Origin: Patescibacteria group bacterium
GTDB lineage: Bacteria > Patescibacteriota > Patescibacteriia > Patescibacteriales > UBA12465
Direction: 5' to 3'
Length of the DNA stretch: 64,000 nucleotides
Assembly (NCBI GenBank): GCA_035269015.1
Contig: DATFJU010000016.1
Coordinates: forward strand, 4,610 to 68,609
Within the stretch, counting starts at the first letter, position 1, and each line of letters opens with the position of its first letter. Positions 1 to 64,000 of the stretch are shown one piece after another. The notes beneath the pieces are model-generated. The model did not search any database. It was not told where the DNA came from and worked only from the letters and a program-made list of their open reading frames with translations. The position numbers were made by a program, and so were the translations under genes.

Positions 1-759
1 ACTTATTTAGGGCTCGCTTTATCTTTAATACTGGTAGTTTGGTTTTTAAATAAATATAAAAATATTAAGTTTAATTTGTGGGATATTTTCCTTTTTATTT
101 TTTTCTTATATTTTGCAATTAGCTCAAAAAGACACTTTCCTTTATTTTTTATCGCTACTGCGCCAGTAATAATTTATTTGCTTAATCAGATATTTGTTGA
201 GAATAAAGACGTTTTCACTACTTCTTATCTCAAAAAGTATATAAGTATTAAATATATTAAATATTTCATTTTCTTTATGTATATTTTGGTTATTAGTTCA
301 CTTTTATCACAAATTAAATTTACTAACACCCCTTTTTCAAGCTATTGTTATAAATATCCTTGTGCAGCAGTAAATTTTATACAAAATAATGAAGAATTAA
401 AAACAAAAAAAATATTTAATAAATACTCTTGGGGAGGCTATTTAATTTGGTCATTCCCGAAAACTCAAATATTTATTGATGGTCGCATGCCCCAACTTGA
501 ATATAAAAAGCATACATTTTTGGAAGAATATTTTGAATTTTTTGAAGAAGGTAAAGTTGAGAAAAAGCTTAATGAATATAATATAGAGCTTGTGCTAATA
601 GAAAATAATAAAAATGAAGAAGATAATAGTTGGTTTGAAAAAAAGGTGTTAAAATTAAATCATAAGGAAAAAAATAATTATTTGCATGATTATTTAGAAT
701 CTAATAAAAGCTGGAAAAAAGCTTTTTCTAATGGGGTAAGTATTATTTATATAAGATAA
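1..759 (+). CDS. C-terminal part of a polytopic membrane protein, open at the left window edge (possibly a GT-C/ArnT-like glycosyltransferase)
   Basis: Frame 1 has no stop from base 1 to the listed TTG at 76, so the gene begins upstream of the window. The N-part is hydrophobic and TM-like, followed by a soluble K/E/N-rich tail. It lies directly upstream of a GT2 and a sugar dehydrogenase. The family assignment is a guess from context only. Confidence 0.4.
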   Translation, partial: TYLGLALSLILVVWFLNKYKNIKFNLWDIFLFIFFLYFAISSKRHFPLFFIATAPVIIYLLNQIFVENKDVFTTSYLKKYISIKYIKYFIFFMYILVISSLLSQIKFTNTPFSSYCYKYPCAAVNFIQNNEELKTKKIFNKYSWGGYLIWSFPKTQIFIDGRMPQLEYKKHTFLEEYFEFFEEGKVEKKLNEYNIELVLIENNKNEEDNSWFEKKVLKLNHKEKNNYLHDYLESNKSWKKAFSNGVSIIYIR

Positions 760-766
760 ATATAAT

Positions 767-1522
767 ATGACTATAGATATCTGTTTACCAGCTTATAATG
801 AGCAGTTAATACTTAAAAAAAATACAATTAAAATATTAAATTATTTAAATAATTTAGAAAATTATTTTAATTGGCATATATACATAGTTGTTAACGGTTC
901 AAGCGATAATAGTGTAAATATTGCGAAAGAAATTAGTAATAAAAATGCTAGAGTCTCCTTTTATGAACTTAAACAAGGAGGTAAGGGTAGGGCTATAAAA
1001 TATTTATGGCAAAAAAGTGAAGCAGATTATTTTATCTATATGGATATAGATTTAGCAGTATCTCTTGAATCTTTACCCTTTCTTGTTAAACATTTAAAAA
1101 ATGGTTATGATCTTGTTTGGGGGTCAAGACATTTAAGAAAGTCAGAGGTTAAAAGGAACATGTTTAGAAGCTTTAGCTCTTTAGCGTATAATGTTTTTTC
1201 AAAAACTATGTTAAATCATAGTTATTCTGATTTACAATGTGGTTTTAAAGGTATTAATAATAATATTAAAGATAGTGTTTTACCTAAAATAGAGGATAAT
1301 AATTGGTTTTTTGATACTGAGTTAATTGTTTGGTCAGAAAATTTAGATTATAAATTAAAAGAAATTCCTGTTAATTGGCAAGAAGATAGATATCAAGAAA
1401 GAAAAAGTAAGGTTAAAATTTTTAAAGATGCTAAATCTTTTATGTATAAAACAATAAAGTTAAGAGAAAGACTAAAGGGTTATAAAAAAATTAAACAAGA
1501 ACAAAAACAATATGAAAAATAA
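767..1522 (+). CDS. Glycosyltransferase family 2 (polyprenyl-phosphate sugar synthase-like)
   Basis: GT-A style N-terminus (DICLPAYNE), an NGSSDNS segment, a DxD-like YMDIDL motif and a basic C-terminal tail. It starts 8 nt after the preceding ORF. Confidence 0.8.
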   Translation: MTIDICLPAYNEQLILKKNTIKILNYLNNLENYFNWHIYIVVNGSSDNSVNIAKEISNKNARVSFYELKQGGKGRAIKYLWQKSEADYFIYMDIDLAVSLESLPFLVKHLKNGYDLVWGSRHLRKSEVKRNMFRSFSSLAYNVFSKTMLNHSYSDLQCGFKGINNNIKDSVLPKIEDNNWFFDTELIVWSENLDYKLKEIPVNWQEDRYQERKSKVKIFKDAKSFMYKTIKLRERLKGYKKIKQEQKQYEK

Positions 1523-2390
1523 TATTAAGGTAGGATTTATAGGCCAAGGATTTATAGGTGGTAATATGGCAAAAGATTTTGAGAAAAGAGGTTATAATAT
1601 AGTAAGATATGATTTAGATAAATTTTCTCATAATAAGGAACTAATAAAAACTTGTGATTATGTATTTATAGCAGTTCCAACGCCAACAACACCCAAAGGA
1701 TTTAATTGTGACATAATTTTTAATGTAATTAATTTAGTTGGAGAGGGTAAAACAGCTATCATAAAATCAACGATTAAGGTGGGAACTACTGATGAATTAC
1801 AAAAAATTCATACTGATAAATTTATAATGCACTCCCCGGAGTTTCTTACAGAAAAAAATGCTGAAAATGATACAATATATCCAGAAAGAAATGTTATAGG
1901 TTATACTGAAAAATCAAAAGAAAAGGCAGATGAAGTTTTAGAAATATTACCAAAGGCAAGGTTTAATTTTAAAATAAAAGCAAAAGAGGCTGAACTTGTT
2001 AAATACATGGGAAACAACCTGCTAATGGCTAAAGTATTATTTGCTAATATTTTTTATAATATAGCTGAAGAAAATGGAGCTGATTATAATAAAATAGCCA
2101 ACGTGGTAGGCCATGATTCAAGAATAGGGTTAAGTCATTTAAAAATAAAACATCAATCAGGGATTGATGGTGGAGTTGGAAGAGGTGCTGGAGGGCATTG
2201 TTTTATTAAGGATATGGCTACTTTAGTTGAAATGGCTTCAGAGTGTGATATGAAGAAAAAAGAAAATAAATTAGGACTGGAAATATTAAAAAAATATGTA
2301 GAATTTAATAATTACTTACTAATAATTTCTGAGAAAGACTTAGATTTATTAAAAGGTGTTTATAATATAGATGAAGAAAATGAAAAATAA
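1512..2390 (+). CDS. UDP-glucose/GDP-mannose dehydrogenase family protein (short form)
   Basis: Rossmann motif GFIGQGFIGG. Also PEFLTEKNA and GRGAGGHCFIKD, the latter carrying the catalytic Cys context of the UDPG/MGDP dehydrogenase family. At 292 aa it appears to lack the usual C-terminal domain. It overlaps the GT2 gene by 11 nt. Confidence 0.7.
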   Translation: MKNNIKVGFIGQGFIGGNMAKDFEKRGYNIVRYDLDKFSHNKELIKTCDYVFIAVPTPTTPKGFNCDIIFNVINLVGEGKTAIIKSTIKVGTTDELQKIHTDKFIMHSPEFLTEKNAENDTIYPERNVIGYTEKSKEKADEVLEILPKARFNFKIKAKEAELVKYMGNNLLMAKVLFANIFYNIAEENGADYNKIANVVGHDSRIGLSHLKIKHQSGIDGGVGRGAGGHCFIKDMATLVEMASECDMKKKENKLGLEILKKYVEFNNYLLIISEKDLDLLKGVYNIDEENEK

Positions 2391-2414
2391 ATAAAGATAA
2401 TAAAGTATGAATAT

Positions 2415-2446
2415 AAAAAAAGCTCCTTAAAAGGAGCTTTTTACTT
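2415..2446. terminator. Bidirectional intrinsic terminator between convergent genes
   Basis: agctcc (2421-2426) pairs with ggagct (2433-2438). The stem is flanked by an A-run on the left and a T-run on the right. Confidence 0.6.
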
Positions 2447-2462
2447 TTTTATTTTTTATTTT

Positions 2463-2876
2463 TTAAGGAATATACTTTTTGTACTCTTCGTCTTTTTTGT
2501 ACTCTTCTCTTTTTTTAGGTATTTTTTTAAACTCTTTAAAAATAAACATTAACCAAACAATAATTTCAATTAACCATAATATAAACCAAAAACGAGCTGA
2601 GAAAAAAGGAATTGTTTCTAGGTTAAAAAATAATATAAATAAAGCGATTATTGAGTTAGCTATTGAAAAATTAAATAACTTGACATAAATCTTTTGGTAA
2701 ATACTCTTTTTCTTTTTTAGTTGTGCGAATGCAAAGCTGGCAATAATAAAAATTGCAGTTATAGTGTATAAAATGTTTTGGTATAAAGGAAGTAGTTTAG
2801 GAGGGTGACTGGTTATCCAGAATTTTAATGTAAGTAAGTTGTTCATATTTTTATAATTTAGAAAATAATAATCCAT
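2463..2876 (-). CDS. Small integral membrane protein, unknown function
   Basis: Three or four hydrophobic segments and a KKxEEYKK tail. An internal Met (MNNLL, start at 2846) would remove the overlap with the upstream gene. Confidence 0.5.
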   Translation of the reverse strand: MDYYFLNYKNMNNLLTLKFWITSHPPKLLPLYQNILYTITAIFIIASFAFAQLKKKKSIYQKIYVKLFNFSIANSIIALFILFFNLETIPFFSARFWFILWLIEIIVWLMFIFKEFKKIPKKREEYKKDEEYKKYIP

Positions 2877-3399
2877 AGTGGAATTCTCCTGCTGAAAATT
2901 CTCTATCTAATTTTAAACCTAATTTAGGGGCCGCGTCAATAATAGCTTCTTTTTTTACTTTTTTTTCTGGTTTAGGACCAAAAGGTAGTTCTTTATTAAG
3001 CCATTCTACAATTAATAATTTTCCTTTCTTTTTTATCATTCTAGAGGCTTCTCTTAGAATATCAGCTCTTTTATCCGATTGATTTAAGGTGTTAATTAGC
3101 ATTGCTACATCCAGGGAGTTATTTTCAATCTTGGCTCCCTTCCATTTCTCTAGGTTAGTCCAAACGGTTTTAATTTGAGTTAGATTTTCTTTCTTGGCTT
3201 GTTTCTCAACTTCTTTTAAGTGTTGTTTTTGTATATCTACTGCATAAGCAATACCATGATTACCTGTCATTTTTGCGGTTGCTAATATAAAATAACCAAA
3301 TTTACCACAACCAAGATCAGCGACCTTTTGGCCACTTTCTATAGGCACTTCTTGTAAAGTAGAGTCAATGTCTAAAAGTAATCTTTTATTTTTTTTCAT
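2851..3399 (-). CDS. Class I SAM-dependent methyltransferase
   Basis: Motif I-like VADLGCGKFGYF and the length expected for a Rossmann-type methyltransferase. Confidence 0.7.
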   Translation of the reverse strand: MKKNKRLLLDIDSTLQEVPIESGQKVADLGCGKFGYFILATAKMTGNHGIAYAVDIQKQHLKEVEKQAKKENLTQIKTVWTNLEKWKGAKIENNSLDVAMLINTLNQSDKRADILREASRMIKKKGKLLIVEWLNKELPFGPKPEKKVKKEAIIDAAPKLGLKLDREFSAGEFHYGLLFSKL

Positions 3400-3413
3400 A
3401 TATTAAATTAATA

Positions 3414-4079
3414 TTATTCTAGTTTTATTTGTCTAGTTTTAGTATTAGTGCGACTGTATCTTTGCTTAGCTTCAATAGTTATTTTATTTAAACCTTTTTT
3501 TAGATTAATTTCTTTTTCAAAATAACCATTATATTCAATAAGAACTGTGGATCCATTAATATATACTTCTGTTTCTGGCTCCGTTTCTCCTTTAACAACA
3601 ATAGGGTTTTTATCTGTTGTCTGATTGGCTAAAGGATAAATAATTTTTAATTGCGGTGGTGATACTAAATTATTAAAATAAAAGGCTAAATAAAGAAGAA
3701 AAGCTAGGGCTACAATTACTATTAATACAGTTCTAATAATTCTAGGAAATACTAAAAATCTTTTTTTTGACAGTTTTTTGTGGGAAAAATAGTTTGGCTG
3801 TGAATTAGTATTTATTAAAAGTTTTTCTATATATTTATCAACATCTTCTTGATCTAAATTTAAATATTTACTATATTGTTTAATAAATTTTTTAGCGTAC
3901 AATCCACCAGGTATACTTTTAATGTCATTATCCTCCAGTGATTTAAGATATTTTTTCTTTATACCAACGCTTTTCACTACCCTCTCTAAACTTAAGTGCT
4001 GCTTTTCTCTAGCATTTTTTAATTTTTCACCTAAACTTTTTGGTTTTTCAAACAAATTCTTTTTTTTAAAAGTTACCAT
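3414..4079 (-). CDS. RodZ-like helix-turn-helix membrane protein
   Basis: An N-terminal XRE-type HTH (GEKLKNAREKQHLSLERVVKSVGIKKKYLKSLE), a single TM segment, and a C-terminal beta-rich extracytoplasmic domain. Confidence 0.6.
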   Translation of the reverse strand: MVTFKKKNLFEKPKSLGEKLKNAREKQHLSLERVVKSVGIKKKYLKSLEDNDIKSIPGGLYAKKFIKQYSKYLNLDQEDVDKYIEKLLINTNSQPNYFSHKKLSKKRFLVFPRIIRTVLIVIVALAFLLYLAFYFNNLVSPPQLKIIYPLANQTTDKNPIVVKGETEPETEVYINGSTVLIEYNGYFEKEINLKKGLNKITIEAKQRYSRTNTKTRQIKLE

Positions 4080-4090
4080 AGGTATTATGA

Positions 4091-4525
4091 TTATGGAGCG
4101 GTGTTCCAGCTTGCAGCATTTTCATAACCTACCGTGTCAAGCACAAACTGAATAATTAAATAACTAGCAAAAACTATAAGTAGTCCAATAACAGCGCTAA
4201 TCATAAGTTTCTTAGCTTTAGCCACTTTTTCTTGATTACCTCCTGAGACAAGAAACATTAGCCCACCTATTATAAACATTATAAGAGCAATTGATCCTAT
4301 AAAACCAAAAATTGTAGTATAAGAGGCTTCTATTATTTTAATAAAATCATTTAAACCACAGTCTCCTCTTTCATAACAAGCTGTTCCTAAAGTGTCCGCA
4401 CTAATTATTGGTGCTGCATGTGCTTCTGATGGACCTGCTGTTAAATTACTTATAAATCCTAAGCCTAATATTGCAAAGAACATAAATATGGATAGTACTT
4501 GTTTTTTGTATTTTTTTAGTTTCAT
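4091..4525 (-). CDS. TrbC/VirB2-like (T4SS-pilin-like) secreted membrane protein
   Basis: A signal peptide ending AHAAP, a Cys pair (CYERGDC), then two TM helices separated by the GGNQEKVAKAKK loop. This is the architecture I recognise from the VirB2-like pilin family that is abundant in CPR bacteria. Confidence 0.5.
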   Translation of the reverse strand: MKLKKYKKQVLSIFMFFAILGLGFISNLTAGPSEAHAAPIISADTLGTACYERGDCGLNDFIKIIEASYTTIFGFIGSIALIMFIIGGLMFLVSGGNQEKVAKAKKLMISAVIGLLIVFASYLIIQFVLDTVGYENAASWNTAP

Positions 4526-4530
4526 TTTTT

Positions 4531-5907
4531 TTAGTTTATAGTTTGTTGTACTTTTGAAGCTGCTAAATTGATTGCTTCTATTAGTTCGGATTCTTTATTT
4601 ATTATTGAATCAATCATCTCTCCCATTATTTCTTCCATAGCTTGAGGGCTCTCCCCTTGATACCAGCTTCTAGCTGTTAAAGTTTGGTTAGCAAATATAC
4701 TTAACTCAGGGTTTTCTATCTCTTGTTCACTAATTATTGAGCGTATAGCTGTTGGTTTGTTGGTTTCATCTAAATAGCTAGTAACTTGTTCCTGGCTAGT
4801 AGCAAAATGTATAAAGTCCCAAGCTTCATCAGCATATTTACTCTTTTTTGAAACTACTTCTATCCAATAGTTAGCAAAGTTAATATCAATAGGGTTTCCT
4901 TCAATTTGAGGCATTTTAGCTACTGAGAAGTTTAATTTAGGAGCTCTGTTTTTAATATCTTCTAAACTATAGGAATAACTAAAAGTTAAAGCTAAATTAC
5001 CACTAATAAACATTTCCATGGAAGAATTTAAATCTTCATTCCAGCTATAAACCTCTTTAGTTGGATTAGAAAAGTCTGTATAAAAACGGAGAGCCTCTAA
5101 ACCAGGATTATAGTCGTCACTTTTAAAAGCAGGAGGGATGGAGTGAAATTGTACTTGATTACTATCATTTAACATAATAGCTCCATTTTGCATCATAAGT
5201 AGCGACAATATATCACTATATCGCTCAATATTATCACTACCACCGAGAGAAACTCCGGATTGAATTATGCCGTAACGATTATCGTGTTTAGTTAACTTTT
5301 TGACACTTTGCTGAAATTCACTGTTCCAGTATTTAGGAATTGTAGCAATACCAGCATTATTCAAGAGACTACGATTATAATATAAAGCTAAAGTATCTAC
5401 ATACATGGGCAGTCCGTATATTTTATTGTCATCAAAAACAACATCATGACTTACCACATCTACAAATATATCTTTTAATTGCTTAGGACTAATAGTTCTT
5501 TTAGTTCTAAGTTCAGGAATAATCTCTTTTTTTATTGAACCTTTTTCAACAGGATAGGCCATGGTAATTTGCTCAGGTAGTGGTTTAATTTTATTTTCAT
5601 ATTTTTTCATCCAAGTATTGTGAATAGAAAACATGTCAGGACCCCTGTCTTCAGCTAAAGCGTTTAAAAGCTCATCTTCATATTCTTCATAACGAAGCTT
5701 CTTGTATTCAATATTTATAAAGGGATGAATTCTGTTGTAGTTTTTTATAATTTCTTCAAAAGTGTCTGGCCCGTCAAAAACACGCCAGTATTCAAGAGTA
5801 ATTGGCTTCATAGCTTCTTGAACTTCTTTATCTACTCCTTTACAACCAAAACCAGAAGTTAGTATGAATAATAAAAGTAATGAGATTGCTATAATTTTAT
5901 TTTTCAT
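4531..5907 (-). CDS. Extracellular solute-binding lipoprotein (ABC sugar-type SBP, family 1)
   Basis: A lipobox (TSGFGC), about 458 aa, and SBP_bac_1-like sequence character. No permease or ATPase gene is adjacent. Confidence 0.7.
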   Translation of the reverse strand: MKNKIIAISLLLLFILTSGFGCKGVDKEVQEAMKPITLEYWRVFDGPDTFEEIIKNYNRIHPFINIEYKKLRYEEYEDELLNALAEDRGPDMFSIHNTWMKKYENKIKPLPEQITMAYPVEKGSIKKEIIPELRTKRTISPKQLKDIFVDVVSHDVVFDDNKIYGLPMYVDTLALYYNRSLLNNAGIATIPKYWNSEFQQSVKKLTKHDNRYGIIQSGVSLGGSDNIERYSDILSLLMMQNGAIMLNDSNQVQFHSIPPAFKSDDYNPGLEALRFYTDFSNPTKEVYSWNEDLNSSMEMFISGNLALTFSYSYSLEDIKNRAPKLNFSVAKMPQIEGNPIDINFANYWIEVVSKKSKYADEAWDFIHFATSQEQVTSYLDETNKPTAIRSIISEQEIENPELSIFANQTLTARSWYQGESPQAMEEIMGEMIDSIINKESELIEAINLAASKVQQTIN

Positions 5908-5925
5908 AAAATTATCAATAAATTA

Positions 5926-5957
5926 AATAAATATAAGACTTAAGTCTTATATTTATT
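5926..5957. promoter_or_regulatory. Perfect 32-bp palindrome between the smc stop and the SBP start
   Basis: aataaatataagactt (5926-5941) is the exact reverse complement of aagtcttatatttatt (5942-5957). It lies 18 nt upstream of the SBP ATG on the minus strand. It could be a terminator hairpin or an operator. Confidence 0.4.
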
Positions 5958-5991
5958 ATAGCAAAAAAATTAATATATACGAAATAGTTTT

Positions 5992-8631
5992 TTATTTTTT
6001 TCTGTTAAGATTTTTTATGTCTGATTGAGTTTTGATATCTTCTAATTTAACACTGAGTAAATGGCTAACTCCATTGTCAGACATAGTAATTCCATATAGT
6101 AAGCTAGCCTTGCGCATGGAAGCTCTGTTATGAGTAACTACGATAAATTGAGTCTTGTGTGATAGTTCATCTAAAATATTTGCTAAACGTTCAGAGTTAG
6201 ATTCATCTAAAGCAGCATCTACTTCATCTAAAACTACAAAGGGTGCAGGATTAGCGCTAATAATAGCACAAATTAAAGCAATAGCGGTTAAAGCTCTTTC
6301 TCCACCAGAAAGCATATTAATAGACTTAATTTTTTTACCAGGAGGGCAAGCTTGTATATCAATACCGCTTAGGCCAGTAGTATCGTGTTTCTTTAAAAAT
6401 CTAATCTTCTCAGTTTCAGTTTTATTTTCTTCTTGGTCTTTCTTGTCATCTTTATTATCTAGGCTATTTAATTTATTTAAGCTAGCCTTACCTCCGCTAA
6501 ATAGTTGTTTAAAGTATTTTTTAAAATTTTCTTCAATCACTTTAAATTCCTTATCAAATTGTTTTTTAATAGTATAATCAAGTTCACTTATTATTTTTTC
6601 TAATGATTTAATGCTATTAGATAAATCTTCGCTTTGTTTACTTAAGAAATCAAAACGTTCTTTAGTGCTGTTATATTCTTGTTCTGTTTCAGGATCTATA
6701 CCGCCAATTTGTTCAAGTTGTCTTTTGTTTGACTCAATCTTGCTATATGTTTTATCTCTATTTAGTTCGTAATTGACTTTAGTATCTTTTATCTTTCTTA
6801 GTGATAATTCATTTCTTCTAATTTCATTTTCTAGATCTTCTAAACGGGTTTCCTTTCTAGCTGCTTGTATTCTTAAATCATTTAATTTTATGCTAACACT
6901 ATTTATTTCTTGTTGAATTCTTTGAACTTTTTTTTGTAGGTCAAAGAGTTCTTGTCTTTGCTCTTTTTCTTTATTGTCTAAAGCAGACAAATCTTGGTTT
7001 AGTGCTCGTTCTACTTGTTTGCATTTATTTAGACTTGATAACAATTCTTTCTTTTCTTGTTCTAAGTTTTCAGAATTATCTGTTTTTTCAGTATTTTTTT
7101 GTTTAGATAGCTTATCAATTATGTCTTGGAGCTCGCTTTTTATGTTATTTTTCTCTCCCTTTTTATTATTTAAAAGTTCTTGTAATTTAAATTTTTCCAA
7201 TTTTTTAGCTTGCTCATTTTCTAAAAGTTGAGCTTTTTTGTTTCCATGGTTCTCAATTTCTGCTTGTATTTTTTGTATTTCGTTTTCTTGTTTTTCGTTT
7301 TGATTTTCATTATTTAGAATTGGTTTGATTTTTTCTTTAAATTCAATTTGTAGTTTTTTAACTTCTTCTTTTAAATTAGGCTCGTTAACATCTAGATTGT
7401 TGAACTTGTTAGCAAAATCTTGGATAAGGGTTTTAAGCTCTGGCTGTTTTTGACTAAACTTAAGTATTTGTGTGTTTAGTTGTTTAATTTTCTCATTTAA
7501 ATTATCTATTTCTGGATTGCTTTTTTCTTGTTGTTCTTGGTTTAATCTTGTTTCTAAATTAATAATTTCTTTATTAATCTCTCCTTTTTTATTTTTTAAT
7601 TCTGTTTCTTTTTGATATAACCAAGATAGGTCAAATTTTCCTTGAGCCTCTAGGTTTATTTCTAGTTTAGCTTCAATTTGGGCTAATTTACGATTATATT
7701 CTTGAATAGAAATTTGTTCTTGGGAAAGTTTATTTTTAATTTCTATTTTTTCTTCACTTTCTTGATTGTTTTTTTCTAGTTCAAATAACTTGTTATTAAT
7801 TTTATTTAAGTCTTCATTTTTATTTCTTTCTATAGTTTCCTGTTCCAACGCCTGATTGTTTGTTGTGCTTAAAGAGCTATTTAATTCTTGCCAAAGTAGA
7901 CTATAGTAATTGTATTGGAGATTTTTTAGCTCATCTTCTAGTTGTGATCTTTTTTTAAGTTTTTCAACCTGGCGCGTTAGGCTTTTTAGTCTAGGCTCAA
8001 TCTCTGTAATGAGAAGACTTGCTTGTTCTAAATTATCGTAACTGTTTATTAATTTATTTAAAGCCAGGTCTCTTTTAATTTGGTATTTTTTTACTCCAGT
8101 AGCTTCATCAAAGAAGTCTTTTCTTTCTGCTGGAGAGGTGTTTAAAAAGTTTTCTACAGTTCCTTGGCCAATTACACTATATGTTTTTTGTCCAAAATTG
8201 GCTTTTGCTAGTAGCATTTGCACATCAGACAATCTCACTTTTTGATTATTAATTAAATATTGACTTTCTCCGCTTCTGAATAGCTTTCTGGTTATAACAA
8301 TGTTTTTGTATTGCAAAAATGATTCAGAGTCTTTTTCAATATCGTTATTTTCATTATTTAAATATAAAGAAACCTCAGCCATGCCGAGTTGTCCTTTTTT
8401 ATCAGATCCTGAGAAGATTACATCTTCGCTTTTTTTACCTCTTAAGGTTTTAGTACTTTGCTCTCCTAGCGCCCAACGTACAGCGTCAGCAATATTCGAT
8501 TTTCCTGACCCATTTGGGCCTACTACTGCAGTTAGACCTCTTTTGTCTTTAGAAACAAAACCAGGAAAGACTAAGGTGTTTTTATTTGCAAAGGATTTAA
8601 ATCCTTGTATTTCAAGTTTTTCTAAATACAT
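5992..8631 (-). CDS. smc: SMC chromosome segregation ATPase, short form without a recognisable hinge
   Basis: N-terminal head with FKSF and Walker A GPNGSGKSN plus AVRWALGEQS. C-terminal head with the signature LSGGERALTAIAL and Walker B FVVLDEVDAALD. The roughly 500 aa in between are heptad-like K/E/Q/N-rich coiled coil. Confidence 0.85.
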   Translation of the reverse strand: MYLEKLEIQGFKSFANKNTLVFPGFVSKDKRGLTAVVGPNGSGKSNIADAVRWALGEQSTKTLRGKKSEDVIFSGSDKKGQLGMAEVSLYLNNENNDIEKDSESFLQYKNIVITRKLFRSGESQYLINNQKVRLSDVQMLLAKANFGQKTYSVIGQGTVENFLNTSPAERKDFFDEATGVKKYQIKRDLALNKLINSYDNLEQASLLITEIEPRLKSLTRQVEKLKKRSQLEDELKNLQYNYYSLLWQELNSSLSTTNNQALEQETIERNKNEDLNKINNKLFELEKNNQESEEKIEIKNKLSQEQISIQEYNRKLAQIEAKLEINLEAQGKFDLSWLYQKETELKNKKGEINKEIINLETRLNQEQQEKSNPEIDNLNEKIKQLNTQILKFSQKQPELKTLIQDFANKFNNLDVNEPNLKEEVKKLQIEFKEKIKPILNNENQNEKQENEIQKIQAEIENHGNKKAQLLENEQAKKLEKFKLQELLNNKKGEKNNIKSELQDIIDKLSKQKNTEKTDNSENLEQEKKELLSSLNKCKQVERALNQDLSALDNKEKEQRQELFDLQKKVQRIQQEINSVSIKLNDLRIQAARKETRLEDLENEIRRNELSLRKIKDTKVNYELNRDKTYSKIESNKRQLEQIGGIDPETEQEYNSTKERFDFLSKQSEDLSNSIKSLEKIISELDYTIKKQFDKEFKVIEENFKKYFKQLFSGGKASLNKLNSLDNKDDKKDQEENKTETEKIRFLKKHDTTGLSGIDIQACPPGKKIKSINMLSGGERALTAIALICAIISANPAPFVVLDEVDAALDESNSERLANILDELSHKTQFIVVTHNRASMRKASLLYGITMSDNGVSHLLSVKLEDIKTQSDIKNLNRKK

Positions 8632-8710
8632 ATAAAATAAAAAGCACTATTGTTTTAATAATATTAACATGCTACTTTTCTATTATAGTTTTAATCTTAT
8701 TTTTTATCAA

Positions 8711-9313
8711 ATGACTGAAGAAGAAAAGCAAATTATTGCCAAAAATATTGTAATTATTTCAGGCCCCTCTGGAGCCGGAGAGGATAGTATTATTAGAGCT
8801 GTATTAAAAGATTTGCCTGCTGAAAAAATTATTACCACTACTACCAGAAAAATGAGGGCAGAGGATAAAGAGGGGGTTTCATATTATTTTGTTAGCAGGG
8901 AAGAATTTAAAAAAGGTATAGTTAAAAATCAGTATATTGAATATGCTAAAGAATATAATGATAATTATTATGGTGTTAATGAAAATGAATTACTTAGAGT
9001 GGCTAGAAGCGGAAAAATTGGTATTTGGAAGATAGAGTATAAAGGAGTGATCACCGCTAAAAAACTATTTCCACAAATTAATGCAATATTTATCAATGCT
9101 CCTTTAGAAGATTTAAAAAGAAGAATTAAAAAAAGAGATAATCTCCCGAGCACTTATTTGGAAGAAAGAATGGCTTATACTAAAGAATGGTTAAAGAACA
9201 AGAGTATATATGATTATGAAATTGAAAATGGTGATGGAAATTTAGAAAAAGCTATAGAAGATTGCAAAAAATTATTAAAAGGTTTATATTCAGTTGACAA
9301 GACTAAAAATTAG
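8711..9313 (+). CDS. gmk: Guanylate kinase
   Basis: P-loop ISGPSGAGEDS, a TTTR segment and YYFVSREEF. I place the start at the ATG at 8711 (MTEEEKQ) rather than at 8669, because the extra 14 residues are hydrophobic junk. Confidence 0.85.
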   Translation: MTEEEKQIIAKNIVIISGPSGAGEDSIIRAVLKDLPAEKIITTTTRKMRAEDKEGVSYYFVSREEFKKGIVKNQYIEYAKEYNDNYYGVNENELLRVARSGKIGIWKIEYKGVITAKKLFPQINAIFINAPLEDLKRRIKKRDNLPSTYLEERMAYTKEWLKNKSIYDYEIENGDGNLEKAIEDCKKLLKGLYSVDKTKN

Positions 9314-9322
9314 TTATAAAAT
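9294..9322 (+). promoter_or_regulatory. Candidate sigma70-type promoter for rplS
   Basis: TTGACA (9294-9299), a 17-nt spacer, then TAAAAT (9317-9322). It lies inside the 3' end of gmk. Confidence 0.4.
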
Positions 9323-9391
9323 GACTTGTAGATAAAAATTAATCAAATGATTAATAGAACTTAAGTGTTCTATTTTATTTATTTTACTTTT

Positions 9392-9808
9392 ATGGCTGAA
9401 GAGAAAAAAACCTCACAAGAAAATAACGAGGAAAAAAACAAAAATATAACAGAGACTAAAGTTGAAAATAGTGCTGACTCTAAAAACCTAAATCAAACCG
9501 ACTTAAAACCCGGTATGACTGTTCGTGTATATCAAAAAATTAAAGAAGTTAATATTAAAGGAGAAGAAAAGGAAAGAATTCAGTATTTTGAAGGTATAAT
9601 TATTGCTAAAAAGCATAATAAAGAAATTGGTGGTACTATTACAGTTAGAAAAGTTTCTGATAGCGTTGGTGTGGAAAAGATTTTTCCATTAAACTTACCT
9701 AGTATTGATAAGATAGAAGTAAAAAAGATTGCTAAGGTTAGCCGTGCTAAGTTGTATTTCTTAAGAAGAGGTTACAAAAAAAGATTTAAGGAAACCGTTG
9801 TTAAATAA
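9392..9808 (+). CDS. rplS: Ribosomal protein L19 with a K/E/N-rich N-terminal extension
   Basis: The L19 core is present: KPGMTVRVYQKIKE...ERIQYFEGIIIAKKH...TVRK...GVEKIFPLNLP.I..IEV. The ATG at 9392 is preferred over the GTG at 9365. Confidence 0.9.
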   Translation: MAEEKKTSQENNEEKNKNITETKVENSADSKNLNQTDLKPGMTVRVYQKIKEVNIKGEEKERIQYFEGIIIAKKHNKEIGGTITVRKVSDSVGVEKIFPLNLPSIDKIEVKKIAKVSRAKLYFLRRGYKKRFKETVVK

Positions 9809-9815
9809 ACGCTTC

Positions 9816-9899
9816 GGGCGGATGGCGGAATTGGTAGACGCGCAAGCTTGAGGGGCTTGTGGGCTTAGGCCCGTGGAGGTTCAAGTCCTCTTTCGCCCA
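9816..9899 (+). tRNA. tRNA-Leu (anticodon GAG)
   Basis: Cloverleaf folded by hand. Acceptor gggcgga pairs with ttcgccc. The anticodon loop is ttGAGgg. There is a long variable arm (gggc-ttag-gccc) and a T-loop ttcaagt. Only CC follows the discriminator. Confidence 0.9.
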
Positions 9900-9915
9900 C
9901 CGAGCTTTATATATT

Positions 9916-9992
9916 GGGTGCATAGCTCAGCTGGTTAGAGCACTTCGTTTACACCGAAGGGGTCCGGGGTTCGAATCCCTGTGCACCCACCA
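9916..9992 (+). tRNA. tRNA-Val (anticodon UAC)
   Basis: Acceptor gggtgca pairs with tgcaccc. The anticodon loop is ttTACac and the T-loop is ttcgaat. CCA is encoded. Confidence 0.9.
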
Positions 9993-10091
9993 AAAAAAAC
10001 AGATTAATCTCTGTTTTTTTGTTTATATTTTTATAATAATAATTAATTTTGTTATAATACATTAAAGATATATAATTAAATTAATAAGTAT

Positions 10092-10529
10092 ATGAAACAT
10101 TTGGATGTAAAAACAGAAAAAGAAACTAAGAATATAGCTAAAGCTTTTGCTAAAGACGTGGAGCTTGGAGCTGTGGTGGCTTTAATTGGTGATTTAGGTG
10201 CTGGAAAAACAGTTTTTGCTAAGGCTTTTTCTAAAGAATTAGGAGTGAAAGAAGAAGTAATTAGCCCTACCTTTAATATTATTAAAACTTATCAAATAAA
10301 AAATAGTAAAAAAAATGTTAGAGTTTTTTGTCATGTTGATGCTTATCGTTTAAATAGTTACCAAGAATTATTAGAAATTGGTATTGAAGAATATTTAAAT
10401 GACAAAAACACTATAGTGTTAATTGAATGGGCGGATAAAGTGGAAGAGTTATTACCTAAAGATGTGCAGATAATAAGAATTGAACATAAAGAAGATACGA
10501 AGAGAGTTTTTTATTTTGATAATAAATAA
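10092..10529 (+). CDS. tsaE: tRNA t6A37 biosynthesis ATPase TsaE (YjeE)
   Basis: P-loop GDLGAGKTVFAKAF, SPTFNI and HVDAYRL motifs, and about 145 aa. Confidence 0.8.
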   Translation: MKHLDVKTEKETKNIAKAFAKDVELGAVVALIGDLGAGKTVFAKAFSKELGVKEEVISPTFNIIKTYQIKNSKKNVRVFCHVDAYRLNSYQELLEIGIEEYLNDKNTIVLIEWADKVEELLPKDVQIIRIEHKEDTKRVFYFDNK

Positions 10530-10579
10530 CTTGGTGTCTAAAATTATAACTTTACACATCTTTATATAATTATATATTT

Positions 10580-10603
10580 CCATCTTTAGAGATGGTTTTT
10601 TTT
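10580..10603 (+). terminator. Intrinsic terminator after tsaE
   Basis: ccatct (10580-10585) pairs with agatgg (10590-10595) and is followed by T8. It overlaps the last codons of the convergent lspA. Confidence 0.6.
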
Positions 10604-11068
10604 ATTATATTTTGATGAAGAAAAATTTAAAAGTATTAAAATAAAGGCACTTGAAGATATTAATATGTCAGCAATGTTTAAAACAGTGAAGTTTAAAATA
10701 TCAAGATAGTCTATAACATAACCATATATTAATCTGTCTAAAGCATTACTAAGAGCTCCTAGTATTAGGGCAAACAAAGCTATTATTACAATATGTGAGT
10801 ATTTATGTTTTATTAGATAGATTAAATAGAATATTAGTCCTATTATTATACTTACAATAATAATATTTAATATCATTCCAGAGACTGGCAAGGAAAAAGC
10901 AATGTTAAAGTTTTTAGAAAAAGTAAATTTAAGGTATTCGCCTAATAAGTTTAAATTAGGGTTATTATTAACAGCTACTTGTTTAAGATAACGATCAAAA
11001 ATAAAAAATATAGCAAGTATGGTAATTGTTGCTATATTTTTTATATTAAAAGTATTTGATTTTATCAT
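10586..11068 (-). CDS. lspA: Lipoprotein signal peptidase II
   Basis: Four TM segments, a conserved NxxDR...D context (SNALDRLIYGYVIDYLD), and about 160 aa. Confidence 0.8.
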   Translation of the reverse strand: MIKSNTFNIKNIATITILAIFFIFDRYLKQVAVNNNPNLNLLGEYLKFTFSKNFNIAFSLPVSGMILNIIIVSIIIGLIFYLIYLIKHKYSHIVIIALFALILGALSNALDRLIYGYVIDYLDILNFTVLNIADILISSSAFILILLNFSSSKYNKKNHL

Positions 11069-11075
11069 AGTAAAA

Positions 11076-11462
11076 TTAGCTACTTTGTAGTTTTGTTTTA
11101 CATTCTATACATGAACTAGCAGTTGGTCTAGCTAAAAGTCTTTTAGGATTGATTTGTTGTCCGCAATATTTGCAGGTACCATATTCTCTATTTTCAATTC
11201 TTTTTAGTGCTTTATCTATATCTGAAAGTGTTTTTTCAAATATTCTTTGTGTTTCTACAGTAGTACTGTATTCACTAATTTCTTGAGCATTTTCATCTGG
11301 CTTATCTCCATATTCTGGGAATTTAGCACTTCGATTATCTGCCTCATGACTATCTTCTCTAGATATGTCATTTAGATCTTCTAGTATTTTATTTTTTCGA
11401 TCCATTAACTCTTGTTTGATTTGATTAAGAGTTTCTTGGTTCATTGTTTGTTGTTTTTCCAT
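11076..11462 (-). CDS. DksA/TraR-family C4 zinc-finger protein
   Basis: An N-terminal coiled coil and a C-terminal CKYCGQ...x17...CIEC zinc finger. Confidence 0.75.
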   Translation of the reverse strand: MEKQQTMNQETLNQIKQELMDRKNKILEDLNDISREDSHEADNRSAKFPEYGDKPDENAQEISEYSTTVETQRIFEKTLSDIDKALKRIENREYGTCKYCGQQINPKRLLARPTASSCIECKTKLQSS

Positions 11463-11638
11463 ATTTTTGGTAATTAAAAAACCAACACAAGTGGCTATTC
11501 AAGTACTATTATTGTATACTAAATAAAGGATTATAGCAAGTCTTTACAAATACTTTTTTATTTGTTAATATTTCTTTGTCTTTAAAAAAGATAAAAGGTG
11601 TATTGATGCAGCCTGTAGGCTGTATTTTGTAAACATTA

Positions 11639-11712
11639 GGAGCGGTAGTTCAGCTGGTTAGAACGCCTGCCTGTCACGCAGGAGGTCGCGGGTTCGAGTC
11701 CCGTCCGTTCCG
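11639..11712 (+). tRNA. tRNA-Asp (anticodon GUC)
   Basis: Acceptor ggagcgg pairs with ccgttcc (one G-U pair). The anticodon loop is ctGTCac and the T-loop is ttcgagt. No CCA is encoded. Confidence 0.9.
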
Positions 11713-11722
11713 CATTAAATTA

Positions 11723-11747
11723 AGTAAGGTTTATCCTTGCTTTTTTT
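11723..11747 (+). terminator. Intrinsic terminator after tRNA-Asp
   Basis: agtaagg pairs with ccttgct (one wobble), with loop tttat and then a T7 run. Confidence 0.55.
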
Positions 11748-11857
11748 AATATCTTACTAGGAAATTTGTATGATAAAAGTAAAGATGTTTTTTTGAGTGC
11801 GGGGATAGCGTTATTTTGTTATAATATAGATGTAAACACATTTTTTTTATTATTTTT

Positions 11858-12919
11858 ATGATTTATTCAATTATAATACTATTGCTATTTATATTAAGTC
11901 ATTATTTTGCAGGGCAGTTAATATATAATACATTTAGTTTTAAAAAAAGAAAATATTTAGCATATTTAATACCTTTTTTAGTTACCTTTTTTTTCATTTT
12001 CAATGTTGTTTTAATAAACTACATAAATAAATCATTTTTTGATTTTATATATATTATTAGCGCGGTTTTGTTTGGTTTTTTAACACAAATGCTAATATTT
12101 GGAGCTATTTTTTATTTTGCTAAATTTATTGTTGCCAAAAGGAAATTATTGGCAAAAATTCTTTTTTCTTTGGTAGTTTTTATGTTTTTATTAGGAACAT
12201 ATAACGCTTTTTTCCCTAGAGTAAAAAGAATAGAAATAAACAATTTAAATAATTTTAAAGATAGTATAAGAATTGTGCACTTATCAGATTTACACTTAGG
12301 CTTAACTTATCAAACAAATTATTTAAAGAAGTTAGCTATTAAAGTAAACGCTTTAGAGGCAGATATTGTAGTGATAAGTGGTGACTTGTTTGATGGCAAT
12401 GATTCAGAAATAAAAAAGTTTATTCCAGCGCTTAAAAGCTTTAATAACCCTATTGTTTTTGTGCCAGGTAATCATGACCATTATATAGATGAAAACTTAC
12501 TTACAAGTATTGTCTTGGAGGCAGGACTTCATGAGTTAAAGAATGAAGCTTATAATATAAAGGGAGTTGAATTTATTGGCTTTGATTATCTAAATGATAC
12601 AGATAGTGATATAAGAAGAGAGATAGATAACTTAAGTGCAAATAAACAAAATTTAAGAGTAGTTATTAATCATGTGCCAGTTGATCAAGCTGAGGCGCAT
12701 GCTTTAAAAGCAGACTTAATGCTTTCAGGGCATGCTCATCGTGGACAAATCAGCCCTTTCTCATTATTTGTCCGATATTTATATGGTGATTTCTCTTATG
12801 GACTTTCTGATTATAAAGGAATGATAACATACACTAGTGCCGGCGTAGGAACTTTTGGGCCACCGCTTCGCACGTTATTTCCTGGGGAAATAGTAGTTTT
12901 TTATATTAATGATAAATAA
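11858..12919 (+). CDS. Membrane-anchored calcineurin-like metallophosphoesterase
   Basis: Four N-terminal TM segments followed by the DLHLG, GDLFDG, GNHD and GHAHRGQ motifs. Confidence 0.8.
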   Translation: MIYSIIILLLFILSHYFAGQLIYNTFSFKKRKYLAYLIPFLVTFFFIFNVVLINYINKSFFDFIYIISAVLFGFLTQMLIFGAIFYFAKFIVAKRKLLAKILFSLVVFMFLLGTYNAFFPRVKRIEINNLNNFKDSIRIVHLSDLHLGLTYQTNYLKKLAIKVNALEADIVVISGDLFDGNDSEIKKFIPALKSFNNPIVFVPGNHDHYIDENLLTSIVLEAGLHELKNEAYNIKGVEFIGFDYLNDTDSDIRREIDNLSANKQNLRVVINHVPVDQAEAHALKADLMLSGHAHRGQISPFSLFVRYLYGDFSYGLSDYKGMITYTSAGVGTFGPPLRTLFPGEIVVFYINDK

Positions 12920-12982
12920 GTATTTGTTACTTACTATAGTTAGGATTTAGATATAAACAATTTAAATTTTCTTAGCGCTTAG

Positions 12983-13009
12983 AACCTCTTTTAAAAGGGT
13001 GGTTTTTTT
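12983..13009 (+). terminator. Probable intrinsic terminator
   Basis: An imperfect hairpin, aacctctttt/aaaagggtggtt, followed by T7. Confidence 0.45.
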
Positions 13010-13085
13010 AATAAAGATTTAAATGTGTTAGAATAAATATGAAAATATTTTAGTTAGATTTTACTTAGATGAGAATTAATAAATT

Positions 13086-14315
13086 ATGTCTAAACAAAAA
13101 CAAGTTGTTAAATTAAAAAAGACCTTAAGTTTTCCGGTTTTGCTTTTCTATAGCACAGGAACAATTTTAGGTTTAGGTATTTATGTTATTTTAGGAAAAA
13201 TCATTGGTCATGCCGGAATGTTTACCCCATTGGCTTTTATTGTCTCAGCTATACTAGTTATATTTACTGCCTTTTCATATAGCGAACTATCAGCTCGTAT
13301 ACCAAAGAGTGGCGGAGCTGTAAATTATGTAGATAGTGCTTTTAAAAAACCGGCACTTTCTAAAATTATAGGTTGGTTATTGATTGCCTCTGCTATTATA
13401 TCTACAGCCACAGTTTTAAATGGTTATGTAGGCTATGTTCATGAATTTGCAAATATTGCACCTTGGATAATTATATCAGTTGTTATTTTTGTGTTATCGG
13501 CAGTAGCTATTTGGGGTATATCACAGTCTGCAGCCACAATAACGATTATTACAATTATTGAACTTTTGGGTATATTTTTAATTATTTTTATTGCTGGAGA
13601 TAATTTAAGTCAATTACCAGCTAGAATTTCTGAATTTGTTCCTAGTTTTGAAATTAATGTTTGGAGAGGAATATTAATGGGAGCCTTTTTAGGATTTTTT
13701 ACCTTTATTGGCTTTGAAGATGTGGTTAATGTAGCAGAAGAAACTAAGAACCCTCAAAAAAATATGCCTAGAGCTATTATAGGGTCATTAATTATATTAA
13801 CCATACTTTACATAATAGTTGCTACTATTGCCGTTTTAGGTCTTTCTGTCCAAGAGTTAAAGACTAGTGATGCACCACTAGCTGATATATTAGCGCAAAA
13901 AGGAGCAGGTTATCCATTAATTATTAGCATTATTGGATTAATAGCTATAATTAATGGTGTTATGGTGCAAATTGTTATGAACGCTAGAGTATTGTATGGA
14001 ATGGCTCAAAGAAAATTAGCACCGCAAATATTTGGTAAACTAAATAGAAAAACTAGAACTCCAATTTGGGCTACTATTTTTTCTAGTGGGATTATTTTAG
14101 CGTTAGCTTTAATGTTTGATCTTGAATCACTAGCTAGTGCTACCAATTATATATTACTTACTGTATTTATTTTTATTAATTTAGCGCTTATAGTTTTGAA
14201 AAAAAGAGATCCAAAACCTAAAGGTGTTAAAAGCTATGGGTTTGCTGTGCCCGTTTTAGGTCTTTTCTTTACTGTTGCTATATTAGTTTTTCAATTATAT
14301 ACTCTTTTTAGATAA
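13086..14315 (+). CDS. APC-family amino acid permease
   Basis: About 12 TM segments. The N-terminal region GTILGLGIYV...FSYSELSARIPKSGG is typical of the APC/AA_permease_2 family. Confidence 0.8.
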   Translation: MSKQKQVVKLKKTLSFPVLLFYSTGTILGLGIYVILGKIIGHAGMFTPLAFIVSAILVIFTAFSYSELSARIPKSGGAVNYVDSAFKKPALSKIIGWLLIASAIISTATVLNGYVGYVHEFANIAPWIIISVVIFVLSAVAIWGISQSAATITIITIIELLGIFLIIFIAGDNLSQLPARISEFVPSFEINVWRGILMGAFLGFFTFIGFEDVVNVAEETKNPQKNMPRAIIGSLIILTILYIIVATIAVLGLSVQELKTSDAPLADILAQKGAGYPLIISIIGLIAIINGVMVQIVMNARVLYGMAQRKLAPQIFGKLNRKTRTPIWATIFSSGIILALALMFDLESLASATNYILLTVFIFINLALIVLKKRDPKPKGVKSYGFAVPVLGLFFTVAILVFQLYTLFR

Positions 14316-14338
14316 TTATAAATATAAAAAATAAATAT

Positions 14339-14614
14339 ATGTTAAAACACATGAATATTCAGGTTCGAGGTTTTGTTCAAGGTGTTTTTCTTCGAAAAAA
14401 AATAAAAGACAAAGCAAAAGAGTTGAATTTAAAAGGTTTTGTACAAAATCAAGATGATGGCAGTGTGATAGCAGAGGTTGAGGGGGAAGAAATTGATTTA
14501 ATTGAACTTTTTGAATTTATTAAAAGTGGCCCTGGTATAGCAGAACCTGAAAAAATAAAATATCACTTTTCTAATAGTATAGAAAGTTTTTCTAGTTTTG
14601 AAGTTAAAGATTAG
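14339..14614 (+). CDS. acyP: Acylphosphatase
   Basis: VRGFVQGVFLR plus GFVQNQDDGSV, and 91 aa. Confidence 0.8.
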   Translation: MLKHMNIQVRGFVQGVFLRKKIKDKAKELNLKGFVQNQDDGSVIAEVEGEEIDLIELFEFIKSGPGIAEPEKIKYHFSNSIESFSSFEVKD

Positions 14615-14804
14615 TAGTTTTTATGGTTTTACTTTTAAAGTTTTTATTTTAGATAAAACCATTTTTAAACTTAATGCTAAAGTTATTAAAGAAGAATATA
14701 GCTAAAGACTTACAAAACATTTAGTGTTATTCTTTAAAATAGGGTTTTTTTGTGCTAAAATAATAATAAGTGAACTTAGTTAATTCAAGTTACTAACATA
14801 TAAT

Positions 14805-15182
14805 ATGAATACATTTTTAAAAACTCTAAGAGTATTTTTTGTAATTTTAGGTGTAATCTTCTTTTTACTTATCGTAGCAGTCTTTTATTTATATCAAACT
14901 GATTTTTATGGTATTAAAACCATGATAAATTATGAAAAAGAAGAAGTTACTACAACAAATGATATTAATAAAACTGAAGATAAGAACTCTGCTTTAAGTG
15001 CTGAGCAAGAAGCTCAACTTGAAAGTATCGGTGTTGATCCAGCAACAGTACCAAGTGAAGTAACTCCGGAAATGGAAGATTGTTTTATACAAAAATTAGG
15101 AGAAGAAAGGGTGAGGGAGATTGAAGATGGCTCATCGCCTACTGCTTTGGAGCTTATAAAAGCAAAGCCTTGTTTAGATTAA
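14805..15182 (+). CDS. Hypothetical signal-anchored protein
   Basis: One N-terminal TM segment and an acidic extracytoplasmic tail with two Cys. No family was recognised. Confidence 0.4.
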   Translation: MNTFLKTLRVFFVILGVIFFLLIVAVFYLYQTDFYGIKTMINYEKEEVTTTNDINKTEDKNSALSAEQEAQLESIGVDPATVPSEVTPEMEDCFIQKLGEERVREIEDGSSPTALELIKAKPCLD

Positions 15183-15207
15183 TCATTTAGCATTAATTTA
15201 TTAATTT

Positions 15208-15606
15208 ATGGAAGCTTTAAAATTAATAAGTTCATATTTATTTACTTTGGTAGCCCTATTTATTTTAGATATGTTGTGGATTGAATATGTGGCTGGCAAA
15301 ATATACAAGAAATACTTAGCTAACATTTCAAAAGATAGTATTAATTGGTTACCGGCTATACTTTTTTATTTAATTTTTACTTTAGCATTGTTTATTTTTG
15401 TGGTTATTCCTGCTAGTTCTTGGTTAATAGTTTTACAAAAAGGAGCTTTATTTGGGTTTATTGTTTATTCTATTTATAGTTTAACTAATGCTAGTTTTAT
15501 TAAAGATTGGAACTGGAAAATTGTTATTTCTGATATTTTGTGGGGTACGGTGTTAGGAGGTGTGGCTAGCTTGATTGCTTATTATATTGTCTTAGCAATG
15601 CTTTAA
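15208..15606 (+). CDS. DUF2177-like membrane protein
   Basis: Four TM segments and sequence character matching DUF2177 (LDMLWIEYVAGKIYKKYL). Confidence 0.55.
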   Translation: MEALKLISSYLFTLVALFILDMLWIEYVAGKIYKKYLANISKDSINWLPAILFYLIFTLALFIFVVIPASSWLIVLQKGALFGFIVYSIYSLTNASFIKDWNWKIVISDILWGTVLGGVASLIAYYIVLAML

Positions 15607-15618
15607 ATTTTATTTTCA

Positions 15619-16044
15619 ATGAATAAACTATTTTTAATAATTATTGTTTTAATATTACTTTTAAGTACGGCTTTTTTTGTTAATAAAATTGATGAAGTAA
15701 AGATAAAAAATACTATTTTTCAAGTAGAAATAGCGGATGAGAGTAATGAGCGCCAGAAAGGTTTAAGCAACCGCAATTATTTGTGTGGCAACTGCGCCAT
15801 GCTTTTTGTTTTTGAGGATAGTAAGCCAAGAACTTTTGTAATGAGAGAAATGATGATGCCAATTGATATTTTGTTTATCAATAATAATATAATTACTGAT
15901 ATATATAAAGATTTAGAACCTGAAGGTAAAAATTATAATAACTATTATAAAAGCTCATCATCAGCAAATATGGTTTTAGAAATTAATGCTAATTATAGTG
16001 ATAGACATGACATAAAAGTAGGAGATGAGATAAATATTTACTGA
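15619..16044 (+). CDS. DUF192 domain protein
   Basis: A signal anchor plus (I)ADESNERQKGLSNR...MLFVF....FVMREMMMPIDILFI, which is typical DUF192. Confidence 0.7.
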   Translation: MNKLFLIIIVLILLLSTAFFVNKIDEVKIKNTIFQVEIADESNERQKGLSNRNYLCGNCAMLFVFEDSKPRTFVMREMMMPIDILFINNNIITDIYKDLEPEGKNYNNYYKSSSSANMVLEINANYSDRHDIKVGDEINIY

Positions 16045-16045
16045 T

Positions 16046-16825
16046 ATGACAAGATCTTATTTACAAACGAGAAAGCCATTAATAATGCTTGTTCTTTTTT
16101 TATATGTAATAATGGCTAGTTTATTAGTTTATTTGTTAGAGCCTCCATATTATTTAGCTATTTGTATAGTTTTGGGTGTACCTTCTTTATTTAATTTCTT
16201 TTTATTAAAAAATGGGAAAACTAAAATAATAGTATTTTCTTTTCTTACTACCCTTCTATTTGCCCCACCAATAGAGTTGATGGCAAGGTTGGCAAACGCT
16301 TGGGATGTAGCTTCAATATTTGCTCGCCCTTTTGGTTTAATACCTTTAGAGAATATGTTGTTTGCTTTTTTAAACTTCTTTTGGATTTTAAGTTTTTATG
16401 AGTTTTTTCTAGATACGCAAAAAGCAAAAGTAGATATAAATAAAAGATTTAAAACATTAATATCATTATATTTATTTTTATCAATAATAACATACGGAGT
16501 ATTTTTCTTTAATTCTGATCTTATTAAAACAGATTACCATATCTTAGCTTTAATATTTCTAGTTCCTATTTTGATAATTTTAGGTTTTAAAACTCCTAAA
16601 CTTATTAAAAAAACACTGATTCCCACAGCGTTCTTTGCTTTAATTTTCTTTATTTATGAGATAGTTTCTTTATTAATTGGACATTGGTGGTGGCCAGGAA
16701 ATTATTTATGGCCTATTTCTGTTTCTGGAATTGTTTTTCCAATTGATGATATAATTATTTGGTATTTACTATCTACCCCAGCCTTGATTTTAGGTTATGA
16801 GTTTTTTATTGATGACAACAAATAG
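16046..16825 (+). CDS. Polytopic membrane protein with two lycopene-cyclase-domain-like repeats
   Basis: Two repeats each carry a P-x-E/D-acidic motif before an aromatic TM segment (GLIPLENMLFAF and VFPIDDIIIWYL), as in CrtYc/CrtYd-type domains. The assignment is tentative. Confidence 0.4.
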   Translation: MTRSYLQTRKPLIMLVLFLYVIMASLLVYLLEPPYYLAICIVLGVPSLFNFFLLKNGKTKIIVFSFLTTLLFAPPIELMARLANAWDVASIFARPFGLIPLENMLFAFLNFFWILSFYEFFLDTQKAKVDINKRFKTLISLYLFLSIITYGVFFFNSDLIKTDYHILALIFLVPILIILGFKTPKLIKKTLIPTAFFALIFFIYEIVSLLIGHWWWPGNYLWPISVSGIVFPIDDIIIWYLLSTPALILGYEFFIDDNK

Positions 16826-16829
16826 TTTA

Positions 16830-17549
16830 CTATATTTTTTTTAATATTTTAAGCTCTTCTTCGTTTAATCTTTTAAATTCACCTTCTTTTATTTGACCTA
16901 GTTTTAGGGGCCCCAAAGATATCCTTTTTATTTTTAAAACTTTAATATTAAAATGAGCAAACATTTTTCTTATTTGTCTGTTTTGACCTTGACTTAAAGT
17001 AATTAAGAACTTTTGTTTATTTATTTTTTTTACATTTTTAACTTTAGCTAGAGTTTTTTCTTGAATATCTAGTCCTTGTTTAAAGCTATCTTGAATTTGT
17101 GAGAAAGGGGTGCTGTATTTTTCAGTTTCAACTTCATATACTTTAGTATGCTCAAACCGAGGGTGAGTTAATTTATTAGTTATATCTCCGTCATTTGTTA
17201 AGAAAACTAAACCCTGACTGTCTTTGTCTAAACGACCAACAATATTTAATTTTTCATTATTTAAACCTCTATCCTTTTTTAAAAGATAAAAAATATTTTT
17301 TTCACCTTTAAATTTTCTATTAGTACAAGTGTATCCTTGTGGTTTATTTAATAGGTAATATTTTAATTCAAGCTTAGTCTTAATTATTTTGTTATTAATT
17401 TTAATTTCATTATCTCTATTAGCTTTATCACCTAGCTGGGCTTGTTTTTGATTAACAAAAACAAGACCTTTCCTTACTAGTTTTTCAGCGTCTCTTCTTG
17501 AGCAATAACCTGAGTTAGCTATTATTTTTGTGATTGGTTCTTTTATCAT
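16830..17549 (-). CDS. Pseudouridine synthase, RsuA/RluB family
   Basis: An N-terminal S4 domain (SGYCSRRDAEKLVRKG) and the catalytic motif GRLDKDSQGLVFLTNDG. Confidence 0.85.
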   Translation of the reverse strand: MIKEPITKIIANSGYCSRRDAEKLVRKGLVFVNQKQAQLGDKANRDNEIKINNKIIKTKLELKYYLLNKPQGYTCTNRKFKGEKNIFYLLKKDRGLNNEKLNIVGRLDKDSQGLVFLTNDGDITNKLTHPRFEHTKVYEVETEKYSTPFSQIQDSFKQGLDIQEKTLAKVKNVKKINKQKFLITLSQGQNRQIRKMFAHFNIKVLKIKRISLGPLKLGQIKEGEFKRLNEEELKILKKI

Positions 17550-18939
17550 GAGTTTTAGAATGAATGCTAATTAGCGCCAATAAGGAGACAATTATCCAAA
17601 ACAATGCGCTGAGGTCGTTTTTAAAATATGGAACATCTACCAGGCCGTGAATAATAATTGCACTTATTGAGGAGATTATAGCTATCAATATTGGTTTAAA
17701 TTCTTTTTTATTGTTTTTCAATAGCATTATCGCTTTTATATATATTTTAATAAATAAAAACATAAAGACAATTAAACCTAGAAGGCCAAGTTCTACCCAA
17801 AAGTTTAAAACAATATTATGAGGATAAAGATATATTTCTAGTGGTTGCCAAGCTGATTTTCTAAACTCTTGATTATATAAAGTTTTTCTAAGCCAGTCAG
17901 GGTCTTGGTGGTCTTTGATGAAGATACCTTCTTGATGGTAAGGAGCTACTGCTTGCTGATAGTTTAATAATCCAACTCCAAATATCCAGTTATTATCATT
18001 TTTTAACATTTGCCAAGTTTCCTGCCATTGAGAGATTCGTATTTGACCTGATTTATCTTTAAGCATTATTTTTTCCTCCACAAAAGTATTAGCTTGCGAG
18101 TTAAAGGCTAAAACTGATGATGAAACAATTATTAAACTTATAGCAATAATTCTTGTGCGTTTATTGTATATTAGTAAATAAATAAATATAGAAATAAGAG
18201 TAGCTATTAAAGCACCTTCAGATTTAGCAAAATACATTGATAAAAGAGAGCTTATTATAATAAAAAACAATAAAGCGCTAAGAAGTTTATTCTTTAAGCT
18301 TTTTAAATTCTTTAGGTAAGAGCTGGCTAGTCCTAAGCTTAGCAGTGATATAGGTGTTAGGTATAGGCCTAAGGCATTAGGGTAAGGAAATAATGATGTT
18401 ACACGTCTAGTTTCAGCTTGGGACCAAAATTCGTTAAAGATATATAAACCACTTATTTGTTGAAAGATAGCCACTATTGATATTAAAAGTGCAGACAAAG
18501 AAAGAGCCCAAATAATTTTCTTCCAATCAGTTTTTATATTAAAATAATTAATTATTAAAATATAAAGTATAATTGGCTCAAAAAAATAAGCTTTAAAAAC
18601 TCCTAAGGCAGAGAAGGATAATCCAGATAAATACACAGCTAAGTAAGCTATTAGTAAAACAGCAACAATTTCATAGTTAAAAGGGTAATTTTGTAATTTA
18701 TTTAAATTTTTATTATTGATTTTACTTTTAATTCTCTTTATAATCTTAGGGCCTTTTTTAACAAGAAAAAAAGCAAAGATTATTAATATCATAGCTTCTA
18801 AAAAGGTAAAAGGTATATTTAAGACTTCAAAGCGTATTAAATAACTAGGTAAAGTAAAGATAATAACTAAAAGCGCTAACCTAGGTCTAAAGGCCGCTAT
18901 AATAGTATAGAAAATTAAGCTAAATAAAATTAAAGTCAT
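17515..18939 (-). CDS. O-antigen ligase/polymerase-like (Wzy_C) membrane protein
   Basis: About 12 TM segments with a large extracytoplasmic loop (QETWQMLKNDNNWIFGVGLLNYQ), typical of Wzy_C-type proteins. Confidence 0.6.
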   Translation of the reverse strand: MTLILFSLIFYTIIAAFRPRLALLVIIFTLPSYLIRFEVLNIPFTFLEAMILIIFAFFLVKKGPKIIKRIKSKINNKNLNKLQNYPFNYEIVAVLLIAYLAVYLSGLSFSALGVFKAYFFEPIILYILIINYFNIKTDWKKIIWALSLSALLISIVAIFQQISGLYIFNEFWSQAETRRVTSLFPYPNALGLYLTPISLLSLGLASSYLKNLKSLKNKLLSALLFFIIISSLLSMYFAKSEGALIATLISIFIYLLIYNKRTRIIAISLIIVSSSVLAFNSQANTFVEEKIMLKDKSGQIRISQWQETWQMLKNDNNWIFGVGLLNYQQAVAPYHQEGIFIKDHQDPDWLRKTLYNQEFRKSAWQPLEIYLYPHNIVLNFWVELGLLGLIVFMFLFIKIYIKAIMLLKNNKKEFKPILIAIISSISAIIIHGLVDVPYFKNDLSALFWIIVSLLALISIHSKTHDKRTNHKNNS

Positions 18940-19159
18940 AATTTTATTATACCATTTTTTTGTCTTTAGTGATAAAATATATATAAGTAGTTACTTTTTT
19001 ATAATTAATTCGTTATATTATAGGCAACTAGTTACTTGCTAATAATTAATTAGCAATTTAAAAAATATAAGTTAAGAAAATATTTTTAAACGGTTTTGTT
19101 TAAGTTTTAAAAGCTGACGAGTTTTTAAACTATCAAGACTAAGTTAAAAAACAAGTAGC

Positions 19160-19720
19160 ATGGATAAAAATGAATCTCAATTAATTAAAAAATGTCAAAA
19201 CGGTTCTTTGGAAAGCTTTGGCCCCTTGTATGATAAGTATATTAAGAAAATATATAATTATCTGTATTATAGGGTGCCTGATAAAGCTGTGGCAGAGGAC
19301 GTTTGTAGTCAAACTTTTATTAAAGCTTTAAAAGCAATTAATTCTTATAGTGAAAATAAGGGAACTTTTTCAGCTTGGCTGTACAGAATTGCTAAAAATA
19401 ATTTAATTGATTATTATCGTGCTTATAAAAATGATTTAAATGTTGATGATCTTTGGTATTTAGAAGATGATACTGACATTGAAAGCACTGCAGATAAAAA
19501 AGTTAAATTAGACAAAATTAAGAATTGTTTAAATCATTTAAAGAAAGAGCAAAAAGAAATTATTATTTTACGAGTTTGGGATGAACTTACATATAGTGAG
19601 ATTGCTGAGATTGTAGATAAAAGTGAAACTAGTTGCAAAATGATTTTTTCTCGTAGTTTGGAAAAAATAAAACAAGAATTACCATTGAGCTTATATTTAT
19701 TACTATTATTAAATTTTTAA
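19160..19720 (+). CDS. ECF-type RNA polymerase sigma-70 factor
   Basis: Region 2 (FGPLYDKYIKKIYNYLYYRV...AEDVCSQTF) and region 4 (LKKEQKEIIILRVWDELTYSEIAEIV). Confidence 0.8.
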   Translation: MDKNESQLIKKCQNGSLESFGPLYDKYIKKIYNYLYYRVPDKAVAEDVCSQTFIKALKAINSYSENKGTFSAWLYRIAKNNLIDYYRAYKNDLNVDDLWYLEDDTDIESTADKKVKLDKIKNCLNHLKKEQKEIIILRVWDELTYSEIAEIVDKSETSCKMIFSRSLEKIKQELPLSLYLLLLLNF

Positions 19721-19723
19721 TAT

Positions 19724-21298
19724 ATGGACAATAATAAAATGAATCAAATATTAGAGGATTTATATGAAATAGATCCTGATCTAAAAAAACAAGAAAAAAA
19801 ACTAAGAGAAATAGTTAAAAAATTACTTGCGTCTAAACCTGAAGTAAAAATTGATCAAAACTTTGTTAAAGATTTGCGAAAAAAATTACTTCAAGGTGAA
19901 GACAAAAAAGTAGCCTTTAAATTAAATTATATTAACAAATTCATTTATGCGGGCATAGGTATGGCTGTGATGGCTTTAATACTTATTCCTTATTACAACA
20001 ATAAAGATAATGACTTTAGTTTTAATAAACTAGCTAAAAATGATGGCATAAGCATTGAAGCTGTTAATGAGAAAGCCTTTGGTAGTTTAGGAGATATTGT
20101 TAGTAGTAAATCTGGCCCTGAAGATGACGGTGATTCAAATGGTTCAGTTGGAATCTTAGGTATGGGAACTGCTGAAAGTGATACTAGAGGTGATTCTGCA
20201 ACTAGTATGATCATGCCAATGCCTGCACGTGTTTCTTATGAATTTGAGTATGTAGGAGATAGCATCGAAATAGAAAAAGATAGTAGCTCTGTTATACAAA
20301 GGAGCGTTAATGGGGATATTCTTGCTACTCAATTATTATCATTTGATAAATTAGATATAGGGGATATTGATTATGGAAAATTTGATAATCTAAAGTTTAA
20401 CAATATAAGTTTATATGAGGATAGCGATAATGGATATATGTTAACCATTAATAGTAATGAAGAGAAAATTTCTATCTATAAAAATTGGCAAACTTGGCCT
20501 CGAGAGGATGGTTTAAATGAAAAGCTTGAAATTTCTGATATTCCTAGTGATGAAGTTGTTATTAATATTTCCAATAAATTTGTAGAGGAATACGGCATCG
20601 ATTTAAGTCCATATGGCGACCCTATAGTTGATAAGGAGTGGATTAGTAACTATGAAAGATCAGAAAATAAAGAAACGTTTTATATCCCACAAACTATAAA
20701 TATAATCTATCCGCTAGTTCTTGAAGATAAAGAAATATATACTCAATATAGCAATAAGTATGGATTAAAAGTACAAGTTGATATTAAAAACAATCACGTA
20801 ACTTCAGTTAATGAAATTGTTAATCACAACTACGAAAGCTCTAATTATGAAGTTGTTCAAGAAGAAAATAGGATTATTGATATTGCTGAAAGAGGGGGAT
20901 ATAGAAATTATAGCTATAATATAGAAGATGATAGTATAGAAAAAGTAAGAGTAGAATTAGGAACTCCTAGTTTAGAGTTAGTACGTCTTTGGAAGCATAA
21001 TCCTGCTGATAATAAAGCTCAAGAGTTATATGTTGAAGCTTATATATTTCCAGTGCTAAACAGCGAAGACAATAGTTTTTATAGAGACTATGTGATAGTG
21101 CCCATTATAGAAGAGTTAATTGCAGAAGATGAAAAACAGAATAATAATCTACCTAATAATATATCAAAACCATATATAGGTATTCCTGAACAATCAGGTG
21201 GTGGTACCCCTAGTGTGCAACCTAGAGATGGAGACCTGCCAAGAATTCAAGAAGATCAGAGTTCAGATGATAATCTGGAAATACAGATATTAAATTAA
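19724..21298 (+). CDS. Putative cognate anti-sigma / signal-anchored extracytoplasmic protein
   Basis: It starts 4 nt after the sigma gene. There is a short cytoplasmic N-part, one TM segment (FIYAGIGMAVMALILIPYY) and about 430 aa of extracytoplasmic sequence with no recognisable family. Confidence 0.45.
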   Translation: MDNNKMNQILEDLYEIDPDLKKQEKKLREIVKKLLASKPEVKIDQNFVKDLRKKLLQGEDKKVAFKLNYINKFIYAGIGMAVMALILIPYYNNKDNDFSFNKLAKNDGISIEAVNEKAFGSLGDIVSSKSGPEDDGDSNGSVGILGMGTAESDTRGDSATSMIMPMPARVSYEFEYVGDSIEIEKDSSSVIQRSVNGDILATQLLSFDKLDIGDIDYGKFDNLKFNNISLYEDSDNGYMLTINSNEEKISIYKNWQTWPREDGLNEKLEISDIPSDEVVINISNKFVEEYGIDLSPYGDPIVDKEWISNYERSENKETFYIPQTINIIYPLVLEDKEIYTQYSNKYGLKVQVDIKNNHVTSVNEIVNHNYESSNYEVVQEENRIIDIAERGGYRNYSYNIEDDSIEKVRVELGTPSLELVRLWKHNPADNKAQELYVEAYIFPVLNSEDNSFYRDYVIVPIIEELIAEDEKQNNNLPNNISKPYIGIPEQSGGGTPSVQPRDGDLPRIQEDQSSDDNLEIQILN

Positions 21299-21329
21299 TA
21301 TAGATAAAAGAAAGAAATATTAATATAAC

Positions 21330-21365
21330 AAAAAAGAGCTATCTTGGTTGATTTAGCTCTTTTTT
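21330..21365. terminator. Bidirectional intrinsic terminator
   Basis: aaaaaagagcta (21330-21341) pairs with tagctctttttt (21354-21365). It sits between convergent genes. Confidence 0.6.
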
Positions 21366-21387
21366 GTTATTGAGTAACTTATATTTA

Positions 21388-21945
21388 TTAAGCTCTTTCT
21401 ACATATTCTCCTGTCTCTGTGTTTATTCTAATTATATCTCCTTCATTGATAAATAAAGGGGCGTTGATATTTGCTCCTGTTTCTATTTCTACGGTTTTAT
21501 TAACATTACCGGCGCTGTTACCTTTTACTCCTGGAGGAGAAGATATTACTTTAAACTCCATTTTAATAGGGAGCTCTATGCTCACCGCTTGTGATTGGAA
21601 ATACAGCACTGTTACTTCTGTTCCTTCTTTAAGGTACTTAACTTGTTCTCCAAGTTGGTCTAAATCTAAAGAAAATTGTTCATAGGTTTCATTGTTCATA
21701 AAATATGCTTCATTTTCATCTTTATATAAATAATCAGCTTTTTTTCTCTCTGTTTCAGCTTCTTTCGCTTTATCATTTCCTTGAAAAGTTTTATCTAAAA
21801 CATTACCGTTAATTAAGTTTTTTAGTTTAGTTTTTAATACAGCTCCACCTCTAGCCATTTTATGATGATGTGTTTCAGTTATCAAGTAAGGTTCGTTATT
21901 TTCTTCAATAACTTTACCTACTTTAAGTTGATTAATGTTAAACAT
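21388..21945 (-). CDS. efp: Elongation factor P (Arg at the loop tip)
   Basis: EF-P length and motifs are present (LKVGKVIE..NEPYLI, VLKTKLKNL, FMNNETYEQ). The residue aligned with E. coli K34 is R32 (KMARGGA). Confidence 0.9.
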   Translation of the reverse strand: MFNINQLKVGKVIEENNEPYLITETHHHKMARGGAVLKTKLKNLINGNVLDKTFQGNDKAKEAETERKKADYLYKDENEAYFMNNETYEQFSLDLDQLGEQVKYLKEGTEVTVLYFQSQAVSIELPIKMEFKVISSPPGVKGNSAGNVNKTVEIETGANINAPLFINEGDIIRINTETGEYVERA

Positions 21946-21950
21946 AGTTT

Positions 21951-22157
21951 TTATTTATGTGTAGCAGAGAGTAAGGCAACAACCCTGGCTCTTTTTACAG
22001 CAGCAGTTAACTTTCTTTGGTGCCATGAACAAACCCCAGTTCTTTTGCCTGGTAATATTTTCATGTAGAAATTTATAAATTTACGTAGTGTTCTGACATC
22101 TTTGTAATCAACTTCTAAGTTGTTAGCACAAAAATAACATTCTTTATTTTTTGACAT
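21951..22157 (-). CDS. rpsR: Ribosomal protein S18
   Basis: CYFC...DYKDV..LRKFI...[31 protein letters not shown]. Confidence 0.9.
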
Positions 22158-22180
22158 ATTATTTATTTATTTAATTTATT

Positions 22181-22636
22181 TTAAAAGGGTATATTTTCTA
22201 CTTTAATTTCTTCATCGTCACTGTTTTCTTCTTCTTGTTGAATAACCGGCTCTGAAGCTTGATTATTTTGAGCATAATTATTGTTAGTTGTAGGTGCGCC
22301 ACCTCCGCCTTTGCTGTCTAGCATGATCATGTTGTCTGCAACTATTTCAGTTTTATATCTTTTATTACCATCTTGACCTGTCCAATCAGATGTTTGTAAT
22401 CTTCCTTCAATGTATACTTTTGAACCTTTCTTTAGATATTGACCACAGATTTCTGCTAATTTTCTCCAGGCTACAATATTATGAAACTCAGCTTTTTGTT
22501 GTTTTTGTCCAGACTGATCTGTCCAGGTTAGATTAGTGGCTACAGAGAAACTGGTAACAGGCTGTCCATTAGCGGTAGAGCGAGTTTCAGGATCTCTAGT
22601 AACGTTGCCAATAATCATGGCTTTGTTTAAATCCAT
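22181..22636 (-). CDS. ssb: Single-stranded DNA-binding protein
   Basis: An OB fold (NKAMIIGNVTRDPE.R....G), a G/N/Q-rich linker and an acidic tip ending ENIPF. Confidence 0.9.
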   Translation of the reverse strand: MDLNKAMIIGNVTRDPETRSTANGQPVTSFSVATNLTWTDQSGQKQQKAEFHNIVAWRKLAEICGQYLKKGSKVYIEGRLQTSDWTGQDGNKRYKTEIVADNMIMLDSKGGGGAPTTNNNYAQNNQASEPVIQQEEENSDDEEIKVENIPF

Positions 22637-22652
22637 ATAAATATTGTTAATA

Positions 22653-23276
22653 TTATTTAATTAAATCTTGCGCATCTAAAATATTATCTAGTTTATCATC
22701 AAGGTCTTTTAAATTGTCATCTTTTTCTTTTTTCTCTTCTTTATCTTTTCTCTCTTCTTCTTTATCTTCTTTTTTGTCCGCTTCTTTATCTTTTTTCTCT
22801 TTTTCCTCAATTTTTTCCTCAACTTTTTCCTCAACTTTTTCTTCTTTTTCAGCACTTGTGCTTGTAGTTTCTTCTTTTTTGCTTGTCTTTTGTGTGTCTT
22901 TTTCGTCTTTATTTTTACTTAAAGCTTCTTGTTTAGCTTTTTCAGCATTAATTTCTTCTAAAGTTCTCTTCTTTATTTTAATAATTTGAAATCTAATAAT
23001 CTTATCAAATAATCTTAGATTTTCATTTAACTCTGGTAGGCTTTCAGTTTCTAGGTCGAATTCTAAAAGACTGTAGTAACCAAAGTGATTGTGTTTAATT
23101 GGGTAAGCTAATTTCTTTTTACCCCAAAACTCTTTGTAAGTTATTTCTCCTTTATATTTGCTAATAATACCTTCTACATCTTGAGATATTTTTTTAGCTT
23201 CTTCTTCAGTGTACTCATTAGCGATTATGAATAGAACTTCATAATGCCCTGGTCCTGATGGTTTTGTTTTTGACAT
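22653..23276 (-). CDS. rpsF: Ribosomal protein S6 with a roughly 100-aa K/E-rich C-terminal extension
   Basis: S6 core (HYEVLFII....EEEAKKI...V..IISKYKGEI...EFWGKKKLAYPIKH...GYY) in the conserved order rpsF-ssb-rpsR. The tail contains repeats such as EEKVEEKVEEKIEEKEKKDKE. Confidence 0.85.
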   Translation of the reverse strand: MSKTKPSGPGHYEVLFIIANEYTEEEAKKISQDVEGIISKYKGEITYKEFWGKKKLAYPIKHNHFGYYSLLEFDLETESLPELNENLRLFDKIIRFQIIKIKKRTLEEINAEKAKQEALSKNKDEKDTQKTSKKEETTSTSAEKEEKVEEKVEEKIEEKEKKDKEADKKEDKEEERKDKEEKKEKDDNLKDLDDKLDNILDAQDLIK

Positions 23277-23345
23277 AATGATTTTACGTTATATTGAATT
23301 ATATAAAATTAAAAATTAGTTAAATTATAATTTGATTAATAAAAT

Positions 23346-23382
23346 CCCAAAGTATTACAAACACTTTGGGTTTCTGTAATAC
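23346..23382 (-). promoter_or_regulatory. Candidate leader/attenuator upstream of rpsF (two mutually exclusive hairpins)
   Basis: Hairpin A is cccaaagt (23346-53) with actttggg (23363-70). Hairpin B is gtattaca (23352-59) with tgtaatac (23375-82). On the minus strand hairpin A is followed by AUUUUAUU. Confidence 0.3.
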
Positions 23383-23561
23383 CTTTAATTCTATTTATAT
23401 ATTATATATAGAATTGCGCCAATCTCTTTTGGGCGTGGGAAAGGTTGTTAATCAAATTGTTAAGTTAATATATCATAAGTATTTAAAAATTGCAATAGTT
23501 ATATATTTGTCAGATATGTTTAAATAGTATAATCTTTAAGTATACTTAAATTTAGTGAATT

Positions 23562-24746
23562 ATGTACAAATATATTTTTATTTTAGGTTCAAACCCTGGT
23601 TTATCATTAGCTGAAATTCTAAGTATTTTTAATATAAAAAAATATACTTTATTTACTGAAGCATTACTTGTTGAAAGTGATGTTGAGATAGATATTAAAA
23701 GAGCTATTGATACATTGGGTGGAACTATAAAGATTGCTGAGTATAAAACAGAATTAGCATATAAAGGTTTAAAAGAAGAGCTTGCTGATTTGATATATAA
23801 AGAAGCTTTAAATAGAGATAAAGGTAAGTTTAATTTTGCTATATCTTTATATGGTAATGTAAATGTTAATTATAAGAATATAGCAATTGGTTTAAAAAAT
23901 ATATTAAGAAAAAAAGTAGTGCCTTCTAGATGGGTGAAAGCTCAAGGTAAAGAAAAAATACTTTCTAGTGCTAGTGTTTATCACAATAAGTTGCTTAATA
24001 AAAGTGGTGTAGAATTATTACTTATTGCGAATGGTAAAACAGCAATTATTGCAAAAACTATAGAAGTACAAAGCTTTATTGATTATTCTAAAAGAGATTA
24101 TGGACGACCAGAAAGAGATAGCTTGTCTGGTATGATTCCCCCTAAACTAGCTAAGATGATGATTAATTTATCTGATGCTAAAAATGATGATAAGCTTTTA
24201 GATCCTTTTTGTGGTTCTGGTACTATTGTTAATGAAGCTCTGTTTTTAGGTTTGAAAAATATATATGCTTTTGATGTTTCAAAAAAAGCAGTAGAAGATA
24301 CAAATAATAATTTAAAATGGTTGAAAAAAGAATTTTCTCAAGATATTTCTAAAGTAAAAACTAAAGAATTGGATGTAAGAATGGTGTCAAAAGAATTACC
24401 TTTAAGTAGTATTGATGCTGTTTGTACAGAGCCATATCTAGGTCCGCAAAGAGGTAAGATAGAAGCACAGACTGTAAAAGGTGAGTTAGATAAATTATAC
24501 TCTGAAGCTTTAAAGGAATTGTATAAAGTTTTAAAACCTAAAGCTAAAGTAGTAATGATTTGGCCTATGTTTTTTCCTGAAAAAAGTCCTCTGTATTTAG
24601 ATCCTAATATTAAAGGATATCAAAAAATCAGTTATAAGTATTTAGCTGACTTAAACTTACTTAATAAGAGACATAACCTCTTTTATGGAAGACCAGGGCA
24701 AAGGTTGTGGAGAGAGGTTGTTGTCTTAGAAAAAGAAGATAAATAG
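23562..24746 (+). CDS. Putative RNA (guanine-N2/adenine-N6-type) methyltransferase, UPF0020/Trm11-like
   Basis: C-terminal SAM motif I LDPFCGSGTIVNEA. A catalytic TEPYLG sits in place of the (D/N)PP(Y/F) motif. The N-terminal domain is of THUMP-like size. Confidence 0.6.
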   Translation: MYKYIFILGSNPGLSLAEILSIFNIKKYTLFTEALLVESDVEIDIKRAIDTLGGTIKIAEYKTELAYKGLKEELADLIYKEALNRDKGKFNFAISLYGNVNVNYKNIAIGLKNILRKKVVPSRWVKAQGKEKILSSASVYHNKLLNKSGVELLLIANGKTAIIAKTIEVQSFIDYSKRDYGRPERDSLSGMIPPKLAKMMINLSDAKNDDKLLDPFCGSGTIVNEALFLGLKNIYAFDVSKKAVEDTNNNLKWLKKEFSQDISKVKTKELDVRMVSKELPLSSIDAVCTEPYLGPQRGKIEAQTVKGELDKLYSEALKELYKVLKPKAKVVMIWPMFFPEKSPLYLDPNIKGYQKISYKYLADLNLLNKRHNLFYGRPGQRLWREVVVLEKEDK

Positions 24747-24757
24747 ACTTCTTATCC

Positions 24758-24786
24758 TTGACATTTATATTATAATATGATATAGT
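24758..24786 (+). promoter_or_regulatory. Candidate promoter of the orphan gene
   Basis: TTGACA (24758-63), a 17-nt spacer, then TATAGT (24781-86). Confidence 0.4.
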
Positions 24787-24836
24787 AATATTACTCTTTA
24801 AAACAGAATAAATATAAACAAAAAAAACAAAAGATT

Positions 24837-25370
24837 ATGTTGAAATTCAGAACATCAAAATCAGTTATTAAAGATCTGGAACCAAGGTTAAAAGAACTAA
24901 AAACTAGATTTAAAACAATTCAAAAAGAAAATGATAAATTTAGTGCTCTTATTAGCTTGTTTGACTTGATGTCAAAAATGGAGGATGAAAAAAGTTTCTA
25001 TAATGAGTTGAGATTTCTTGAAAAAAGAAATAACAAAAAATTTGAAACAAAAAAAGAAGCTCTTAATAAGCTATGTTTTCATATTGCACGATGCGGTAGA
25101 GACAAGTATGGAATGAACCGTACTAATTATGGTGAGCCAGTTACAGCAGAAAAAGTTTTCTTAGGTGATATATTTGGAATTTTTACTTTGTCACTCTCAC
25201 AATGTTTTAAAGATGAAAAACAATTAAAACAGGAAAAGAGATATGATTTAGCAAAAGATTCAAACAATCCACCTACGGACTGGTATTTACTTCATGATCA
25301 CCAAGCGGGATCCTTTGTAAACACTCATACTAAGGAATCTTTGGAAGCAATTTCAGTATTGTTATCTTAA
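24837..25370 (+). CDS. Hypothetical protein (orphan, no family recognised)
   Basis: A 177-aa ORF with its own promoter-like element and a strong downstream terminator. I can name no motif in it. Confidence 0.45.
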   Translation: MLKFRTSKSVIKDLEPRLKELKTRFKTIQKENDKFSALISLFDLMSKMEDEKSFYNELRFLEKRNNKKFETKKEALNKLCFHIARCGRDKYGMNRTNYGEPVTAEKVFLGDIFGIFTLSLSQCFKDEKQLKQEKRYDLAKDSNNPPTDWYLLHDHQAGSFVNTHTKESLEAISVLLS

Positions 25371-25381
25371 AAAAAGATAAC

Positions 25382-25415
25382 AAAAAGGGAAGTTTTAAAA
25401 ACTTTCCTTTTTTTT
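25382..25415. terminator. Bidirectional intrinsic terminator
   Basis: gggaagtt (25387-94) pairs with aactttcc (25400-07), with one G-U pair. An A-run lies before it and T8 after it. It sits between convergent genes. Confidence 0.65.
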
Positions 25416-25433
25416 ATACGTAAAATGTAATTA

Positions 25434-26492
25434 TTATTTGTTAATTAAGAAATGACAAACATCTCCATCTTTTACTATATAATCTTTACCTTCAGTTCTG
25501 ATTAAGCCTTGTTCTTTGGCGTTTTTTTCTGAACCAGCATTAATAAGGTCTTTCCAATTAATAATCTCTACTCTAATAAAGTGTTTTTGAAAATCAGTAT
25601 GAATAACTGAAGCAGCCTCAGGAGCAGTAGCTCCTTTTTTTATTGTCCAGGCTCTACTCTCTTCAGGGCCTGTAGTTAAAAATGTTTCTAAGTTAAGGAG
25701 ACTATAGGAAGCTTTAATTAATTTATTAAGACCACTAGTTCCCATATTTAGTTCTTTAAGAAATTCTTCTTGTTCAGATGGTGGCAAATCAACAATTTCT
25801 TGCTCAATTTTTACATTTATTGCTAAAGTATTTTCTTCGTTTTTGTTTTGATATTTTTCTGGGCTATCCGTGTTAACAATATAAAGAATAGGTTTTATGG
25901 TTAAAAGATTTAGTTGTTTTATAATTTCTTCTTCTTTTTCACTTAACTCAACATCTCTTATAGCTACACCATTTTCTAAATTAGTCTTTAATTTTTGAAG
26001 TAGCTCAAAAAAAGCTATTTTTTCTTTATCTCCAGTTTTAGTTTCCTTTTGTGCTTTTTCCATTCTTTTGCTAATAGTGCTTAAATCAGCAAAGATAAGC
26101 TCAAGATTAATAGTTTCTCTATCTTCTTGAGGGTTGATTTTTCCAGTAACATGAATAATATTCTCATCTTGAAAGTCTCTAATTACCTCACAGATTGCAT
26201 CACATTCTCTGATGTTAGCAAGAAATTGATTGCCTAGCCCCTCACCTTTATGGGCGCCCTTAACTAGACCTGCTACATCAACAAACTCTATTGCAGTTGG
26301 GATAGTTTTTTGTGATTTTGATATTTCAGTTAAAGCAGTTAATCTTTCATCAGGTACCTCTACAATTCCGACATTAGGATCAATAGTGCAAAAAGGATAA
26401 TTAGAAGCTTCTGCTTTAGTTTTTGTTAACAAATTAAAGAGACTGGATTTACCAACATTGGGTAAACCAACTATAGCTAGAGATAATCCCAT
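25434..26492 (-). CDS. ychF: Ribosome-binding ATPase YchF
   Basis: G1 motif GLPNVGKSSLFN, then FCTIDPNVG and DVAGLVKGAHKGEGLGNQFL, plus a C-terminal TGS-like domain. Confidence 0.9.
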   Translation of the reverse strand: MGLSLAIVGLPNVGKSSLFNLLTKTKAEASNYPFCTIDPNVGIVEVPDERLTALTEISKSQKTIPTAIEFVDVAGLVKGAHKGEGLGNQFLANIRECDAICEVIRDFQDENIIHVTGKINPQEDRETINLELIFADLSTISKRMEKAQKETKTGDKEKIAFFELLQKLKTNLENGVAIRDVELSEKEEEIIKQLNLLTIKPILYIVNTDSPEKYQNKNEENTLAINVKIEQEIVDLPPSEQEEFLKELNMGTSGLNKLIKASYSLLNLETFLTTGPEESRAWTIKKGATAPEAASVIHTDFQKHFIRVEIINWKDLINAGSEKNAKEQGLIRTEGKDYIVKDGDVCHFLINK

Positions 26493-26519
26493 ATAATAGT
26501 TATTATAATATTAGTATAT

Positions 26520-29500
26520 TTATTGTGATTGTTTTTTTAGACAATCTTTTTTACATAAAGAAGTGTACAAGATTGGAACAATTATTAGGTTCAAAACAGT
26601 AGAAAATATTAAACCAAAAATTACAGCTAGACTAAGCCCTCTCCACATTTCATTAGCAAATATAAGAGGGAAAATACCAGCAATAGTGGTAATAGAGGTA
26701 ATAAGAATTGGTTGCATACGAGCAATCCCTCCTTCAATTACTGCTTCAGTAAACTCTAACCCATCTTTAATATTTTTATTAATTCTATCAATTAAAACAA
26801 TGGCATCATTTACTACAATACCAGCTAGTGAAACTATACCAATAAATACAGCAATTGAAAATGGCTGTCCAATAGCAAATAAACCTAAAATAACTCCAAT
26901 AATTGCCAAGGGTAATGCAAATAATATTATTAATGGCTGTTTAAAGGAGTTAAATTGCAATATTAATATTGCTCCTATTAAAAATATTGCAATAATCATA
27001 GAATAAAACATTTCCATGTATGACTTTTCAATATCTTCAGTTTCTCCTCCAATCTCTATGTTGCTATTATCTGGCAGGTTGTATCCTTCTATTTCTTGTT
27101 TAAAGTTTTGAGTGATTTCTTGTAGGTTGGCTCCCTTTTTAAGTTCTGCGGTAACGGTGGCAATTTGTTTACCGTTTTTATGCTCTATAGTTAAAAGTGA
27201 TGGTTCTAAGTTTAAATTAGCAACTTGTTTTAAAGGGATTTCTTCACCCCTTTGGTTGATAATTAATAGGTTTTTTATGTCATCAATATTAGTAAAATCT
27301 TCTTGTGCGTATTTAACAACTATATCGATATCTTCATCATTTAAGTTAACAGTAGAGGCTGTGGTGCCTGACAGGGCGTTTCTAACAGTGCTAGCAATAG
27401 CTGAGGTGTTAAGGGAGTAGTAATTAGCTTTTTGCCTGTCTATACTAAAAACAAATTCTCCAGTAGCATTACTCAAACTAGTTTCAATATTAATAGCATT
27501 ATTTACGCTTTCAAAATACTTCATTACCTTTTCGCTGTATTTAGATAAGGTTTTACTATTGTCTGAGAAAATCCTTACTTCTATGGGTGCTCCGCTAGGA
27601 GGTCCAGCTGCCATTTCATTGACTTTAACTTCTGCATCTTGTATGTTTTTTATTTGCTCTCTTAAGTTTTCTGCAATAGTAAAACTTGTTTTTTCCCTTT
27701 CATCTTTTTCTGAAATGTTTACTGTAATAGTAGCTTTATTTCTTGAGTCTGATGAGGACATCATGTCAGTACTCATTTCAGTGCCAATGGTAGTTACATA
27801 ATTTTTTAATTCAGGTATTGTGGCTACTTTTTCTTCAACTTTAGTGGTCACATCTTTGGTTTTTTCTAAACTTGAACCTACTGGCAATTCAATGTTTACA
27901 TAAAAATATTCAAAGTCAATTTTTGGAAACATTTCTATGCGCATAAGACCGGAAACAGGGATAGCAATAGTTGCTATAAATATAATCCAAGCACTAATAA
28001 TAATTGTTCTTCTTTTTTTCTTGTAAGGAAGTATGTTGCTTAGTTGTTTCCTGTATTTAGTGGCTAATTTAGATATTTGTTTATTAATAACTTGATGTCT
28101 TTTTTTATTTCTTCCACCACCATTACCATTTGTTTTAATTTTAAGGAATCTTGTTACTAAGGTAGGAATAATAATTAAAGCTACAAATAAACTGGAAAGC
28201 AAGGTTACAATTAAAGTTTTAGGAATGATACTAATGTATTCTCCCATAATTCCTGAAACTAGTAGCATGGGTAAAAAGGCAGATACAGTGGTTAAAGTTC
28301 CTGCAGTGATAGCAGCTTTAAAATTCCAAATAGAGAGTATAGCAGCTTCATAAACACTACGTTTATGTTTTACTACATATTCATTTATACCCTCTATTAC
28401 TACAATAGCATTATCCACCATTAGTCCTAAAGATAAAACTAATGAAAAAAGGACCATGCTATTTATAGACATATCTTGTAACATTAAAAAAATGAAGGAC
28501 ATTAAGAAAGCTATAGGCACGGCTAGAGCAGTAATAATTGCTCCTCGTAAACTAAGTATTGTTAACAATATTAAAGCGATAAGGATAAATGTTTGAATAG
28601 CACTTCCTCCTAAAATATTTAAATCTTCTTTAATGTATTTAGAATTATCATTAGTTTTTTCAATTTTTATTGTACTAGGTATAGTTTTGTTTTCTTGTAG
28701 TGAAGAAATAGTGTTTTCTGAATTATCTACAATATTTAAAATGTTTCCTCCAACCTTTTTATATATTTGTAAGGATATAGTATTTTGAGGATCTTCATCT
28801 GGATAGGCAATTCTAGACTCAGTAGACTTTTCTTTGTAGGTATCTTTGATTGTAGCGACATCTTCTAAAAATACAGGAGAGTTCTCATAGGTGGTAACAA
28901 CTAAAGTATTTAAATCACTAGCTTGAGTTATTTTACCCCTAATTCTTACTCCATACCTATATTCATCTATTTCAATAATACCAGCTGGTAAATTAAAGTT
29001 AGTGTTATTTATAGAATTAACTACTTGCCCTAAAGATAAATTATAAGTACTTAATTTGTTTTCATTTATTATCACTTGAAATTCTCTTTCTAGACCACCT
29101 ATTATCTCAACTTTAGAAACATCAGCTACTGACTCTAGTTCTTCTTGAAGTGTATCAGCATATTTTTTTAACTCACTATCACTATAATTACCAACTAAAG
29201 AATAAGTAACAATAGGCATATCACTAAGTCTTATTTCAGTAACTTCAGGACTACTAGCATCACTGGGTAATCTTGGTTTTACTCTATCAACAGCTTCTCT
29301 TAATTTTTGGAAACTATCTTGCAGGTTTGTTTCAGCGTTATATTCTACAAATACAGAAGAAAAGCCTAGACCAGAACTAGAGTTATAATTATTTAAATTT
29401 TCTAAGTTTTTTATTTCGTTTTCTACTTTATTTGTTATTAAAGTTTCAGTATCACTAGGACTAGCGCCAAGATAGGTTGTGGTAATAACAGCATAAGGAA

Positions 29501-29696
29501 CTTTAACTTCTGGTTGAGCTTCTTTTGGTAAGGTAAAAATAGCAAAAAATCCAAAAACAATAATTAATAACATTATTAAGTAAGTAAAGCGGTAATTGGT
29601 AATAAAAAAGCCAAGCCAAGATTTCTTTTCTCTTTTTAGAGCTTGATCTAATTTCCTTTCTTTGTTTTCTATATATTCTTGATTATCAGTATTCAT
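26520..29696 (-). CDS. RND-family efflux transporter permease (AcrB/HAE-like)
   Basis: 1058 aa with the 12-TM, two-large-loop architecture. Conserved TM4-type segment LSLGLMVDNAIVVIE, repeated as SLAGIVVNDAIVLID. Confidence 0.9.
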   Translation of the reverse strand: MNTDNQEYIENKERKLDQALKREKKSWLGFFITNYRFTYLIMLLIIVFGFFAIFTLPKEAQPEVKVPYAVITTTYLGASPSDTETLITNKVENEIKNLENLNNYNSSSGLGFSSVFVEYNAETNLQDSFQKLREAVDRVKPRLPSDASSPEVTEIRLSDMPIVTYSLVGNYSDSELKKYADTLQEELESVADVSKVEIIGGLEREFQVIINENKLSTYNLSLGQVVNSINNTNFNLPAGIIEIDEYRYGVRIRGKITQASDLNTLVVTTYENSPVFLEDVATIKDTYKEKSTESRIAYPDEDPQNTISLQIYKKVGGNILNIVDNSENTISSLQENKTIPSTIKIEKTNDNSKYIKEDLNILGGSAIQTFILIALILLTILSLRGAIITALAVPIAFLMSFIFLMLQDMSINSMVLFSLVLSLGLMVDNAIVVIEGINEYVVKHKRSVYEAAILSIWNFKAAITAGTLTTVSAFLPMLLVSGIMGEYISIIPKTLIVTLLSSLFVALIIIPTLVTRFLKIKTNGNGGGRNKKRHQVINKQISKLATKYRKQLSNILPYKKKRRTIIISAWIIFIATIAIPVSGLMRIEMFPKIDFEYFYVNIELPVGSSLEKTKDVTTKVEEKVATIPELKNYVTTIGTEMSTDMMSSSDSRNKATITVNISEKDEREKTSFTIAENLREQIKNIQDAEVKVNEMAAGPPSGAPIEVRIFSDNSKTLSKYSEKVMKYFESVNNAINIETSLSNATGEFVFSIDRQKANYYSLNTSAIASTVRNALSGTTASTVNLNDEDIDIVVKYAQEDFTNIDDIKNLLIINQRGEEIPLKQVANLNLEPSLLTIEHKNGKQIATVTAELKKGANLQEITQNFKQEIEGYNLPDNSNIEIGGETEDIEKSYMEMFYSMIIAIFLIGAILILQFNSFKQPLIILFALPLAIIGVILGLFAIGQPFSIAVFIGIVSLAGIVVNDAIVLIDRINKNIKDGLEFTEAVIEGGIARMQPILITSITTIAGIFPLIFANEMWRGLSLAVIFGLIFSTVLNLIIVPILYTSLCKKDCLKKQSQ

Positions 29697-29706
29697 ATAT
29701 CAAGTA

Positions 29707-31503
29707 TTATTTAATTTGAATTAATGAGTTGTTTTCTATAGATTTAGAACCGTCTATAATTATTTCATTACCAATTTTTAGCCCTGATTTGATTTCTACT
29801 AAATTACCCTGGCTGTCACCTAAAGTCACTATTTGTTTTTTAGCAGTTAATTCATTATTTTCATTAAGTTTTACTAGATAAACATAGTTTTCAGTTTGAG
29901 TTATGGTTAAAGCTTCTAAAGGAATCATAATAACCCCACTTTTAACAGAGTTTTTATTATTTTTTTTAATCATCACATCTACAAAAGTTCCGGGAATTAA
30001 TTTTTTATTTTTATTATCTACTAATATTTCTACTTCTACTTTTTTAGTTTGTTCGTTAGCACTAGGGGCAATATTAGTAATCTTTGCTTTTATATCTTGA
30101 TTAATAATTACTTCTTGCCCTAAGTTAATTTGATATATATCTTCAGATGGTAAATTAATTACCACTTTAACGTTATTAGTTTGAGAAATGCTAGCAATTA
30201 CTTGCCCAGGATTTAATTCTGCACCGACTTCCACATTTTTTGAAGTAATTTGTCCTGATATAGGAGCACTAATAATTAAATCAGCTAACTGTTCTTGAGA
30301 CAAGTTTAGTTGTCCTAGAGCTGAGTCAACCTGTGACTGAGCCGAAAGTATTTGTTGTTTTTTAGATTCCCTTGCAGAATTTAGACTTACTAAAGCATTG
30401 TTATATGATATCTCAGCATTATTTAATTGATTCTGTGTCCCCTGAATGTTGTTTTTTAAAGCAATACGTTCTTTTTCTTGACTTAATTCAATAGTGCTTA
30501 AATTATTTAAAGTATTTTCTGCTGATTGCAGTGAACTGTTAACAGTGTTATATAATCTAGAAAACTTTTCTTGTTCTGCATTTAAGGCGCTTTGTGGAAA
30601 ATTGCTACTAGAGACAGTATTATCTAAAACAATAATTGTTTCATTGGTTAGAGTTTTAGTTTCTCTAAGCAAATCAATTATTTTTTCTAGCCTTTCTTCA
30701 ATGTTTTGACTTTCAACCGGTTCATCTTTTAAGTTATTATAAGTGCTTTTAGTGTTTTTATAAGTATTTTTAACTTTAACTAAAGCTGAATAGCTTTTAG
30801 CACTAAGAGTTGCTTTAATTTCTTCAAGTCGTGGACCTGGCTCAGCGCCAATAATATAGTTAACGTCTTCTAAAGCATCTTTAACAGTTTGTAGATAGTT
30901 ACTATAAGAAATAACAGCGCTGTTTTTAGTATCAACTAGATTTTTTTCTTGTAAAGAGATGGTGCTTTCATAATTTTCTTGAGCTGACTTCAGAGAAATT
31001 TCTGCATTATTAATTGCTTCTTGAGCTTGTATTACACCTATTTCAGCTTGTTCAACATTAGATTGGGTAGTTCTTTTTACAGCTTCTAAATTACTAAGCA
31101 TATTATAGTAATTAGTTTGTGCATTCTGATAACCTGTACGTGTGGTATTGCTTTTTAAATAGGCTAAAACTTGACCAGCGTTTATTTGATCGCCTCTATC
31201 AAATGATAATGACTGTATAGTCCCTTTAGCTAAAACTGTCACATCTACCTTAGTTTCAGCATTTACAGCTCCTACAGTCTCTATATATAGATTATTTGAG
31301 CTTGATGTAGCATTATTAATTGTCATCGTTTTTACTTCAAATAATCTTTCTTGTTCAGAATTATTTTGATTAGTGTCTTCTAGGTTATTATTTTTTTGTT
31401 TTTGTAGGGCACCATAGGCTCCATAGCCGAAAATAGCAATAATAATAACACTAGCTATTATTATAATAAGCTTTTTTTTCGGGGATTTTTTATTTTCATT
31501 CAT
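29707..31503 (-). CDS. Efflux adaptor (membrane fusion protein, HlyD/RND-MFP family), unusually long
   Basis: An N-terminal TM anchor, a lipoyl-like half-motif (VLAKGTIQSLSFDRGDQINAGQVLAYL...ISAPISGQITSKNVEVGAELNPGQVIA) and a very long Q/N/S/E-rich helical hairpin. It ends 10 nt upstream of the RND permease. Confidence 0.8.
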   Translation of the reverse strand: MNENKKSPKKKLIIIIASVIIIAIFGYGAYGALQKQKNNNLEDTNQNNSEQERLFEVKTMTINNATSSSNNLYIETVGAVNAETKVDVTVLAKGTIQSLSFDRGDQINAGQVLAYLKSNTTRTGYQNAQTNYYNMLSNLEAVKRTTQSNVEQAEIGVIQAQEAINNAEISLKSAQENYESTISLQEKNLVDTKNSAVISYSNYLQTVKDALEDVNYIIGAEPGPRLEEIKATLSAKSYSALVKVKNTYKNTKSTYNNLKDEPVESQNIEERLEKIIDLLRETKTLTNETIIVLDNTVSSSNFPQSALNAEQEKFSRLYNTVNSSLQSAENTLNNLSTIELSQEKERIALKNNIQGTQNQLNNAEISYNNALVSLNSARESKKQQILSAQSQVDSALGQLNLSQEQLADLIISAPISGQITSKNVEVGAELNPGQVIASISQTNNVKVVINLPSEDIYQINLGQEVIINQDIKAKITNIAPSANEQTKKVEVEILVDNKNKKLIPGTFVDVMIKKNNKNSVKSGVIMIPLEALTITQTENYVYLVKLNENNELTAKKQIVTLGDSQGNLVEIKSGLKIGNEIIIDGSKSIENNSLIQIK

Positions 31504-31542
31504 GTTTTCAGTTATAATAGTTTAAATTAATAAAGTTTAGCT

Positions 31543-31571
31543 ATTTTAATAAATAAATAAGTTTTTGTCAA
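31543..31571 (-). promoter_or_regulatory. Candidate promoter of the MFP-RND operon
   Basis: On the minus strand: TTGACA (31571-31566), a 17-nt spacer, then TAAAAT (31548-31543). It lies about 40 nt upstream of the ATG at 31503. Confidence 0.45.
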
Positions 31572-31636
31572 TCCCTGTTTACTTATAAAAAGCATATAAT
31601 TTAGCTAGATAATAGTGTTAAACTAATTATATAAAT

Positions 31637-31709
31637 AAAAAAAAGAGGCCCATCGCGGGCTCCTTCATATTATAATATATAATAAATATGTGGATACCTG
31701 ATGGGCCTC
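31637..31709 (-). terminator. Strong intrinsic terminator on the minus strand inside the long intergenic gap
   Basis: A 10-bp GC-rich base, gaggcccatc (31645-54) with gatgggcctc (31700-09), closes an imperfect long hairpin. On the minus strand it is followed by U8 (A8 at 31637-44 on plus). Confidence 0.6.
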
Positions 31710-31917
31710 ACTTCTAAGTTTTGTATATTCTTACTTTTTTGTAAGTTTTTAAACAACTCAGAAGTAAAGCATCGCTGATTTATGCTTTATATTAAGCTAA
31801 TTTTAGGTTTTTATTATAAAACCTTAATATTTTTATTTTTATCACCTATCAGCTTAAAGTGATATTCATAAATTAGCTCGATATTTGATTTTCAATAAAC
31901 AGTTTTTCTAGTTTGTG
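31637..31917 (-). ncRNA. Candidate small RNA or orphan transcript ending at the 31637-31709 terminator
   Basis: A minus-strand promoter-like element, TTGTTT (31952-47) then 17 nt then TATAAT (31929-24). Three stacked hairpins lie just before the terminator: 31765-72/31782-89, 31711-20/31755-64 and the inner 31730-34/31741-45. There is no ORF of useful size on either strand. Confidence 0.3.
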
Positions 31918-32035
31918 TTAACAATTATAGCATCGTTATTAAAAGGAAACAAGCTTTTAGTTAGTAAAAATGGTACATTCTGTATTCTTACCTAATATTA
32001 GCGCTAAATTTGGTGCTTTGATTATGATTTAAACA

Positions 32036-32065
32036 ACTTTAGTCCAGGGTTTCCTGGACTAAAGT
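32036..32065. repeat. Hairpin repeat copy A (13-bp perfect stem)
   Basis: actttagtccagg-gttt-cctggactaaagt. It is near-identical to the sequence at 32224-32252. Confidence 0.6.
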
Positions 32066-32111
32066 ATTGTAGTTATATACAAAAAACACAAGTTATCCAC
32101 AGGTTTAGGAA

Positions 32112-32137
32112 AACAAAAAATACTCATTTTTGAGTAT
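32112..32137 (-). terminator. Intrinsic terminator after tRNA-Cys
   Basis: On the minus strand: atactca-aaaa-tgagtat followed by U6. Confidence 0.6.
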
Positions 32138-32143
32138 ATTTTG

Positions 32144-32217
32144 AGGCTCAGACCGGATTCGAACCGGTGAATAACGGTTTTGCAAACCGCAGCGTTAGAC
32201 CGCTTCGCCACTGAGCC
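32144..32217 (-). tRNA. tRNA-Cys (anticodon GCA)
   Basis: The reverse complement folds as a cloverleaf. Acceptor ggctcag pairs with ctgagcc. The anticodon loop is ttGCAaa and the T-loop is ttcgaat. No CCA is encoded. Confidence 0.9.
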
Positions 32218-32223
32218 TTATTG

Positions 32224-32252
32224 GACTTTAGTCCAGGTTTTCCTGGACAGAA
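32224..32252. repeat. Hairpin repeat copy B (overlaps the last codons and stop of tsaD)
   Basis: gactttagtccagg-tttt-cctggacagaaag. It shares 13 and then 10 identical bases with copy A. On the minus strand it encodes the TsaD C-terminus SVQENLD*. Confidence 0.6.
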
Positions 32253-33277
32253 AGCACCTTCCAAGAGTTTTTTAGCTTTGTTAATGATGCTTTGTCTTTT
32301 ATTTTTTTGTTAAAAACAGAAGCTGCTGCGATCATAGCAGCATTATCTGTAGTATATTGTAAATCACTAATGAAAACTTGTAAATGCTTATCTTGAGCTT
32401 TTTTTGTGAGCTCTTCTCTTAACTTTATATTAGCGGAAACTCCTCCAGATAGCAATACTGATTTAGCAAGATGTTTTTTAGCGGCTTTTATGGTTTTAGT
32501 AACTAATACATCTACAATAGCTTCTTGATAGAGGTAACAATATTCATTTATGTTATTTTTCCAGTTCTTATCTTTTTTTAAACGGTATAAAAGAGAAGTT
32601 TTAAGCCCTGAAAAGGAAAAATCAAGATTATCACTGTATTTCATTGGTCTAGGAAAGTCTTTTAGACTTTGTTTTTTCTTGGATTTTTCAAACTCTTGAG
32701 CTTTTTTAGATATAATTGGGCCTCCAGGGTAGCCCAGGGACATCATTTTAGCTCCTTTATCAAAAGCTTCACCAGCTGCATCATCTCTGGTGCTACCCAG
32801 TTTTCTATATTTAGTTGGTGACTGCATTAAAACAATGTTACTGTGTCCACCTGAGACTGTTAATATTACTGCGGGAAACTTAATATTTTTCCAATTATTA
32901 ATAAAGGGAGCAAAAAGATGACCTTCTATGTGGTTTATACCGATTATTGGTATATTATTAGCGTAGGCAAGGGTTCTAGCTGTTTCTGTGCCTGTTAAAA
33001 GGGATGTTACTAGACCTGGTCCTTTAGTTACAGCAATAAGATTAATATCTTTTATGGTGCACTCTGCCTCTTTTAAAGCATTATCTATTGTTGGTAGTAG
33101 TTTATATACATGTTCTCTAGCAGCTAATTCTGGCACTACACCTCCATATTTAGCATGAAGCTTTATTTGTGATGAAATAACGTTGCTTTTTACTTTTATT
33201 TCTTTATTTTTTTTGTTAGCAAAGACAACGCTGGCAGCGCTTTCATCACAACTTGATTCAATAGCTAAAATATTCAT
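32228..33277 (-). CDS. tsaD: tRNA N6-adenosine threonylcarbamoyltransferase TsaD (Kae1/Gcp)
   Basis: ILAIESSCDESA, the metal site GINHIEGHLF, SGGHS and GGVSAN motifs. Confidence 0.9.
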   Translation of the reverse strand: MNILAIESSCDESAASVVFANKKNKEIKVKSNVISSQIKLHAKYGGVVPELAAREHVYKLLPTIDNALKEAECTIKDINLIAVTKGPGLVTSLLTGTETARTLAYANNIPIIGINHIEGHLFAPFINNWKNIKFPAVILTVSGGHSNIVLMQSPTKYRKLGSTRDDAAGEAFDKGAKMMSLGYPGGPIISKKAQEFEKSKKKQSLKDFPRPMKYSDNLDFSFSGLKTSLLYRLKKDKNWKNNINEYCYLYQEAIVDVLVTKTIKAAKKHLAKSVLLSGGVSANIKLREELTKKAQDKHLQVFISDLQYTTDNAAMIAAASVFNKKIKDKASLTKLKNSWKVLSVQENLD

Positions 33278-33389
33278 ACTATTATTTACTTGACTAAAAA
33301 TATAATTTTATTTATACTTATTTTCAGTACAACGTTATCATATTTATTTAAAAAAAGCCATCCCAGCGGGATGATTTTTAAATAATTTT

Positions 33390-33461
33390 GGTCCCTTCGT
33401 CTAGTGGTTAGGACACCAGATTTTCATTCTGGTAACAGGGGTTCGATTCCCCTAGGGACTA
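33390..33461 (+). tRNA. tRNA-Glu (anticodon UUC)
   Basis: Acceptor ggtccct pairs with agggact (G1-U72). The anticodon loop is ttTTCat and the T-loop is ttcgatt. No CCA is encoded. Confidence 0.9.
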
Positions 33462-33467
33462 CACTCT

Positions 33468-33499
33468 AAACAGACATCTATATTGGTGTCTGTTTTTTT
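33468..33499 (+). terminator. Intrinsic terminator after tRNA-Glu
   Basis: aaacagaca (33468-76) pairs with tgtctgttt (33487-95), followed by a T-run. Confidence 0.6.
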
Positions 33500-33501
33500 A
33501 T

Positions 33502-33530
33502 TTGACAGCAAATTTCTTGAGTATTATAAT
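33502..33530 (+). promoter_or_regulatory. Consensus sigma70-type promoter of the ArsR-led operon
   Basis: TTGACA (33502-07), an exactly 17-nt spacer, then TATAAT (33525-30). Confidence 0.6.
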
Positions 33531-33546
33531 ATCAATATAAATTGAT
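33531..33546 (+). promoter_or_regulatory. Candidate ArsR operator (6-4-6 inverted repeat abutting the -10)
   Basis: atcaat-ataa-attgat, immediately downstream of the TATAAT box and so overlapping the expected transcription start. Confidence 0.35.
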
Positions 33547-33569
33547 GATAGAGTAATTACTTTTTACAT

Positions 33570-33887
33570 ATGAAAACTAAATGTTATGAAAAAAAAGAGT
33601 TAACACAAAAATATCTTGATCTAGCTAGGTTTCTGAGAATCATTGGCGATAATAATCGTTTAAAGATTTTATGTTTACTTAAAGATGATGATTTATATGT
33701 TGAGGAGTTATCTCTTAATTTAGATTTAGCCCAAAATTTAGTTTCTAGTCATTTGAAAGTTATGATAGATTTTGGTTTACTAGTTGTGAAACAAGAAGGA
33801 AAGAAAAATTATTATAGTATTAATAATAAAATATTTAAAAAGTATAATTCATTGGTAAATAAGTTTTTAGAAAATTATAAAAGATAA
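33570..33887 (+). CDS. ArsR/SmtB-family winged-helix transcriptional regulator
   Basis: LARFLRIIGDNNRLKILCLLKDDDLYVEELSLNLDLAQNLVSSHLKVMIDFGLLVVKQEGKKNYYSI is the HTH_5 core. Two Cys are present (C5 and C35). Confidence 0.8.
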   Translation: MKTKCYEKKELTQKYLDLARFLRIIGDNNRLKILCLLKDDDLYVEELSLNLDLAQNLVSSHLKVMIDFGLLVVKQEGKKNYYSINNKIFKKYNSLVNKFLENYKR

Positions 33888-33939
33888 GATATTATTTCTT
33901 TAGGATTAAATCTATTATTAGTTTTTGTAATTTAGCAAC

Positions 33940-34164
33940 ATGTTTGAAAATATTTCTAAAAAAAATAAAAAAACATTTTTATTTTTGATGTTAGCATTTT
34001 TATTAATTTTAATTATATTGTTTTTATTTAGTATAAAACAGGAAGAAAAGAAAAATAAAGAAGAGAAACCTAGTAATACTAAAGTAGAAGTAGCGGTTTG
34101 TCCTACTTATAGTGATTTTTTGCTATTAAAGCAAAATAATTGGTATAATAATGGTAAGCTCTAG
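33940..34164 (+). CDS. Signal-anchored N-terminal fragment or small protein (possibly the 5' half of a frameshifted gene)
   Basis: A TM anchor then ...KVEVAVCPTYSDFLLLK. It overlaps the next ORF by 14 nt in a different frame. Confidence 0.35.
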   Translation: MFENISKKNKKTFLFLMLAFLLILIILFLFSIKQEEKKNKEEKPSNTKVEVAVCPTYSDFLLLKQNNWYNNGKL

Positions 34165-34612
34165 AAGTACTGCTGAGAGTTTAGATTTATTAGATAAAAA
34201 TATTGTTGATTATGTAATATCGGGTCGTCCCCCTAAACCTCAAGAAACTGAGTATGAATATTTATATATTAATAGAAGTGGTTATTCTTTTTTAGGAACT
34301 ACTTCTGCATCTTATTATGTTGATGACTTAAAAGATATAAAAATTTATACTGATTTAAAAGAAGATGATGTAGAGTTTCTTAAAAATAGTTTAAAGTTAA
34401 ATAATATAACAAGAGTGGAAGATGTGTATAATAGACCTAATCCAGGTTTAGCTATAACTACTTGGGAAAATACTGATTATAGTAAAGATAGTATTGTGCA
34501 TGTTTATAATAACAATAATGAGCGTTACAAATACTCCAGAACACCAATTTTGTATTGTAAAAACTGTGATAAAAAAATTGTAAATTTATTTATAAAAACA
34601 TTAAATAATTAA
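34151..34612 (+). CDS. Hypothetical extracytoplasmic protein (possibly the 3' half of a periplasmic-binding-fold protein)
   Basis: The STAESLDLLDKNIVDYVISGRPPKP segment resembles type-2 periplasmic-binding-protein folds. No signal peptide of its own is present. It ends with a CKNC pair. Confidence 0.4.
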   Translation: MVSSRSTAESLDLLDKNIVDYVISGRPPKPQETEYEYLYINRSGYSFLGTTSASYYVDDLKDIKIYTDLKEDDVEFLKNSLKLNNITRVEDVYNRPNPGLAITTWENTDYSKDSIVHVYNNNNERYKYSRTPILYCKNCDKKIVNLFIKTLNN

Positions 34613-34618
34613 AGTAAT

Positions 34619-36103
34619 ATGAAAAACAACCTTTTTATTAAGAAACGAATTGTATTAGCTATTTTTGTGCTATTTTTTTCTTTATTGTCTTTTAACATAG
34701 GTGTAACTAACAACTCTGTTCTTGCAGTTAGCAGTGAAAATAATGTAGATAATTTTAGTGAAAATAATGAAGAAAATAATCATAAGCCTTGTCTTCATTT
34801 TTTCTATAAACCAGACTGTTCTCAATGTCAGTATATTAGTAGTTTTTTAGAAGAGGTTGAAAATGAATACAAGATAGAAGTAGAAAAATATAATATTAAA
34901 GAAGAGGAAGATAAAGAGTTGTATAACTCTTTTAAATCTCGATATGGATTAATTAGCAGTGCGTACCCTGTTATATTTATTGGTGATAATTATTTAATGG
35001 GAGACAAAGCTATTGAAAATAATTTAGAAAATGAAATAGAACGTTGTCAAAAGCATGATTGTCCTTGTCCTTTGGCGATGGTAAATTCTGGTACAGCTTC
35101 AGTTCCTCAATCTGATGAGATTACTGCGGAAGATCCAGAAGTTTTAACATTACCACTTGTAGGAGAGGTAGATTTTTCTTCAATGCCTATATATGTAACC
35201 ACTGCTATTATTGCTTTTGTTGATGGTTTTAATCCTTGTTCTTTGTGGCTCATCACTTTTTTAATAGGTATTGTAATATATAGTCGTTCAAGAAAGAAAA
35301 TATTAATTGTGGGAGGAACATTTCTATTGGTAACCGGTGCTGCTTATGCTCTTTTCATGGCAGGACTTTTAAATGTTTTTGCTTATGTGGGTTATTTGTC
35401 TTGGATTCAAATAGCTGTAGCTGTGGTAGCAGGTGTTTTTGCACTAGTGAATATTAAAGATTATTTTTGGTATAAGAAAGGTGTTTCTTTTACAATTTCT
35501 GATAAATATAAGCCAAAGATTTTTAAAAATATGCGCGGAATAATGAAGGGAGATAAATCACTTTGGCAAATGGTAGTAGGAACAACTATTTTAGCTTTAG
35601 GAGTGGTTTTAATTGAATTACCTTGTACTGCAGGCTTTCCAGTGGTTTGGACTAATATTTTAGCTCAAGGAGGTATTGAAGGTGGTGTTTTTTATTCTCT
35701 TCTAGCTTTATATATGTTAATCTATTTATTAGATGAAGTAGCAGTTCTTTTAATAGCTGCTTGGACTATGCGTGCTAGTCGTTTTGAAGAAAAGCATGGT
35801 AGGATGTTAAAGTTAATTGGGGGTATGGTTATGCTTTCACTAGCTATAGTAATGATAGTAGATCCTAACTTAATGCATAACATTAGTGGGTCTGTTATAG
35901 TTTTTGCAGGCGCTGTTGCTGCTTCTTTTTTAGTAATGTATCTTCATCGTTATATACTACCTAAACTAGGAATTAGAATTGGTAGTGAAAAAGAAATAAT
36001 AGAAGAAAGGGAAGATGAGATTAAAGAAAAAAATGAAATAGAAATAAACGAAGATAATAATAATGGAGAGAAGAGTGAGAATGAAAATGATGATGAAGAA
36101 TAA
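34619..36103 (+). CDS. Thioredoxin/glutaredoxin-like CxxC domain fused to a CcdA/DsbD-like two-cysteine membrane core
   Basis: A signal anchor, then a Trx-like module (FFYKPDCSQCQY) with a second motif CQKHDCPC. The TM core has Cys in FVDGFNPCSLW and IELPCTAGFP, placed as in the CcdA/DsbD transmembrane family. The C-terminal tail is acidic. Confidence 0.7.
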   Translation: MKNNLFIKKRIVLAIFVLFFSLLSFNIGVTNNSVLAVSSENNVDNFSENNEENNHKPCLHFFYKPDCSQCQYISSFLEEVENEYKIEVEKYNIKEEEDKELYNSFKSRYGLISSAYPVIFIGDNYLMGDKAIENNLENEIERCQKHDCPCPLAMVNSGTASVPQSDEITAEDPEVLTLPLVGEVDFSSMPIYVTTAIIAFVDGFNPCSLWLITFLIGIVIYSRSRKKILIVGGTFLLVTGAAYALFMAGLLNVFAYVGYLSWIQIAVAVVAGVFALVNIKDYFWYKKGVSFTISDKYKPKIFKNMRGIMKGDKSLWQMVVGTTILALGVVLIELPCTAGFPVVWTNILAQGGIEGGVFYSLLALYMLIYLLDEVAVLLIAAWTMRASRFEEKHGRMLKLIGGMVMLSLAIVMIVDPNLMHNISGSVIVFAGAVAASFLVMYLHRYILPKLGIRIGSEKEIIEEREDEIKEKNEIEINEDNNNGEKSENENDDEE

Positions 36104-36126
36104 TTAAAAAATTAATAATTATTTAT

Positions 36127-36504
36127 ATGAGTAAAGATTTACCAACAAATTTATTGTATAACAATGATTATTCTTGGGTTAAGATTGAAGACGATGTGGC
36201 CATTTTAGGAATAATTAAACCTGCTTGCGATAAAATAGAAGAGTTTGTATTTGTAAAATTACCAGAGAAAGGTCAGAAGATTAAAAGAGGTGAAGTCTAT
36301 GCATCTTTAGAGGCCATTAAATGGAGTGGACATCTTTCTAGTCCTTTTACAGGCGAGATTATTGAAGTAAATGAAGATATCTTTGATGAACCTAGTATTA
36401 TCAATGAAGATCCTTATGGCAAGGGTTGGATAGCTAAAATTAAGTTAGCAAATAAAGAAGAAAAAGATGACCTTGTTTCAGCCGAAGAAGTTAAAGAGGT
36501 TTAG
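36127..36504 (+). CDS. gcvH: Glycine-cleavage H-type lipoyl carrier protein
   Basis: YSWVKIEDDVAILGI, lipoyl-Lys context SLEAIKWSG (K65, codon 36319-36321), and PFTGEIIEVNE...INEDPYGKGW. Confidence 0.85.
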   Translation: MSKDLPTNLLYNNDYSWVKIEDDVAILGIIKPACDKIEEFVFVKLPEKGQKIKRGEVYASLEAIKWSGHLSSPFTGEIIEVNEDIFDEPSIINEDPYGKGWIAKIKLANKEEKDDLVSAEEVKEV

Positions 36505-36556
36505 TTTAGTAATAATAAATAATAAAAATTAATTTAATAAATTAAGTAATTAACAT

Positions 36557-37036
36557 ATGTTTAAAAATAATATATTTGTATTAACCTTTTTAATTATTAT
36601 CGTAGCCTTAACTGTGTCTGCTTGTTCATCAGGAGAAAATGGTAGTGATAATAAAGCAGGTGATGAAAATAAGATTAGTGGGGCTACGGTTGAGTATTTA
36701 GGTGAAAAGCCAGAAAATCCTCAAGCCAGTTTATATTTTTTCTGGGGTGATGTCTGTCCTCATTGTGCTAGTGAAAAGGTTTTTCTTAATAAGATGAAAG
36801 ATAAATATCCTGATTTAGAAATTAGAATGTATGAAACTTATAATAATAGAGCCAACTCTAATGCTTTGCAAAATGTAGCTAAAGCATATAATGCCACTGT
36901 TAGAGGTGTGCCTATGACTTTTATTGGTGATTTTGAACCTTTAGTTGGTTTTTCTTCTAGAATGGAATCTGATTTAGAAGAAAAAATTAAATATTGTTTA
37001 AATAATGATTGTATTGATCCTGTTTCTGAATTGTAA
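36557..37036 (+). CDS. Thioredoxin-like CxxC lipoprotein (paralog of the N-domain of 34619-36103)
   Basis: A lipobox (TVSAC), FFWGDVCPHCASEK, and a second pair CLNNDC. Confidence 0.7.
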   Translation: MFKNNIFVLTFLIIIVALTVSACSSGENGSDNKAGDENKISGATVEYLGEKPENPQASLYFFWGDVCPHCASEKVFLNKMKDKYPDLEIRMYETYNNRANSNALQNVAKAYNATVRGVPMTFIGDFEPLVGFSSRMESDLEEKIKYCLNNDCIDPVSEL

Positions 37037-37082
37037 TATTTTGAATAGAATTTAATAATCATAAGTTAATAATTAAAATAAT

Positions 37083-38441
37083 ATGAGAGTTGTTATTATT
37101 GGCGGAGGCACAGCTGGCAGTGAAGTTGCTTGGCGCCTGCGTAGACAAGATAAAGACATAGAAATTATTATTTTAGAGAAAGGAAGGTATAGACAATATT
37201 CTCCCTGTGCTTTACCTTATTTTTTAAGTGGAAAAATTAAGAAAGCAAATGATATCGTTTTATTTTCTGACGATTATTATAATTATAATAATATTAATTT
37301 ATATTTAAATTCTGAGTTAAAAGAAGTAAATACTAAAACTAAAGAACTTAAATATTTAGATAAAAAGAATAATAAAGAAGAAAAGTTAAGCTATGATTAT
37401 TTAGTTTTAGCTACTGGTTTAAAGTTTAATTTACCATCTATACCTGGATTGAAAGATCAGGACTTCTATTGTTTAAAAAGACTTGATGATGTTCAAAGAA
37501 TTAAGAAAGCTGTGAAGAAAAATGATAAGGCTGTAATAATTGGAGCTGGTTATGTAGGAGTTGAGTTAGCAGATGCACTTAGTGCTTTAGGTTTGAAGGT
37601 GAGTTTAATAGAAGGGCAAGAAAATATTTTGCCAACTACTTTAGATAAAAAGATAGCTAATATAGTTAAAGAAGAAATGGAAGCAAAAAAAATAGAAGTA
37701 ATTACTAATTCTAAAATAGAGAAAATAACTAAAAAACAAGTATCTTTAAAAGATAAAAAGATAAATTATAATCACCTTTTTGTTGCTTGTGGTCTAAGTG
37801 CTGACTTATCCTTAGCTAAGCAGATAGGTTTAAAAGTTAATAAAGGCATTATTGTTAATGATAGTTTAAAAACATCAAAAAAAGATATTTATGCTGCGGG
37901 AGATTTAGTTGAATCTGTTAATTTAATTGATAATAAAAAAGTTTTAAGTCAATTAGCTACTACCGCTGTATCTCAAGCTAAAGTTTTAGCTCAAAATATA
38001 CTTGCAGATAAACAGAAAAAAGAAAGTTTAAAATATAAAAGAAATAAAGTTTTAAGTGCTAGTGTTTCAAAGTTTAATAATTTAATTTTTGCCAGTTGTG
38101 GTGTGACAAATAGTTATTGTCAAAAAAATAATATAAAAACTATAAGTGCTTATTATAAATCAAAGGATAAGGCAGAATATTACCCAGAAGCTAAAGATAT
38201 TTTTATTTATTTAGTTTCTGACATTAAAGGTAGAATTATTGGTTGCCAAATTGCTGGATATAATGAGGTGTTGGGACGTTTAAATATGGTTTCATTAGCA
38301 ATAAAACAAGGTTTAACATTAAAAGATTTTGTTAACTCAGAAACTTGCTACAATCCAGCTTTATCTTCAATTTTCGATCCACTAACTATTACTGCTGAAA
38401 TTTGTTTAAAAAAACTAAAAGCAAAAAATGCTAAAACCTAA
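37083..38441 (+). CDS. FAD-dependent pyridine nucleotide-disulfide oxidoreductase, single-Cys CoA-disulfide reductase/NADH oxidase-peroxidase family
   Basis: FAD motif VVIIGGGTAGSE and redox Cys context YSPCALPYF (compare the CoADR/Nox SxxxC...LPY context). A second dinucleotide motif is VIIGAGYVGVELA, followed by AAGD. Confidence 0.8.
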   Translation: MRVVIIGGGTAGSEVAWRLRRQDKDIEIIILEKGRYRQYSPCALPYFLSGKIKKANDIVLFSDDYYNYNNINLYLNSELKEVNTKTKELKYLDKKNNKEEKLSYDYLVLATGLKFNLPSIPGLKDQDFYCLKRLDDVQRIKKAVKKNDKAVIIGAGYVGVELADALSALGLKVSLIEGQENILPTTLDKKIANIVKEEMEAKKIEVITNSKIEKITKKQVSLKDKKINYNHLFVACGLSADLSLAKQIGLKVNKGIIVNDSLKTSKKDIYAAGDLVESVNLIDNKKVLSQLATTAVSQAKVLAQNILADKQKKESLKYKRNKVLSASVSKFNNLIFASCGVTNSYCQKNNIKTISAYYKSKDKAEYYPEAKDIFIYLVSDIKGRIIGCQIAGYNEVLGRLNMVSLAIKQGLTLKDFVNSETCYNPALSSIFDPLTITAEICLKKLKAKNAKT

Positions 38442-39306
38442 GTATTTAAAAATAAAAGACTTTGATCGTAAAAAATATTTAAAAACATTAAATCTTATAA
38501 AGAAACACAATCTTAATACTGTTTGTCTCTCTGCTAATTGTCCTAATCGTTATCATTGTTTTTCAAGTGGCACTGCCACTTTTATGATTTTAGGAGAAGT
38601 TTGTACTAGAAATTGTCGTTATTGTAATATTGAAAGTAAAAAACCAGAGGAAGTTGATAAGAAAGAGCCGGAACGTTTAGCTTTGGCAGTTAAAAAACTA
38701 AGTTTAGATTATGTTGTTGTTACCAGTGTTACTAGAGACGATTTAGAGGATGGTGGTAGTAATCATTTCATAAACTGTATTTCTGAGATTAGAAAAAATA
38801 ATGATTCTAAAATAGAGGTTTTAATTCCTGACTTCAAAGGTGATGAATTAGCTTTAGAAAAATTGGTAAAAGTTAAACCAGAAATTATTAATCACAACAT
38901 TGAAACTGTAAAAGAATTATTTTCTGCGTTGAGACCACAAGGGGACTATAATAGATCACTCTTCTTGTTAAGTAATATAAAAAATATTAATTCAGATATT
39001 ATTACAAAGTCTGGATTAATGGTAGGTCTTGGTGAAACTAAAGCTCAGATATTAAAAACACTAAAAGATTTAAGAGATGCAAAAGTTGATATTATAACAA
39101 TTGGTCAGTATTTAGCGCCAAGCACTAAACATGCAAAAGTAGAAAAGTATTATAGTGAGTTAGAATTTTTAAAGCTTAAAAATATAGCTAAAGAAATAGG
39201 TTTTAAAGAAGTTATTTCTGGGCCTATGGTTAGAAGTTCATATAAAGCTAAAGAAGCCTATGAAAAAGTGGCGAATACTAGAGACAATAGAAGAAAGCGG
39301 AGCTAA
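38428..39306 (+). CDS. lipA: Lipoyl synthase
   Basis: Auxiliary cluster motif C-x4-C-x5-C (CLSANCPNRYHC), radical-SAM CTRNCRYC, and C-terminal RSSY. It overlaps the upstream gene by 14 nt. Confidence 0.9.
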   Translation: MLKPKYLKIKDFDRKKYLKTLNLIKKHNLNTVCLSANCPNRYHCFSSGTATFMILGEVCTRNCRYCNIESKKPEEVDKKEPERLALAVKKLSLDYVVVTSVTRDDLEDGGSNHFINCISEIRKNNDSKIEVLIPDFKGDELALEKLVKVKPEIINHNIETVKELFSALRPQGDYNRSLFLLSNIKNINSDIITKSGLMVGLGETKAQILKTLKDLRDAKVDIITIGQYLAPSTKHAKVEKYYSELEFLKLKNIAKEIGFKEVISGPMVRSSYKAKEAYEKVANTRDNRRKRS

Positions 39307-40048
39307 GCAAATGGCTATTGATGAAGCCATGCTGATTTCTAGAATAAATAATTTAGTTCCTAACACTTTAAGGTTTTTTACTTGGAAACCAAGCGCTATT
39401 ACTATTGGTTTTTTCCAAGATTTAGAACAGGAAATAGATTTAAACAAAGCTAAAGATTTAGGAGTTGATGTAGTTAGACGATATAGTGGTGGCGGAGCAG
39501 TGTTTCACGAAGATGAGTTAACATATTCTTTGGTGGTTTCAGAAAAAGATGTATCTTTAAATGTTTTAGATTCATATAAATATTTATGCCAAGGTGTAGT
39601 TGAGGGATTAAAGAATTTAGGTATAGAAGCTAAGTTTAAACCTATTAACGATATACTAGTTAATGGAAAAAAGATTTCTGGTAATGCCCAAACTAGGAAA
39701 AAAGGAGTAATATTACAACATGGCACCATACTTTTGTCAGTGGATGTTGAGAAGATGTTCTCACTTCTTAAAGTAAGTAACGAGAAGTTAAAGGGAAAAT
39801 TGATTGCCGGCGTTAAAGAAGGCGTTACTTCAATTAAAAATGAATTAGTTAGCTCAGATATAGATTTGAAATATTTAGAAAAAGTTTTTAGACAAGGTTT
39901 TGCTCAGTCTTTAAAGGTTGATTTTAATGAAGCTGTTTTAAGTAAAGAAGAAAAAGAAATTGCCCAAGAACTTCAGAAAGATAAGTATTTAAGTAAAGAG
40001 TGGAATTATAATCAAAAATATAATAATAGGTTTTATGGAAAAAATTGA
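39260..40048 (+). CDS. lplA: Lipoate-protein ligase A, catalytic domain only
   Basis: MAIDEAML, RRYSGGGAVFHEDELTYS, and GKKISGNAQ (catalytic Lys context). It overlaps lipA by 47 nt. Confidence 0.8.
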   Translation: MKKWRILETIEESGAKQMAIDEAMLISRINNLVPNTLRFFTWKPSAITIGFFQDLEQEIDLNKAKDLGVDVVRRYSGGGAVFHEDELTYSLVVSEKDVSLNVLDSYKYLCQGVVEGLKNLGIEAKFKPINDILVNGKKISGNAQTRKKGVILQHGTILLSVDVEKMFSLLKVSNEKLKGKLIAGVKEGVTSIKNELVSSDIDLKYLEKVFRQGFAQSLKVDFNEAVLSKEEKEIAQELQKDKYLSKEWNYNQKYNNRFYGKN

Positions 40049-40301
40049 TTACAAAGTAGAAGGCGGAAAGTTTTTGAGAATACAAGTTGATATTAAAGCT
40101 AGTGTAATTAAAGATATAAAAATAAGAGGCGATTTTTTTATTTATCCTGAGACAGCTATTTTTCAGATAGAGAACTTTTTAAAAGAAAAAAATATTGAAG
40201 ATTTTGTACCCCTACTTTCTGAATTTATTAAAAAAGAAAATATTAAAATTATTGGTTTTTCAGTATATGATTTAAAAAAAGCCTTACAATTAGGCGTTTA
40301 A
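40035..40301 (+). CDS. Lipoate-protein ligase C-terminal accessory domain as a separate protein (LplB-like)
   Basis: An 88-aa ORF overlapping lplA by 14 nt. YKVEGGKFLRIQVDIK...IKDIKIRGDFFIYPE matches the Lip_prot_lig_C pattern. Confidence 0.6.
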   Translation: MEKIDYKVEGGKFLRIQVDIKASVIKDIKIRGDFFIYPETAIFQIENFLKEKNIEDFVPLLSEFIKKENIKIIGFSVYDLKKALQLGV

Positions 40302-40315
40302 ATTTGTGATAATAT

Positions 40316-41353
40316 ATGAAATATAAATTTTATAATACTTCTGAAAAGGCTTGGCAAGCTATGTATGAATCTGCACGGGAAGCTAAGAAGCTTATTTTAT
40401 TAGAAATGTATATTTTTTTACCTGATACTTCTCCAAAGTATGATTTTATTGAAACTTTAATTCAAAAAGCTGAAGCTGGAGTTAAGGTTGCTATTATTGC
40501 TGATAAGATTGGTAGTCAAAAAATGCCTTTAGCTGTAATTAAAAAATTAAGAAATTCTGGAGCTGAATTTTTGTTTGCTTCTAAGCTTTTACGTAGAACT
40601 CATAGAAAGATATTAGTGATAGATAATCATATAGCTTTTTTAGGTGGAGTAAATATTAAAAAATCTACTAGTAAATGGAATGATTTGCAGATAAAGATAA
40701 CAGGTAAAAGGTCTATTAAATCTATTAGTAGAACCTTTGCTTATAGTTATAAAATGTATGGTGGTAGAAAAAAGGAAATATTAGATTTATATAATAAATC
40801 TAAATTAACAAAGGTAAAAAATATTATTTTAGAGCACAATCCTCAGGAAAACATTTCTACCATTAGTACTTATTATAGAGAAAAAATAATTAAGGCTAAA
40901 GAGAGAATAACTATAGTTACACCTTATTTACTACCACCTTTGTGGTTAGCGGTGCTTTTAGATAAGGCTGTTAAAAGAGGTGTAAAAGTTGAAATAATTA
41001 TACCTAAAAAAACTGATTTATGGTTAGTTAGTTTTATTAACAAGTCTTATGTTAAAAAAATGTCTTCTTTGGGAATTGAGGTATATTATTATAGTTCTAT
41101 GAATCACGCTAAATTAATGCTAATTGATGGTAAAGAATTGTTTATGGGTTCTCACAATATGGACATAGCTTCTTTTAAATTGAACTCAGAGATTGGTATT
41201 TTTATTCAAGATAAACAAGCAATTTCTGAAGTTAAAGAAATTATATCTCAATGGAGAGAAGATTCTACAAAAATTGAAGCAGAAAAATATAAGCTTAATT
41301 GGTTTGATTTTCTACTTATGAGATTTATTGCTATGTTTTACTCTATACTATAA
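40316..41353 (+). CDS. Phospholipase D-family protein (ClsB-like cardiolipin synthase)
   Basis: Two HKD motifs, HRKILVIDNHIAFLGGVN and HAKLMLIDGKELFMGSHN, plus a hydrophobic C-terminal tail. Confidence 0.75.
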   Translation: MKYKFYNTSEKAWQAMYESAREAKKLILLEMYIFLPDTSPKYDFIETLIQKAEAGVKVAIIADKIGSQKMPLAVIKKLRNSGAEFLFASKLLRRTHRKILVIDNHIAFLGGVNIKKSTSKWNDLQIKITGKRSIKSISRTFAYSYKMYGGRKKEILDLYNKSKLTKVKNIILEHNPQENISTISTYYREKIIKAKERITIVTPYLLPPLWLAVLLDKAVKRGVKVEIIIPKKTDLWLVSFINKSYVKKMSSLGIEVYYYSSMNHAKLMLIDGKELFMGSHNMDIASFKLNSEIGIFIQDKQAISEVKEIISQWREDSTKIEAEKYKLNWFDFLLMRFIAMFYSIL

Positions 41354-41496
41354 AAATTTAATAGAAATGTTTATAAAGATTTTAAATTTAAAATAAGATT
41401 TTTTTGTTTTTAGTAGACCTTGAAAAAACTTTAAGTATGGTGTAGAGTATATATTAAATTATTATTTCTCTTAAATTACCTTTTTAATATAAAAAC

Positions 41497-43959
41497 ATGG
41501 AAAGAAAGTTCATCGAAGTTAAAGGCGCAAAAGTAAATAATCTAAAGAATTTAAGTCTAAAGTTACCTCGCAATAAGTTTATTGTCATCACAGGTTTATC
41601 TGGTTCAGGTAAATCTTCTTTAGCTTTTGATACTATTTACGCTGAAGGTCAAAGAAGATATGTCGAGTCTTTATCAGCCTATGCTCGTCAATTTATTGAT
41701 TTAATGGACAAGCCTGATGTTGAATCTATTGAAGGTTTATCACCAGCTATATCAATTGATCAAAAATCTGTTTCGCATAATCCTCGCTCTACAGTGGGAA
41801 CGATTACTGAGATATATGATTATCTTAGACTTTTGTTTGCTAAAATAGGTGTTCCTCATTGTCCTTTATGTAATAAAAGGCTAGTTAAGCATATATCCAA
41901 AGATAGCAAGCATAATCCTTCTGTTTTTTTAGTATGTAGAGACTGCAATTTTCATATGACGCAACTTAAGTCAGGTGATTTTTCTTTTAACTCATCTCAA
42001 GGAGCTTGTTCTAGTTGTAAAGGCCTGGGTACACGCTTAGAGTTAGATCCTGAATTAATTATTAATGAAAAGTTAAGTATTAATGAAGGGGCTATAAGAC
42101 CGCTTTCTAGATGTAGAGTTTCAGGATTGAAAGACATGTTATCAGACATGGAAAAAGCAGCTAAAAAATTTAATATTGATTTAAATACGAGTGTAAAGGC
42201 ACTTAAAAGTGATTCTTTAAATACAATATTGTATGGCAAAGACTCTTGGGGAGGTATTTTACCTTTTTTACAAAAAAGATATGAAGAAACAGAGTCTAGG
42301 TATTTACAAGAAGAATTAGGACAATATATGAGAGTTTTACTTTGCTCTGCTTGTGATGGTAGAAGATTAAAACCAGAGTTTTTAGCGGTGAAAATGGCTG
42401 GTTATAGTATAGATGAAATAGTAAATAAAAATATCACAGAGTTACAAGAGTTTTTTAAAGTTTTAAGTAAAAGTAATAAAGTTAATGAAAAGGATAAACA
42501 AGTTTATATCCCAATTGTTAGAGGCATAATGAATAAATTATTACTTTTACAAAATGTTGGCTTAGAATATCTTTCACTTGATAGAAGTGCCACTACTCTT
42601 TCAGGTGGAGAAGCACAAAGAATTCGTTTAGCCACTCAGGCTGGATCATCTTTAATAGGGGTTCTTTATATTTTAGATGAACCTTCTATTGGTTTACATC
42701 AAAGAGATAATGGTAAATTAATTAAAACTTTAAAAATATTAAAAGATAAGGGAAATACGGTTATAGTTGTTGAACATGATGAAGCTACTATTTTAGCTGC
42801 TGATCATATAGTAGATGTAGGTCCAGGAGCAGGTGAGCATGGTGGTGAAATAATATTTCAGGGTAGTCCTACCCAAATAAAAAAAAGTAATAAATCAATT
42901 ACTGGTAAATACTTAATAGGTAAGAAAAAAATACCTACACCTTTAAGTTATCATAAGGGAAATAAAAAGTTTTTAGAAATACTAGGAGCTAGTGAGCATA
43001 ATTTACAAAATATTAATGTAAAAATACCTTTGGGTAAGTTTGTTGCTATTACTGGTGTTTCTGGTTCGGGTAAATCTACTTTAATGAGTAATATTTTAGC
43101 AAAAGCACTTAGTAAAAAGTTTTATAGAGCTAAAACTTTTCCAGGGCAACATAAAGAAATTAAAGGTTTAGATAATATTGATAAAGTAATTAATATAGAT
43201 CAATCTCCAATAGGAAGAACACCTCGTTCCAATCCAGCTACTTATACGGGAGTTTTTACTCCTATCAGGGAGCTGTTTGCTGATTTAGCTGAAGCTAAAT
43301 TAAAAGGTTTTGATGCTGGTTCTTTTTCTTTTAACGTGCCAGGAGGTCGTTGTGAAAATTGTAGTGGAGATGGGTCAATAAAAATTGAAATGCAATTTTT
43401 ATCAGATGTCTATGTTAAATGTGAAGTTTGCCAAGGTAAGCGCTATAAAAAGAAAGTTTTAGATATATATTATCGTGATAAAAATATTCATGATATTTTA
43501 GAGATGACTGCAGAAGAGGCTATGAATTTTTTTAGACATAACCCTACTATTTATCAGAAGTTAAAAGTATTATATGAAGTAGGACTTGGTTATATTAAAT
43601 TAGGTCAACCTGCTACCACTCTTTCTGGAGGTGAGGCTCAAAGAATTAAATTGGCTACAGAACTTTCTAGAAGAGCTACTGGTAAAACAATATATATATT
43701 AGATGAACCGACGACTGGTTTACACTTTGATGATATTGATAGACTACTTAAAGTCTTAAATAAACTAGTTGATAAAGGAAATACTGTTTTAGTGATAGAA
43801 CATAATTTGGATGTTATTAAATCAGTGGATTGGGTTATTGATTTAGGTCCTGAAGGTGGAGATATGGGTGGAAAGATTGTAGCTGAGGGCACACCTAAGC
43901 AAGTGTCTAAGATAAAAAAGAGCTATACAGGGCAATATCTAAAAAATGTTTTCAAATAA
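41497..43959 (+). CDS. uvrA: Excinuclease ABC subunit A, short class-II-like form lacking the UvrB-binding domain
   Basis: Two ABC modules ([12 protein letters not shown] and [10 protein letters not shown]; signatures LSGGEAQRI twice) and three Zn modules. It is 820 aa, and only 21 residues lie between C122/C125 and C147/C150. Confidence 0.85.
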
Positions 43960-43982
43960 GTTAATAAGGATATCAGTATATA

Positions 43983-44017
43983 AAAATAGGATATAATGTT
44001 TATCCTATTTTTCTTTT
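43983..44017. terminator. Bidirectional intrinsic terminator
   Basis: aaaataggata (43983-93) pairs with tatcctatttt (44001-11), with T-rich sequence after it. It sits between convergent genes. Confidence 0.6.
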
Positions 44018-44038
44018 TATTAATCTTTCAGTTTAAGC

Positions 44039-44812
44039 TTAATTTAAAGCATCAAGTATTTGTTTATGGACTTTGCCGTTACTAGCTATAATATCATAAC
44101 TGTTTAAGTTCCATGTTTTATTATTAAAATCTGTTACTTTGCCCCCAGCTTCTTTTACCAGCAGTGCTCCAGCTACTACATCCCAAGAATTAGCTCCAGG
44201 AATTGTAATTGATTCTACTCTAGCGCTAGCAACATAAGCTAATTCCATAGAAGCGCTCCCTAGTTGTCTGGCATCAAATTGTGCCAATTTTTGTTTATTG
44301 TAATAACGTATAGCTTTTTTAATATGTTTTTTTTGGCTACCATGACAAAAAGTGTTAATCACTTTTTCACCACTAAATTTAGAAACTTTTATTTTTTTAT
44401 TATTTAAATAAGCTCCTTTATCTTTTTCTGCATAGAAAAACTCATTTAAAGTAGGAGAATATATTACAGCCAAAACAACTTTATTTTTATAACTTAAACC
44501 AATAGAAGTGGCCCACAAAGGGTTGTGCATAGAGAAGTTGGTAGTGCCATCAAGGGGGTCAATAAACCATTTATAGTCAGATTTACTTTTAGTTTCACCT
44601 GATTCTTCTGCTAATATTTGATGTTCAGGAAAACTTTTACGTATTGTTTTGATTATTTCTTTTTCTGCAGCCACGTCTGCGGCTGTTAATATTTCATGTT
44701 TTGATTTAAAACTTACTTTACTACGATCAAACTTTTGATATTCTTTTAAAAGTATTTGTCCTGCTTTTCTAGCTGCTTCAGTAGCCGTGTCTTTTATTTT
44801 TTTATTAATCAT
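44039..44812 (-). CDS. Inositol monophosphatase family protein (SuhB-like)
   Basis: WFIDPLDGTTNF and the WDVVAGALLVKEAGG motifs. Confidence 0.85.
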   Translation of the reverse strand: MINKKIKDTATEAARKAGQILLKEYQKFDRSKVSFKSKHEILTAADVAAEKEIIKTIRKSFPEHQILAEESGETKSKSDYKWFIDPLDGTTNFSMHNPLWATSIGLSYKNKVVLAVIYSPTLNEFFYAEKDKGAYLNNKKIKVSKFSGEKVINTFCHGSQKKHIKKAIRYYNKQKLAQFDARQLGSASMELAYVASARVESITIPGANSWDVVAGALLVKEAGGKVTDFNNKTWNLNSYDIIASNGKVHKQILDALN

Positions 44813-44837
44813 AATTAATGTGAATAATTTTCTTTAT

Positions 44838-45335
44838 TTAGGAGATAGTTTCTAATATTTTTAATTCTAGTTTTTTATTTTCTGTGTCATATATAGCAAA
44901 AGTAGCTTTTTGGAAAACCCCTCCTAAGGTTCCTGGATTAACTATTTTTATTTGACCTTGTTTTTCAATCCACGGTTTATGTGTGTGACCATAGAAGATT
45001 ATATCTAAGTCAGGTCGTTTTTCAATTAAGTCATATATGTAATGCGGTTCATGACAAAGACCAAATTTAGTATTTGCTAGTGATATAATTCCAGTTTTAC
45101 CTAAATGGTGAACATTTTTATATTCATGAAATAATTGTGGTTCATATAACTCTATATTTCCAGAGATGATATAAATATTTTTATTAAAATTCTCAGCTAA
45201 AATCTTAGCACTTTCTTCATTTGTTAAATCACCTGTACAAAAAATAATATTAACATTGTTGGTGTTAGCATAATTAATAAATTTATTCAGATTCTTTAGA
45301 TTATCGTGAACATCTGAAATAATAGCTATTTTCAT
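44838..45335 (-). CDS. YfcE/MJ0936-family metallophosphoesterase
   Basis: ISDVHDN, GDL, GN and GHTH motifs in about 165 aa. Confidence 0.8.
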   Translation of the reverse strand: MKIAIISDVHDNLKNLNKFINYANTNNVNIIFCTGDLTNEESAKILAENFNKNIYIISGNIELYEPQLFHEYKNVHHLGKTGIISLANTKFGLCHEPHYIYDLIEKRPDLDIIFYGHTHKPWIEKQGQIKIVNPGTLGGVFQKATFAIYDTENKKLELKILETIS

Positions 45336-45355
45336 ATTATTATTAGTTATAAAAA

Positions 45356-45925
45356 TTATTTCCTAATACTAATATCATAGTTAACTTGTTCAATCTTTTT
45401 CAAGTGTCCTCTAGCTTGATCATATTTAGTTCTTAGATAACCTGTGAAATCAAATTCAGTTAGAGAGGCTAGAAGTTCAGAAGCATCTTCACTAGCTCTT
45501 GTCACTTCCTTTATATTTTGTTTAGTAGCTTGATTAGTGGAGTATCTGGCCATCTCACCAACTAAATCTGATATAGCACCTAAGTATGATTCATGACTTA
45601 ATTTAACTCCTTTTAATTTTTCAATCTTAAACTTTGTTAACCATTGCCAAAAAAGATGAGCTTCTAAAAACTCTTCTATAGCTGCTTTGTATGAGCCTTC
45701 TTGTTCTAAGCGATTAACACCAAGATTTTTTTGTAGTTTTTTAATATCTTCCTCTAGTTGCTTTAAGTCAGTTTCAGCTTTTTTAAAATCTTGTCTATGT
45801 AGAGAAAAAATAATTCTTTTAGAATCGTGTAAAATAGGGTTGCTGGATTGAATTATTTTACTTCTTTCCTTCTTTTTCTCTATGTGTTCTTTTTTAAGCT
45901 TTAGAGCAAATGATTTTCTGATCAT
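45356..45925 (-). CDS. Translin-family protein
   Basis: All-helical, about 190 aa. YLGAISDLVGEMARY matches the translin G.xDLxGELxR signature region. Confidence 0.5.
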   Translation of the reverse strand: MIRKSFALKLKKEHIEKKKERSKIIQSSNPILHDSKRIIFSLHRQDFKKAETDLKQLEEDIKKLQKNLGVNRLEQEGSYKAAIEEFLEAHLFWQWLTKFKIEKLKGVKLSHESYLGAISDLVGEMARYSTNQATKQNIKEVTRASEDASELLASLTEFDFTGYLRTKYDQARGHLKKIEQVNYDISIRK

Positions 45926-45957
45926 AGAGTCTTAGTTATTTAGATTTAATTAAGTTA

Positions 45958-48900
45958 TTACTTTAATGATCTAAAAGCTTCATCTAAAGTAGTATATCCC
46001 TTTAGGGCTTTAATAACTCCATCTTGAAGCATAGTAACTGTTCCTGCCTTTATAGCTAGTTCTTCTATTTCGTGGTCAATAACTTCTTGGCTTTGAATGG
46101 CTTTTCTAATTTCGTTGGATACTTCCATAACTTCATAGATACCAATTCTGCCCTTATAACCTAAACTGTTGCATTTAGGACAGCCTTTACCTTTATAGAA
46201 CTTTAATTCTGATGGAATTTCAACTTTTGCTTTATCGCTAATACTATCTAAAACTTCTTTAACATCATTTAGTTGTTTTTCATCAATTTTAATCTCTTCC
46301 TTACAATGAGGACAAACTCTTCTAGCTAGTCTTTGTCCTATTGAAGCTTCTAGAGCGCTAGCAAGTAGTTGTCTAGGTACATTTAGTCCACTTAAACGAC
46401 TAACTGCACTAGCTGCGCTGTTAGCATGTAAAGTGGAGAGAACAAGGTGTCCAGTAGTAGCTGCTTCAATGGCCATATTAGCAGTTTCTTCATCTCTAAT
46501 TTCACCGACCATCATAATATTAGGATTTTGGCGAAGTAGTGATTTCATGGCTGCGGCGAAGGTGTAGCCTTGGTCCGCATCAATTTGTGTTTGCATAAGT
46601 CCAGGCATTTGGTATTCTATTGGATCTTCTACAGTAATAATCTTTACATCTGGAGTATTTAATTTATTTAAAGCAGAATAAAGAGTAGTAGTTTTACCTG
46701 AACCAGTAGGACCAGTAGTGATTATAATACCTTTAGTTTTAGAAATGGATCTGGTTAGCGGTTCTAAACTGTATTTTTCCATACCTAATTCTTTAAGATC
46801 AAGGCTTTGAGCTTGTGATGCTAGCAGACGAATTACAATAGTTTCACCATAACCTCCTGATATAATAGAAACACGACTATCAGCTTTTTTCTCAGGCATT
46901 TTAATACTAAAACGACCATCAATTGTAGGCTTTTTTATATTTGTAGCTACACCAATTAATATTTTTATTTTTGATAATAATGGTAAATAATGGTCTTTTG
47001 ATAAATCAAGCACATCATGTAATACCCCGTCTATTCTAAAGCGTAATTTAACAGTATTTTCAGTTGGTTCAATATGAATATCACCGGCTTCAGATTCTAC
47101 TGCCATAGCAATAATTATCTTAAGTAATTTTTTCACAGGTACATCTTTAAAACTGGTATTAATATTTGCTAAATCTTCACTTAATTTTTTAGCTTCATCA
47201 ATATCTTCTTGACTAATCTTTATACCTCTACCTATAGTTTGAGAAATAACAATATCATATAGTTCATCAATATAGTCAGTATTACCAATTACTCTATATA
47301 TTTCTTCTAAACTAGTTAATCCTTTTATAGCTTTCAAAACACCGTCTTGAAGCATGGTAATCATGCCATTTTCAATAGCTTGTTGTAGTATTTTAAAAGA
47401 GGCAGCACTTTTCATAATAAGCTCTTTTATTTCATCATTTAAGGTAAATATTTCATATATACCAACTCTTCCTTTGTAACCAAGACCATTACATTTTTCG
47501 CAACCTTTGGGGTTTTTTTTATATAGTTTTGGAATATCTGTAGGGACTTCAATATTAGCTCTTGGTGAGATTACAGCTAGTATTTTTTTAAGTTTTTCCT
47601 CTTCTTCTTCATTAGGTTGATATTCTATTTTACAATCATTACACAGTTTTCTAACCAATCTTTGACCAATAACAGCATTAATTGAAGGAACTAAAAAATA
47701 TGGTTTTACTCCCATATCTATTAAACGAGGAATAACTCCTGAAGCATCATTTGTATGCAAAGTAGATAACACTAAGTGACCAGTTAAACTAGCCTGTACT
47801 GATATTTCTGCTGTATCAAGATCACGAATTTCACCAACCATCACAATATCTGGGTCTTGTCTTAAAACAGAGCGTAACCCATTGGCAAAAGTATATTCTT
47901 TTTTTCTGTCAATCTGACTTTGGTTTACTCCTTCTAATTGATATTCAATTGGATCTTCTAAAGTAACTATTTTAGTTCCCGGTTCATTAAGTTTATTTAA
48001 AATAGAGTATAGAGTGGTAGTTTTACCTGAACCCGTAGGACCAGTTGTTAGTATTAATCCATTAGGCTTTTTAATTTCTTCTTTTAATATTTCAAAAGCT
48101 CCCTCACTAAGTCCCAATTCTTCAAACCCTAGCTGAATAGATCCTGATCTGAGTATTCTCATTACAACACTTTCTCCGAAGGCTGTAGGTAAAAATGAAG
48201 CACGTACATCAATCTGTTCTTTAGGTAAATGAATTTTAAATCTACCATCTTGAGGTTTCCCTTCAATATTTATTTTTACACCGGCTAAAAGCTTTAAACG
48301 GGAAATAATTCTTTTCCATTGTTCTTTTTTAATGGTTGCTGCTTCTTGTAAAACACCATCAATTCTTAGTCTTACTACTATTTCCTTTTCTTCAGCTTCA
48401 ATATGCACATCACTAACATCGACTTTAATAGCAGTAGCTAAAATAAGGGTAACAATATCACTAATATTTACTTCATTTATCTTTTCATCTAGTTTTTTAT
48501 AGTCTGTGATTTCGTTTTTAAATTTTTCTAAATCTTCAGCTGGAATTTCTACACCGCTATCGTATTTTTTTACTTTAGGTATAGATTTATATACTTCTAA
48601 AGAGTAATTGAAACTATGATCAGAAATTAAATATATCTTGCTTTTAGTATAATATTTAGCATTAATTCTTTCTTTTATTTCTTTAGCTGCTTTAGCTTCA
48701 GGATCAGTAGTAGCTAAGCGAACATTAGTTCCATCATAATAAAAGCAAATAACTTCTTTTTCTTTAGCCTCTTCTTCATCTATTAATACGATTGCGTCAG
48801 GACTTATAGGAAAAGCAAATAGATCAACATATTCTAAACCTGCTTTCTCAGCTTTAGCCATAGTTTGCGCTTCCATTTCTTTTATTTTGATTTCTTTTTG

Positions 48901-48987
48901 TTTTTTAGCTAATTTTCCTTGGACAGTATCTCCATCTTGAACTTTCTTAGAATTAATTAAATTATCAATAGAGTTATAATCAGACAT
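45958..48987 (-). CDS. Type II/IV secretion (PilB/GspE-family) ATPase with two complete tandem ATPase modules
   Basis: An N-terminal T2SSE_N-like domain (aa 1-135). Module 1 spans about aa 172-569 and has Walker A GPTGSGKTT at aa 316-324, Walker B IVTLEDPIEY, a GEIRD Asp box, a TGHLVLSTLHTND His box, and CNDC...CEKC. Module 2 spans about aa 615-1009 and carries the same set: Walker A at aa 759-767, IITVEDPIEY, GEIRD, TGHLVLSTLHANS, and CPHC...CPKC. Confidence 0.85.
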   Translation of the reverse strand: MSDYNSIDNLINSKKVQDGDTVQGKLAKKQKEIKIKEMEAQTMAKAEKAGLEYVDLFAFPISPDAIVLIDEEEAKEKEVICFYYDGTNVRLATTDPEAKAAKEIKERINAKYYTKSKIYLISDHSFNYSLEVYKSIPKVKKYDSGVEIPAEDLEKFKNEITDYKKLDEKINEVNISDIVTLILATAIKVDVSDVHIEAEEKEIVVRLRIDGVLQEAATIKKEQWKRIISRLKLLAGVKINIEGKPQDGRFKIHLPKEQIDVRASFLPTAFGESVVMRILRSGSIQLGFEELGLSEGAFEILKEEIKKPNGLILTTGPTGSGKTTTLYSILNKLNEPGTKIVTLEDPIEYQLEGVNQSQIDRKKEYTFANGLRSVLRQDPDIVMVGEIRDLDTAEISVQASLTGHLVLSTLHTNDASGVIPRLIDMGVKPYFLVPSINAVIGQRLVRKLCNDCKIEYQPNEEEEEKLKKILAVISPRANIEVPTDIPKLYKKNPKGCEKCNGLGYKGRVGIYEIFTLNDEIKELIMKSAASFKILQQAIENGMITMLQDGVLKAIKGLTSLEEIYRVIGNTDYIDELYDIVISQTIGRGIKISQEDIDEAKKLSEDLANINTSFKDVPVKKLLKIIIAMAVESEAGDIHIEPTENTVKLRFRIDGVLHDVLDLSKDHYLPLLSKIKILIGVATNIKKPTIDGRFSIKMPEKKADSRVSIISGGYGETIVIRLLASQAQSLDLKELGMEKYSLEPLTRSISKTKGIIITTGPTGSGKTTTLYSALNKLNTPDVKIITVEDPIEYQMPGLMQTQIDADQGYTFAAAMKSLLRQNPNIMMVGEIRDEETANMAIEAATTGHLVLSTLHANSAASAVSRLSGLNVPRQLLASALEASIGQRLARRVCPHCKEEIKIDEKQLNDVKEVLDSISDKAKVEIPSELKFYKGKGCPKCNSLGYKGRIGIYEVMEVSNEIRKAIQSQEVIDHEIEELAIKAGTVTMLQDGVIKALKGYTTLDEAFRSLK

Positions 48988-49078
48988 ATGAAGTAATAGT
49001 TATTAAATTACTATATATTTATATATAGTTCTTATATATAGTTTTTATTTATATAGTAATATAAAAAATAATGGAAAA

Positions 49079-50083
49079 TTATTTTTTACCCTTTTTCTTT
49101 TTGTTAGCTTTTTTTGCTTTTTCTTTATCTTTTAACCTTTTAATTTTACTAACTCCTTTTTTATCAAGTAATTCAAGAAAAAGCTTTGTCCAAGAATTAA
49201 TTAAAAAGGCTGTTAACATAGATCCAAGCCATATAATAGCTAATAATAAAACGGTTAGACCTAAAAATGTTATTAACCAAAAGATAGCAAAGTTAGCAAA
49301 GATGAGACTTAAGATTATAAACGGAGCTACAAGTGCAAATATAGCTATTAGCATTATTAAGCCCACAAATATGTTTACTATTACTAAAATAAAGGCCATT
49401 TCTATACTAACAACCCAATTTTTGGAAAATAGTTTAAAGGCATTATCAATTGCTTCTGTAAATTTATTACCTTTAATAACAATATAAGCAATAGCGTATT
49501 TTGCTATTAAAGAGAGACCTATTACAACGGGAACAAAAATTAAAAATAAGATAATGTAAATTGCAATTGGTAGCCAGGAGTTAGAAGCTGTTAAGATAAT
49601 AGGGAGGGTTATTAAAAAGAATATACAAGTAATAATTACTTTAATTAATACATTTACACCTAGTACTGGCCAAAAATTTGCTTGTCCTGTTAGCATACCT
49701 TTACTAATACCTAAATCTTTCTTTTCTTTGTTATATAATTTTTTAGCTTGATCAACTAAAGCTGCTTGTGAACTGATTGTTATAATAACTAAAAGTATAG
49801 ATATTGCTAGAGTTAAAATTAATAGAATAATACTAATTAAAGCTCCTCTAGGATCCTCTGCAAAATAAGGACCAATGTTTGACCATAATTCAGGATTGAA
49901 AATTGTTAAAAAACGATCCATTCCATTTGAAACTGTATTGCTGTTGTTTTCAATAATACTATTTATTATTTGATACTCACCACCAGCGCCTAAGAAGGTA
50001 GCAAATAAACCAAAGAACCAAAGATACTTGTTGTGCCAAGTGATTTTTAGTGATTGTCTTAAGATTTTACGATAAGAAAACAT
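49079..50083 (-). CDS. Polytopic membrane protein, unknown function (GPDPase-membrane-domain-like), with a lysine-rich tail
   Basis: The N-terminus YRKILRQSLKITWHNKYLWFFGLF and about 7 TM segments resemble the DUF/GPDPase_memb family. It is preferred over the antisense ORF at 49071-49487. Confidence 0.5.
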   Translation of the reverse strand: MFSYRKILRQSLKITWHNKYLWFFGLFATFLGAGGEYQIINSIIENNSNTVSNGMDRFLTIFNPELWSNIGPYFAEDPRGALISIILLILTLAISILLVIITISSQAALVDQAKKLYNKEKKDLGISKGMLTGQANFWPVLGVNVLIKVIITCIFFLITLPIILTASNSWLPIAIYIILFLIFVPVVIGLSLIAKYAIAYIVIKGNKFTEAIDNAFKLFSKNWVVSIEMAFILVIVNIFVGLIMLIAIFALVAPFIILSLIFANFAIFWLITFLGLTVLLLAIIWLGSMLTAFLINSWTKLFLELLDKKGVSKIKRLKDKEKAKKANKKKKGKK

Positions 50084-50251
50084 AATTTTAAATTAATATA
50101 GCTAAAAAGCCTTTTTTAATTAGTATTTTATATATATAATTATACCATAAGAACCAATACTTGCCAATTTAAGTGCTTTCAGATAATTGCTAAATAAAAT
50201 TAAATAATATACAATAAAAATACTAATGTATAAATATATAAGTGATATATT

Positions 50252-50929
50252 ATGAAAATAAAAACAGTGTTTAAAATTACTCAAAATTCACGTCATGAGT
50301 TTATTTCTAAAGTTATAGACTCAAGTTCTCCAAATGTAGAGTTTTATTTTTTGGTAATTATATCTACTTTAATTGTTACTTTTGGCTTAGCCTCTAATAA
50401 TCTTATTTTAGTTATTGGTGGTATGTTAGTAACACCATTACTTTTTCCGATTCTGGCAATCTCTTTAGGTGTGGCAACCAATGAAAATAAATTATTACTA
50501 AGATCAATTAAAGTTTTTCTATTTTCTATTATCTTAGCCTTTATCATTTCTTTTATTGTTGGTTTTTTAACTAAAGTATATATTTATAGAATTGATTTAA
50601 TAACAATAATGAAACCTTCATGGTTTTCTTTTGTGGTTGCTATCACTGCTGGTGTTGCTGCTAGTTATAGTTGGGCTAAACCTAATTTAGATAATGTTTT
50701 ACCTGGAACAGCTATTACAGTTACTTTAATTCCTCCTTTAACTGCTTTAGGATTAGTGTTGGGAGAACAAAGTTGGTTTTTGTTTTTTAGAATTTTAGAA
50801 TTTTTTGTTTTAAATATTTTTGGTATTATTGCAGGAAGTTTGTTAATATTTTTACTTATGGATTTCTATAAAGCAAAAACTAAAGCTTCCAAGGAAACTA
50901 AATTAGAAGCTAAGAAGTTAGCTAAATAA
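50252..50929 (+). CDS. DUF389-family membrane protein
   Basis: Repeated TM pairs with GGMLVTPLLFPILAISLG and LPGTAITVTLIPPL, typical of DUF389/TIGR00341. Confidence 0.6.
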   Translation: MKIKTVFKITQNSRHEFISKVIDSSSPNVEFYFLVIISTLIVTFGLASNNLILVIGGMLVTPLLFPILAISLGVATNENKLLLRSIKVFLFSIILAFIISFIVGFLTKVYIYRIDLITIMKPSWFSFVVAITAGVAASYSWAKPNLDNVLPGTAITVTLIPPLTALGLVLGEQSWFLFFRILEFFVLNIFGIIAGSLLIFLLMDFYKAKTKASKETKLEAKKLAK

Positions 50930-50986
50930 ACAAATAATAATTTGTTAAAAGTATATTAAAATATTTTAAATTATAATATTAGGTGT

Positions 50987-52198
50987 ATGAAAAACAATAT
51001 TAATAATAAAGGTATAGAAGAGTTGGTGACTAGGGGTGTGGAAGAAGTTTATCCTGATAAAGCTAGTTTAGAAAAAAAATTAAAAAGTGGCGAGAAGATT
51101 AAATTGTACTGTGGTTTTGATCCTAGTGCTAAATCATTACATATCGGCCATGCTATTTTGATAAATAAACTGGCACAATTTCAAAAACTTGGACATGAAG
51201 TAATATTTTTAATAGGTGATTTTACCGGCATGATAGGTGATCCTACTGATAAAAGTTCTGTTAGAAAAAAGTTAAGCAGAGAAGAAGTACTTGTAAATAG
51301 TAAGGACTATCAAAAGCAAGCTTCTTCCTTTTTAGATTTTGAAGGCAAAAATTCTGCTGTAGTAAAATATAATAGTGAGTGGAATGATAAATTAAACTTT
51401 AAAGATTTAATTGAATTATCATCACATTTTACTGTTCAACAGATGCTACAAAGAGATATGTTTCAAAAAAGGCAGGAGGAAGAAAAGCCTATATATCTTC
51501 ATGAATTTCTATATCCACTTACTCAAGCATATGATACTGTAGCCATGGATATAGATTTAGAAATTGGTGGTAATGATCAGATGTTTAACATGATGTGTGG
51601 TAGGGATTTAATAAGGACTTTAAAGAATAAGGAGAAATTTGTTTTAACTATGAAGCTTTTAGCTGATGAAAATGGTAAGAAAATGGGTAAAAGTGAAGGT
51701 AATGCAGTTTTTTTGGATGAGGAAGCTAGTGAAATATATGGAAAAGTGATGTCTTGGCCTGACAAATTTATGTCAGTTGCTTTTGAGTTGTGTACGCAAA
51801 CAGAGTGGCAAGAAGTAAAAGAAATTCAAAAAGAATTAAAGACTAAAGATGCTAATTTTAGAGATATAAAAATGAAATTAGCTAAAGAAATCACCGCTAG
51901 TATAAAAGGTGTTAAAGAAGCGCAATCTGCCGAAGAATACTTTGTTAAAACTATTCAAAAAAAAGAAGTACCTGATAATATAGAAGAGCTTTCATTAAAA
52001 AAGGATAGTTTGAATATTTTAGAGTTACTTGTTTTAACAAAGTTAACAACAAGTAAAGGTGAGGCGCGTAGATTAATTAATCAAAGTGGTGTAAAAATTG
52101 ATGGTGAACTTGTTAGTGCTGTAGATTTAGAAGTAAATTTAGATAAAACTAGATTAATACAAAAAGGTAAAAGACATTTTCTGAAAGTAAAAAAATAG
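50987..52198 (+). CDS. tyrS: Tyrosyl-tRNA synthetase
   Basis: Class I HIGH (LHIGHAI) and KMSKS-like KMGKS motifs. The YCGFDPSA start and a C-terminal S4 domain are also present. Confidence 0.9.
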   Translation: MKNNINNKGIEELVTRGVEEVYPDKASLEKKLKSGEKIKLYCGFDPSAKSLHIGHAILINKLAQFQKLGHEVIFLIGDFTGMIGDPTDKSSVRKKLSREEVLVNSKDYQKQASSFLDFEGKNSAVVKYNSEWNDKLNFKDLIELSSHFTVQQMLQRDMFQKRQEEEKPIYLHEFLYPLTQAYDTVAMDIDLEIGGNDQMFNMMCGRDLIRTLKNKEKFVLTMKLLADENGKKMGKSEGNAVFLDEEASEIYGKVMSWPDKFMSVAFELCTQTEWQEVKEIQKELKTKDANFRDIKMKLAKEITASIKGVKEAQSAEEYFVKTIQKKEVPDNIEELSLKKDSLNILELLVLTKLTTSKGEARRLINQSGVKIDGELVSAVDLEVNLDKTRLIQKGKRHFLKVKK

Positions 52199-52199
52199 T

Positions 52200-53939
52200 A
52201 TGAATATTTTAGAAAAGTTAAAACAAAATATAGTTATTGAAGTAAATAAAATTTTTAGTGAGCATGAAATAAGTAGCACTGACATTGTTTTTCCTCCTAA
52301 AAATGAACAAGGTGATTTGTGTTTACCAAGTTTTGAGTTAGCTAAAAAAAATAAAAAAAATCCAATTCAAATAGCTGATAGTTTAGAGAATAAATTAGAA
52401 AAGATTGAAGGGATAAAAGAGTTTAAAGCACAGGGCCCTTATTTAAATTTTATTTTAGATAAAGATTATATAGTATCTGAAACTCTAAGTGCTATTTTTA
52501 AAGAAAAAAATAAATATGGTCAAAACCAAGAATTTAAAGGTAAAAAGATAATGATAGAGTTTGCTCACCCTAATCCTTTTAAAGCTTTTCATATAGGTCA
52601 TCTTAGAAATATTATTTTAGGGGAGTCGCTTGTAAGAATTTTTGAGTTTAGTTCTGCACAAGTAATTCGTACTAATTATCAAGGTGATGTTGGTATGCAT
52701 ATAGCTAAATGTATATGGGCCTTTAGAAAAATAGATGAAAAAGATTATCCTGAAAACATTAATGAAAGAGTTTCTTTATTGGCTGATTGTTATAGTAAAG
52801 GTGCAGGTGCTTTTGAAAGTGATGCTATAGCAAAGAGTGAGATAGAGATTATTAATAAAGAAATATATGAACAAGAAGACAAAGATATTAAAAAGCTTTG
52901 GGAGTTAGGAAAAAAATGGAGTTTAGATAAATTTGCACAAATATATAAAAGATTGGATACTCGTTTCGATCGTCAGTATATGGAGTCAGAGATAAAAAAT
53001 GAGGCTATTTATTATATTGAAGAAGCTCTTAAAAAAAAGATATTAATTAGAAGTGAGGGAGCTGTCATATTTCCTGGAGATAAGTATGGCCTAGAAACTA
53101 GGGTTTTTTTGAACTCTCAGGGACTACCAACATATGATGGTAAAGAACTGGGTTTAGCTTATAGAGAATTTACTGATTTTGGTAAGATTGATTTATGTAT
53201 TCATAATGTAGCGGTAGAGCAAATTAGTTTCTTTAAGGTAAATTTTAAAGTACAAGAGCTCTTAGATCCACAAAGGTTTAAAGACAAACAAAAACATAAT
53301 GCTTATGAATTTGTAGGTTTAAAAAAAGGAAAGATGTCTTCACGTTTAGGCAAAGTAGTTTTAGCAGAGACAATTATTGATTTAGCTAAAGATAAAATTA
53401 AAGAGATTATTTGTGACAGAAAAAATAATGATGAGAATAATTTTAGTATTAAAGACAATACTGAAGAAGTTTCAGAAAAATTAGCCATTAGTTCAATTAA
53501 ATATGCCTTTTTAAAGATCAATCCTTTTAAATATTTTGCTTTTGATGTAGAAGAAAGTGTAAGTTTTTCTGGTAATTCAGGACCATATATTAACTATACC
53601 TATGCTAGAATAAATAGTATCTTAAAAAAGGGAAAGCCTGGTAAGTTAAGTAAAAATATATATAAGTATTTAAACTATGACGAGGAAAAAGATTTAATTG
53701 TACATTTATCTAAGTTTCCTCAAATAATAATAGATTCAAGAAGAGAATATAATCCTTCTGAATTAGTTAAATATTTATTTGAACTTTCAAAAAAATTCAA
53801 TGATTATTATCATAAAGTACCTATTATTAAAGCAAATGATAAAGAGAAAAAGGCTAGATTGAAATTACTACAAGCTCTTAGTCAGGTTTTAGAAAATGGT
53901 GCCTACCTTTTAGGGTTTGAATTAGTTCAAGATATGTAA
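52200..53939 (+). CDS. argS: Arginyl-tRNA synthetase
   Basis: FAHPNPFKAFHIGHLRN, the MSSRLGK motif, and a C-terminal DALR-type anticodon-binding domain. Confidence 0.9.
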   Translation: MNILEKLKQNIVIEVNKIFSEHEISSTDIVFPPKNEQGDLCLPSFELAKKNKKNPIQIADSLENKLEKIEGIKEFKAQGPYLNFILDKDYIVSETLSAIFKEKNKYGQNQEFKGKKIMIEFAHPNPFKAFHIGHLRNIILGESLVRIFEFSSAQVIRTNYQGDVGMHIAKCIWAFRKIDEKDYPENINERVSLLADCYSKGAGAFESDAIAKSEIEIINKEIYEQEDKDIKKLWELGKKWSLDKFAQIYKRLDTRFDRQYMESEIKNEAIYYIEEALKKKILIRSEGAVIFPGDKYGLETRVFLNSQGLPTYDGKELGLAYREFTDFGKIDLCIHNVAVEQISFFKVNFKVQELLDPQRFKDKQKHNAYEFVGLKKGKMSSRLGKVVLAETIIDLAKDKIKEIICDRKNNDENNFSIKDNTEEVSEKLAISSIKYAFLKINPFKYFAFDVEESVSFSGNSGPYINYTYARINSILKKGKPGKLSKNIYKYLNYDEEKDLIVHLSKFPQIIIDSRREYNPSELVKYLFELSKKFNDYYHKVPIIKANDKEKKARLKLLQALSQVLENGAYLLGFELVQDM

Positions 53940-53959
53940 ATAGAGATTAATTAATATAT

Positions 53960-55351
53960 ATGACAAAAAACAACAATCAATTAGATAAAATTATAGCTTT
54001 AGCCAAACGACGCGGTTTTGTTTATCCATCTTCAGAAATATATGGAGGTTTTAGTGCTATATATGACCTTGGACCATATGGATCTCTGCTGGCTAAAAAT
54101 ATAAAGGATTATTGGTGGAAAAAAATGACACAAGAACAAGAAAATATTGTTGGTCTTGATTCCGCTATATTTACCAGCCCTAAAGTTTGGGAAGCTAGTG
54201 GTCATGTTTCAGGTTTTAGTGATCCTTTGATAGAGTGTAAAAACTGTAATGCTCGGTTAAGAGCTGACACCTTGCTTGAGGAAGTGGGAGTTTTTGCAGA
54301 TGAGAAAATGCCAGAGAAAGAGATTGTAGATATATTTTTAAAGAATCAAGATAAAATTAAATGTCCTAATTGTGGTAAGCAAGATTTTAGTAAACCTAAA
54401 AACTTTAATCTGCTAGTTAAATCTAACCTAGGTAATTTTACCGGAGATTTTGAGAAAGATCCTGTATATTTAAGAGGTGAAACTGCTCAAGGAATCTACA
54501 TTAATTACAAAAATGTCATGGATACTAGTAGGGTAAAGATTCCTTTTGGTATTGCTCAAATTGGAAAAGCTTTTAGGAATGAAATTACTGCTCGTCAATT
54601 TATATTTAGAACTAGAGAGTTTGAACAAATGGAAATGCAATACTTTATTCATCCAGATATGACTAAAGATGAGTATGAGAAATTAAAGAAGGAAAGATGG
54701 CAATTTTATCTTGACTTAGGAATAAAAGAAGAGAATTTAAGATGGTATAAGCATGAGAAGTTGGCTTTTTATGCTAAAGAAGCTTATGACATAGAATATG
54801 ATTATCCTTTTGGCTTTAAAGAACTAGAAGGTGTTCATGCTAGAGGTGATTATGACCTATCTCAACATAGTAAGTATAGCGGTCAGAATTTAGAATATTT
54901 AGATCCTGAGACAAAAGAAAAATATATCCCTCATGTTATTGAGGCTTCTGGAGGTGTAGGTAGAACCTTCTTGGCAGTTATTTGTGATGCTTATCAAGAA
55001 GAAGAGCTAGAAAAAGATACTAGAGTAGTTTTAAAGATAGATAAAAAGATAGCTCCAATTAAGGTAGCAATATTTCCACTTCTTAAAAACAAAGAGAAAC
55101 TTTTTAATAAAGCTAAAGAGATATATAATAACTTAAAGAAATATTATTACTGTGAGTTTGACAGTAGTGGTAATATTGGTAAGCGTTACCGTAGACAAGA
55201 TGAAATAGGAACACCATATTGTGTAACGGTTGATTTTGAAAGTTTAGATAATAAAGATGTTACTATTAGAGATAGAGATACTATGGAGCAAGTTAGGGTG
55301 AAAATAGAGGATTTAAAAGATTATTTAGATAAAAGGTTAGTTGATCTATAG
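53960..55351 (+). CDS. glyQS: Glycyl-tRNA synthetase (class II, alpha2 type)
   Basis: RRGFVYPSSEIYGG, FRNEITARQFIFRTREFEQME (motif 2), and GVGRTF (motif 3). The C-terminal anticodon-binding domain ends RYRRQDEIGTPYCVTVD. Confidence 0.9.
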   Translation: MTKNNNQLDKIIALAKRRGFVYPSSEIYGGFSAIYDLGPYGSLLAKNIKDYWWKKMTQEQENIVGLDSAIFTSPKVWEASGHVSGFSDPLIECKNCNARLRADTLLEEVGVFADEKMPEKEIVDIFLKNQDKIKCPNCGKQDFSKPKNFNLLVKSNLGNFTGDFEKDPVYLRGETAQGIYINYKNVMDTSRVKIPFGIAQIGKAFRNEITARQFIFRTREFEQMEMQYFIHPDMTKDEYEKLKKERWQFYLDLGIKEENLRWYKHEKLAFYAKEAYDIEYDYPFGFKELEGVHARGDYDLSQHSKYSGQNLEYLDPETKEKYIPHVIEASGGVGRTFLAVICDAYQEEELEKDTRVVLKIDKKIAPIKVAIFPLLKNKEKLFNKAKEIYNNLKKYYYCEFDSSGNIGKRYRRQDEIGTPYCVTVDFESLDNKDVTIRDRDTMEQVRVKIEDLKDYLDKRLVDL

Positions 55352-55375
55352 TGAATATATTGTTAATAAAATTAA

Positions 55376-55684
55376 TTGATTAATATGTATAAGGATTTTT
55401 TTAAATTTTTAAAAGAATATAAGATTGTTAGTTTAGGAATAGCTTTTATTATAGGTGTAGCTAGTACTTCATTGGTTAACTCATTGGTTAATGATATTAT
55501 AATGCCAATAATATCACCTTTCTTGTTTGGAGAATCATGGAGAAGCGCTTCATTGAATATCGGACCCGTTATTATTAAATGGGGTTCTTTTTTAGCAGAA
55601 TTATTTAATTTTGCTATTTTAGCTTTTATTGTATTTTTCATTGCTAAAAAAATTCTAAAAGAAAAAGAAATTAAAAAAAAGTAA
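55376..55684 (+). CDS. mscL: Large-conductance mechanosensitive channel
   Basis: FLKEYKIVSLGIAFIIGVA...LVNDIIMPII, a second TM segment and a basic tail. It is preferred over the antisense ORF at 55372-55641. Confidence 0.85.
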   Translation: MINMYKDFFKFLKEYKIVSLGIAFIIGVASTSLVNSLVNDIIMPIISPFLFGESWRSASLNIGPVIIKWGSFLAELFNFAILAFIVFFIAKKILKEKEIKKK

Positions 55685-55734
55685 TTTATTATTTCATTAG
55701 CAAATACTCATACTACTTGTATTAGTATTAGTAG

Positions 55735-56553
55735 ATGAAAGAAAGAAGAAAAAAAACTTTTAAGATTATTAGTATAATTATCTCTTTGTTTGCTTTGATA
55801 GTTGTATTTGATACTGACAAAGAAGAGAAGGTGGTTTTCTTAGCAGTTGGACAAGGGGATGCTAGTTTAATATCCACTAAAGGTAGAACAATTTTAATAG
55901 ATGGAGGTCCTAGTTGGCAAGTACTCTTAGAACTTCCTAAAGTTTTAAAATATAAAATGAAGATTAGTGACATTGTAATTACGCATCCACACAGTGATCA
56001 CTACTTTGGTTTAGCAGAGATAATCAATAGATATAAAGTTGATAATATATATTATTATGATAAGAATAAAGGAAATGATATCTTTGAAATCTTTCTTAAT
56101 AATATTAAAACTAAAGATATTAATCTCATTAATGTAAAAAGGGGTGATAGAATTAGGCTTAGAAGTAATTGCTATTTGTATTTTTTGTGGCCAAGAGAAG
56201 AAGAGAGTAAAGGAAGTTTTGATAAGAACGAGCTCTCTATTGTTAATTATTTTAGTTGTGGAAAAGTAAAAATACTTTTTACAGGTGATATTTCTGGGGT
56301 TGTGGAAAAACAGTTGATAAGTATGAATAAAAGCTTAAAATTTGCGGTTTTGAAAGCAGGTCATCATGGTTCAAATAAGAGTAATTCTTGGGATTTTTTA
56401 AGTTTTTATAGCCCTAAAAAAATAGTGATAAGTGCTGGAAAAGACAATAAATATGGGCTTCCTAGCCCTGAAGTGATAAGTAGAGCTAAGGCGCTAAAAA
56501 TAAAAGTTGAAAACTTAATTGAGGGTAAATCTTATGAAATTTTAATAAAATAA
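55735..56553 (+). CDS. Stand-alone ComEC/Rec2-type metallo-beta-lactamase domain protein with one TM anchor
   Basis: FLAVGQGDASLI, ITHPHSDHYFG and AGHHGS motifs. No competence (DNA channel) membrane domain is present. Confidence 0.75.
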   Translation: MKERRKKTFKIISIIISLFALIVVFDTDKEEKVVFLAVGQGDASLISTKGRTILIDGGPSWQVLLELPKVLKYKMKISDIVITHPHSDHYFGLAEIINRYKVDNIYYYDKNKGNDIFEIFLNNIKTKDINLINVKRGDRIRLRSNCYLYFLWPREEESKGSFDKNELSIVNYFSCGKVKILFTGDISGVVEKQLISMNKSLKFAVLKAGHHGSNKSNSWDFLSFYSPKKIVISAGKDNKYGLPSPEVISRAKALKIKVENLIEGKSYEILIK

Positions 56554-56563
56554 GGTTTAACTG

Positions 56564-56592
56564 TTGACAAGTCTGTTTTTCTTTGCTATACT
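56564..56592 (+). promoter_or_regulatory. Near-consensus promoter in front of the sRNA candidate
   Basis: TTGACA (56564-69), a 17-nt spacer, then TATACT (56587-92). Confidence 0.5.
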
Positions 56593-56599
56593 TTCCAGA

Positions 56600-56749
56600 G
56601 TTAGAAAATTAAAAGTTTATAAGACCACTTGAAGCGGGTATGGCACACGACAAGCATGGGGAGGTCATCATCTTTGGTTTCTTAGGCTTAGGCTTAAGGA
56701 CACCGAGAGTTGATTTTCTTGCCTTGCCCGCTTGAGGTGGTCTTTTTTT
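56600..56749 (+). ncRNA. Candidate stand-alone structured small RNA (class unknown)
   Basis: A locally GC-rich block in AT-rich DNA. The closing helix spans 17 positions (15 pairs including one G-U, plus one G-G mismatch): 56622-56638 with 56727-56743. It is followed by U7. There are internal helices and a triple cttagg-like repeat at 56681-56699. No plus-strand gene lies downstream. Confidence 0.45.
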
Positions 56750-56799
56750 ATAGTTATATTTTATATAACTATTTTTTTATATTAAAGTCTTTAGTTTAA

Positions 56800-58662
56800 T
56801 TATTCATTATTATTTTCCTGTTCAGTGTTTTCTTCAATAATCACTTCTTCTGTAGAAGTGGCGGTTTCTTCTTCTTTCTCTTTTCCTATTAAACAAACTT
56901 CTTGCCAAGGTATATAGCGAGAATAGAACCTTCTTTCTCTTTCTTCAGCTTGGCCTTCCTTACCTTCAGGGTATGCTACAGTATAATCAAAATAAGCATC
57001 AGCGCCATTATGAGCGCTTTCAGTACATTTTACCTTACCAGGCTCCATATCTTCAGTTTCAACATATTTAGTAGGGGGTGGTGATTTAATATTGTATATT
57101 ACAGGGTAAGTAGTACTAGCTTGTCTGCCGTCATTAGTACCCCAAAAATCAAAGTATAAATCATTTCCTTCTATGCGATGTTGAATCATTATATGATTAG
57201 GGGTGTCATTTAAAAATCTAAAGTCAGGTTTAGGAGAATAAATAGTGGCATCTGTTCCAGCGGGTTCATAGTATGATACTCGATAGGAGTGATTTCTTCT
57301 TTCGGTTATTTCAAGTCCTGCGTCTAAAGCTGTTCTAAAAACTGTGGTTCCAATCTGACAAAGACCACCGCCATATTCAGGGACAGTTTCATTATCTTTA
57401 ATAACTAATTCAGGTAAATAATTATTTTTAGCATCTATATCTCCCAGGGCTTGTATTAAAGAAAATTCTTGTCCTGGTTTTATAAGTATTCCGTCTAAAC
57501 TTTCTGCTCCTACTCTAATATTATGTTTTCTGTTGTAAGGGGATATAGCAAAACTAGAATGTCCAGTGCCAATGATTTCTTTAATGCCAAGGTTTAAATT
57601 ATCAGAAGTTTCATAATTAATATCTGAGACAATCAAATTAATTTCAGATTCTTTATTTTTTAAAGATTTTTGAAGAAGCTCTGTAGTTTTATTTATTTTT
57701 AAATTTAATCCTTTTTCAGCTAATTGAAATTTTTTTACTTTTCCATCTTCAATAACAAAGTCTGCTTTTACAGGTTCTTTATCTATATTGGGAGCTATTT
57801 CTTTATTTAAGAATTCTTTAATTTTATTATCATTAAACTCAATAATTACCTCTTTATTTTCAGTTTGTTTGAAATTAAGCCATTTAGCAAAATCATCTTT
57901 ATCTACTTGCCATTGTCGGTTTTCATGGTATAAATTGATAGGGCTAATCTCCATTAGTTCATTAGCCTCATTTATTTTATTGTCTACTTCTTGTTTATAT
58001 ATTAGTGGGTAATCTGTTTTATCTTGAAGATAAACAGAAACATCTTGTGCTAAATCTAAGCTATGTTTTAAATCAGAGATAGCTTTTTCATAATCTATAA
58101 CCTTACCTATTTTTTCTTTTTCTATATAAATATTATTTTCATTATCATTGTTAACCTCAATAACTAATTTTGCATCTTGAGCAGGGTATTCAAGTTCTTT
58201 ATATTTAGCTTTAAGTAATTCTCCTATTTTTTTCTCTTCTAAATTATATACTAGTTTAACTTTTTTGCCATTGATTAAGGTACTAAAACTTTTAACAATA
58301 TTTTCTACAAAGGATTTATCTTTTCCATAATTAATAGCGTTCTTAGCAGTTTTTTTAGTGTCAAAAGACACTATGGGATAGGCTAAGTCAGGTTCAAATG
58401 ATGATATTGTGGGACTGAGGTTAGTCTTTTTATCTTGGTAATAGAAAGACATTCCTTCGTTATTGTATTTTTCAACCTCTTTATTTATTAAATTTTCTAT
58501 TTCTTCCTGGTCCCTACCTGAAAGATTATAGTTAGAAAAACTTAAGCCTGAAATCGCTTTATCTTTATAAGATTGACTATATGCAAAAGAAGCAAACACT
58601 AGGCTTGCTATAATAATTATTAATATAATAAATTTTACTTTGTGTTTAAGGAATAAATTCAT
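56800..58662 (-). CDS. VanW-family protein with an N-terminal anchor and an acidic tail
   Basis: GGGLCQIGTTVFRTALDAGLEITERRNHSY is the VanW core. There is a signal anchor and a long N-terminal repeat-like region. Confidence 0.8.
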   Translation of the reverse strand: MNLFLKHKVKFIILIIIIASLVFASFAYSQSYKDKAISGLSFSNYNLSGRDQEEIENLINKEVEKYNNEGMSFYYQDKKTNLSPTISSFEPDLAYPIVSFDTKKTAKNAINYGKDKSFVENIVKSFSTLINGKKVKLVYNLEEKKIGELLKAKYKELEYPAQDAKLVIEVNNDNENNIYIEKEKIGKVIDYEKAISDLKHSLDLAQDVSVYLQDKTDYPLIYKQEVDNKINEANELMEISPINLYHENRQWQVDKDDFAKWLNFKQTENKEVIIEFNDNKIKEFLNKEIAPNIDKEPVKADFVIEDGKVKKFQLAEKGLNLKINKTTELLQKSLKNKESEINLIVSDINYETSDNLNLGIKEIIGTGHSSFAISPYNRKHNIRVGAESLDGILIKPGQEFSLIQALGDIDAKNNYLPELVIKDNETVPEYGGGLCQIGTTVFRTALDAGLEITERRNHSYRVSYYEPAGTDATIYSPKPDFRFLNDTPNHIMIQHRIEGNDLYFDFWGTNDGRQASTTYPVIYNIKSPPPTKYVETEDMEPGKVKCTESAHNGADAYFDYTVAYPEGKEGQAEERERRFYSRYIPWQEVCLIGKEKEEETATSTEEVIIEENTEQENNNE

Positions 58663-58881
58663 TTATTTATTATCATTGGTGTTTAAAATTTCATTTAAAA
58701 TTTCCTTGCCTAGACTTTTCTGGTCTTGTTCTTCTTTATTGAATAATTTAATCTCTATTTCATCAGCAATTTTTATATCATTTGGCAGACTTCCTCTTTT
58801 TACTTTTAATTCTTCATTATCTTTGTTTTGTAAATAAACAAAGTTTTTTTCAATATTTTTAATTTTAAGTTTAATTAACAT
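58663..58881 (-). CDS. Small hypothetical protein (DUF3006-like?)
   Basis: 72 aa. Its stop abuts the VanW start, suggesting translational coupling. The family guess is weak. Confidence 0.4.
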   Translation of the reverse strand: MLIKLKIKNIEKNFVYLQNKDNEELKVKRGSLPNDIKIADEIEIKLFNKEEQDQKSLGKEILNEILNTNDNK

Positions 58882-58889
58882 AATATATA

Positions 58890-59291
58890 TTATTTTACTT
58901 TCACTTCTATTTTGTCAGTCTTTTTTAATTTAATTAAGGTAATAGTTAAAATACCATCTTCTAGTACGGCATCAATCTTATCTTCATCTATTTCTGTTGG
59001 CAAAATTACTGTTCTAGAGAAAGGGCCCCAATAGCATTCTTTGTAAATACTGTTTTCATTACTTAATTCTTCTGGTAAATTTAGATCACGGCGCCCTTTA
59101 ATAGTTAACATGTCATTGTGAAGCGAGATATTTAAATCTTCCGGTTTGGCGCCAGCCATGGTTGACTTGATGTAGATTTTTTTGTCTGTTTCGTAAACAT
59201 CTATAGATAACTGTCCTTCATTGTAATCTTCATCTAACCACTTTTCGTTAGCTGAAATATAATTTTCTTGATTTTGTTTATTTGAGTTCAT
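58890..59291 (-). CDS. Hsp20/alpha-crystallin small heat-shock protein
   Basis: DVYETDKKIYIKSTMAGAKPEDLNISLHNDMLTIKGRR...F.R...LP..ID.DKIDAVLEDGILTITL. Confidence 0.85.
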   Translation of the reverse strand: MNSNKQNQENYISANEKWLDEDYNEGQLSIDVYETDKKIYIKSTMAGAKPEDLNISLHNDMLTIKGRRDLNLPEELSNENSIYKECYWGPFSRTVILPTEIDEDKIDAVLEDGILTITLIKLKKTDKIEVKVK

Positions 59292-59336
59292 ATTATAATA
59301 TAGATAAATTAATTAATGATACTTGAAGGTTTTGTG

Positions 59337-59411
59337 TGGGTTTACCCTGACTTGAACAGGGGACCTCTACGATGTCAACGTAGCGCTCTAACCAAACTGA
59401 GCTATAAACCC
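59337..59411 (-). tRNA. tRNA-Val (anticodon GAC)
   Basis: Reverse complement: acceptor gggttta pairs with taaaccc. The anticodon loop is ttGACat and the T-loop is ttcaagt. No CCA is encoded. Confidence 0.9.
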
Positions 59412-59501
59412 CTTTTACTATAAAATAGCAATATTTAGCTAAAAAGTAAATATTAAATTATATTAAAAATAACCACTTGTGTGTGTGGTTATTTTCTTAT
59501 G

Positions 59502-59574
59502 TGCGCCTAGATGGAATTGAACCATCGACCCCTGCTTTATAAGAGCAGTGCTCTAACCCCTGAGCTATAGGCGC
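59502..59574 (-). tRNA. tRNA-Ile (anticodon UAU)
   Basis: Reverse complement: acceptor gcgccta pairs with taggcgc. The anticodon stem is ctgct/agcag with loop ctTATaa. The T-loop is ttcaatt and the discriminator is A. Confidence 0.85.
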
Positions 59575-59627
59575 AAATAATCTAAAAAAACTATTAATAT
59601 AAATAATAGCTGTTTATTAATTTAGCA

Positions 59628-60812
59628 CTATAAAGACATTTTCGCAAGTTTGTTTTTGACTGTTTCTAGGATTTTATTTTTTGCAATACTCATTTCTTGC
59701 TTAATACTTCCTTGGGCTATTTTTTGAGATCCTTGTGCTTGGTATTCTTTTACAATCTCTAGTGAGTTTATATTTTTTATGGAAAAGATAAAAAACTTAG
59801 TAATATTTTTATTATCTTTTTGAGGGTAGAAAATTATAATAATCTTTGCTTTAGGAATACTGGCAATCAATTCTTCAACTACTGATAAAAGATGTTTAGA
59901 GTCTGCTCCTGTATCTTTAAAGTCTTGAGTTGTGAGAGTGGAGTAGATAAGCTCTTCGTTACTTAAAGATTTTAAGTTATTTAAAACTTTACCCCATAAT
60001 TTTAATGATTCTAGTGATCTAGAACGATATAAATTGTTAATTATCTCTTCTCTTCTAGCTCCTAAATTAATTAACTGTGAAGTACTGAGTAAGGTTTTAG
60101 GAGTTAAGTTTGGAGTTTTAAAACTTTTACTTTTATAAATAATGCCAGCTAAAAGACAGGTGGCAATATCTTCATCAATTAAATCTACAGATTGTTTTTT
60201 AAAAATATTGAAAATTATTTCTGAACTAGACACTGCATTTAAATTAATAATATTAATTTGTCCAAATTCTTCGTTACTAGCGTGGTGATCAATATTAATT
60301 ATTGGAGTTTTATAGAAAAATTCTATATTGTTGTCATAAGTTTTACCTAAAGATTCTAGATCCATAGCATCAACAGTAATAATTAGGTCATATTTAAAAC
60401 CACTGGTTTGGGTGCTAATATCTTCATCAGTAAAAAAACCTTCTTTAGGGGAAACAATAAAGTTTAGTTTGTTTTTTTCTAAAGTATATTTAATTTGATC
60501 AACCTTAGCATTAGAGATATCTAAGGAAACAATAAATTTTCTAACATTATCTAAAGTGTTTTTTATATCTGAGAATCCAGGTAAAAAATTAAATATTTTT
60601 TCAGATGAAATCTGGTCAGAGTTATTAGATAAGCTTGGATCGGCTACAATATTAACTTGTTTTCCCATTTTCTGGAGTAACCAATACAAAGCTAGAGAAC
60701 TTGAAATAGCATCCCCGTTAAAATCTACAGAAAAAGAAATTAAAACATTCTTTGCCTTGTTTATTTCCTTAAAAAATTGTTCTTCCTTGCTTAACATAAA
60801 TTTATTAATCAA
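59628..60812 (-). CDS. DHH-family phosphoesterase (NrnA-like)
   Basis: DxD (NGDAISS) and DHH (NIDHHASN) motifs. The DHHA1-region glycine motif is not obvious. Confidence 0.7.
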   Translation of the reverse strand: MINKFMLSKEEQFFKEINKAKNVLISFSVDFNGDAISSSLALYWLLQKMGKQVNIVADPSLSNNSDQISSEKIFNFLPGFSDIKNTLDNVRKFIVSLDISNAKVDQIKYTLEKNKLNFIVSPKEGFFTDEDISTQTSGFKYDLIITVDAMDLESLGKTYDNNIEFFYKTPIINIDHHASNEEFGQINIINLNAVSSSEIIFNIFKKQSVDLIDEDIATCLLAGIIYKSKSFKTPNLTPKTLLSTSQLINLGARREEIINNLYRSRSLESLKLWGKVLNNLKSLSNEELIYSTLTTQDFKDTGADSKHLLSVVEELIASIPKAKIIIIFYPQKDNKNITKFFIFSIKNINSLEIVKEYQAQGSQKIAQGSIKQEMSIAKNKILETVKNKLAKMSL

Positions 60813-60926
60813 AATGAATTCTTTAAATATAGCTTAGTTAATATGTGCTGTCAAGGCATAAATAAGTCCTTTTTGTCGAATAAAAAGCCTTGTCATTCTT
60901 AAATTATTTTGGTAGTCTAAGTTTAT

Positions 60927-63533
60927 ATGGATAAAGTATATAGCCCACAAAAACATGAAGAGCACATATATGATTATTGGCAAAAGTCAGGTTTTTTTAA
61001 TCCTGATAATTTAGATTTACCTATTGATGCTGAAAATTATACTATTATTTTGCCTCCACCTAACGTGACAGATAAATTACACATGGGTCATGCTTCAACT
61101 ATAGCTATTGAAGATTTGCTTATTAGGTATCACCGCTTGAAGGGTTATAGAACGCTATGGTTACCAGGAACTGATCATGCAGCTATTGCTACGCAAAATG
61201 TGGTAGAAAAGAGAATGTATAAAGAAAAAGGAGAAACAAGACACGATTTAGGAAGAGAAAAGTTTTTACAGGAGGTAAATAAATTTGCTTTAAGTACTCA
61301 GGAAACCATAATTTCACAAATACAAAAAATGGGAGCCTCTCTTGATTGGAGTAGATTGGCTTTTACCCTTGATGATACTAGACAGAAAGCTGTAAAAGAA
61401 ATGTTTATTAGAATGTATAAAGAAGGAGTTGTCTATAGAGGGGAAAGGGTTGTGAACTGGTGTCCTCGTTGTCATTCTACCTTAGCTGATGATGAAGTAG
61501 AGTATAAAGAACAAAGAGCCAAACTTTATACTTTTAAATATAGTAAAGATTTTCCTTTTGCTATTTCTACCACTAGACCTGAAACTAAATTAGGAGATAC
61601 TGCCATAGCGGTAAATCCAAGTGATAATAGATATAAAGAATATATTGGTAAAACATATAAAGTTAATTTTGTTGGTGTTGATTTAGCTATAAAGGTAATT
61701 GCTGATAAAAATGTTGATATGAACTTTGGTACAGGCGCCTTAGGAGTTACCCCGGCTCACTCATTGGTTGATTGGCAAATGGCACAAAAAGAAGACTTGG
61801 AAATGATTAAAGTTATTGATGAAAGTGCAAAGATTAAAGATGGTTTTAAAGAATTTTCTGGTTTAAGTGTTTATGAAGCTAGAAAAAAGATAGTAAACAA
61901 GCTAACAGATAATGACTTACTTTTAGAAACTGAAGAAATAAATAATAATCTTTCTGTTTGCTATCGTTGTGATAGCCCTATTGAACCACTACCTTCTAAA
62001 CAATGGTTTATTGATGTAAATAAAAAGATTGAAAGATTAGATAATAAATCATTAAAAGAAAGAGCTTTAGCTGTTATTGAAGATAAAGAGATTAATTTTG
62101 TACCAGAGCGCTTTGAAAAAAGATATAAAGATTGGATGGAAAATTTGCATGACTGGTGTATATCTAGACAAATTTGGTATGGTCATAGAATACCTGTGTG
62201 GTATAGAGGCGATGAGATTTATGTAGGCACAGAAGCTCCTCAAGAAGAGGGTTGGCAACAAGATGAAGACACGCTTGATACTTGGTTTTCATCTGGTATG
62301 TGGACTTTTTCAACCTTAGGTTGGCCTGAAAAAACTAAAGATTTAGAGATGTATCATCCTACGCAAGTGCTAGAAACTGGTTATGAAATAATAACTTTAT
62401 GGGTTTCACGGATGATTATGATGAGCTATTTTGCTTTAGAGGAAGTACCTTTTGAAAACGTATATCTTCATGGTATGGTTTTAGATAAAAAGGGTAAAAA
62501 GATGAGTAAATCAAAAGGTAACGGTATTGATCCTGTAGATATTAAGGAAAAATATGGCAGTGATTCTGCTAGACTTTCGCTTTTAATTGGCAACACTGCT
62601 GGTAATGATTTAAAACTAGACGAAGAAAAAATTGCTAGTTTTAGAAATTTTGTAAATAAGCTTTGGAATATCTCTCGTTATATTATTAGTTTTGTAGATA
62701 GGGTTGATTTGGAAAAAGTAAAGTTAAATGAAAATGATTTTACAGTTTCAGATAAATGGATCTTTAGTGCTTTTAACCAATTAATTAAAGAAGTAAGCTC
62801 AGATTTAAATAATTATCGTTTTTCTCAGGCCGGTGAAAAATTAAGGAATTTTACCTGGAATGATTTTGCGGATTGGTATATAGAGATAAGTAAGTTTGAA
62901 AAAAACTCACAAAAACAAATTCTTTTGAACTATATATTAAATAATTTACTTAAACTTTGGCATCCGTTTATGCCATTTGTTAGTGAAGCTATATATCAAG
63001 AGCTTCATCAAAAAAAGAAAATGTTAATGGTGGCTAAGTGGCCAGAAGTTGCTGTAGATATTAACAATTTTGATAAGGAAATTGAGTCCATGAATTTGAT
63101 TCAAGATATTATTATAAAAATTAGAGAAGCTCGTAGTGCTAATAAGGTTGAACCAGCTAAAAAGATTAAAGTTTTAATTTATGGACACAAATATTATAAA
63201 CAAATTAAAGAGCAAGAGCTTTTAATTAAAAGTTTAAAAACTGGAATAGATAGTTTAGAGATACAAGAAAAAGGTCAAGATATTAAAGGAGAGATTAAGA
63301 GTATTGTTGGGGAAGTTGAGATATTCTTAATTGATGCTATAGATAAAGAAAAAGAAAAACTTAGAAGAGAGAAAGAAGTAAAAAATTTAGAAAAACAAGT
63401 TGAATTTTTAGGTAAACAGCTGGAAAATAAAGAATTTGTTGATAAAGCACCTGAAAAAGTAGTTAAAAACCAACAAGATAAATTAGATCAATGTAAAACA
63501 GAGTTAAAAAAACTTAAAGTTAAAGAGTTTTAA
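60927..63533 (+). CDS. valS: Valyl-tRNA synthetase
   Basis: PPPNVTDKLHMGHA (HIGH), KMSKSKGN, a CP1 editing region, and a C-terminal coiled coil. Confidence 0.9.
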   Translation: MDKVYSPQKHEEHIYDYWQKSGFFNPDNLDLPIDAENYTIILPPPNVTDKLHMGHASTIAIEDLLIRYHRLKGYRTLWLPGTDHAAIATQNVVEKRMYKEKGETRHDLGREKFLQEVNKFALSTQETIISQIQKMGASLDWSRLAFTLDDTRQKAVKEMFIRMYKEGVVYRGERVVNWCPRCHSTLADDEVEYKEQRAKLYTFKYSKDFPFAISTTRPETKLGDTAIAVNPSDNRYKEYIGKTYKVNFVGVDLAIKVIADKNVDMNFGTGALGVTPAHSLVDWQMAQKEDLEMIKVIDESAKIKDGFKEFSGLSVYEARKKIVNKLTDNDLLLETEEINNNLSVCYRCDSPIEPLPSKQWFIDVNKKIERLDNKSLKERALAVIEDKEINFVPERFEKRYKDWMENLHDWCISRQIWYGHRIPVWYRGDEIYVGTEAPQEEGWQQDEDTLDTWFSSGMWTFSTLGWPEKTKDLEMYHPTQVLETGYEIITLWVSRMIMMSYFALEEVPFENVYLHGMVLDKKGKKMSKSKGNGIDPVDIKEKYGSDSARLSLLIGNTAGNDLKLDEEKIASFRNFVNKLWNISRYIISFVDRVDLEKVKLNENDFTVSDKWIFSAFNQLIKEVSSDLNNYRFSQAGEKLRNFTWNDFADWYIEISKFEKNSQKQILLNYILNNLLKLWHPFMPFVSEAIYQELHQKKKMLMVAKWPEVAVDINNFDKEIESMNLIQDIIIKIREARSANKVEPAKKIKVLIYGHKYYKQIKEQELLIKSLKTGIDSLEIQEKGQDIKGEIKSIVGEVEIFLIDAIDKEKEKLRREKEVKNLEKQVEFLGKQLENKEFVDKAPEKVVKNQQDKLDQCKTELKKLKVKEF

Positions 63534-63548
63534 TGGTATAATTATTAT

Positions 63549-63938
63549 ATGACTTTGAAAAATTATCTTACATTAATGATTATAGCCACCTTAGCCTGTT
63601 GGGGTGCCTTTCTGTTTATACTTAATACAGTTAATCCAGAAATTACTAACTGGTTAGGTTTTATACTTTTTTACTCTTCTTTATTTTTAGCAGTAAGTGG
63701 TTTGGCGGCTATAGTAGGTTTTTTGATAAGATTTTGGCTTTTAAAACAGAAGTTAGCTTTTTATTCAGTGAATAGCGCTTTTAGACAATCATTTTTATTT
63801 GGCTTATTAGTAATTTCTACTTTATTGCTTTTAGCCAACAAATTATTTACAATCTTTAATGTCTTACTTTTAGTAGTTATTATAACCCTTATTGAGTTTT
63901 TCTTAATCAGTCATCGTAAAAAATATTATGAAAAATAA
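63549..63938 (+). CDS. Small membrane protein, unknown function
   Basis: Four hydrophobic segments. No family was recognised. Confidence 0.45.
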   Translation: MTLKNYLTLMIIATLACWGAFLFILNTVNPEITNWLGFILFYSSLFLAVSGLAAIVGFLIRFWLLKQKLAFYSVNSAFRQSFLFGLLVISTLLLLANKLFTIFNVLLLVVIITLIEFFLISHRKKYYEK

Positions 63939-64000
63939 ACTAGAACAAATAAAAAAACAAGCTTTAAATGAATTGCAAGAATTAATGGATAAAAAACTTT
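63928..64000 (+). CDS. pheS: 5' end of a gene running off the window (possibly phenylalanyl-tRNA synthetase alpha subunit)
   Basis: ATG at 63928, then MKNKLEQIKKQALNELQELMDKKL, which resembles typical PheS N-termini. Only 24 codons are visible. Confidence 0.3.
   Translation, partial: MKNKLEQIKKQALNELQELMDKKL

Follow-up and report, generated by a model that had tools for sequence, protein, structure and literature searches.

Motors of the PilB, GspE and PilT type have been studied as homohexamers, and both the path of ATP turnover through their rings and its handover to the platform are debated, including whether C2 or C3 states apply and how many active sites are needed. The gene analysed here lies in a 64,000-nucleotide (64-kb) stretch of DNA from a Patescibacteria group bacterium (contig DATFJU010000016.1; hereafter the window), and a first-pass annotation had read it as encoding two complete motor modules in a single chain. 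What kind of ATPase is this, is its architecture real, and how might two modules per chain be arranged in a ring?

Domain architecture

The gene occupies positions 45958..48987 on the minus strand and forms a single open reading frame, with an ATG start and no internal stops, whose 1009-aa product has both Pfam and NCBIfam matches. The Pfam T2SSE profile (PF00437) matches the protein in two stretches (E = 4e-235), the best being aa 175-565 against profile positions 8-370 of 370, which places it in the PilT/VirB11-like secretion ATPase superfamily; the NCBIfam profiles for GspE and PilB likewise each match it in two stretches. A module HMM recovered two full copies at aa 172-569 and aa 615-1009, exactly the limits proposed in the first-pass annotation, and in a self-BLAST aa 141-575 and aa 576-1009 are 44% identical over 422 aa (E = 1e-133). 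The single frame, the two T2SSE stretches and the collinear relatives described below bear out the reading of two full modules in one chain.

Module 1 (47281..48474, minus strand) consists of an N2D (~aa 172-285) and a RecA-like CTD (~aa 286-569), and module 2 (45961..47145, minus strand) of an N2D (~aa 615-728) and a CTD (~aa 729-1009). The junction between them (aa 570-614; 47146..47280, minus strand) comprises a conserved motif followed by a variable helical linker. A single copy of the N1D found in PilB/GspE-type ATPases (GSPII/MshEN-like, ~aa 45-140; 48568..48855, minus strand) stands before module 1, and is itself preceded by a disordered tip and a long N-terminal helix (aa 22-49). The T2SSE_N-like domain annotated here earlier is matched marginally by Pfam (MshEN at aa 50-104, 23.5 bits against a cut-off of 23.1), and its assignment is carried instead by collinearity with Myxococcus PilB and by an alpha/beta domain at aa 51-135 in the structural model. 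In the 1009-aa protein, a complete PilB (N1D, N2D and CTD) is extended at its C-terminal end by the conserved junction and another N2D-CTD unit. AlphaFold2 reached a pLDDT of 34 from the single sequence and of 84 with an 83-sequence alignment; in the monomer model built with this alignment the domains are good, while the packing of the modules against each other is not confident (pTM 0.48).

Active sites and selection

In this family the chain order is Walker A, Asp box, Walker B and His box; by convention the EDPIEY motif is the Asp box, and hhhhGEIRD is an atypical Walker B that bears the catalytic Glu. Each module carries the Walker A sequence GPTGSGKTT (aa 316-324, nt 48016-48042, and aa 759-767, nt 46687-46713), with an offset of 443 residues, as well as one copy each of (I/V)T(L/V)EDPIEY, GEIRD and TGHLVLSTLH and a set of four Cys (CNDC...CEKC in module 1 and CPHC...CPKC in module 2). 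The positions and offset of the Walker A sites, the His boxes and the tetracysteine motifs are thus as first annotated; the other two motifs are also present in both copies, but their names had been swapped. The key residues of module 1 are K322 (Walker A), E344/E348 (Asp box), E386 (Walker B), H404/H411 (His box) and Cys449/452/496/499, and those of module 2 are K765, E787/E791, E829, H847/H854 and Cys892/895/936/939, respectively.

The four boxes follow the canonical order in both modules and are 98-100% conserved among 121 sequences. In an alignment of 83 tandem sequences, which reach down to 37% identity, the Walker A Lys, the Walker B Glu, the Asp-box Glu residues, the two His-box His, the N2D arginines (R206/R649, R208/R651, R249/R692, R262/R705 and R277/R720) and all eight Cys are invariant or conserved at >=90% in both modules, and neither module has lost its catalytic residues. 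Each of the eight Cys is 100% conserved in the close family; a tetracysteine zinc-binding motif in the C-terminal subdomain is a trait of PilB and GspE that is missing from PilT. The pore-loop residues are also kept in both modules. Purifying selection is equally strong on both modules (dN/dS 0.079 for module 1 and 0.061 for module 2) and also acts on the junction (0.135). Judged by sequence, each module has its full set of residues for binding and hydrolysing ATP, for sensing through the arginine finger and for coordinating zinc, and both apparently are catalytically competent, in line with the initial reading.

Relation to known motors

The reference type IVa extension ATPases are PilB and PilF (Myxococcus 3jc8; Geobacter 5tsg, 5tsh and 6olj; Thermus 5it5, 5oiu and 6f8l). 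Residues 45-570 of the tandem protein align end to end with full-length Myxococcus PilB (3jc8), and each module superposes on the N2D-CTD core of PilF/PilB with TMt 0.88-0.93 and 42-46% identity (best superposition TMt 0.93, rmsd 2.0 A). The tandem protein has Walker A, Asp box, Walker B, His box, tetracysteine and N2D arginines in common with these motors. Unlike PilB and PilF, the tandem protein has a second N2D-CTD unit attached via a conserved junction, so that one N1D serves two modules; in Thermus PilF it is the N-terminal GSPII domains that are multiplied and not the motor. The modules also share their fold, motifs and zinc site with GspE/EpsE (1p9r, 4ksr and 4pht), and module 2 is slightly closer to the GspE than to the PilB profile (441.7 versus 414.7 bits). 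The tandem differs from GspE/EpsE in its architecture, in its Patescibacterium host, in having no gspL, gspF or pseudopilin genes nearby and in that each module falls under the curated cut-off. A survey of CPR genomes by Méheust et al. found no PilQ secretin, and CPR are regarded as having no Gram-negative envelope (PMC6744442).

At the level of subfamilies, the whole protein scores 904 bits for PilB (TIGR02538, equivalog cut-off 675.65) and 927 bits for GspE (TIGR02533, cut-off 630.25), but it passes these cut-offs only because the scores of the two modules add up. Alone, aa 1-575 score 500.8 (PilB) and 496.5 (GspE) bits and aa 576-1009 score 414.7 and 441.7 bits, all under the cut-offs. That module 2 is a PilT-like retraction unit was considered and rejected: the PilT scores of the modules (179 and 159 bits) lie under the cut-off of 319.1, neither AIRN nor IRNL, strings of the PilT motif AIRNLIRE, occurs in the 1009-aa protein, and the zinc motif is present. 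Regulation by c-di-GMP through an MshEN domain was rejected as well. The 24-residue c-di-GMP motif of MshE, RLGxx(L/V/I)(L/V/I)xxG(L/V/I)(L/V/I)xxxxLxxxLxxQ, lies in its N-terminal domain (PMC5013675), and a relaxed form of the motif had no match anywhere in the protein.

Distribution and origin

A survey of fused PilB-like genes, as suggested in the first-pass annotation, showed that the same collinear, uninterrupted two-module architecture recurs in at least 120 protein clusters at 90% identity and in 49 GTDB species-representative genomes, almost only from Patescibacteria but from several lineages within them; further collinear tandems form 13 clusters at 50% identity (P0121-P0133). The family is thus common in public data under generic names; its novelty lies in the lack of a description, and it is not confined to the window. 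No description of a tandem PilB/GspE was found in the literature searched by full text, a scope outside which most subscription journals fall, and in the PDB no single chain spans two or more modules, whether by sequence or by fold, which agrees with the earlier statement that the known motors are single-module. Within the PilT/VirB11-like secretion ATPase family, neither this literature nor the PDB yielded a tandem example.

This distribution bears on whether the gene might be an artefact, two neighbouring pilB-like genes joined through an error in sequencing or a collapse in the assembly. At one related locus (L031) the gene is split into ORFs of 239 aa and 742 aa; nothing inside the window supports an artefact. 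The many clusters and genomes that share the architecture come from independent samples and different assemblers, which excludes a frameshift or a collapsed pair of genes without read mapping, and with only 44% identity the halves cannot be collapsed repeats. The junction itself is under purifying selection and conserved: its motif FDYxDxLYDIVISQTxGRGIKI (aa 570-591; nt 47215-47280, minus strand) is 95-100% conserved overall and the positions Y572, L576, Y577, D578, G586 and G588 are 98-100% conserved in 121 sequences, the conserved stretch beginning inside module 1 at Y564 (nt 47296-47298). No Met occurs in the junction (aa 570-614), which makes an internal start there unlikely. We therefore regard an artefact as having a negligible chance of being right.

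The two modules have different affinities. Module 1 resembles stand-alone CPR PilBs, among which its copies are interspersed in a neighbour-joining (NJ) tree, while module 2 is a derived lineage; it is without the canonical Arg of the N2D 'SRLK' helix (the R230 equivalent), without Q246 of 'PQDGR' and without the post-His-box stretch 'TNDA...DMG.KPYF' (M1 aa 412-431). The module 2 clade of the NJ tree has 54% bootstrap and includes two stand-alone proteins (P0167 and P0193). Of the earlier description as 'tandem-duplicated', the tandem therefore stands, but the modules may have been brought together by fusion of two paralogues instead of internal duplication, the tree being compatible with either. 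Proteins with tandem modules evolved independently on at least three further occasions (bootstraps 90, 100 and 99 of 100), and one of these tandems is fused to a pair of soluble, platform-like T2SSF domains; this recurrence suggests that units of two modules are natural components of such machines.

Genomic neighbourhood

The neighbours of the tandem gene include no pilC, pilM, pilN or pilin gene, as had been noted from the sequence. No pilus or T2SS machine genes (platform pilC/gspF or others) were detected in the whole 64-kb window, which in six frames has no class-III signal-peptide motif and in which a phmmer comparison with PilC, PilO-like, PilT and PilB proteins and three pilins of Moraniibacteriota matched only the tandem gene. 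Across related loci, pilC lies within 10 kb of the tandem gene in 2 of 56, as against 19 of 25 single-module pilB loci (Fisher p = 2e-11), and 54 of the 56 have no linked gene for a platform, an alignment complex or a pilin. Unlike PilB, whose gene is thus often found near pilC, the tandem is encoded as an orphan among housekeeping genes, apart from pilC, pilM, pilN, pilO, pilT and the pilins. Because pilus genes are unlinked both in the window and in these 54 loci, what ties the tandem to pili is homology and nothing further. One locus (L052) has a PilO-like gene, pilB (592 aa), pilT (362 aa), pilC and three pilin genes 3-10 kb from the tandem gene; in at least one genome, therefore, a canonical pilB-pilT-pilC-pilin cluster stands beside the tandem, which is an extra motor there and not the sole one.

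Directly upstream and co-oriented lies the gene of a polytopic membrane protein of 334 aa (49079..50083, minus strand) that has no Pfam or NCBIfam family and is probably the first gene of an operon. The best promoter-like site upstream of it (50139..50167, minus strand; TTGGCA-17-TATAAT, extended TG, 11/12) is a consensus match only, the total number of such sites not exceeding that in shuffle controls. The membrane-protein gene is found directly upstream on the same strand in 26 of the 56 tandem loci, with a median gap of 15 nt. We rejected the idea that the 334-aa protein is a divergent PilC, since hhalign gave a probability of 1.2% against a 21-sequence PilC alignment; the lack of a family match and the absence of the gene from Moranbacteria-type tandem loci also oppose it. 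Those loci have an upstream protein of ~380 aa that by eye looks DHH phosphoesterase-like, with no Pfam match at E <= 1e-4.

Downstream, and also co-oriented on the minus strand, follow genes for a Translin-family protein (45356-45925), a YfcE-type metallophosphoesterase (44838-45335) and an inositol-monophosphatase-family protein (44039-44812), the three (44039..45925) being spaced by gaps of 20-32 nt. The same order is seen in L001, L003 and ~25 loci, while in other lineages RuvB lies downstream of the tandem (19 loci), with RuvC, YebC and UvrD nearby. Across the 56 loci, no gene accompanies the tandem throughout the family, so that the synteny resembles a housekeeping gene order particular to each lineage.

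Discussion

The tandem gene encodes a conserved paralogue of the PilB/GspE-type assembly ATPases of type IV filament machines. As the best overall explanation, to which we give roughly an even chance, we propose that it is a conserved extra PilB-like motor of which three chains would form a single pseudo-hexameric ring with modules 1 and 2 alternating. In such a ring each unit in which an N2D packs on a neighbouring CTD would be heterotypic, opposite positions would differ in module type, and three N1Ds would be borne instead of six. The ring would fit 1:1 onto a trimeric platform of PilC type whose gene lies elsewhere, each platform protomer touching both modules of one chain, and the usual sequential ATP cycle, with both module types active, would drive filament assembly. 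We hold the stricter version, a closed ring with strictly alternating modules and one chain per protomer of a trimeric platform, only tentatively.

Current models describe the platform as a homotrimer, each of whose protomers contacts two ATPase monomers, and alpha5/loop 8 of the CpaF-type ATPase is its predicted contact (PMC12019362). The N2D helix-loops at aa 221-246 and 664-689, which we equate with this element by secondary-structure order and not by superposition, are conserved within each module and differ between the modules. Both active sites are strictly retained even among deeply diverged members, which fits a ring that fires sequentially and needs every site. The PilC/PulF platform, modelled as a trimer, has protomers that each contain two T2SSF domains in tandem (PMC12019362). 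A trimer of tandem ATPases would mirror this numerical logic, be it of PilC/PulF or of the split CpaG/CpaH of Tad pili; the platform is nevertheless a different, membrane-embedded protein and the tandem ATPase is cytoplasmic, and the likeness, as an analogy, prompted the ring model but does not count as evidence in its favour.

Among ring ATPases, the natural tandems, for example KaiC, NSF, p97, ClpB and EccC, usually have stacked domains instead of alternating ones, and tandem pseudohexamers such as single-chain ClpX are engineered. Like the protein studied here, all of these have at least two P-loop ATPase modules per chain, and their covalent linkage fixes stoichiometry and allows sites to specialise; unlike it, they belong to other superfamilies or are engineered. 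If the tandem followed the usual solution among natural tandem RecA/AAA+ ATPases, six chains would form a dodecamer with a module 1 ring atop a module 2 ring, of which only the N1D-proximal ring would meet the platform while the second added force, processivity or regulation. The junction of ~45 aa, with a flexible hinge at aa 580-586 in the model, is long enough for this, and module 2, having lost some canonical surface motifs that module 1 retains, may no longer face the platform. We nevertheless consider such stacking unlikely: in this family the N2D packs on the neighbour's CTD within a ring, and it is the N2D face that is predicted to meet the platform (PMC12019362), which would leave the second ring far from any known partner. 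Active-site and pore-loop residues are complete and equally constrained in both modules, and the independent fusion to a T2SSF pair suggests a logic of two modules per platform protomer. The derived state of module 2, which lacks the R230 equivalent, Q246 and the M1 aa 412-431 stretch and scores lower against the PilB and GspE profiles, might also mean that it is a non-catalytic regulatory or structural copy that alternates with an active module, an arrangement like that of F1 alpha/beta or Torsin/LAP1. Its Walker A Lys, Asp-box Glu pair, Walker B Glu, His-box His pair, DGR and other N2D arginines and four Cys are, however, conserved in the 83 sequences to the degree given above, and its dN/dS is as low as that of module 1, which makes this reading highly improbable.

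The consistent separation from pilC, pilM, pilN, pilO and the pilins raises a further alternative, that the motor has been recruited elsewhere, for example to nucleic-acid uptake or handling. Its partner might then be the probably co-transcribed 334-aa membrane protein or the recurring neighbours in DNA and RNA metabolism, and the lineage of the window indeed has this uncharacterised protein upstream and Translin, the YfcE phosphodiesterase and the IMPase downstream, as other lineages have RuvB, RuvC, YebC and UvrD near the gene; moreover, at least one genome already has canonical PilB, PilT and PilC. Against this, no neighbour is family-wide and the membrane protein occurs in just under half of the loci, while the N1D, N2D arginines, pore loop and zinc motif are all of the filament-assembly type. 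We know of no member of the PilB/GspE ATPase clade that acts without a platform protein, and consider recruitment away from pili distinctly unlikely.

Two non-identical, competent modules would either fix the order of sites in the ring or else define a two-tier motor. If the alternating ring is true, opposite sites are never identical, so that strict C2 symmetry would be impossible and C3 would be built in. The tandem would then be a natural, covalently linked-dimer version of the pilus motor, in which mutating one module inactivates exactly every second site. This would give a genetic handle on C2 rotary versus C3 firing and on the number of active sites required: half-inactive rings could be obtained by a single point mutation, for which other ATPase families have so far needed engineered linked subunits, and the tandem PilB could serve as a natural linked dimer for testing how ring motors fire.

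Patescibacteria are ultrasmall and have tiny genomes. The retention of an additional motor gene of 3 kb next to housekeeping genes and away from the pilus loci, with strong purifying selection acting on it, implies that its function is important. Their type IV pili drive host attachment and motility (PMC9894109, PMC11623550), and the tandem ATPase, if our proposal is true, would represent a second, separately encoded motor class in bacteria whose pili are central to their episymbiotic life.

A two-module motor protein in a single open reading frame

Positions 45958-48987 of the window (28.8% G+C) hold, on the minus strand, one open reading frame with an ATG start, 1009 codons and no internal stops. 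The encoded protein, here called the tandem ATPase, is matched in two stretches by Pfam T2SSE (E = 4e-235) and twice each by the NCBIfam GspE and PilB profiles, while an HMM derived from the modules locates them at aa 172-569 (module 1) and aa 615-1009 (module 2), on either side of a junction at aa 570-614. The two modules that the first-pass annotation had read in one chain are thus borne out and now have HMM-based coordinates. Aligned with each other, the halves are 44% identical over 422 residues (E = 1e-133). The Walker A motifs (GPTGSGKTT) lie at aa 316-324 (nt 48016-48042) and aa 759-767 (nt 46687-46713), exactly where they had been placed and with the same offset of 443 residues; the other motifs are also present, but two of their names require correction, as EDPIEY is what we take, by the usual family convention, to be the Asp box, and hhhhGEIRD an atypical Walker B with the catalytic Glu. 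Pfam MshEN matches marginally at aa 50-104, in the N-terminal MshEN-like domain (N1D). Full-length Myxococcus PilB aligns end to end with residues 45-570, and the tandem ATPase therefore corresponds to a complete PilB plus one extra motor module, that is, an N2D and a RecA-like CTD. Neither half alone reaches the NCBIfam PilB or GspE equivalog cut-offs, and no PilT-specific or MshE-specific motifs were found in the protein.

Across the query and 120 relatives, the key residues are each 98-100% conserved in both modules. These comprise the Walker A Lys (K322 in module 1, K765 in module 2), the Asp-box Glu residues (E344 and E348; E787 and E791), the Walker B Glu (E386; E829), the His box (H404 and H411; H847 and H854), the N2D arginines (R206, R208, R249, R262 and R277; R649, R651, R692, R705 and R720) and the zinc-site cysteines (C449, C452, C496 and C499; C892, C895, C936 and C939). 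In an alignment of 83 sequences, with identities down to 37%, each of these residues is still invariant or conserved at 90% or more. Against the orthologue at locus L064 (89% identical), dN/dS is 0.079 for module 1 and 0.061 for module 2; the junction and the N-terminal region have values of 0.135 and 0.131, respectively. With active-site and Cys residues conserved and dN/dS this low, both modules look catalytically competent, as initially proposed.

An alignment-based AlphaFold2 model (mean pLDDT 84) superposes each module on the cores of Thermus PilF and Geobacter PilB with TMt of 0.88-0.93 and rmsd of 2-3 Å, and both modules show the motifs, fold and zinc site of PilB/GspE. The fold search with this model returned no solved chain covering more than ~36% of the query, and the PDB sequence search returned no multi-module protein, only single-module matches, in agreement with the earlier statement that known motors are single-module. 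The tandem ATPase is built from PilB/GspE modules and presumably works like them.

Distribution and origin of the tandem family

Tandem ATPases are widespread. A word-indexed search of 5.8 billion proteins matched at least 120 clusters of 992-1029 aa (63-92% identical, 98-100% query coverage), and HMMER, run exhaustively against 1.84 billion 50%-identity representatives, gave 16,092 relatives at E <= 1e-30. The best 150 of these include 13 full-length collinear tandems (P0121-P0133; 978-1018 aa, 39-63% identity), three of which, with one further protein, are special cases, while several others are contig-truncated fragments. Fused PilB-like genes were also surveyed in one genome per GTDB species, where an intact two-module ORF of ~880-1100 aa occurs in 49 species-representative genomes labelled Falkowbacteria, Buchananbacteria, Moranbacteria/Moraniibacteriota, Paceibacterota or Parcubacteria/Patescibacteria group; the nearest relatives carry the labels Parcubacteria group, Falkowbacteria and Patescibacteria. 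Several tandem loci (L016, L018, L019, L024-L027, L044-L046, L048, L050, L051, L055, L056 and L064) come from records titled 'uncultured Gammaproteobacteria', 'Bdellovibrionales', 'Pseudobdellovibrionaceae' or 'Saccharibacteria', despite Patescibacteria-type neighbours of the tandem gene; because this synteny is shared, the titles of these MAGs look unreliable. In public records the protein appears simply as 'GspE/PulE family protein' or 'PilB', and the full-text literature searched, including a 2024 PilB review, the MshEN paper, a CPR protein-family survey and a Saccharibacteria two-pilus study, yielded no account of a tandem PilB or GspE.

The first-pass annotation had recognized that a frameshift or a collapsed gene pair would undo its reading. 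Such an artefact of merged or collapsed genes is excluded for practical purposes, because the halves are only 44% identical and the junction is itself conserved. In one relative only, at L031:7758-10782, the tandem gene is split into ORFs of 239 and 742 aa, representing either a sequencing frameshift or a pseudogene.

In a neighbour-joining tree of 158 module sequences (395 profile columns), 12 of the 15 tandem proteins, the query among them, have their module 2 in one clade (bootstrap 54/100), together with one fragment and the stand-alone proteins P0167 and P0193. Copies of module 1 are dispersed through the ordinary stand-alone PilBs of CPR bacteria, and a 584-aa Parcubacteria protein (P0140) is the sister of the query's module 1. 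This topology dates the duplication or fusion to before the spread of the main family, which answers in part the earlier question of its age, but it does not tell internal duplication from fusion of two paralogues. Three proteins differ in that their own modules are sisters, namely P0128 (90/100), P0130 (100/100; modules ~75% identical to each other) and P0137 (99/100), which argues for independent, more recent origins. P0128 (L005:10001-12985) and P0130 (995 aa, from a 7-kb NCBI contig) are each known from a single contig. P0137 (L006:10001-13144, 1047 aa; GCA_964384625.1, contig CAYLNH010000035.1) lies in a non-CPR context of sulfatases and CBM9, immediately preceded by an ECF sigma/anti-sigma pair. 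In its N-terminal ~226 aa, two soluble T2SSF (PilC/GspF-type) domains with no transmembrane segments replace N1D and are followed by two full T2SSE modules; P0137 is a tandem motor of independent origin that has become joined to platform-like domains.

Genomic context and separation from pilus genes

The tandem gene is second in a co-oriented run that begins with a 334-aa polytopic membrane protein (window 49079-50083, minus strand) and continues with a Translin-family protein (window 45356-45925, minus strand; Pfam PF01997, E = 1e-25), a YfcE-type phosphodiesterase and an inositol-monophosphatase-family protein. The most promoter-like site is found upstream of the membrane-protein gene, and ~25 loci share the same gene order. 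The membrane protein has a Lys-rich C-terminal tail and matches no Pfam or NCBIfam family; in 26 related loci its gene is just upstream of the tandem gene and shares its strand, with a median gap of 15 nt (91 nt in the window), and the protein could be a membrane partner of the tandem ATPase in the query lineage. The possibility that it is a PilC relative was rejected (hhalign probability 1.2%). A hydrophobic, low-complexity 138-aa ORF (window 49071-49487, plus strand), antisense to this gene and wholly within it, is almost certainly not a gene.

The NCBIfam models matching the Translin-family protein are oddly named 'haloacid dehalogenase superfamily protein', and a bacterial Translin homologue is conserved in this operon. 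A UvrA-like protein of 820 aa, matched by ABC_tran and the UvrA DNA-binding domain (window 41497-43959, plus strand), is encoded nearby, and its gene adjoins the operon on the opposite strand in 23 related loci. Patescibacteria are thought to have no outer membrane. A full-length AcrB-type RND transporter (1058 aa, E = 3e-192) beside a 598-aa HlyD-type membrane-fusion protein (window 26520-31503, minus strand) is unexpected in an otherwise Patescibacterium-like genome.

Among related loci, no neighbour of the tandem gene is conserved family-wide. In Moranbacteria-type and other distant members, ruvB lies downstream on the same strand at a median gap of ~415 nt (L005, L007, L009 and 19 GTDB loci, for example L033-L043 and L053), and yebC, ruvC, tsaE and uvrD are often near; this synteny may be functional or may be a conserved order of housekeeping genes. 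In 15 loci an unannotated ~380-aa cytoplasmic protein is encoded just upstream.

Pilus components normally co-localise in CPR surveys (PMC6744442); the tandem gene does not co-locate with such machine genes. The 64-kb window contains no homologue of PilC, PilO or pilins, no additional PilB or PilT homologue and no class-III signal-peptide motif in any frame, consistent with the earlier remark that no pilC or pilin gene is adjacent. Across loci, pilC occurs within 10 kb of 2 of 56 tandem genes versus 19 of 25 single-module pilB genes (p = 2e-11). At L038, pilC is 5.5 kb upstream of the tandem gene. At L052 (Moraniibacteriota), a canonical pilus cluster (15967-22808, minus strand) with a PilO-like gene, pilB (592 aa), pilT (362 aa), pilC (two T2SSF domains) and three pilins with a KGFTLIELL signal lies 3-10 kb from the tandem gene (9908-12934, plus strand). 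The tandem protein is thus an additional paralogue there, and two motor types coexist in this genome. Taken together, our comparisons show a PilB-type ATPase of two modules that retains both active sites, is strongly constrained and has its gene away from pilus loci.

Module divergence and a possible motor assembly

The two modules align at 418 positions, of which 97 never vary in either module; a further 55 are invariant in module 1 alone, and 33 in module 2 alone. Module 1 retains the Arg of the N2D 'SRLK' helix, 'PQDGR' and, after the His box, 'TNDA...RL.DMG.KPYF' (aa 412-431), for which module 2 of the main family has 'LSKIK', a variable residue before DGR and 'ANSA...RL.GL'. An N2D helix-loop (aa 221-246 and 664-689), which precedes the fourth N2D strand in the model, is conserved within each module and different between modules. 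By topology, not superposition, it is the probable counterpart of alpha5/loop 8 of extension ATPases, predicted to touch the platform in AlphaFold3 models (PMC12019362). The junction carries a family-specific motif, FDYxDxLYDIVISQTxGRGIKI (Y572, L576, Y577, D578, G586 and G588 at least 98% conserved), with a low-confidence hinge at aa 580-586 in the model and a variable helical linker directly after the motif. Module 2 is unlikely to be translated on its own from a start within the junction, as aa 570-614 contain no Met.

Motors of the PilB/GspE family form rings, with each subunit's N2D packed against the CTD of its neighbour. In current models a trimeric platform sits in the ring, each platform protomer touching two ATPase monomers (PMC12019362). 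Given both features, the most economical assembly would be a pseudo-hexameric ring of three tandem chains with alternating modules, a reading that we favour tentatively, at slightly below an even chance. Such a ring would pair with its platform at 3:3, carry three N1Ds instead of six and have packing units that are all heterotypic. Opposite sites would differ in type, so that C3 symmetry would be natural and only pseudo-C2 states possible. A sequential cycle round the alternating ring would work only if the two module types were both active, in keeping with the active-site conservation; the module-specific N2D surfaces and the T2SSF-T2SSF-T2SSE-T2SSE fusion of P0137 fit two modules per platform protomer.

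The chief alternative is that six chains form two rings, one stacked on the other. Other tandem ATPases usually stack their rings, and this precedent speaks for such an arrangement, which we nevertheless consider less likely than the single ring. We give slightly less credence to recruitment of the tandem ATPase to a non-pilus role, its link to pili being one of homology only. That one module is non-catalytic seems very improbable given the residues retained in both. Whichever assembly it adopts, the tandem ATPase is a natural linked dimer for testing motor symmetry and site usage.

What the first reader, a model, noticed from the sequence alone, without database searches (positions are those of the whole stretch)
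56564..56749. GC-rich stand-alone structured RNA candidate with its own promoter and terminator
Evidence for a stand-alone RNA:
- Between the ComEC-like gene and the convergent VanW gene lies a TTGACA-17-TATACT promoter element.
- It is followed by a block that is conspicuously GC-rich for this genome, as the tRNAs are.
- The 5' segment 56622-56638 pairs with 56727-56743 over 17 positions: 15 pairs including one G-U, plus one G-G mismatch. This helix is followed directly by U7.
- Inside, I can draw ggca/tgcc (56642-45 with 56720-23) and an imperfect 12-bp helix (56667-78 with 56702-14). The latter is capped by a 23-nt apex that contains most of the triple repeat cttaggc-ttaggc-ttaagg (56681-99).
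- There is no plus-strand gene downstream that it could regulate.

What it is not, and what it might be:
- I do not see the conserved SRP, RNase P, tmRNA or tRNA-like motifs.
- The rod-with-bubble shape is loosely 6S-like, but it is short for a 6S RNA.
- An embedded 31-codon ORF (56640-56735) lacks a convincing ribosome-binding site.
Basis: seen in the sequence. Interest (0 to 1): 0.55.

Follow-up and report, generated by a model that had tools for sequence, protein, structure and literature searches.

The report
New small structured RNA in Parcubacteria
This is a real, previously undescribed small non-coding RNA gene with its own promoter and terminator, found only in one clade of tiny-genome candidate-phyla-radiation bacteria; it folds into a long hairpin with an invariant bulge, and its function is unknown.

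Summary
The organism is a Patescibacteria/Parcubacteria MAG with about 30% GC. Window 56564-56749 carries a near-consensus promoter (TTGACA, 17 nt, TG-extended TATACT). It is followed by a 125-nt, 47% GC rod-shaped hairpin (56621-56745; MFE -64.4 kcal/mol, z -6.8) that ends in U7.

I found 14 further copies, all in the same syntenic slot: just downstream of a stand-alone ComEC-type MBL gene and, where flanks are held, convergent with VanW.
- The RNA is 94-99% identical in genomes where fourfold sites of the neighbouring MBL gene are only 51-75% identical.
- In the more distant copies, 15 of 50 base pairs show compensatory double changes. 95.8% of cells are paired, against 39-58% when the partners are slid.
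- Nine G·U pairs fix the plus strand as the folding strand.
- The promoter and the U-tract are conserved in every copy.
- The 31-codon ORF is refuted. Its ATG is lost in five homologues and its stop in most.
- There is no Rfam match (6S, SRP or any other) and no viral copy.

The invariant core is a one-sided 10-13-nt bulge, (CA)CGACAAGCAU, with invariant flanking helices. The apex tolerates an 80-nt insertion.

My best reading is a trans-acting, probably protein-binding RNA. A 6S-like role is possible but unsupported.

The parts
56564..56569 (+). -35 hexamer TTGACA
   Evidence: One search finds the match. One search shows it invariant in all 14 loci that hold upstream sequence, including the divergent L083, L089, L090 and L091; L094 is seen.
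56584..56592 (+). Extended -10 element, TGc-TATACT
   Evidence: flags the TG before the second hexamer. The form TGnTAnAnT is kept in all loci while the spacer sequence varies.
56599..56620 (+). Predicted 5' leader, A-rich and single-stranded. The start site at about 56599-56600 is inferred from the -10 position, not measured.
   Evidence: It is unpaired in the MFE structure. It is 15-28 nt and A-rich in all homologues, but its sequence is not conserved between subclades.
56621..56640 (+). Basal helix P1, 5' arm. It pairs with 56725-56744.
   Evidence: Searches give the pairing. Six pairs show compensatory double changes. The inner part, CGGGU/GCCCG, is invariant.
56642..56645 (+). GGCA, 5' arm of the invariant 4-bp helix. 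It pairs with TGCC at 56720-56723.
   Evidence: Invariant in 13 of 13 distinct sequences.
56646..56658 (+). One-sided bulge CACGACAAGCAUG, the invariant core of the family.
   Evidence: It is unpaired in the MFE and consensus structures. CGACAAGCAU is identical in all 15 copies. L090 carries one extra U, and in L094 the bulge is shortened to 10 nt.
56659..56667 (+). G·U-rich helix P2a, 5' arm (GGGAGGUCA). It pairs with 56711-56719 (UGAUUUUCU).
   Evidence: One search gives the pairing. Its first four pairs (G·U, G-C, G·U, A-U) never vary in 13 distinct sequences. This suggests sequence-specific constraint beyond pairing.
56669..56709 (+). Apical helices (56669/56709, 56671-74/56705-08, 56676-78/56702-04, 56679-87/56692-700) with tetraloop 56688-56691.
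   Evidence: Nine pairs of helix 2 carry compensatory changes. The loop varies: UUAG, UCAG, UCCG, UCUG, CAAG. L094 has about 80 nt inserted here and still folds as a rod.
56711..56744 (+). 3' arms of P2a, the GGCA/UGCC helix and P1. The invariant stretch is AUUUUCUUGCCU(N)GCCCG.
56743..56749 (+). U7 tract. Together with P1 it forms an intrinsic terminator.
   Evidence: One search lists a terminator-like site at 56728-56740 followed by TCTTTTTTTA. A U-tract is present in all 15 copies.
56750..56778 (+). Second, A/T-only hairpin (10-bp stem, 56750-59 with 56763-72) followed by a T-run. It is probably a back-up plus-strand terminator.
   Evidence: Inverted repeat I12 is 100% complementary. The hairpin is present in the close relatives only: L001, L002, L072, L076, L077 and L085.

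Best explanation
Window 56564-56749 is a stand-alone, vertically inherited gene for a small non-coding RNA in one clade of Parcubacteria.

How the transcript is made:
- A sigma-70-type promoter (TTGACA, 17 nt, TG-extended -10) starts transcription at about 56599.
- The transcript is roughly 150 nt. It has a short A-rich leader and then a 125-nt imperfect rod.
- The basal helix of the rod plus U7 terminates transcription.

Where the function lies:
- The functional centre is neither the apex nor the base. It is the middle of the rod.
- That centre is an invariant one-sided bulge, (CA)CGACAAGCAU. The invariant helices CGGGU-NN-GGCA/UGCC-N-GCCCG and GGGGA/UUUUCU clamp it.

Proposed mechanism (inferred):
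- I propose that the RNA acts in trans as an abundant, stable RNA.
- The bulge and its flanking helices would be the recognition site for a protein partner. The RNA would then be a ribonucleoprotein component or a decoy-type RNA.
- The variable-length helices would serve as spacer and stabiliser.

Shown versus inferred:
- Shown: gene anatomy, folding strand, conserved structure, purifying selection at the nucleotide level, and absence of a conserved ORF.
- Inferred: actual transcription, the ends of the transcript, action in trans, and a protein rather than an RNA partner.
For: Promoter:
- It matches 11 of 12 consensus positions plus the TG.
- It is conserved in every locus that holds upstream sequence, while the spacer and leader vary.

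Structure:
- The plus strand folds with z = -6.84. The 200-nt L094 version gives z = -7.5.
- There are 15 homologues, all in the same slot.
- 95.8% of cells are paired, against 39-58% for slid controls.
- 15 of 50 pairs carry compensatory double changes. 0 of 500 shuffles reach this.
- Nine conserved G·U pairs and the 152 versus 34 bit strand asymmetry fix the plus strand as the folding strand.

Selection:
- The RNA is 94-99% identical where MBL fourfold third positions are 51-75% identical.
- It is still 72-83% identical where the MBL protein is 37-45% identical.

Where the constraint sits:
- Variation falls in the apical loop and the outer helices.
- The bulge and both strands of its flanking helices never vary. 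G·U pairs there are never 'improved' to G-C. That pattern is typical of a protein or ligand contact surface.
- The apex tolerates an 80-nt insertion.

Other points:
- The near-consensus promoter and integral terminator suggest high, constitutive expression. This is an inference from established promoter knowledge.
- No mRNA start region in the window pairs with the bulge better than shuffled probes do.
Against: - No expression data are available to me.
- No partner protein is identified.
- The family is narrow: only 13 distinct sequences, several nearly identical. The covariation statistics therefore rest mainly on five divergent copies (L083, L089, L090, L091 and L094).
- An invariant single-stranded segment is also what a base-pairing seed would look like.
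- Only 64 kb of the genome could be searched for targets.
- The alignments used for pair counting were fitted to the model structure. An independent RNAalifold run on alignment A3 gave essentially the same helices.
Confidence: 0.55

Rival explanations
1. It is this clade's functional counterpart of 6S RNA. A rod-shaped RNA mimics an open promoter and sequesters the sigma-70 RNA polymerase holoenzyme. The 5'-strand bulge would act as the template-strand part of the bubble and perhaps as a template for a product RNA.
For: - The RNA has a rod shape, with a conserved unpaired region in the middle flanked by conserved G/C-containing helices.
- The apical stem is variable in length, so the RNA spans 125 to about 195 nt.
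- The promoter is strong.
- The weak, invariant G·U helix next to the bulge could melt to enlarge the bubble. This is an inference.
- Housekeeping RNAs of candidate-phyla-radiation bacteria are known to escape Rfam thresholds. RNase P RNA is the documented example (PMC8172020).
Against: - There is no match to any 6S model, even at E <= 10.
- The unpaired region is one-sided: 10-13 nt on the 5' strand and none on the 3' strand.
- The hairpin is shorter than known 6S RNAs, which to my knowledge are about 150-200 nt.
- Blocking the 5' strand reveals no conserved alternative hairpin of the kind that releases 6S after product-RNA synthesis.
- The distribution is very narrow, whereas 6S is broadly distributed.
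Confidence: 0.2
2. It is a base-pairing regulatory sRNA. The invariant bulge, or the A-rich leader, acts as the seed that pairs with mRNAs encoded elsewhere.
For: - The RNA has an invariant single-stranded segment of 10-13 nt.
- It has its own promoter and an intrinsic terminator with a U-tail. This is the usual sRNA anatomy.
Against: - Both strands of the helices next to the bulge are invariant as well, which a seed does not require.
- A rod of 50 or more base pairs is unusual for seed-type sRNAs.
- No start region among 59 ORFs of the window pairs better than shuffled probes do. The best is -14.4 kcal/mol, against a shuffled mean of -18.1.
- 12-mer complement hits are all inside or antisense to ORFs, judged against the ORF list.
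- The leader is not sequence-conserved.
- Only about 64 kb could be searched.
Confidence: 0.18
3. It is only a cis element: the 3' UTR and bidirectional terminator shared by the convergent MBL and VanW genes, with a fortuitous promoter-like sequence.
For: - It lies between convergent genes, only 10 nt after the MBL stop codon.
- An A-rich tract upstream and a U-tract downstream give a bidirectional-terminator look.
Against: - The -35 hexamer and the TG-extended -10 are conserved in all loci while neighbouring bases change.
- A terminator does not need 125-200 nt, an invariant bulge, or 94-99% sequence identity.
- Ordinary terminators follow the MBL gene in more distant genomes.
- In L089 a 168-codon ORF separates the RNA from VanW, yet the RNA is unchanged.
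Confidence: 0.05
4. It encodes a small protein or a type I toxin: the 31-codon ORF 56640-56735, MAHDKHGEVIIFGFLGLGLRTPRVDFLALPA.
For: - The ORF exists and has a partly hydrophobic stretch.
- Gene callers annotated ORFs here in some contigs.
- Type I toxin mRNAs are strongly folded. This is established knowledge.
Against: - The ATG is absent in L083, L089, L090, L091 and L094, where GUAUGG becomes GUCAGG.
- The TGA stop is TCA in most close relatives, and that change repairs a base pair.
- The few substitutions are mostly non-synonymous (L to S, R to K, D to G). About 30 codons show no synonymous drift.
- Indels of 1-2 nt and an 80-nt insertion shift the frame.
- There is no ribosome-binding site.
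Confidence: 0.02
5. It is a DNA-level palindrome, such as a recombination, replication or mobile-element site, rather than an RNA.
For: It is a long imperfect inverted repeat: 25-nt arms, 84% complementary.
Against: - Nine conserved G·U pairs would be C·A mismatches on the other strand and in a DNA cruciform.
- The copy is single and syntenic, with no other copy in the window.
- There is none in phage or viral collections.
- The promoter and U-tract are oriented and conserved.
Confidence: 0.02

Closest known systems
6S RNA (ssrS; Rfam RF00013 and related models)
   Same: - It is a stand-alone, probably abundant RNA.
- It forms a long irregular rod with a conserved unpaired region in the middle.
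- Its apical stem is variable.
   Different: - There is no covariance-model match.
- It has a one-sided 10-13-nt bulge instead of a two-sided bubble.
- The hairpin is 125 nt in most members.
- No release hairpin is detectable.
- The family is restricted to one narrow clade.
4.5S / small SRP RNA (Rfam RF00169)
   Same: - It is a hairpin RNA of about 115-125 nt with internal loops.
- It has its own promoter and a 5' leader.
- Its sequence conservation is of housekeeping level.
   Different: - The conserved element lies mid-rod, not near the apex.
- There is no GNAR tetraloop and no AGCA/GGAA-type loops.
- The apical loop varies freely and is replaced by an 80-nt insertion in L094.
- There is no model match.
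Orphan structured sRNA motifs found as GC-rich intergenic islands in AT-rich genomes (the Breaker-type GC-IGR approach, e.g. PMC6429828)
   Same: - It was detected as a GC-rich island in an AT-rich intergenic region.
- It is supported by covariation.
- Its function is unknown.
   Different: It is not among the 4227 Rfam 15 families. It is the only such motif I know of that is confined to this Parcubacteria clade.
Type I toxin mRNAs (hok, fst and aapA types)
   Same: It is a compact, highly folded transcript with long-range 5'-3' pairing, and it contains a short ORF.
   Different: - The ORF is not conserved.
- No antisense RNA gene is evident.
- The substitution pattern is RNA-like.

Membership tests
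6S RNA | Match to the curated covariance models | tested here: not met
   cmscan of the window at gathering scores returns tRNAs only. Scans at E <= 10 over 56450-56850 and over the L094 copy return only noise: Atu_C7, miRNA precursors and rRNA fragments.
6S RNA | Large central bubble with both strands unpaired, flanked by long irregular helices | tested here: not met
   The helices are present, but the unpaired region is a 10-13-nt bulge on the 5' strand only. The 3' strand is continuously paired in the MFE, RNAalifold and model structures.
6S RNA | Length of about 150-200 nt | tested here: inconclusive
   The hairpin is 125 nt and the predicted primary transcript about 150 nt in most members. 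The L094 hairpin is about 195 nt. The transcript ends are not measured.
6S RNA | Binds the sigma-70 holoenzyme and templates a product RNA that triggers a structural rearrangement | not testable with these tools
   A proxy test blocked the 5' strand and refolded seven homologues. It showed no conserved alternative hairpin.
SRP RNA (4.5S) | Match to the curated models, and the apex-proximal conserved loops with a GNAR tetraloop that bind Ffh | tested here: not met
   There is no model match. The apical loop varies (UUAG, UCAG, UCCG, UCUG, CAAG) and is replaced by an 80-nt insertion in L094. The conserved element lies about 30 bp from the apex.
Small protein / type I toxin gene | An ORF conserved in start, stop and frame, with substitutions biased to synonymous sites | tested here: not met
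   The ATG is lost in five homologues and the stop in most. Frame-shifting indels occur, and changes are mostly non-synonymous.
Intrinsic (rho-independent) terminator | A G+C-rich stem followed directly by a U-tract | tested here: met
   One search finds the site, and the U-tract is present in all 15 copies. This describes the 3' end of the RNA. It does not explain the promoter, the length or the invariant bulge.
Stand-alone structured sRNA gene (generic) | Own promoter and terminator, conserved secondary structure with covariation, and no conserved ORF | tested here: met
   Searches show these features, and the ORF analysis is given in the row above. Expression itself is not testable here.
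Seed-type base-pairing sRNA | A conserved accessible seed with conserved complementary sites in target mRNAs | tested here: inconclusive
   A seed candidate exists: the invariant bulge. No target in the 64-kb window beats shuffled probes. The rest of the genome was not available.

The most novel reading that the evidence does not exclude
The RNA could be the RNA subunit or decoy of a so far unknown ribonucleoprotein specific to a lineage of candidate-phyla-radiation bacteria. One concrete version is a minimal 6S-type RNA polymerase trap with only the template-strand half of the bubble. Another is a partner of a conserved neighbouring protein. That partner could be the stand-alone ComEC-type MBL nuclease immediately upstream, or the 72-residue S1/DUF3006-like protein in the VanW operon.
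Probability: 0.2. Interest if true: 0.65.

Novelty: new member of a known kind. Interest (0 to 1): 0.5.

Why it matters
Candidate-phyla-radiation bacteria have genomes below 1 Mb, almost no cultured members and very few described regulatory RNAs. In this clade the RNA is kept nearly unchanged while neighbouring proteins drift to 40-75% identity. It also appears to have one of the strongest promoters in the region. Such an RNA is likely to do something central for these cells. It offers a concrete handle for metatranscriptomics and for biochemical pull-downs in a group where housekeeping RNAs are known to be atypical. If it proved to be a minimal 6S analogue or a new ribonucleoprotein, it would add to the short list of broadly important bacterial RNAs. 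If not, it remains one more orphan sRNA family.

Tried and rejected
- **Rfam.** I scanned the window at gathering scores. I also scanned at E <= 10 over the locus and over the long L094 version. I scanned seven related loci and 20 distant MBL loci. Only tRNAs and noise came back.
- **More distant genomes.** Models R1 and R2 were run over 53 loci whose MBL is 45% identical or less. They were also run over two VanW loci without MBL (L092, L093). They found only ordinary terminators. Stable hairpins after the MBL gene in those loci are perfect palindromes or terminators, not homologues.
- **Metagenome scan with a 19-mer of the bulge.** It gave six true copies and two chance matches. The chance matches lie in coding genes: an SNF2 helicase in L087 and a cytidine deaminase in L081. 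The pattern was too strict. It would have missed L094-type copies.
- **Viral and phage origin.** The 23-mer gave 0 hits. The 15-mer gave 76 hits, which is about the chance expectation. None matches the model. blastn against phage genomes gave no match.
- **Target search.** I searched for the bulge complement and ran duplex folding against 59 start regions. Nothing exceeded shuffled probes.
- **6S-type rearrangement test.** No conserved alternative helix appeared.
- **Shine-Dalgarno idea.** GGAGGUCAUC resembles a complement of the 16S 3' end. I dropped this because only GGGGA is conserved in the divergent copies.
- **9-codon ORF from the second AUG.** I rejected it because its frame and length are not conserved.
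- **Literature.** Full-text searches for non-coding RNAs of candidate-phyla-radiation bacteria, and for the core sequence itself, found nothing describing this RNA.
- **Technical failures.** One folding scan timed out and produced nothing. One literature query was rejected for a term that was too short.

Full report
**Organism and setting**

The window is AT-rich, at about 30% GC. Its proteins have their best matches in MAGs labelled Patescibacteria or Parcubacteria group.

The gene order around the finding is ArgRS, GlyRS, MscL and a stand-alone ComEC-type metallo-beta-lactamase (MBL) protein (55735-56553, plus strand). On the minus strand, converging on it, lie VanW (56800-58662), a 72-residue S1/DUF3006-like ORF, HSP20 and two tRNAs. 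The candidate fills the 246-nt gap between the MBL and VanW genes.

**Check of the observation**

- The promoter scan reports TTGACA, 17 nt, TATACT at 56564-56592. It matches 11 of 12 positions and has a TG just upstream of the -10. It is the best promoter-like site in the 2-kb region.
- The plus strand from 56621 to 56745 folds into one long imperfect hairpin at -64.4 kcal/mol. Dinucleotide shuffles give -37.2 +/- 4.0, so z = -6.84, and 0 of 200 shuffles fold as well.
- The reverse complement folds much less well, at -39.4 kcal/mol.
- T7 follows the hairpin directly.

There are two small corrections.
- The basal helix has 16 pairs plus one G-G mismatch, not 15 pairs.
- The '23-nt apex' is a 9-bp helix with a tetraloop. 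The 'triple repeat' is just its two arms.

No other copy exists in the window.

**Known families**

cmscan against all 4227 Rfam 15 families finds only seven tRNAs in the window at gathering scores. At E <= 10 over the locus it finds only noise. The same holds for the longest homologue. The RNA is therefore not SRP, 6S, RNase P, tmRNA, 5S, a riboswitch, or any other curated family.

**Homologues**

I collected loci by three routes.
- Relatives of the MBL protein in genome contigs.
- Look-ups of MBL and VanW homologues by exact protein.
- One metagenome scan with a 19-mer from the bulge.

Fifteen loci carry the element. These are the window and L001, L002, L072, L075, L076, L077, L079, L082, L083, L085, L089, L090, L091 and L094. 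Wherever flanks are held, the element lies just downstream of the MBL gene on the same strand. VanW then converges on it.

In L089 a 168-codon ORF of unknown function is inserted between the RNA and VanW. The RNA is not disturbed.

The element is absent elsewhere.
- It is missing from 53 loci of more distant Parcubacteria whose MBL protein is 45% identical or less.
- It is missing from two VanW loci that lack the MBL gene.
- It is missing from viral and phage collections.

As far as I could sample, the family is confined to one clade and is inherited vertically.

**Selection**

Between the window and its close relatives the RNA is 94-99% identical. Over the same comparisons the MBL protein is 57-77% identical, and fourfold-degenerate third positions are only 51-75% identical. 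In the distant members the MBL protein is 37-45% identical and the RNA is still 72-83% identical. This is constraint at the nucleotide level.

**Structure**

The divergent copies provide the test of the structure. On the 15-sequence alignment (13 distinct sequences):
- 95.8% of cells form standard pairs, against 39-58% when the 3' partners are slid by 1-3 columns.
- 15 of 50 pairs show changes on both sides that keep the pair.
- 0 of 500 column shuffles reach the observed values (similar figures without L094).
- RNAalifold on alignment A3 recovers the same helices.

Examples of compensatory change are C-G to U-A at columns 5/121 and 62/79, and G-C to A-U at 14/112.

Nine positions are conserved G·U pairs. 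These would be C·A mismatches on the other strand. The covariance model scores 152 bits on the plus strand and 34 on the minus strand. The folding strand is therefore the plus strand, in the direction set by the promoter and the U-tract.

**Promoter and ends**

TTGACA and TGnTAnAnT are kept in every locus that holds upstream sequence. The spacer and the 15-28-nt A-rich leader vary between subclades. The U-tract is kept in all copies.

Close relatives also share a second, A/T-only hairpin plus T-run just downstream.

The transcription start (about 56599) and the 3' end are inferred from these signals. They are not measured.

**The ORF**

The 31-codon ORF is not conserved.
- Its ATG is GUCAGG in L083, L089, L090, L091 and L094.
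- Its TGA is TCA in most close relatives, and that change repairs the G-G mismatch of the helix.
- The few other changes are mostly non-synonymous.
- Indels and an 80-nt insertion shift the frame.

The coding reading is rejected.

**Anatomy of conservation**

What never varies is the middle of the rod:
- CGGGU-NN-GGCA;
- the one-sided bulge (CA)CGACAAGCAU;
- GGGGA on the 5' strand;
- AUUUUCUUGCC-U(N)-GCCCG on the 3' strand.

The first four pairs of the helix above the bulge are G·U, G-C, G·U and A-U. They are invariant, and the wobble pairs are never replaced by G-C or A-U. This points to sequence-specific recognition of both strands.

By contrast the outer basal helix and the apical helices covary, and the tetraloop varies freely. 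In L094 about 80 nt are inserted at the apex. That copy still folds as a rod of about 200 nt (-79.1 kcal/mol, z -7.5).

**Mechanism**

The gene anatomy suggests a constitutively and strongly expressed, very stable RNA. Three features favour a protein or ribonucleoprotein recognition site over a simple pairing seed.
- The bulge is invariant.
- Both strands of the neighbouring helices are invariant.
- The rest of the rod tolerates changes in length.

I give the generic trans-acting, protein-binding reading about 0.55. That the locus is a real non-coding RNA gene I hold at about 0.9.

A 6S-type RNA polymerase decoy is the closest known analogue in shape, and housekeeping RNAs of candidate-phyla-radiation bacteria can escape Rfam (PMC8172020). 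Several tests go against it.
- The bubble is one-sided.
- No 6S model matches.
- No release hairpin appears when the 5' strand is blocked.
- The family is narrow.

A seed-type sRNA remains possible. No start region in the window pairs with the bulge better than shuffled probes do, but only 64 kb could be searched.

The remaining readings are poorly supported, for the reasons given under the rival explanations. These are a pure terminator or 3' UTR, a DNA palindrome, and a small protein.

**Verdict**

The locus is a new family of stand-alone structured small RNA, specific to a Parcubacteria clade. Its anatomy is well defined, with a conserved promoter, a covarying rod, an invariant mid-rod bulge and an integral terminator. 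Its function is unknown.

It is a solid but moderate discovery. It would become more important if the bulge proves to be the docking site of RNA polymerase or of a lineage-specific protein.

Noticed in passing
window 59501-59574 (minus strand): ARAGORN calls a tRNA-Ile with anticodon UAU, next to tRNA-Val(GAC). To my knowledge bacteria usually read AUA with a lysidine-modified CAU tRNA, so a UAU isoacceptor suggests a different AUA decoding strategy in this lineage. tRNAs occupy the same position in L089, L090 and L094, but I did not check their anticodons.
   Followed up: no
window 58663-58881 (minus strand): A 72-residue ORF lies between HSP20 and VanW. It gives weak hits to an S1 RNA-binding domain (22.1 bits, cutoff 21.8) and to DUF3006. 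Homologues of 70-73 residues sit in the same place in L072, L076, L077 and L088-L090 (no Pfam hit on record for several of them), and in L093 and L094. L092, which lacks the RNA, has no such ORF between HSP20 and VanW. It could be a candidate RNA partner, but L093 has the ORF and no RNA nearby.
   Followed up: partly
window 55735-56553: The ComEC-type MBL domain is encoded as a separate 272-residue protein, not as the C-terminal domain of a full ComEC. The RNA gene starts 10 nt after its stop codon in the window. It stays directly downstream of this gene in every locus where flanks are held, even where other neighbours change (L075, L089).
   Followed up: partly
window 56750-56778: A perfect 10-bp A/T-only hairpin followed by a T-run lies directly after the RNA's own terminator. 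It is conserved only among close relatives. It is probably a back-up terminator that protects VanW from convergent read-through.
   Followed up: partly
L094 4932-5132 (minus strand): The most distant homologue carries an insertion of about 80 nt at the apex and a bulge shortened to CGACAAGCAU. It still folds as one rod of about 200 nt. The family may therefore be wider than the 19-mer scan could see.
   Followed up: yes
L089 4427-4933 (minus strand): A 168-codon ORF with no Pfam match is inserted downstream of the RNA on the same strand, between the RNA and VanW. It is the only case with a gene downstream of the RNA.
   Followed up: partly
L093 4983-6392: In a Falkowbacteria-like contig, VanW is followed by a reverse transcriptase (RVT_1) and a bAvd gene. 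This is the signature of a diversity-generating retroelement.
   Followed up: no
L081 1026-1044 and L087 2758-2776: The 19-mer of the bulge also occurs by chance inside GC-rich coding genes. One is a cytidine/dCMP deaminase and the other an SNF2 helicase. These hits are unrelated to the RNA and show the limits of short-pattern scans.
   Followed up: yes
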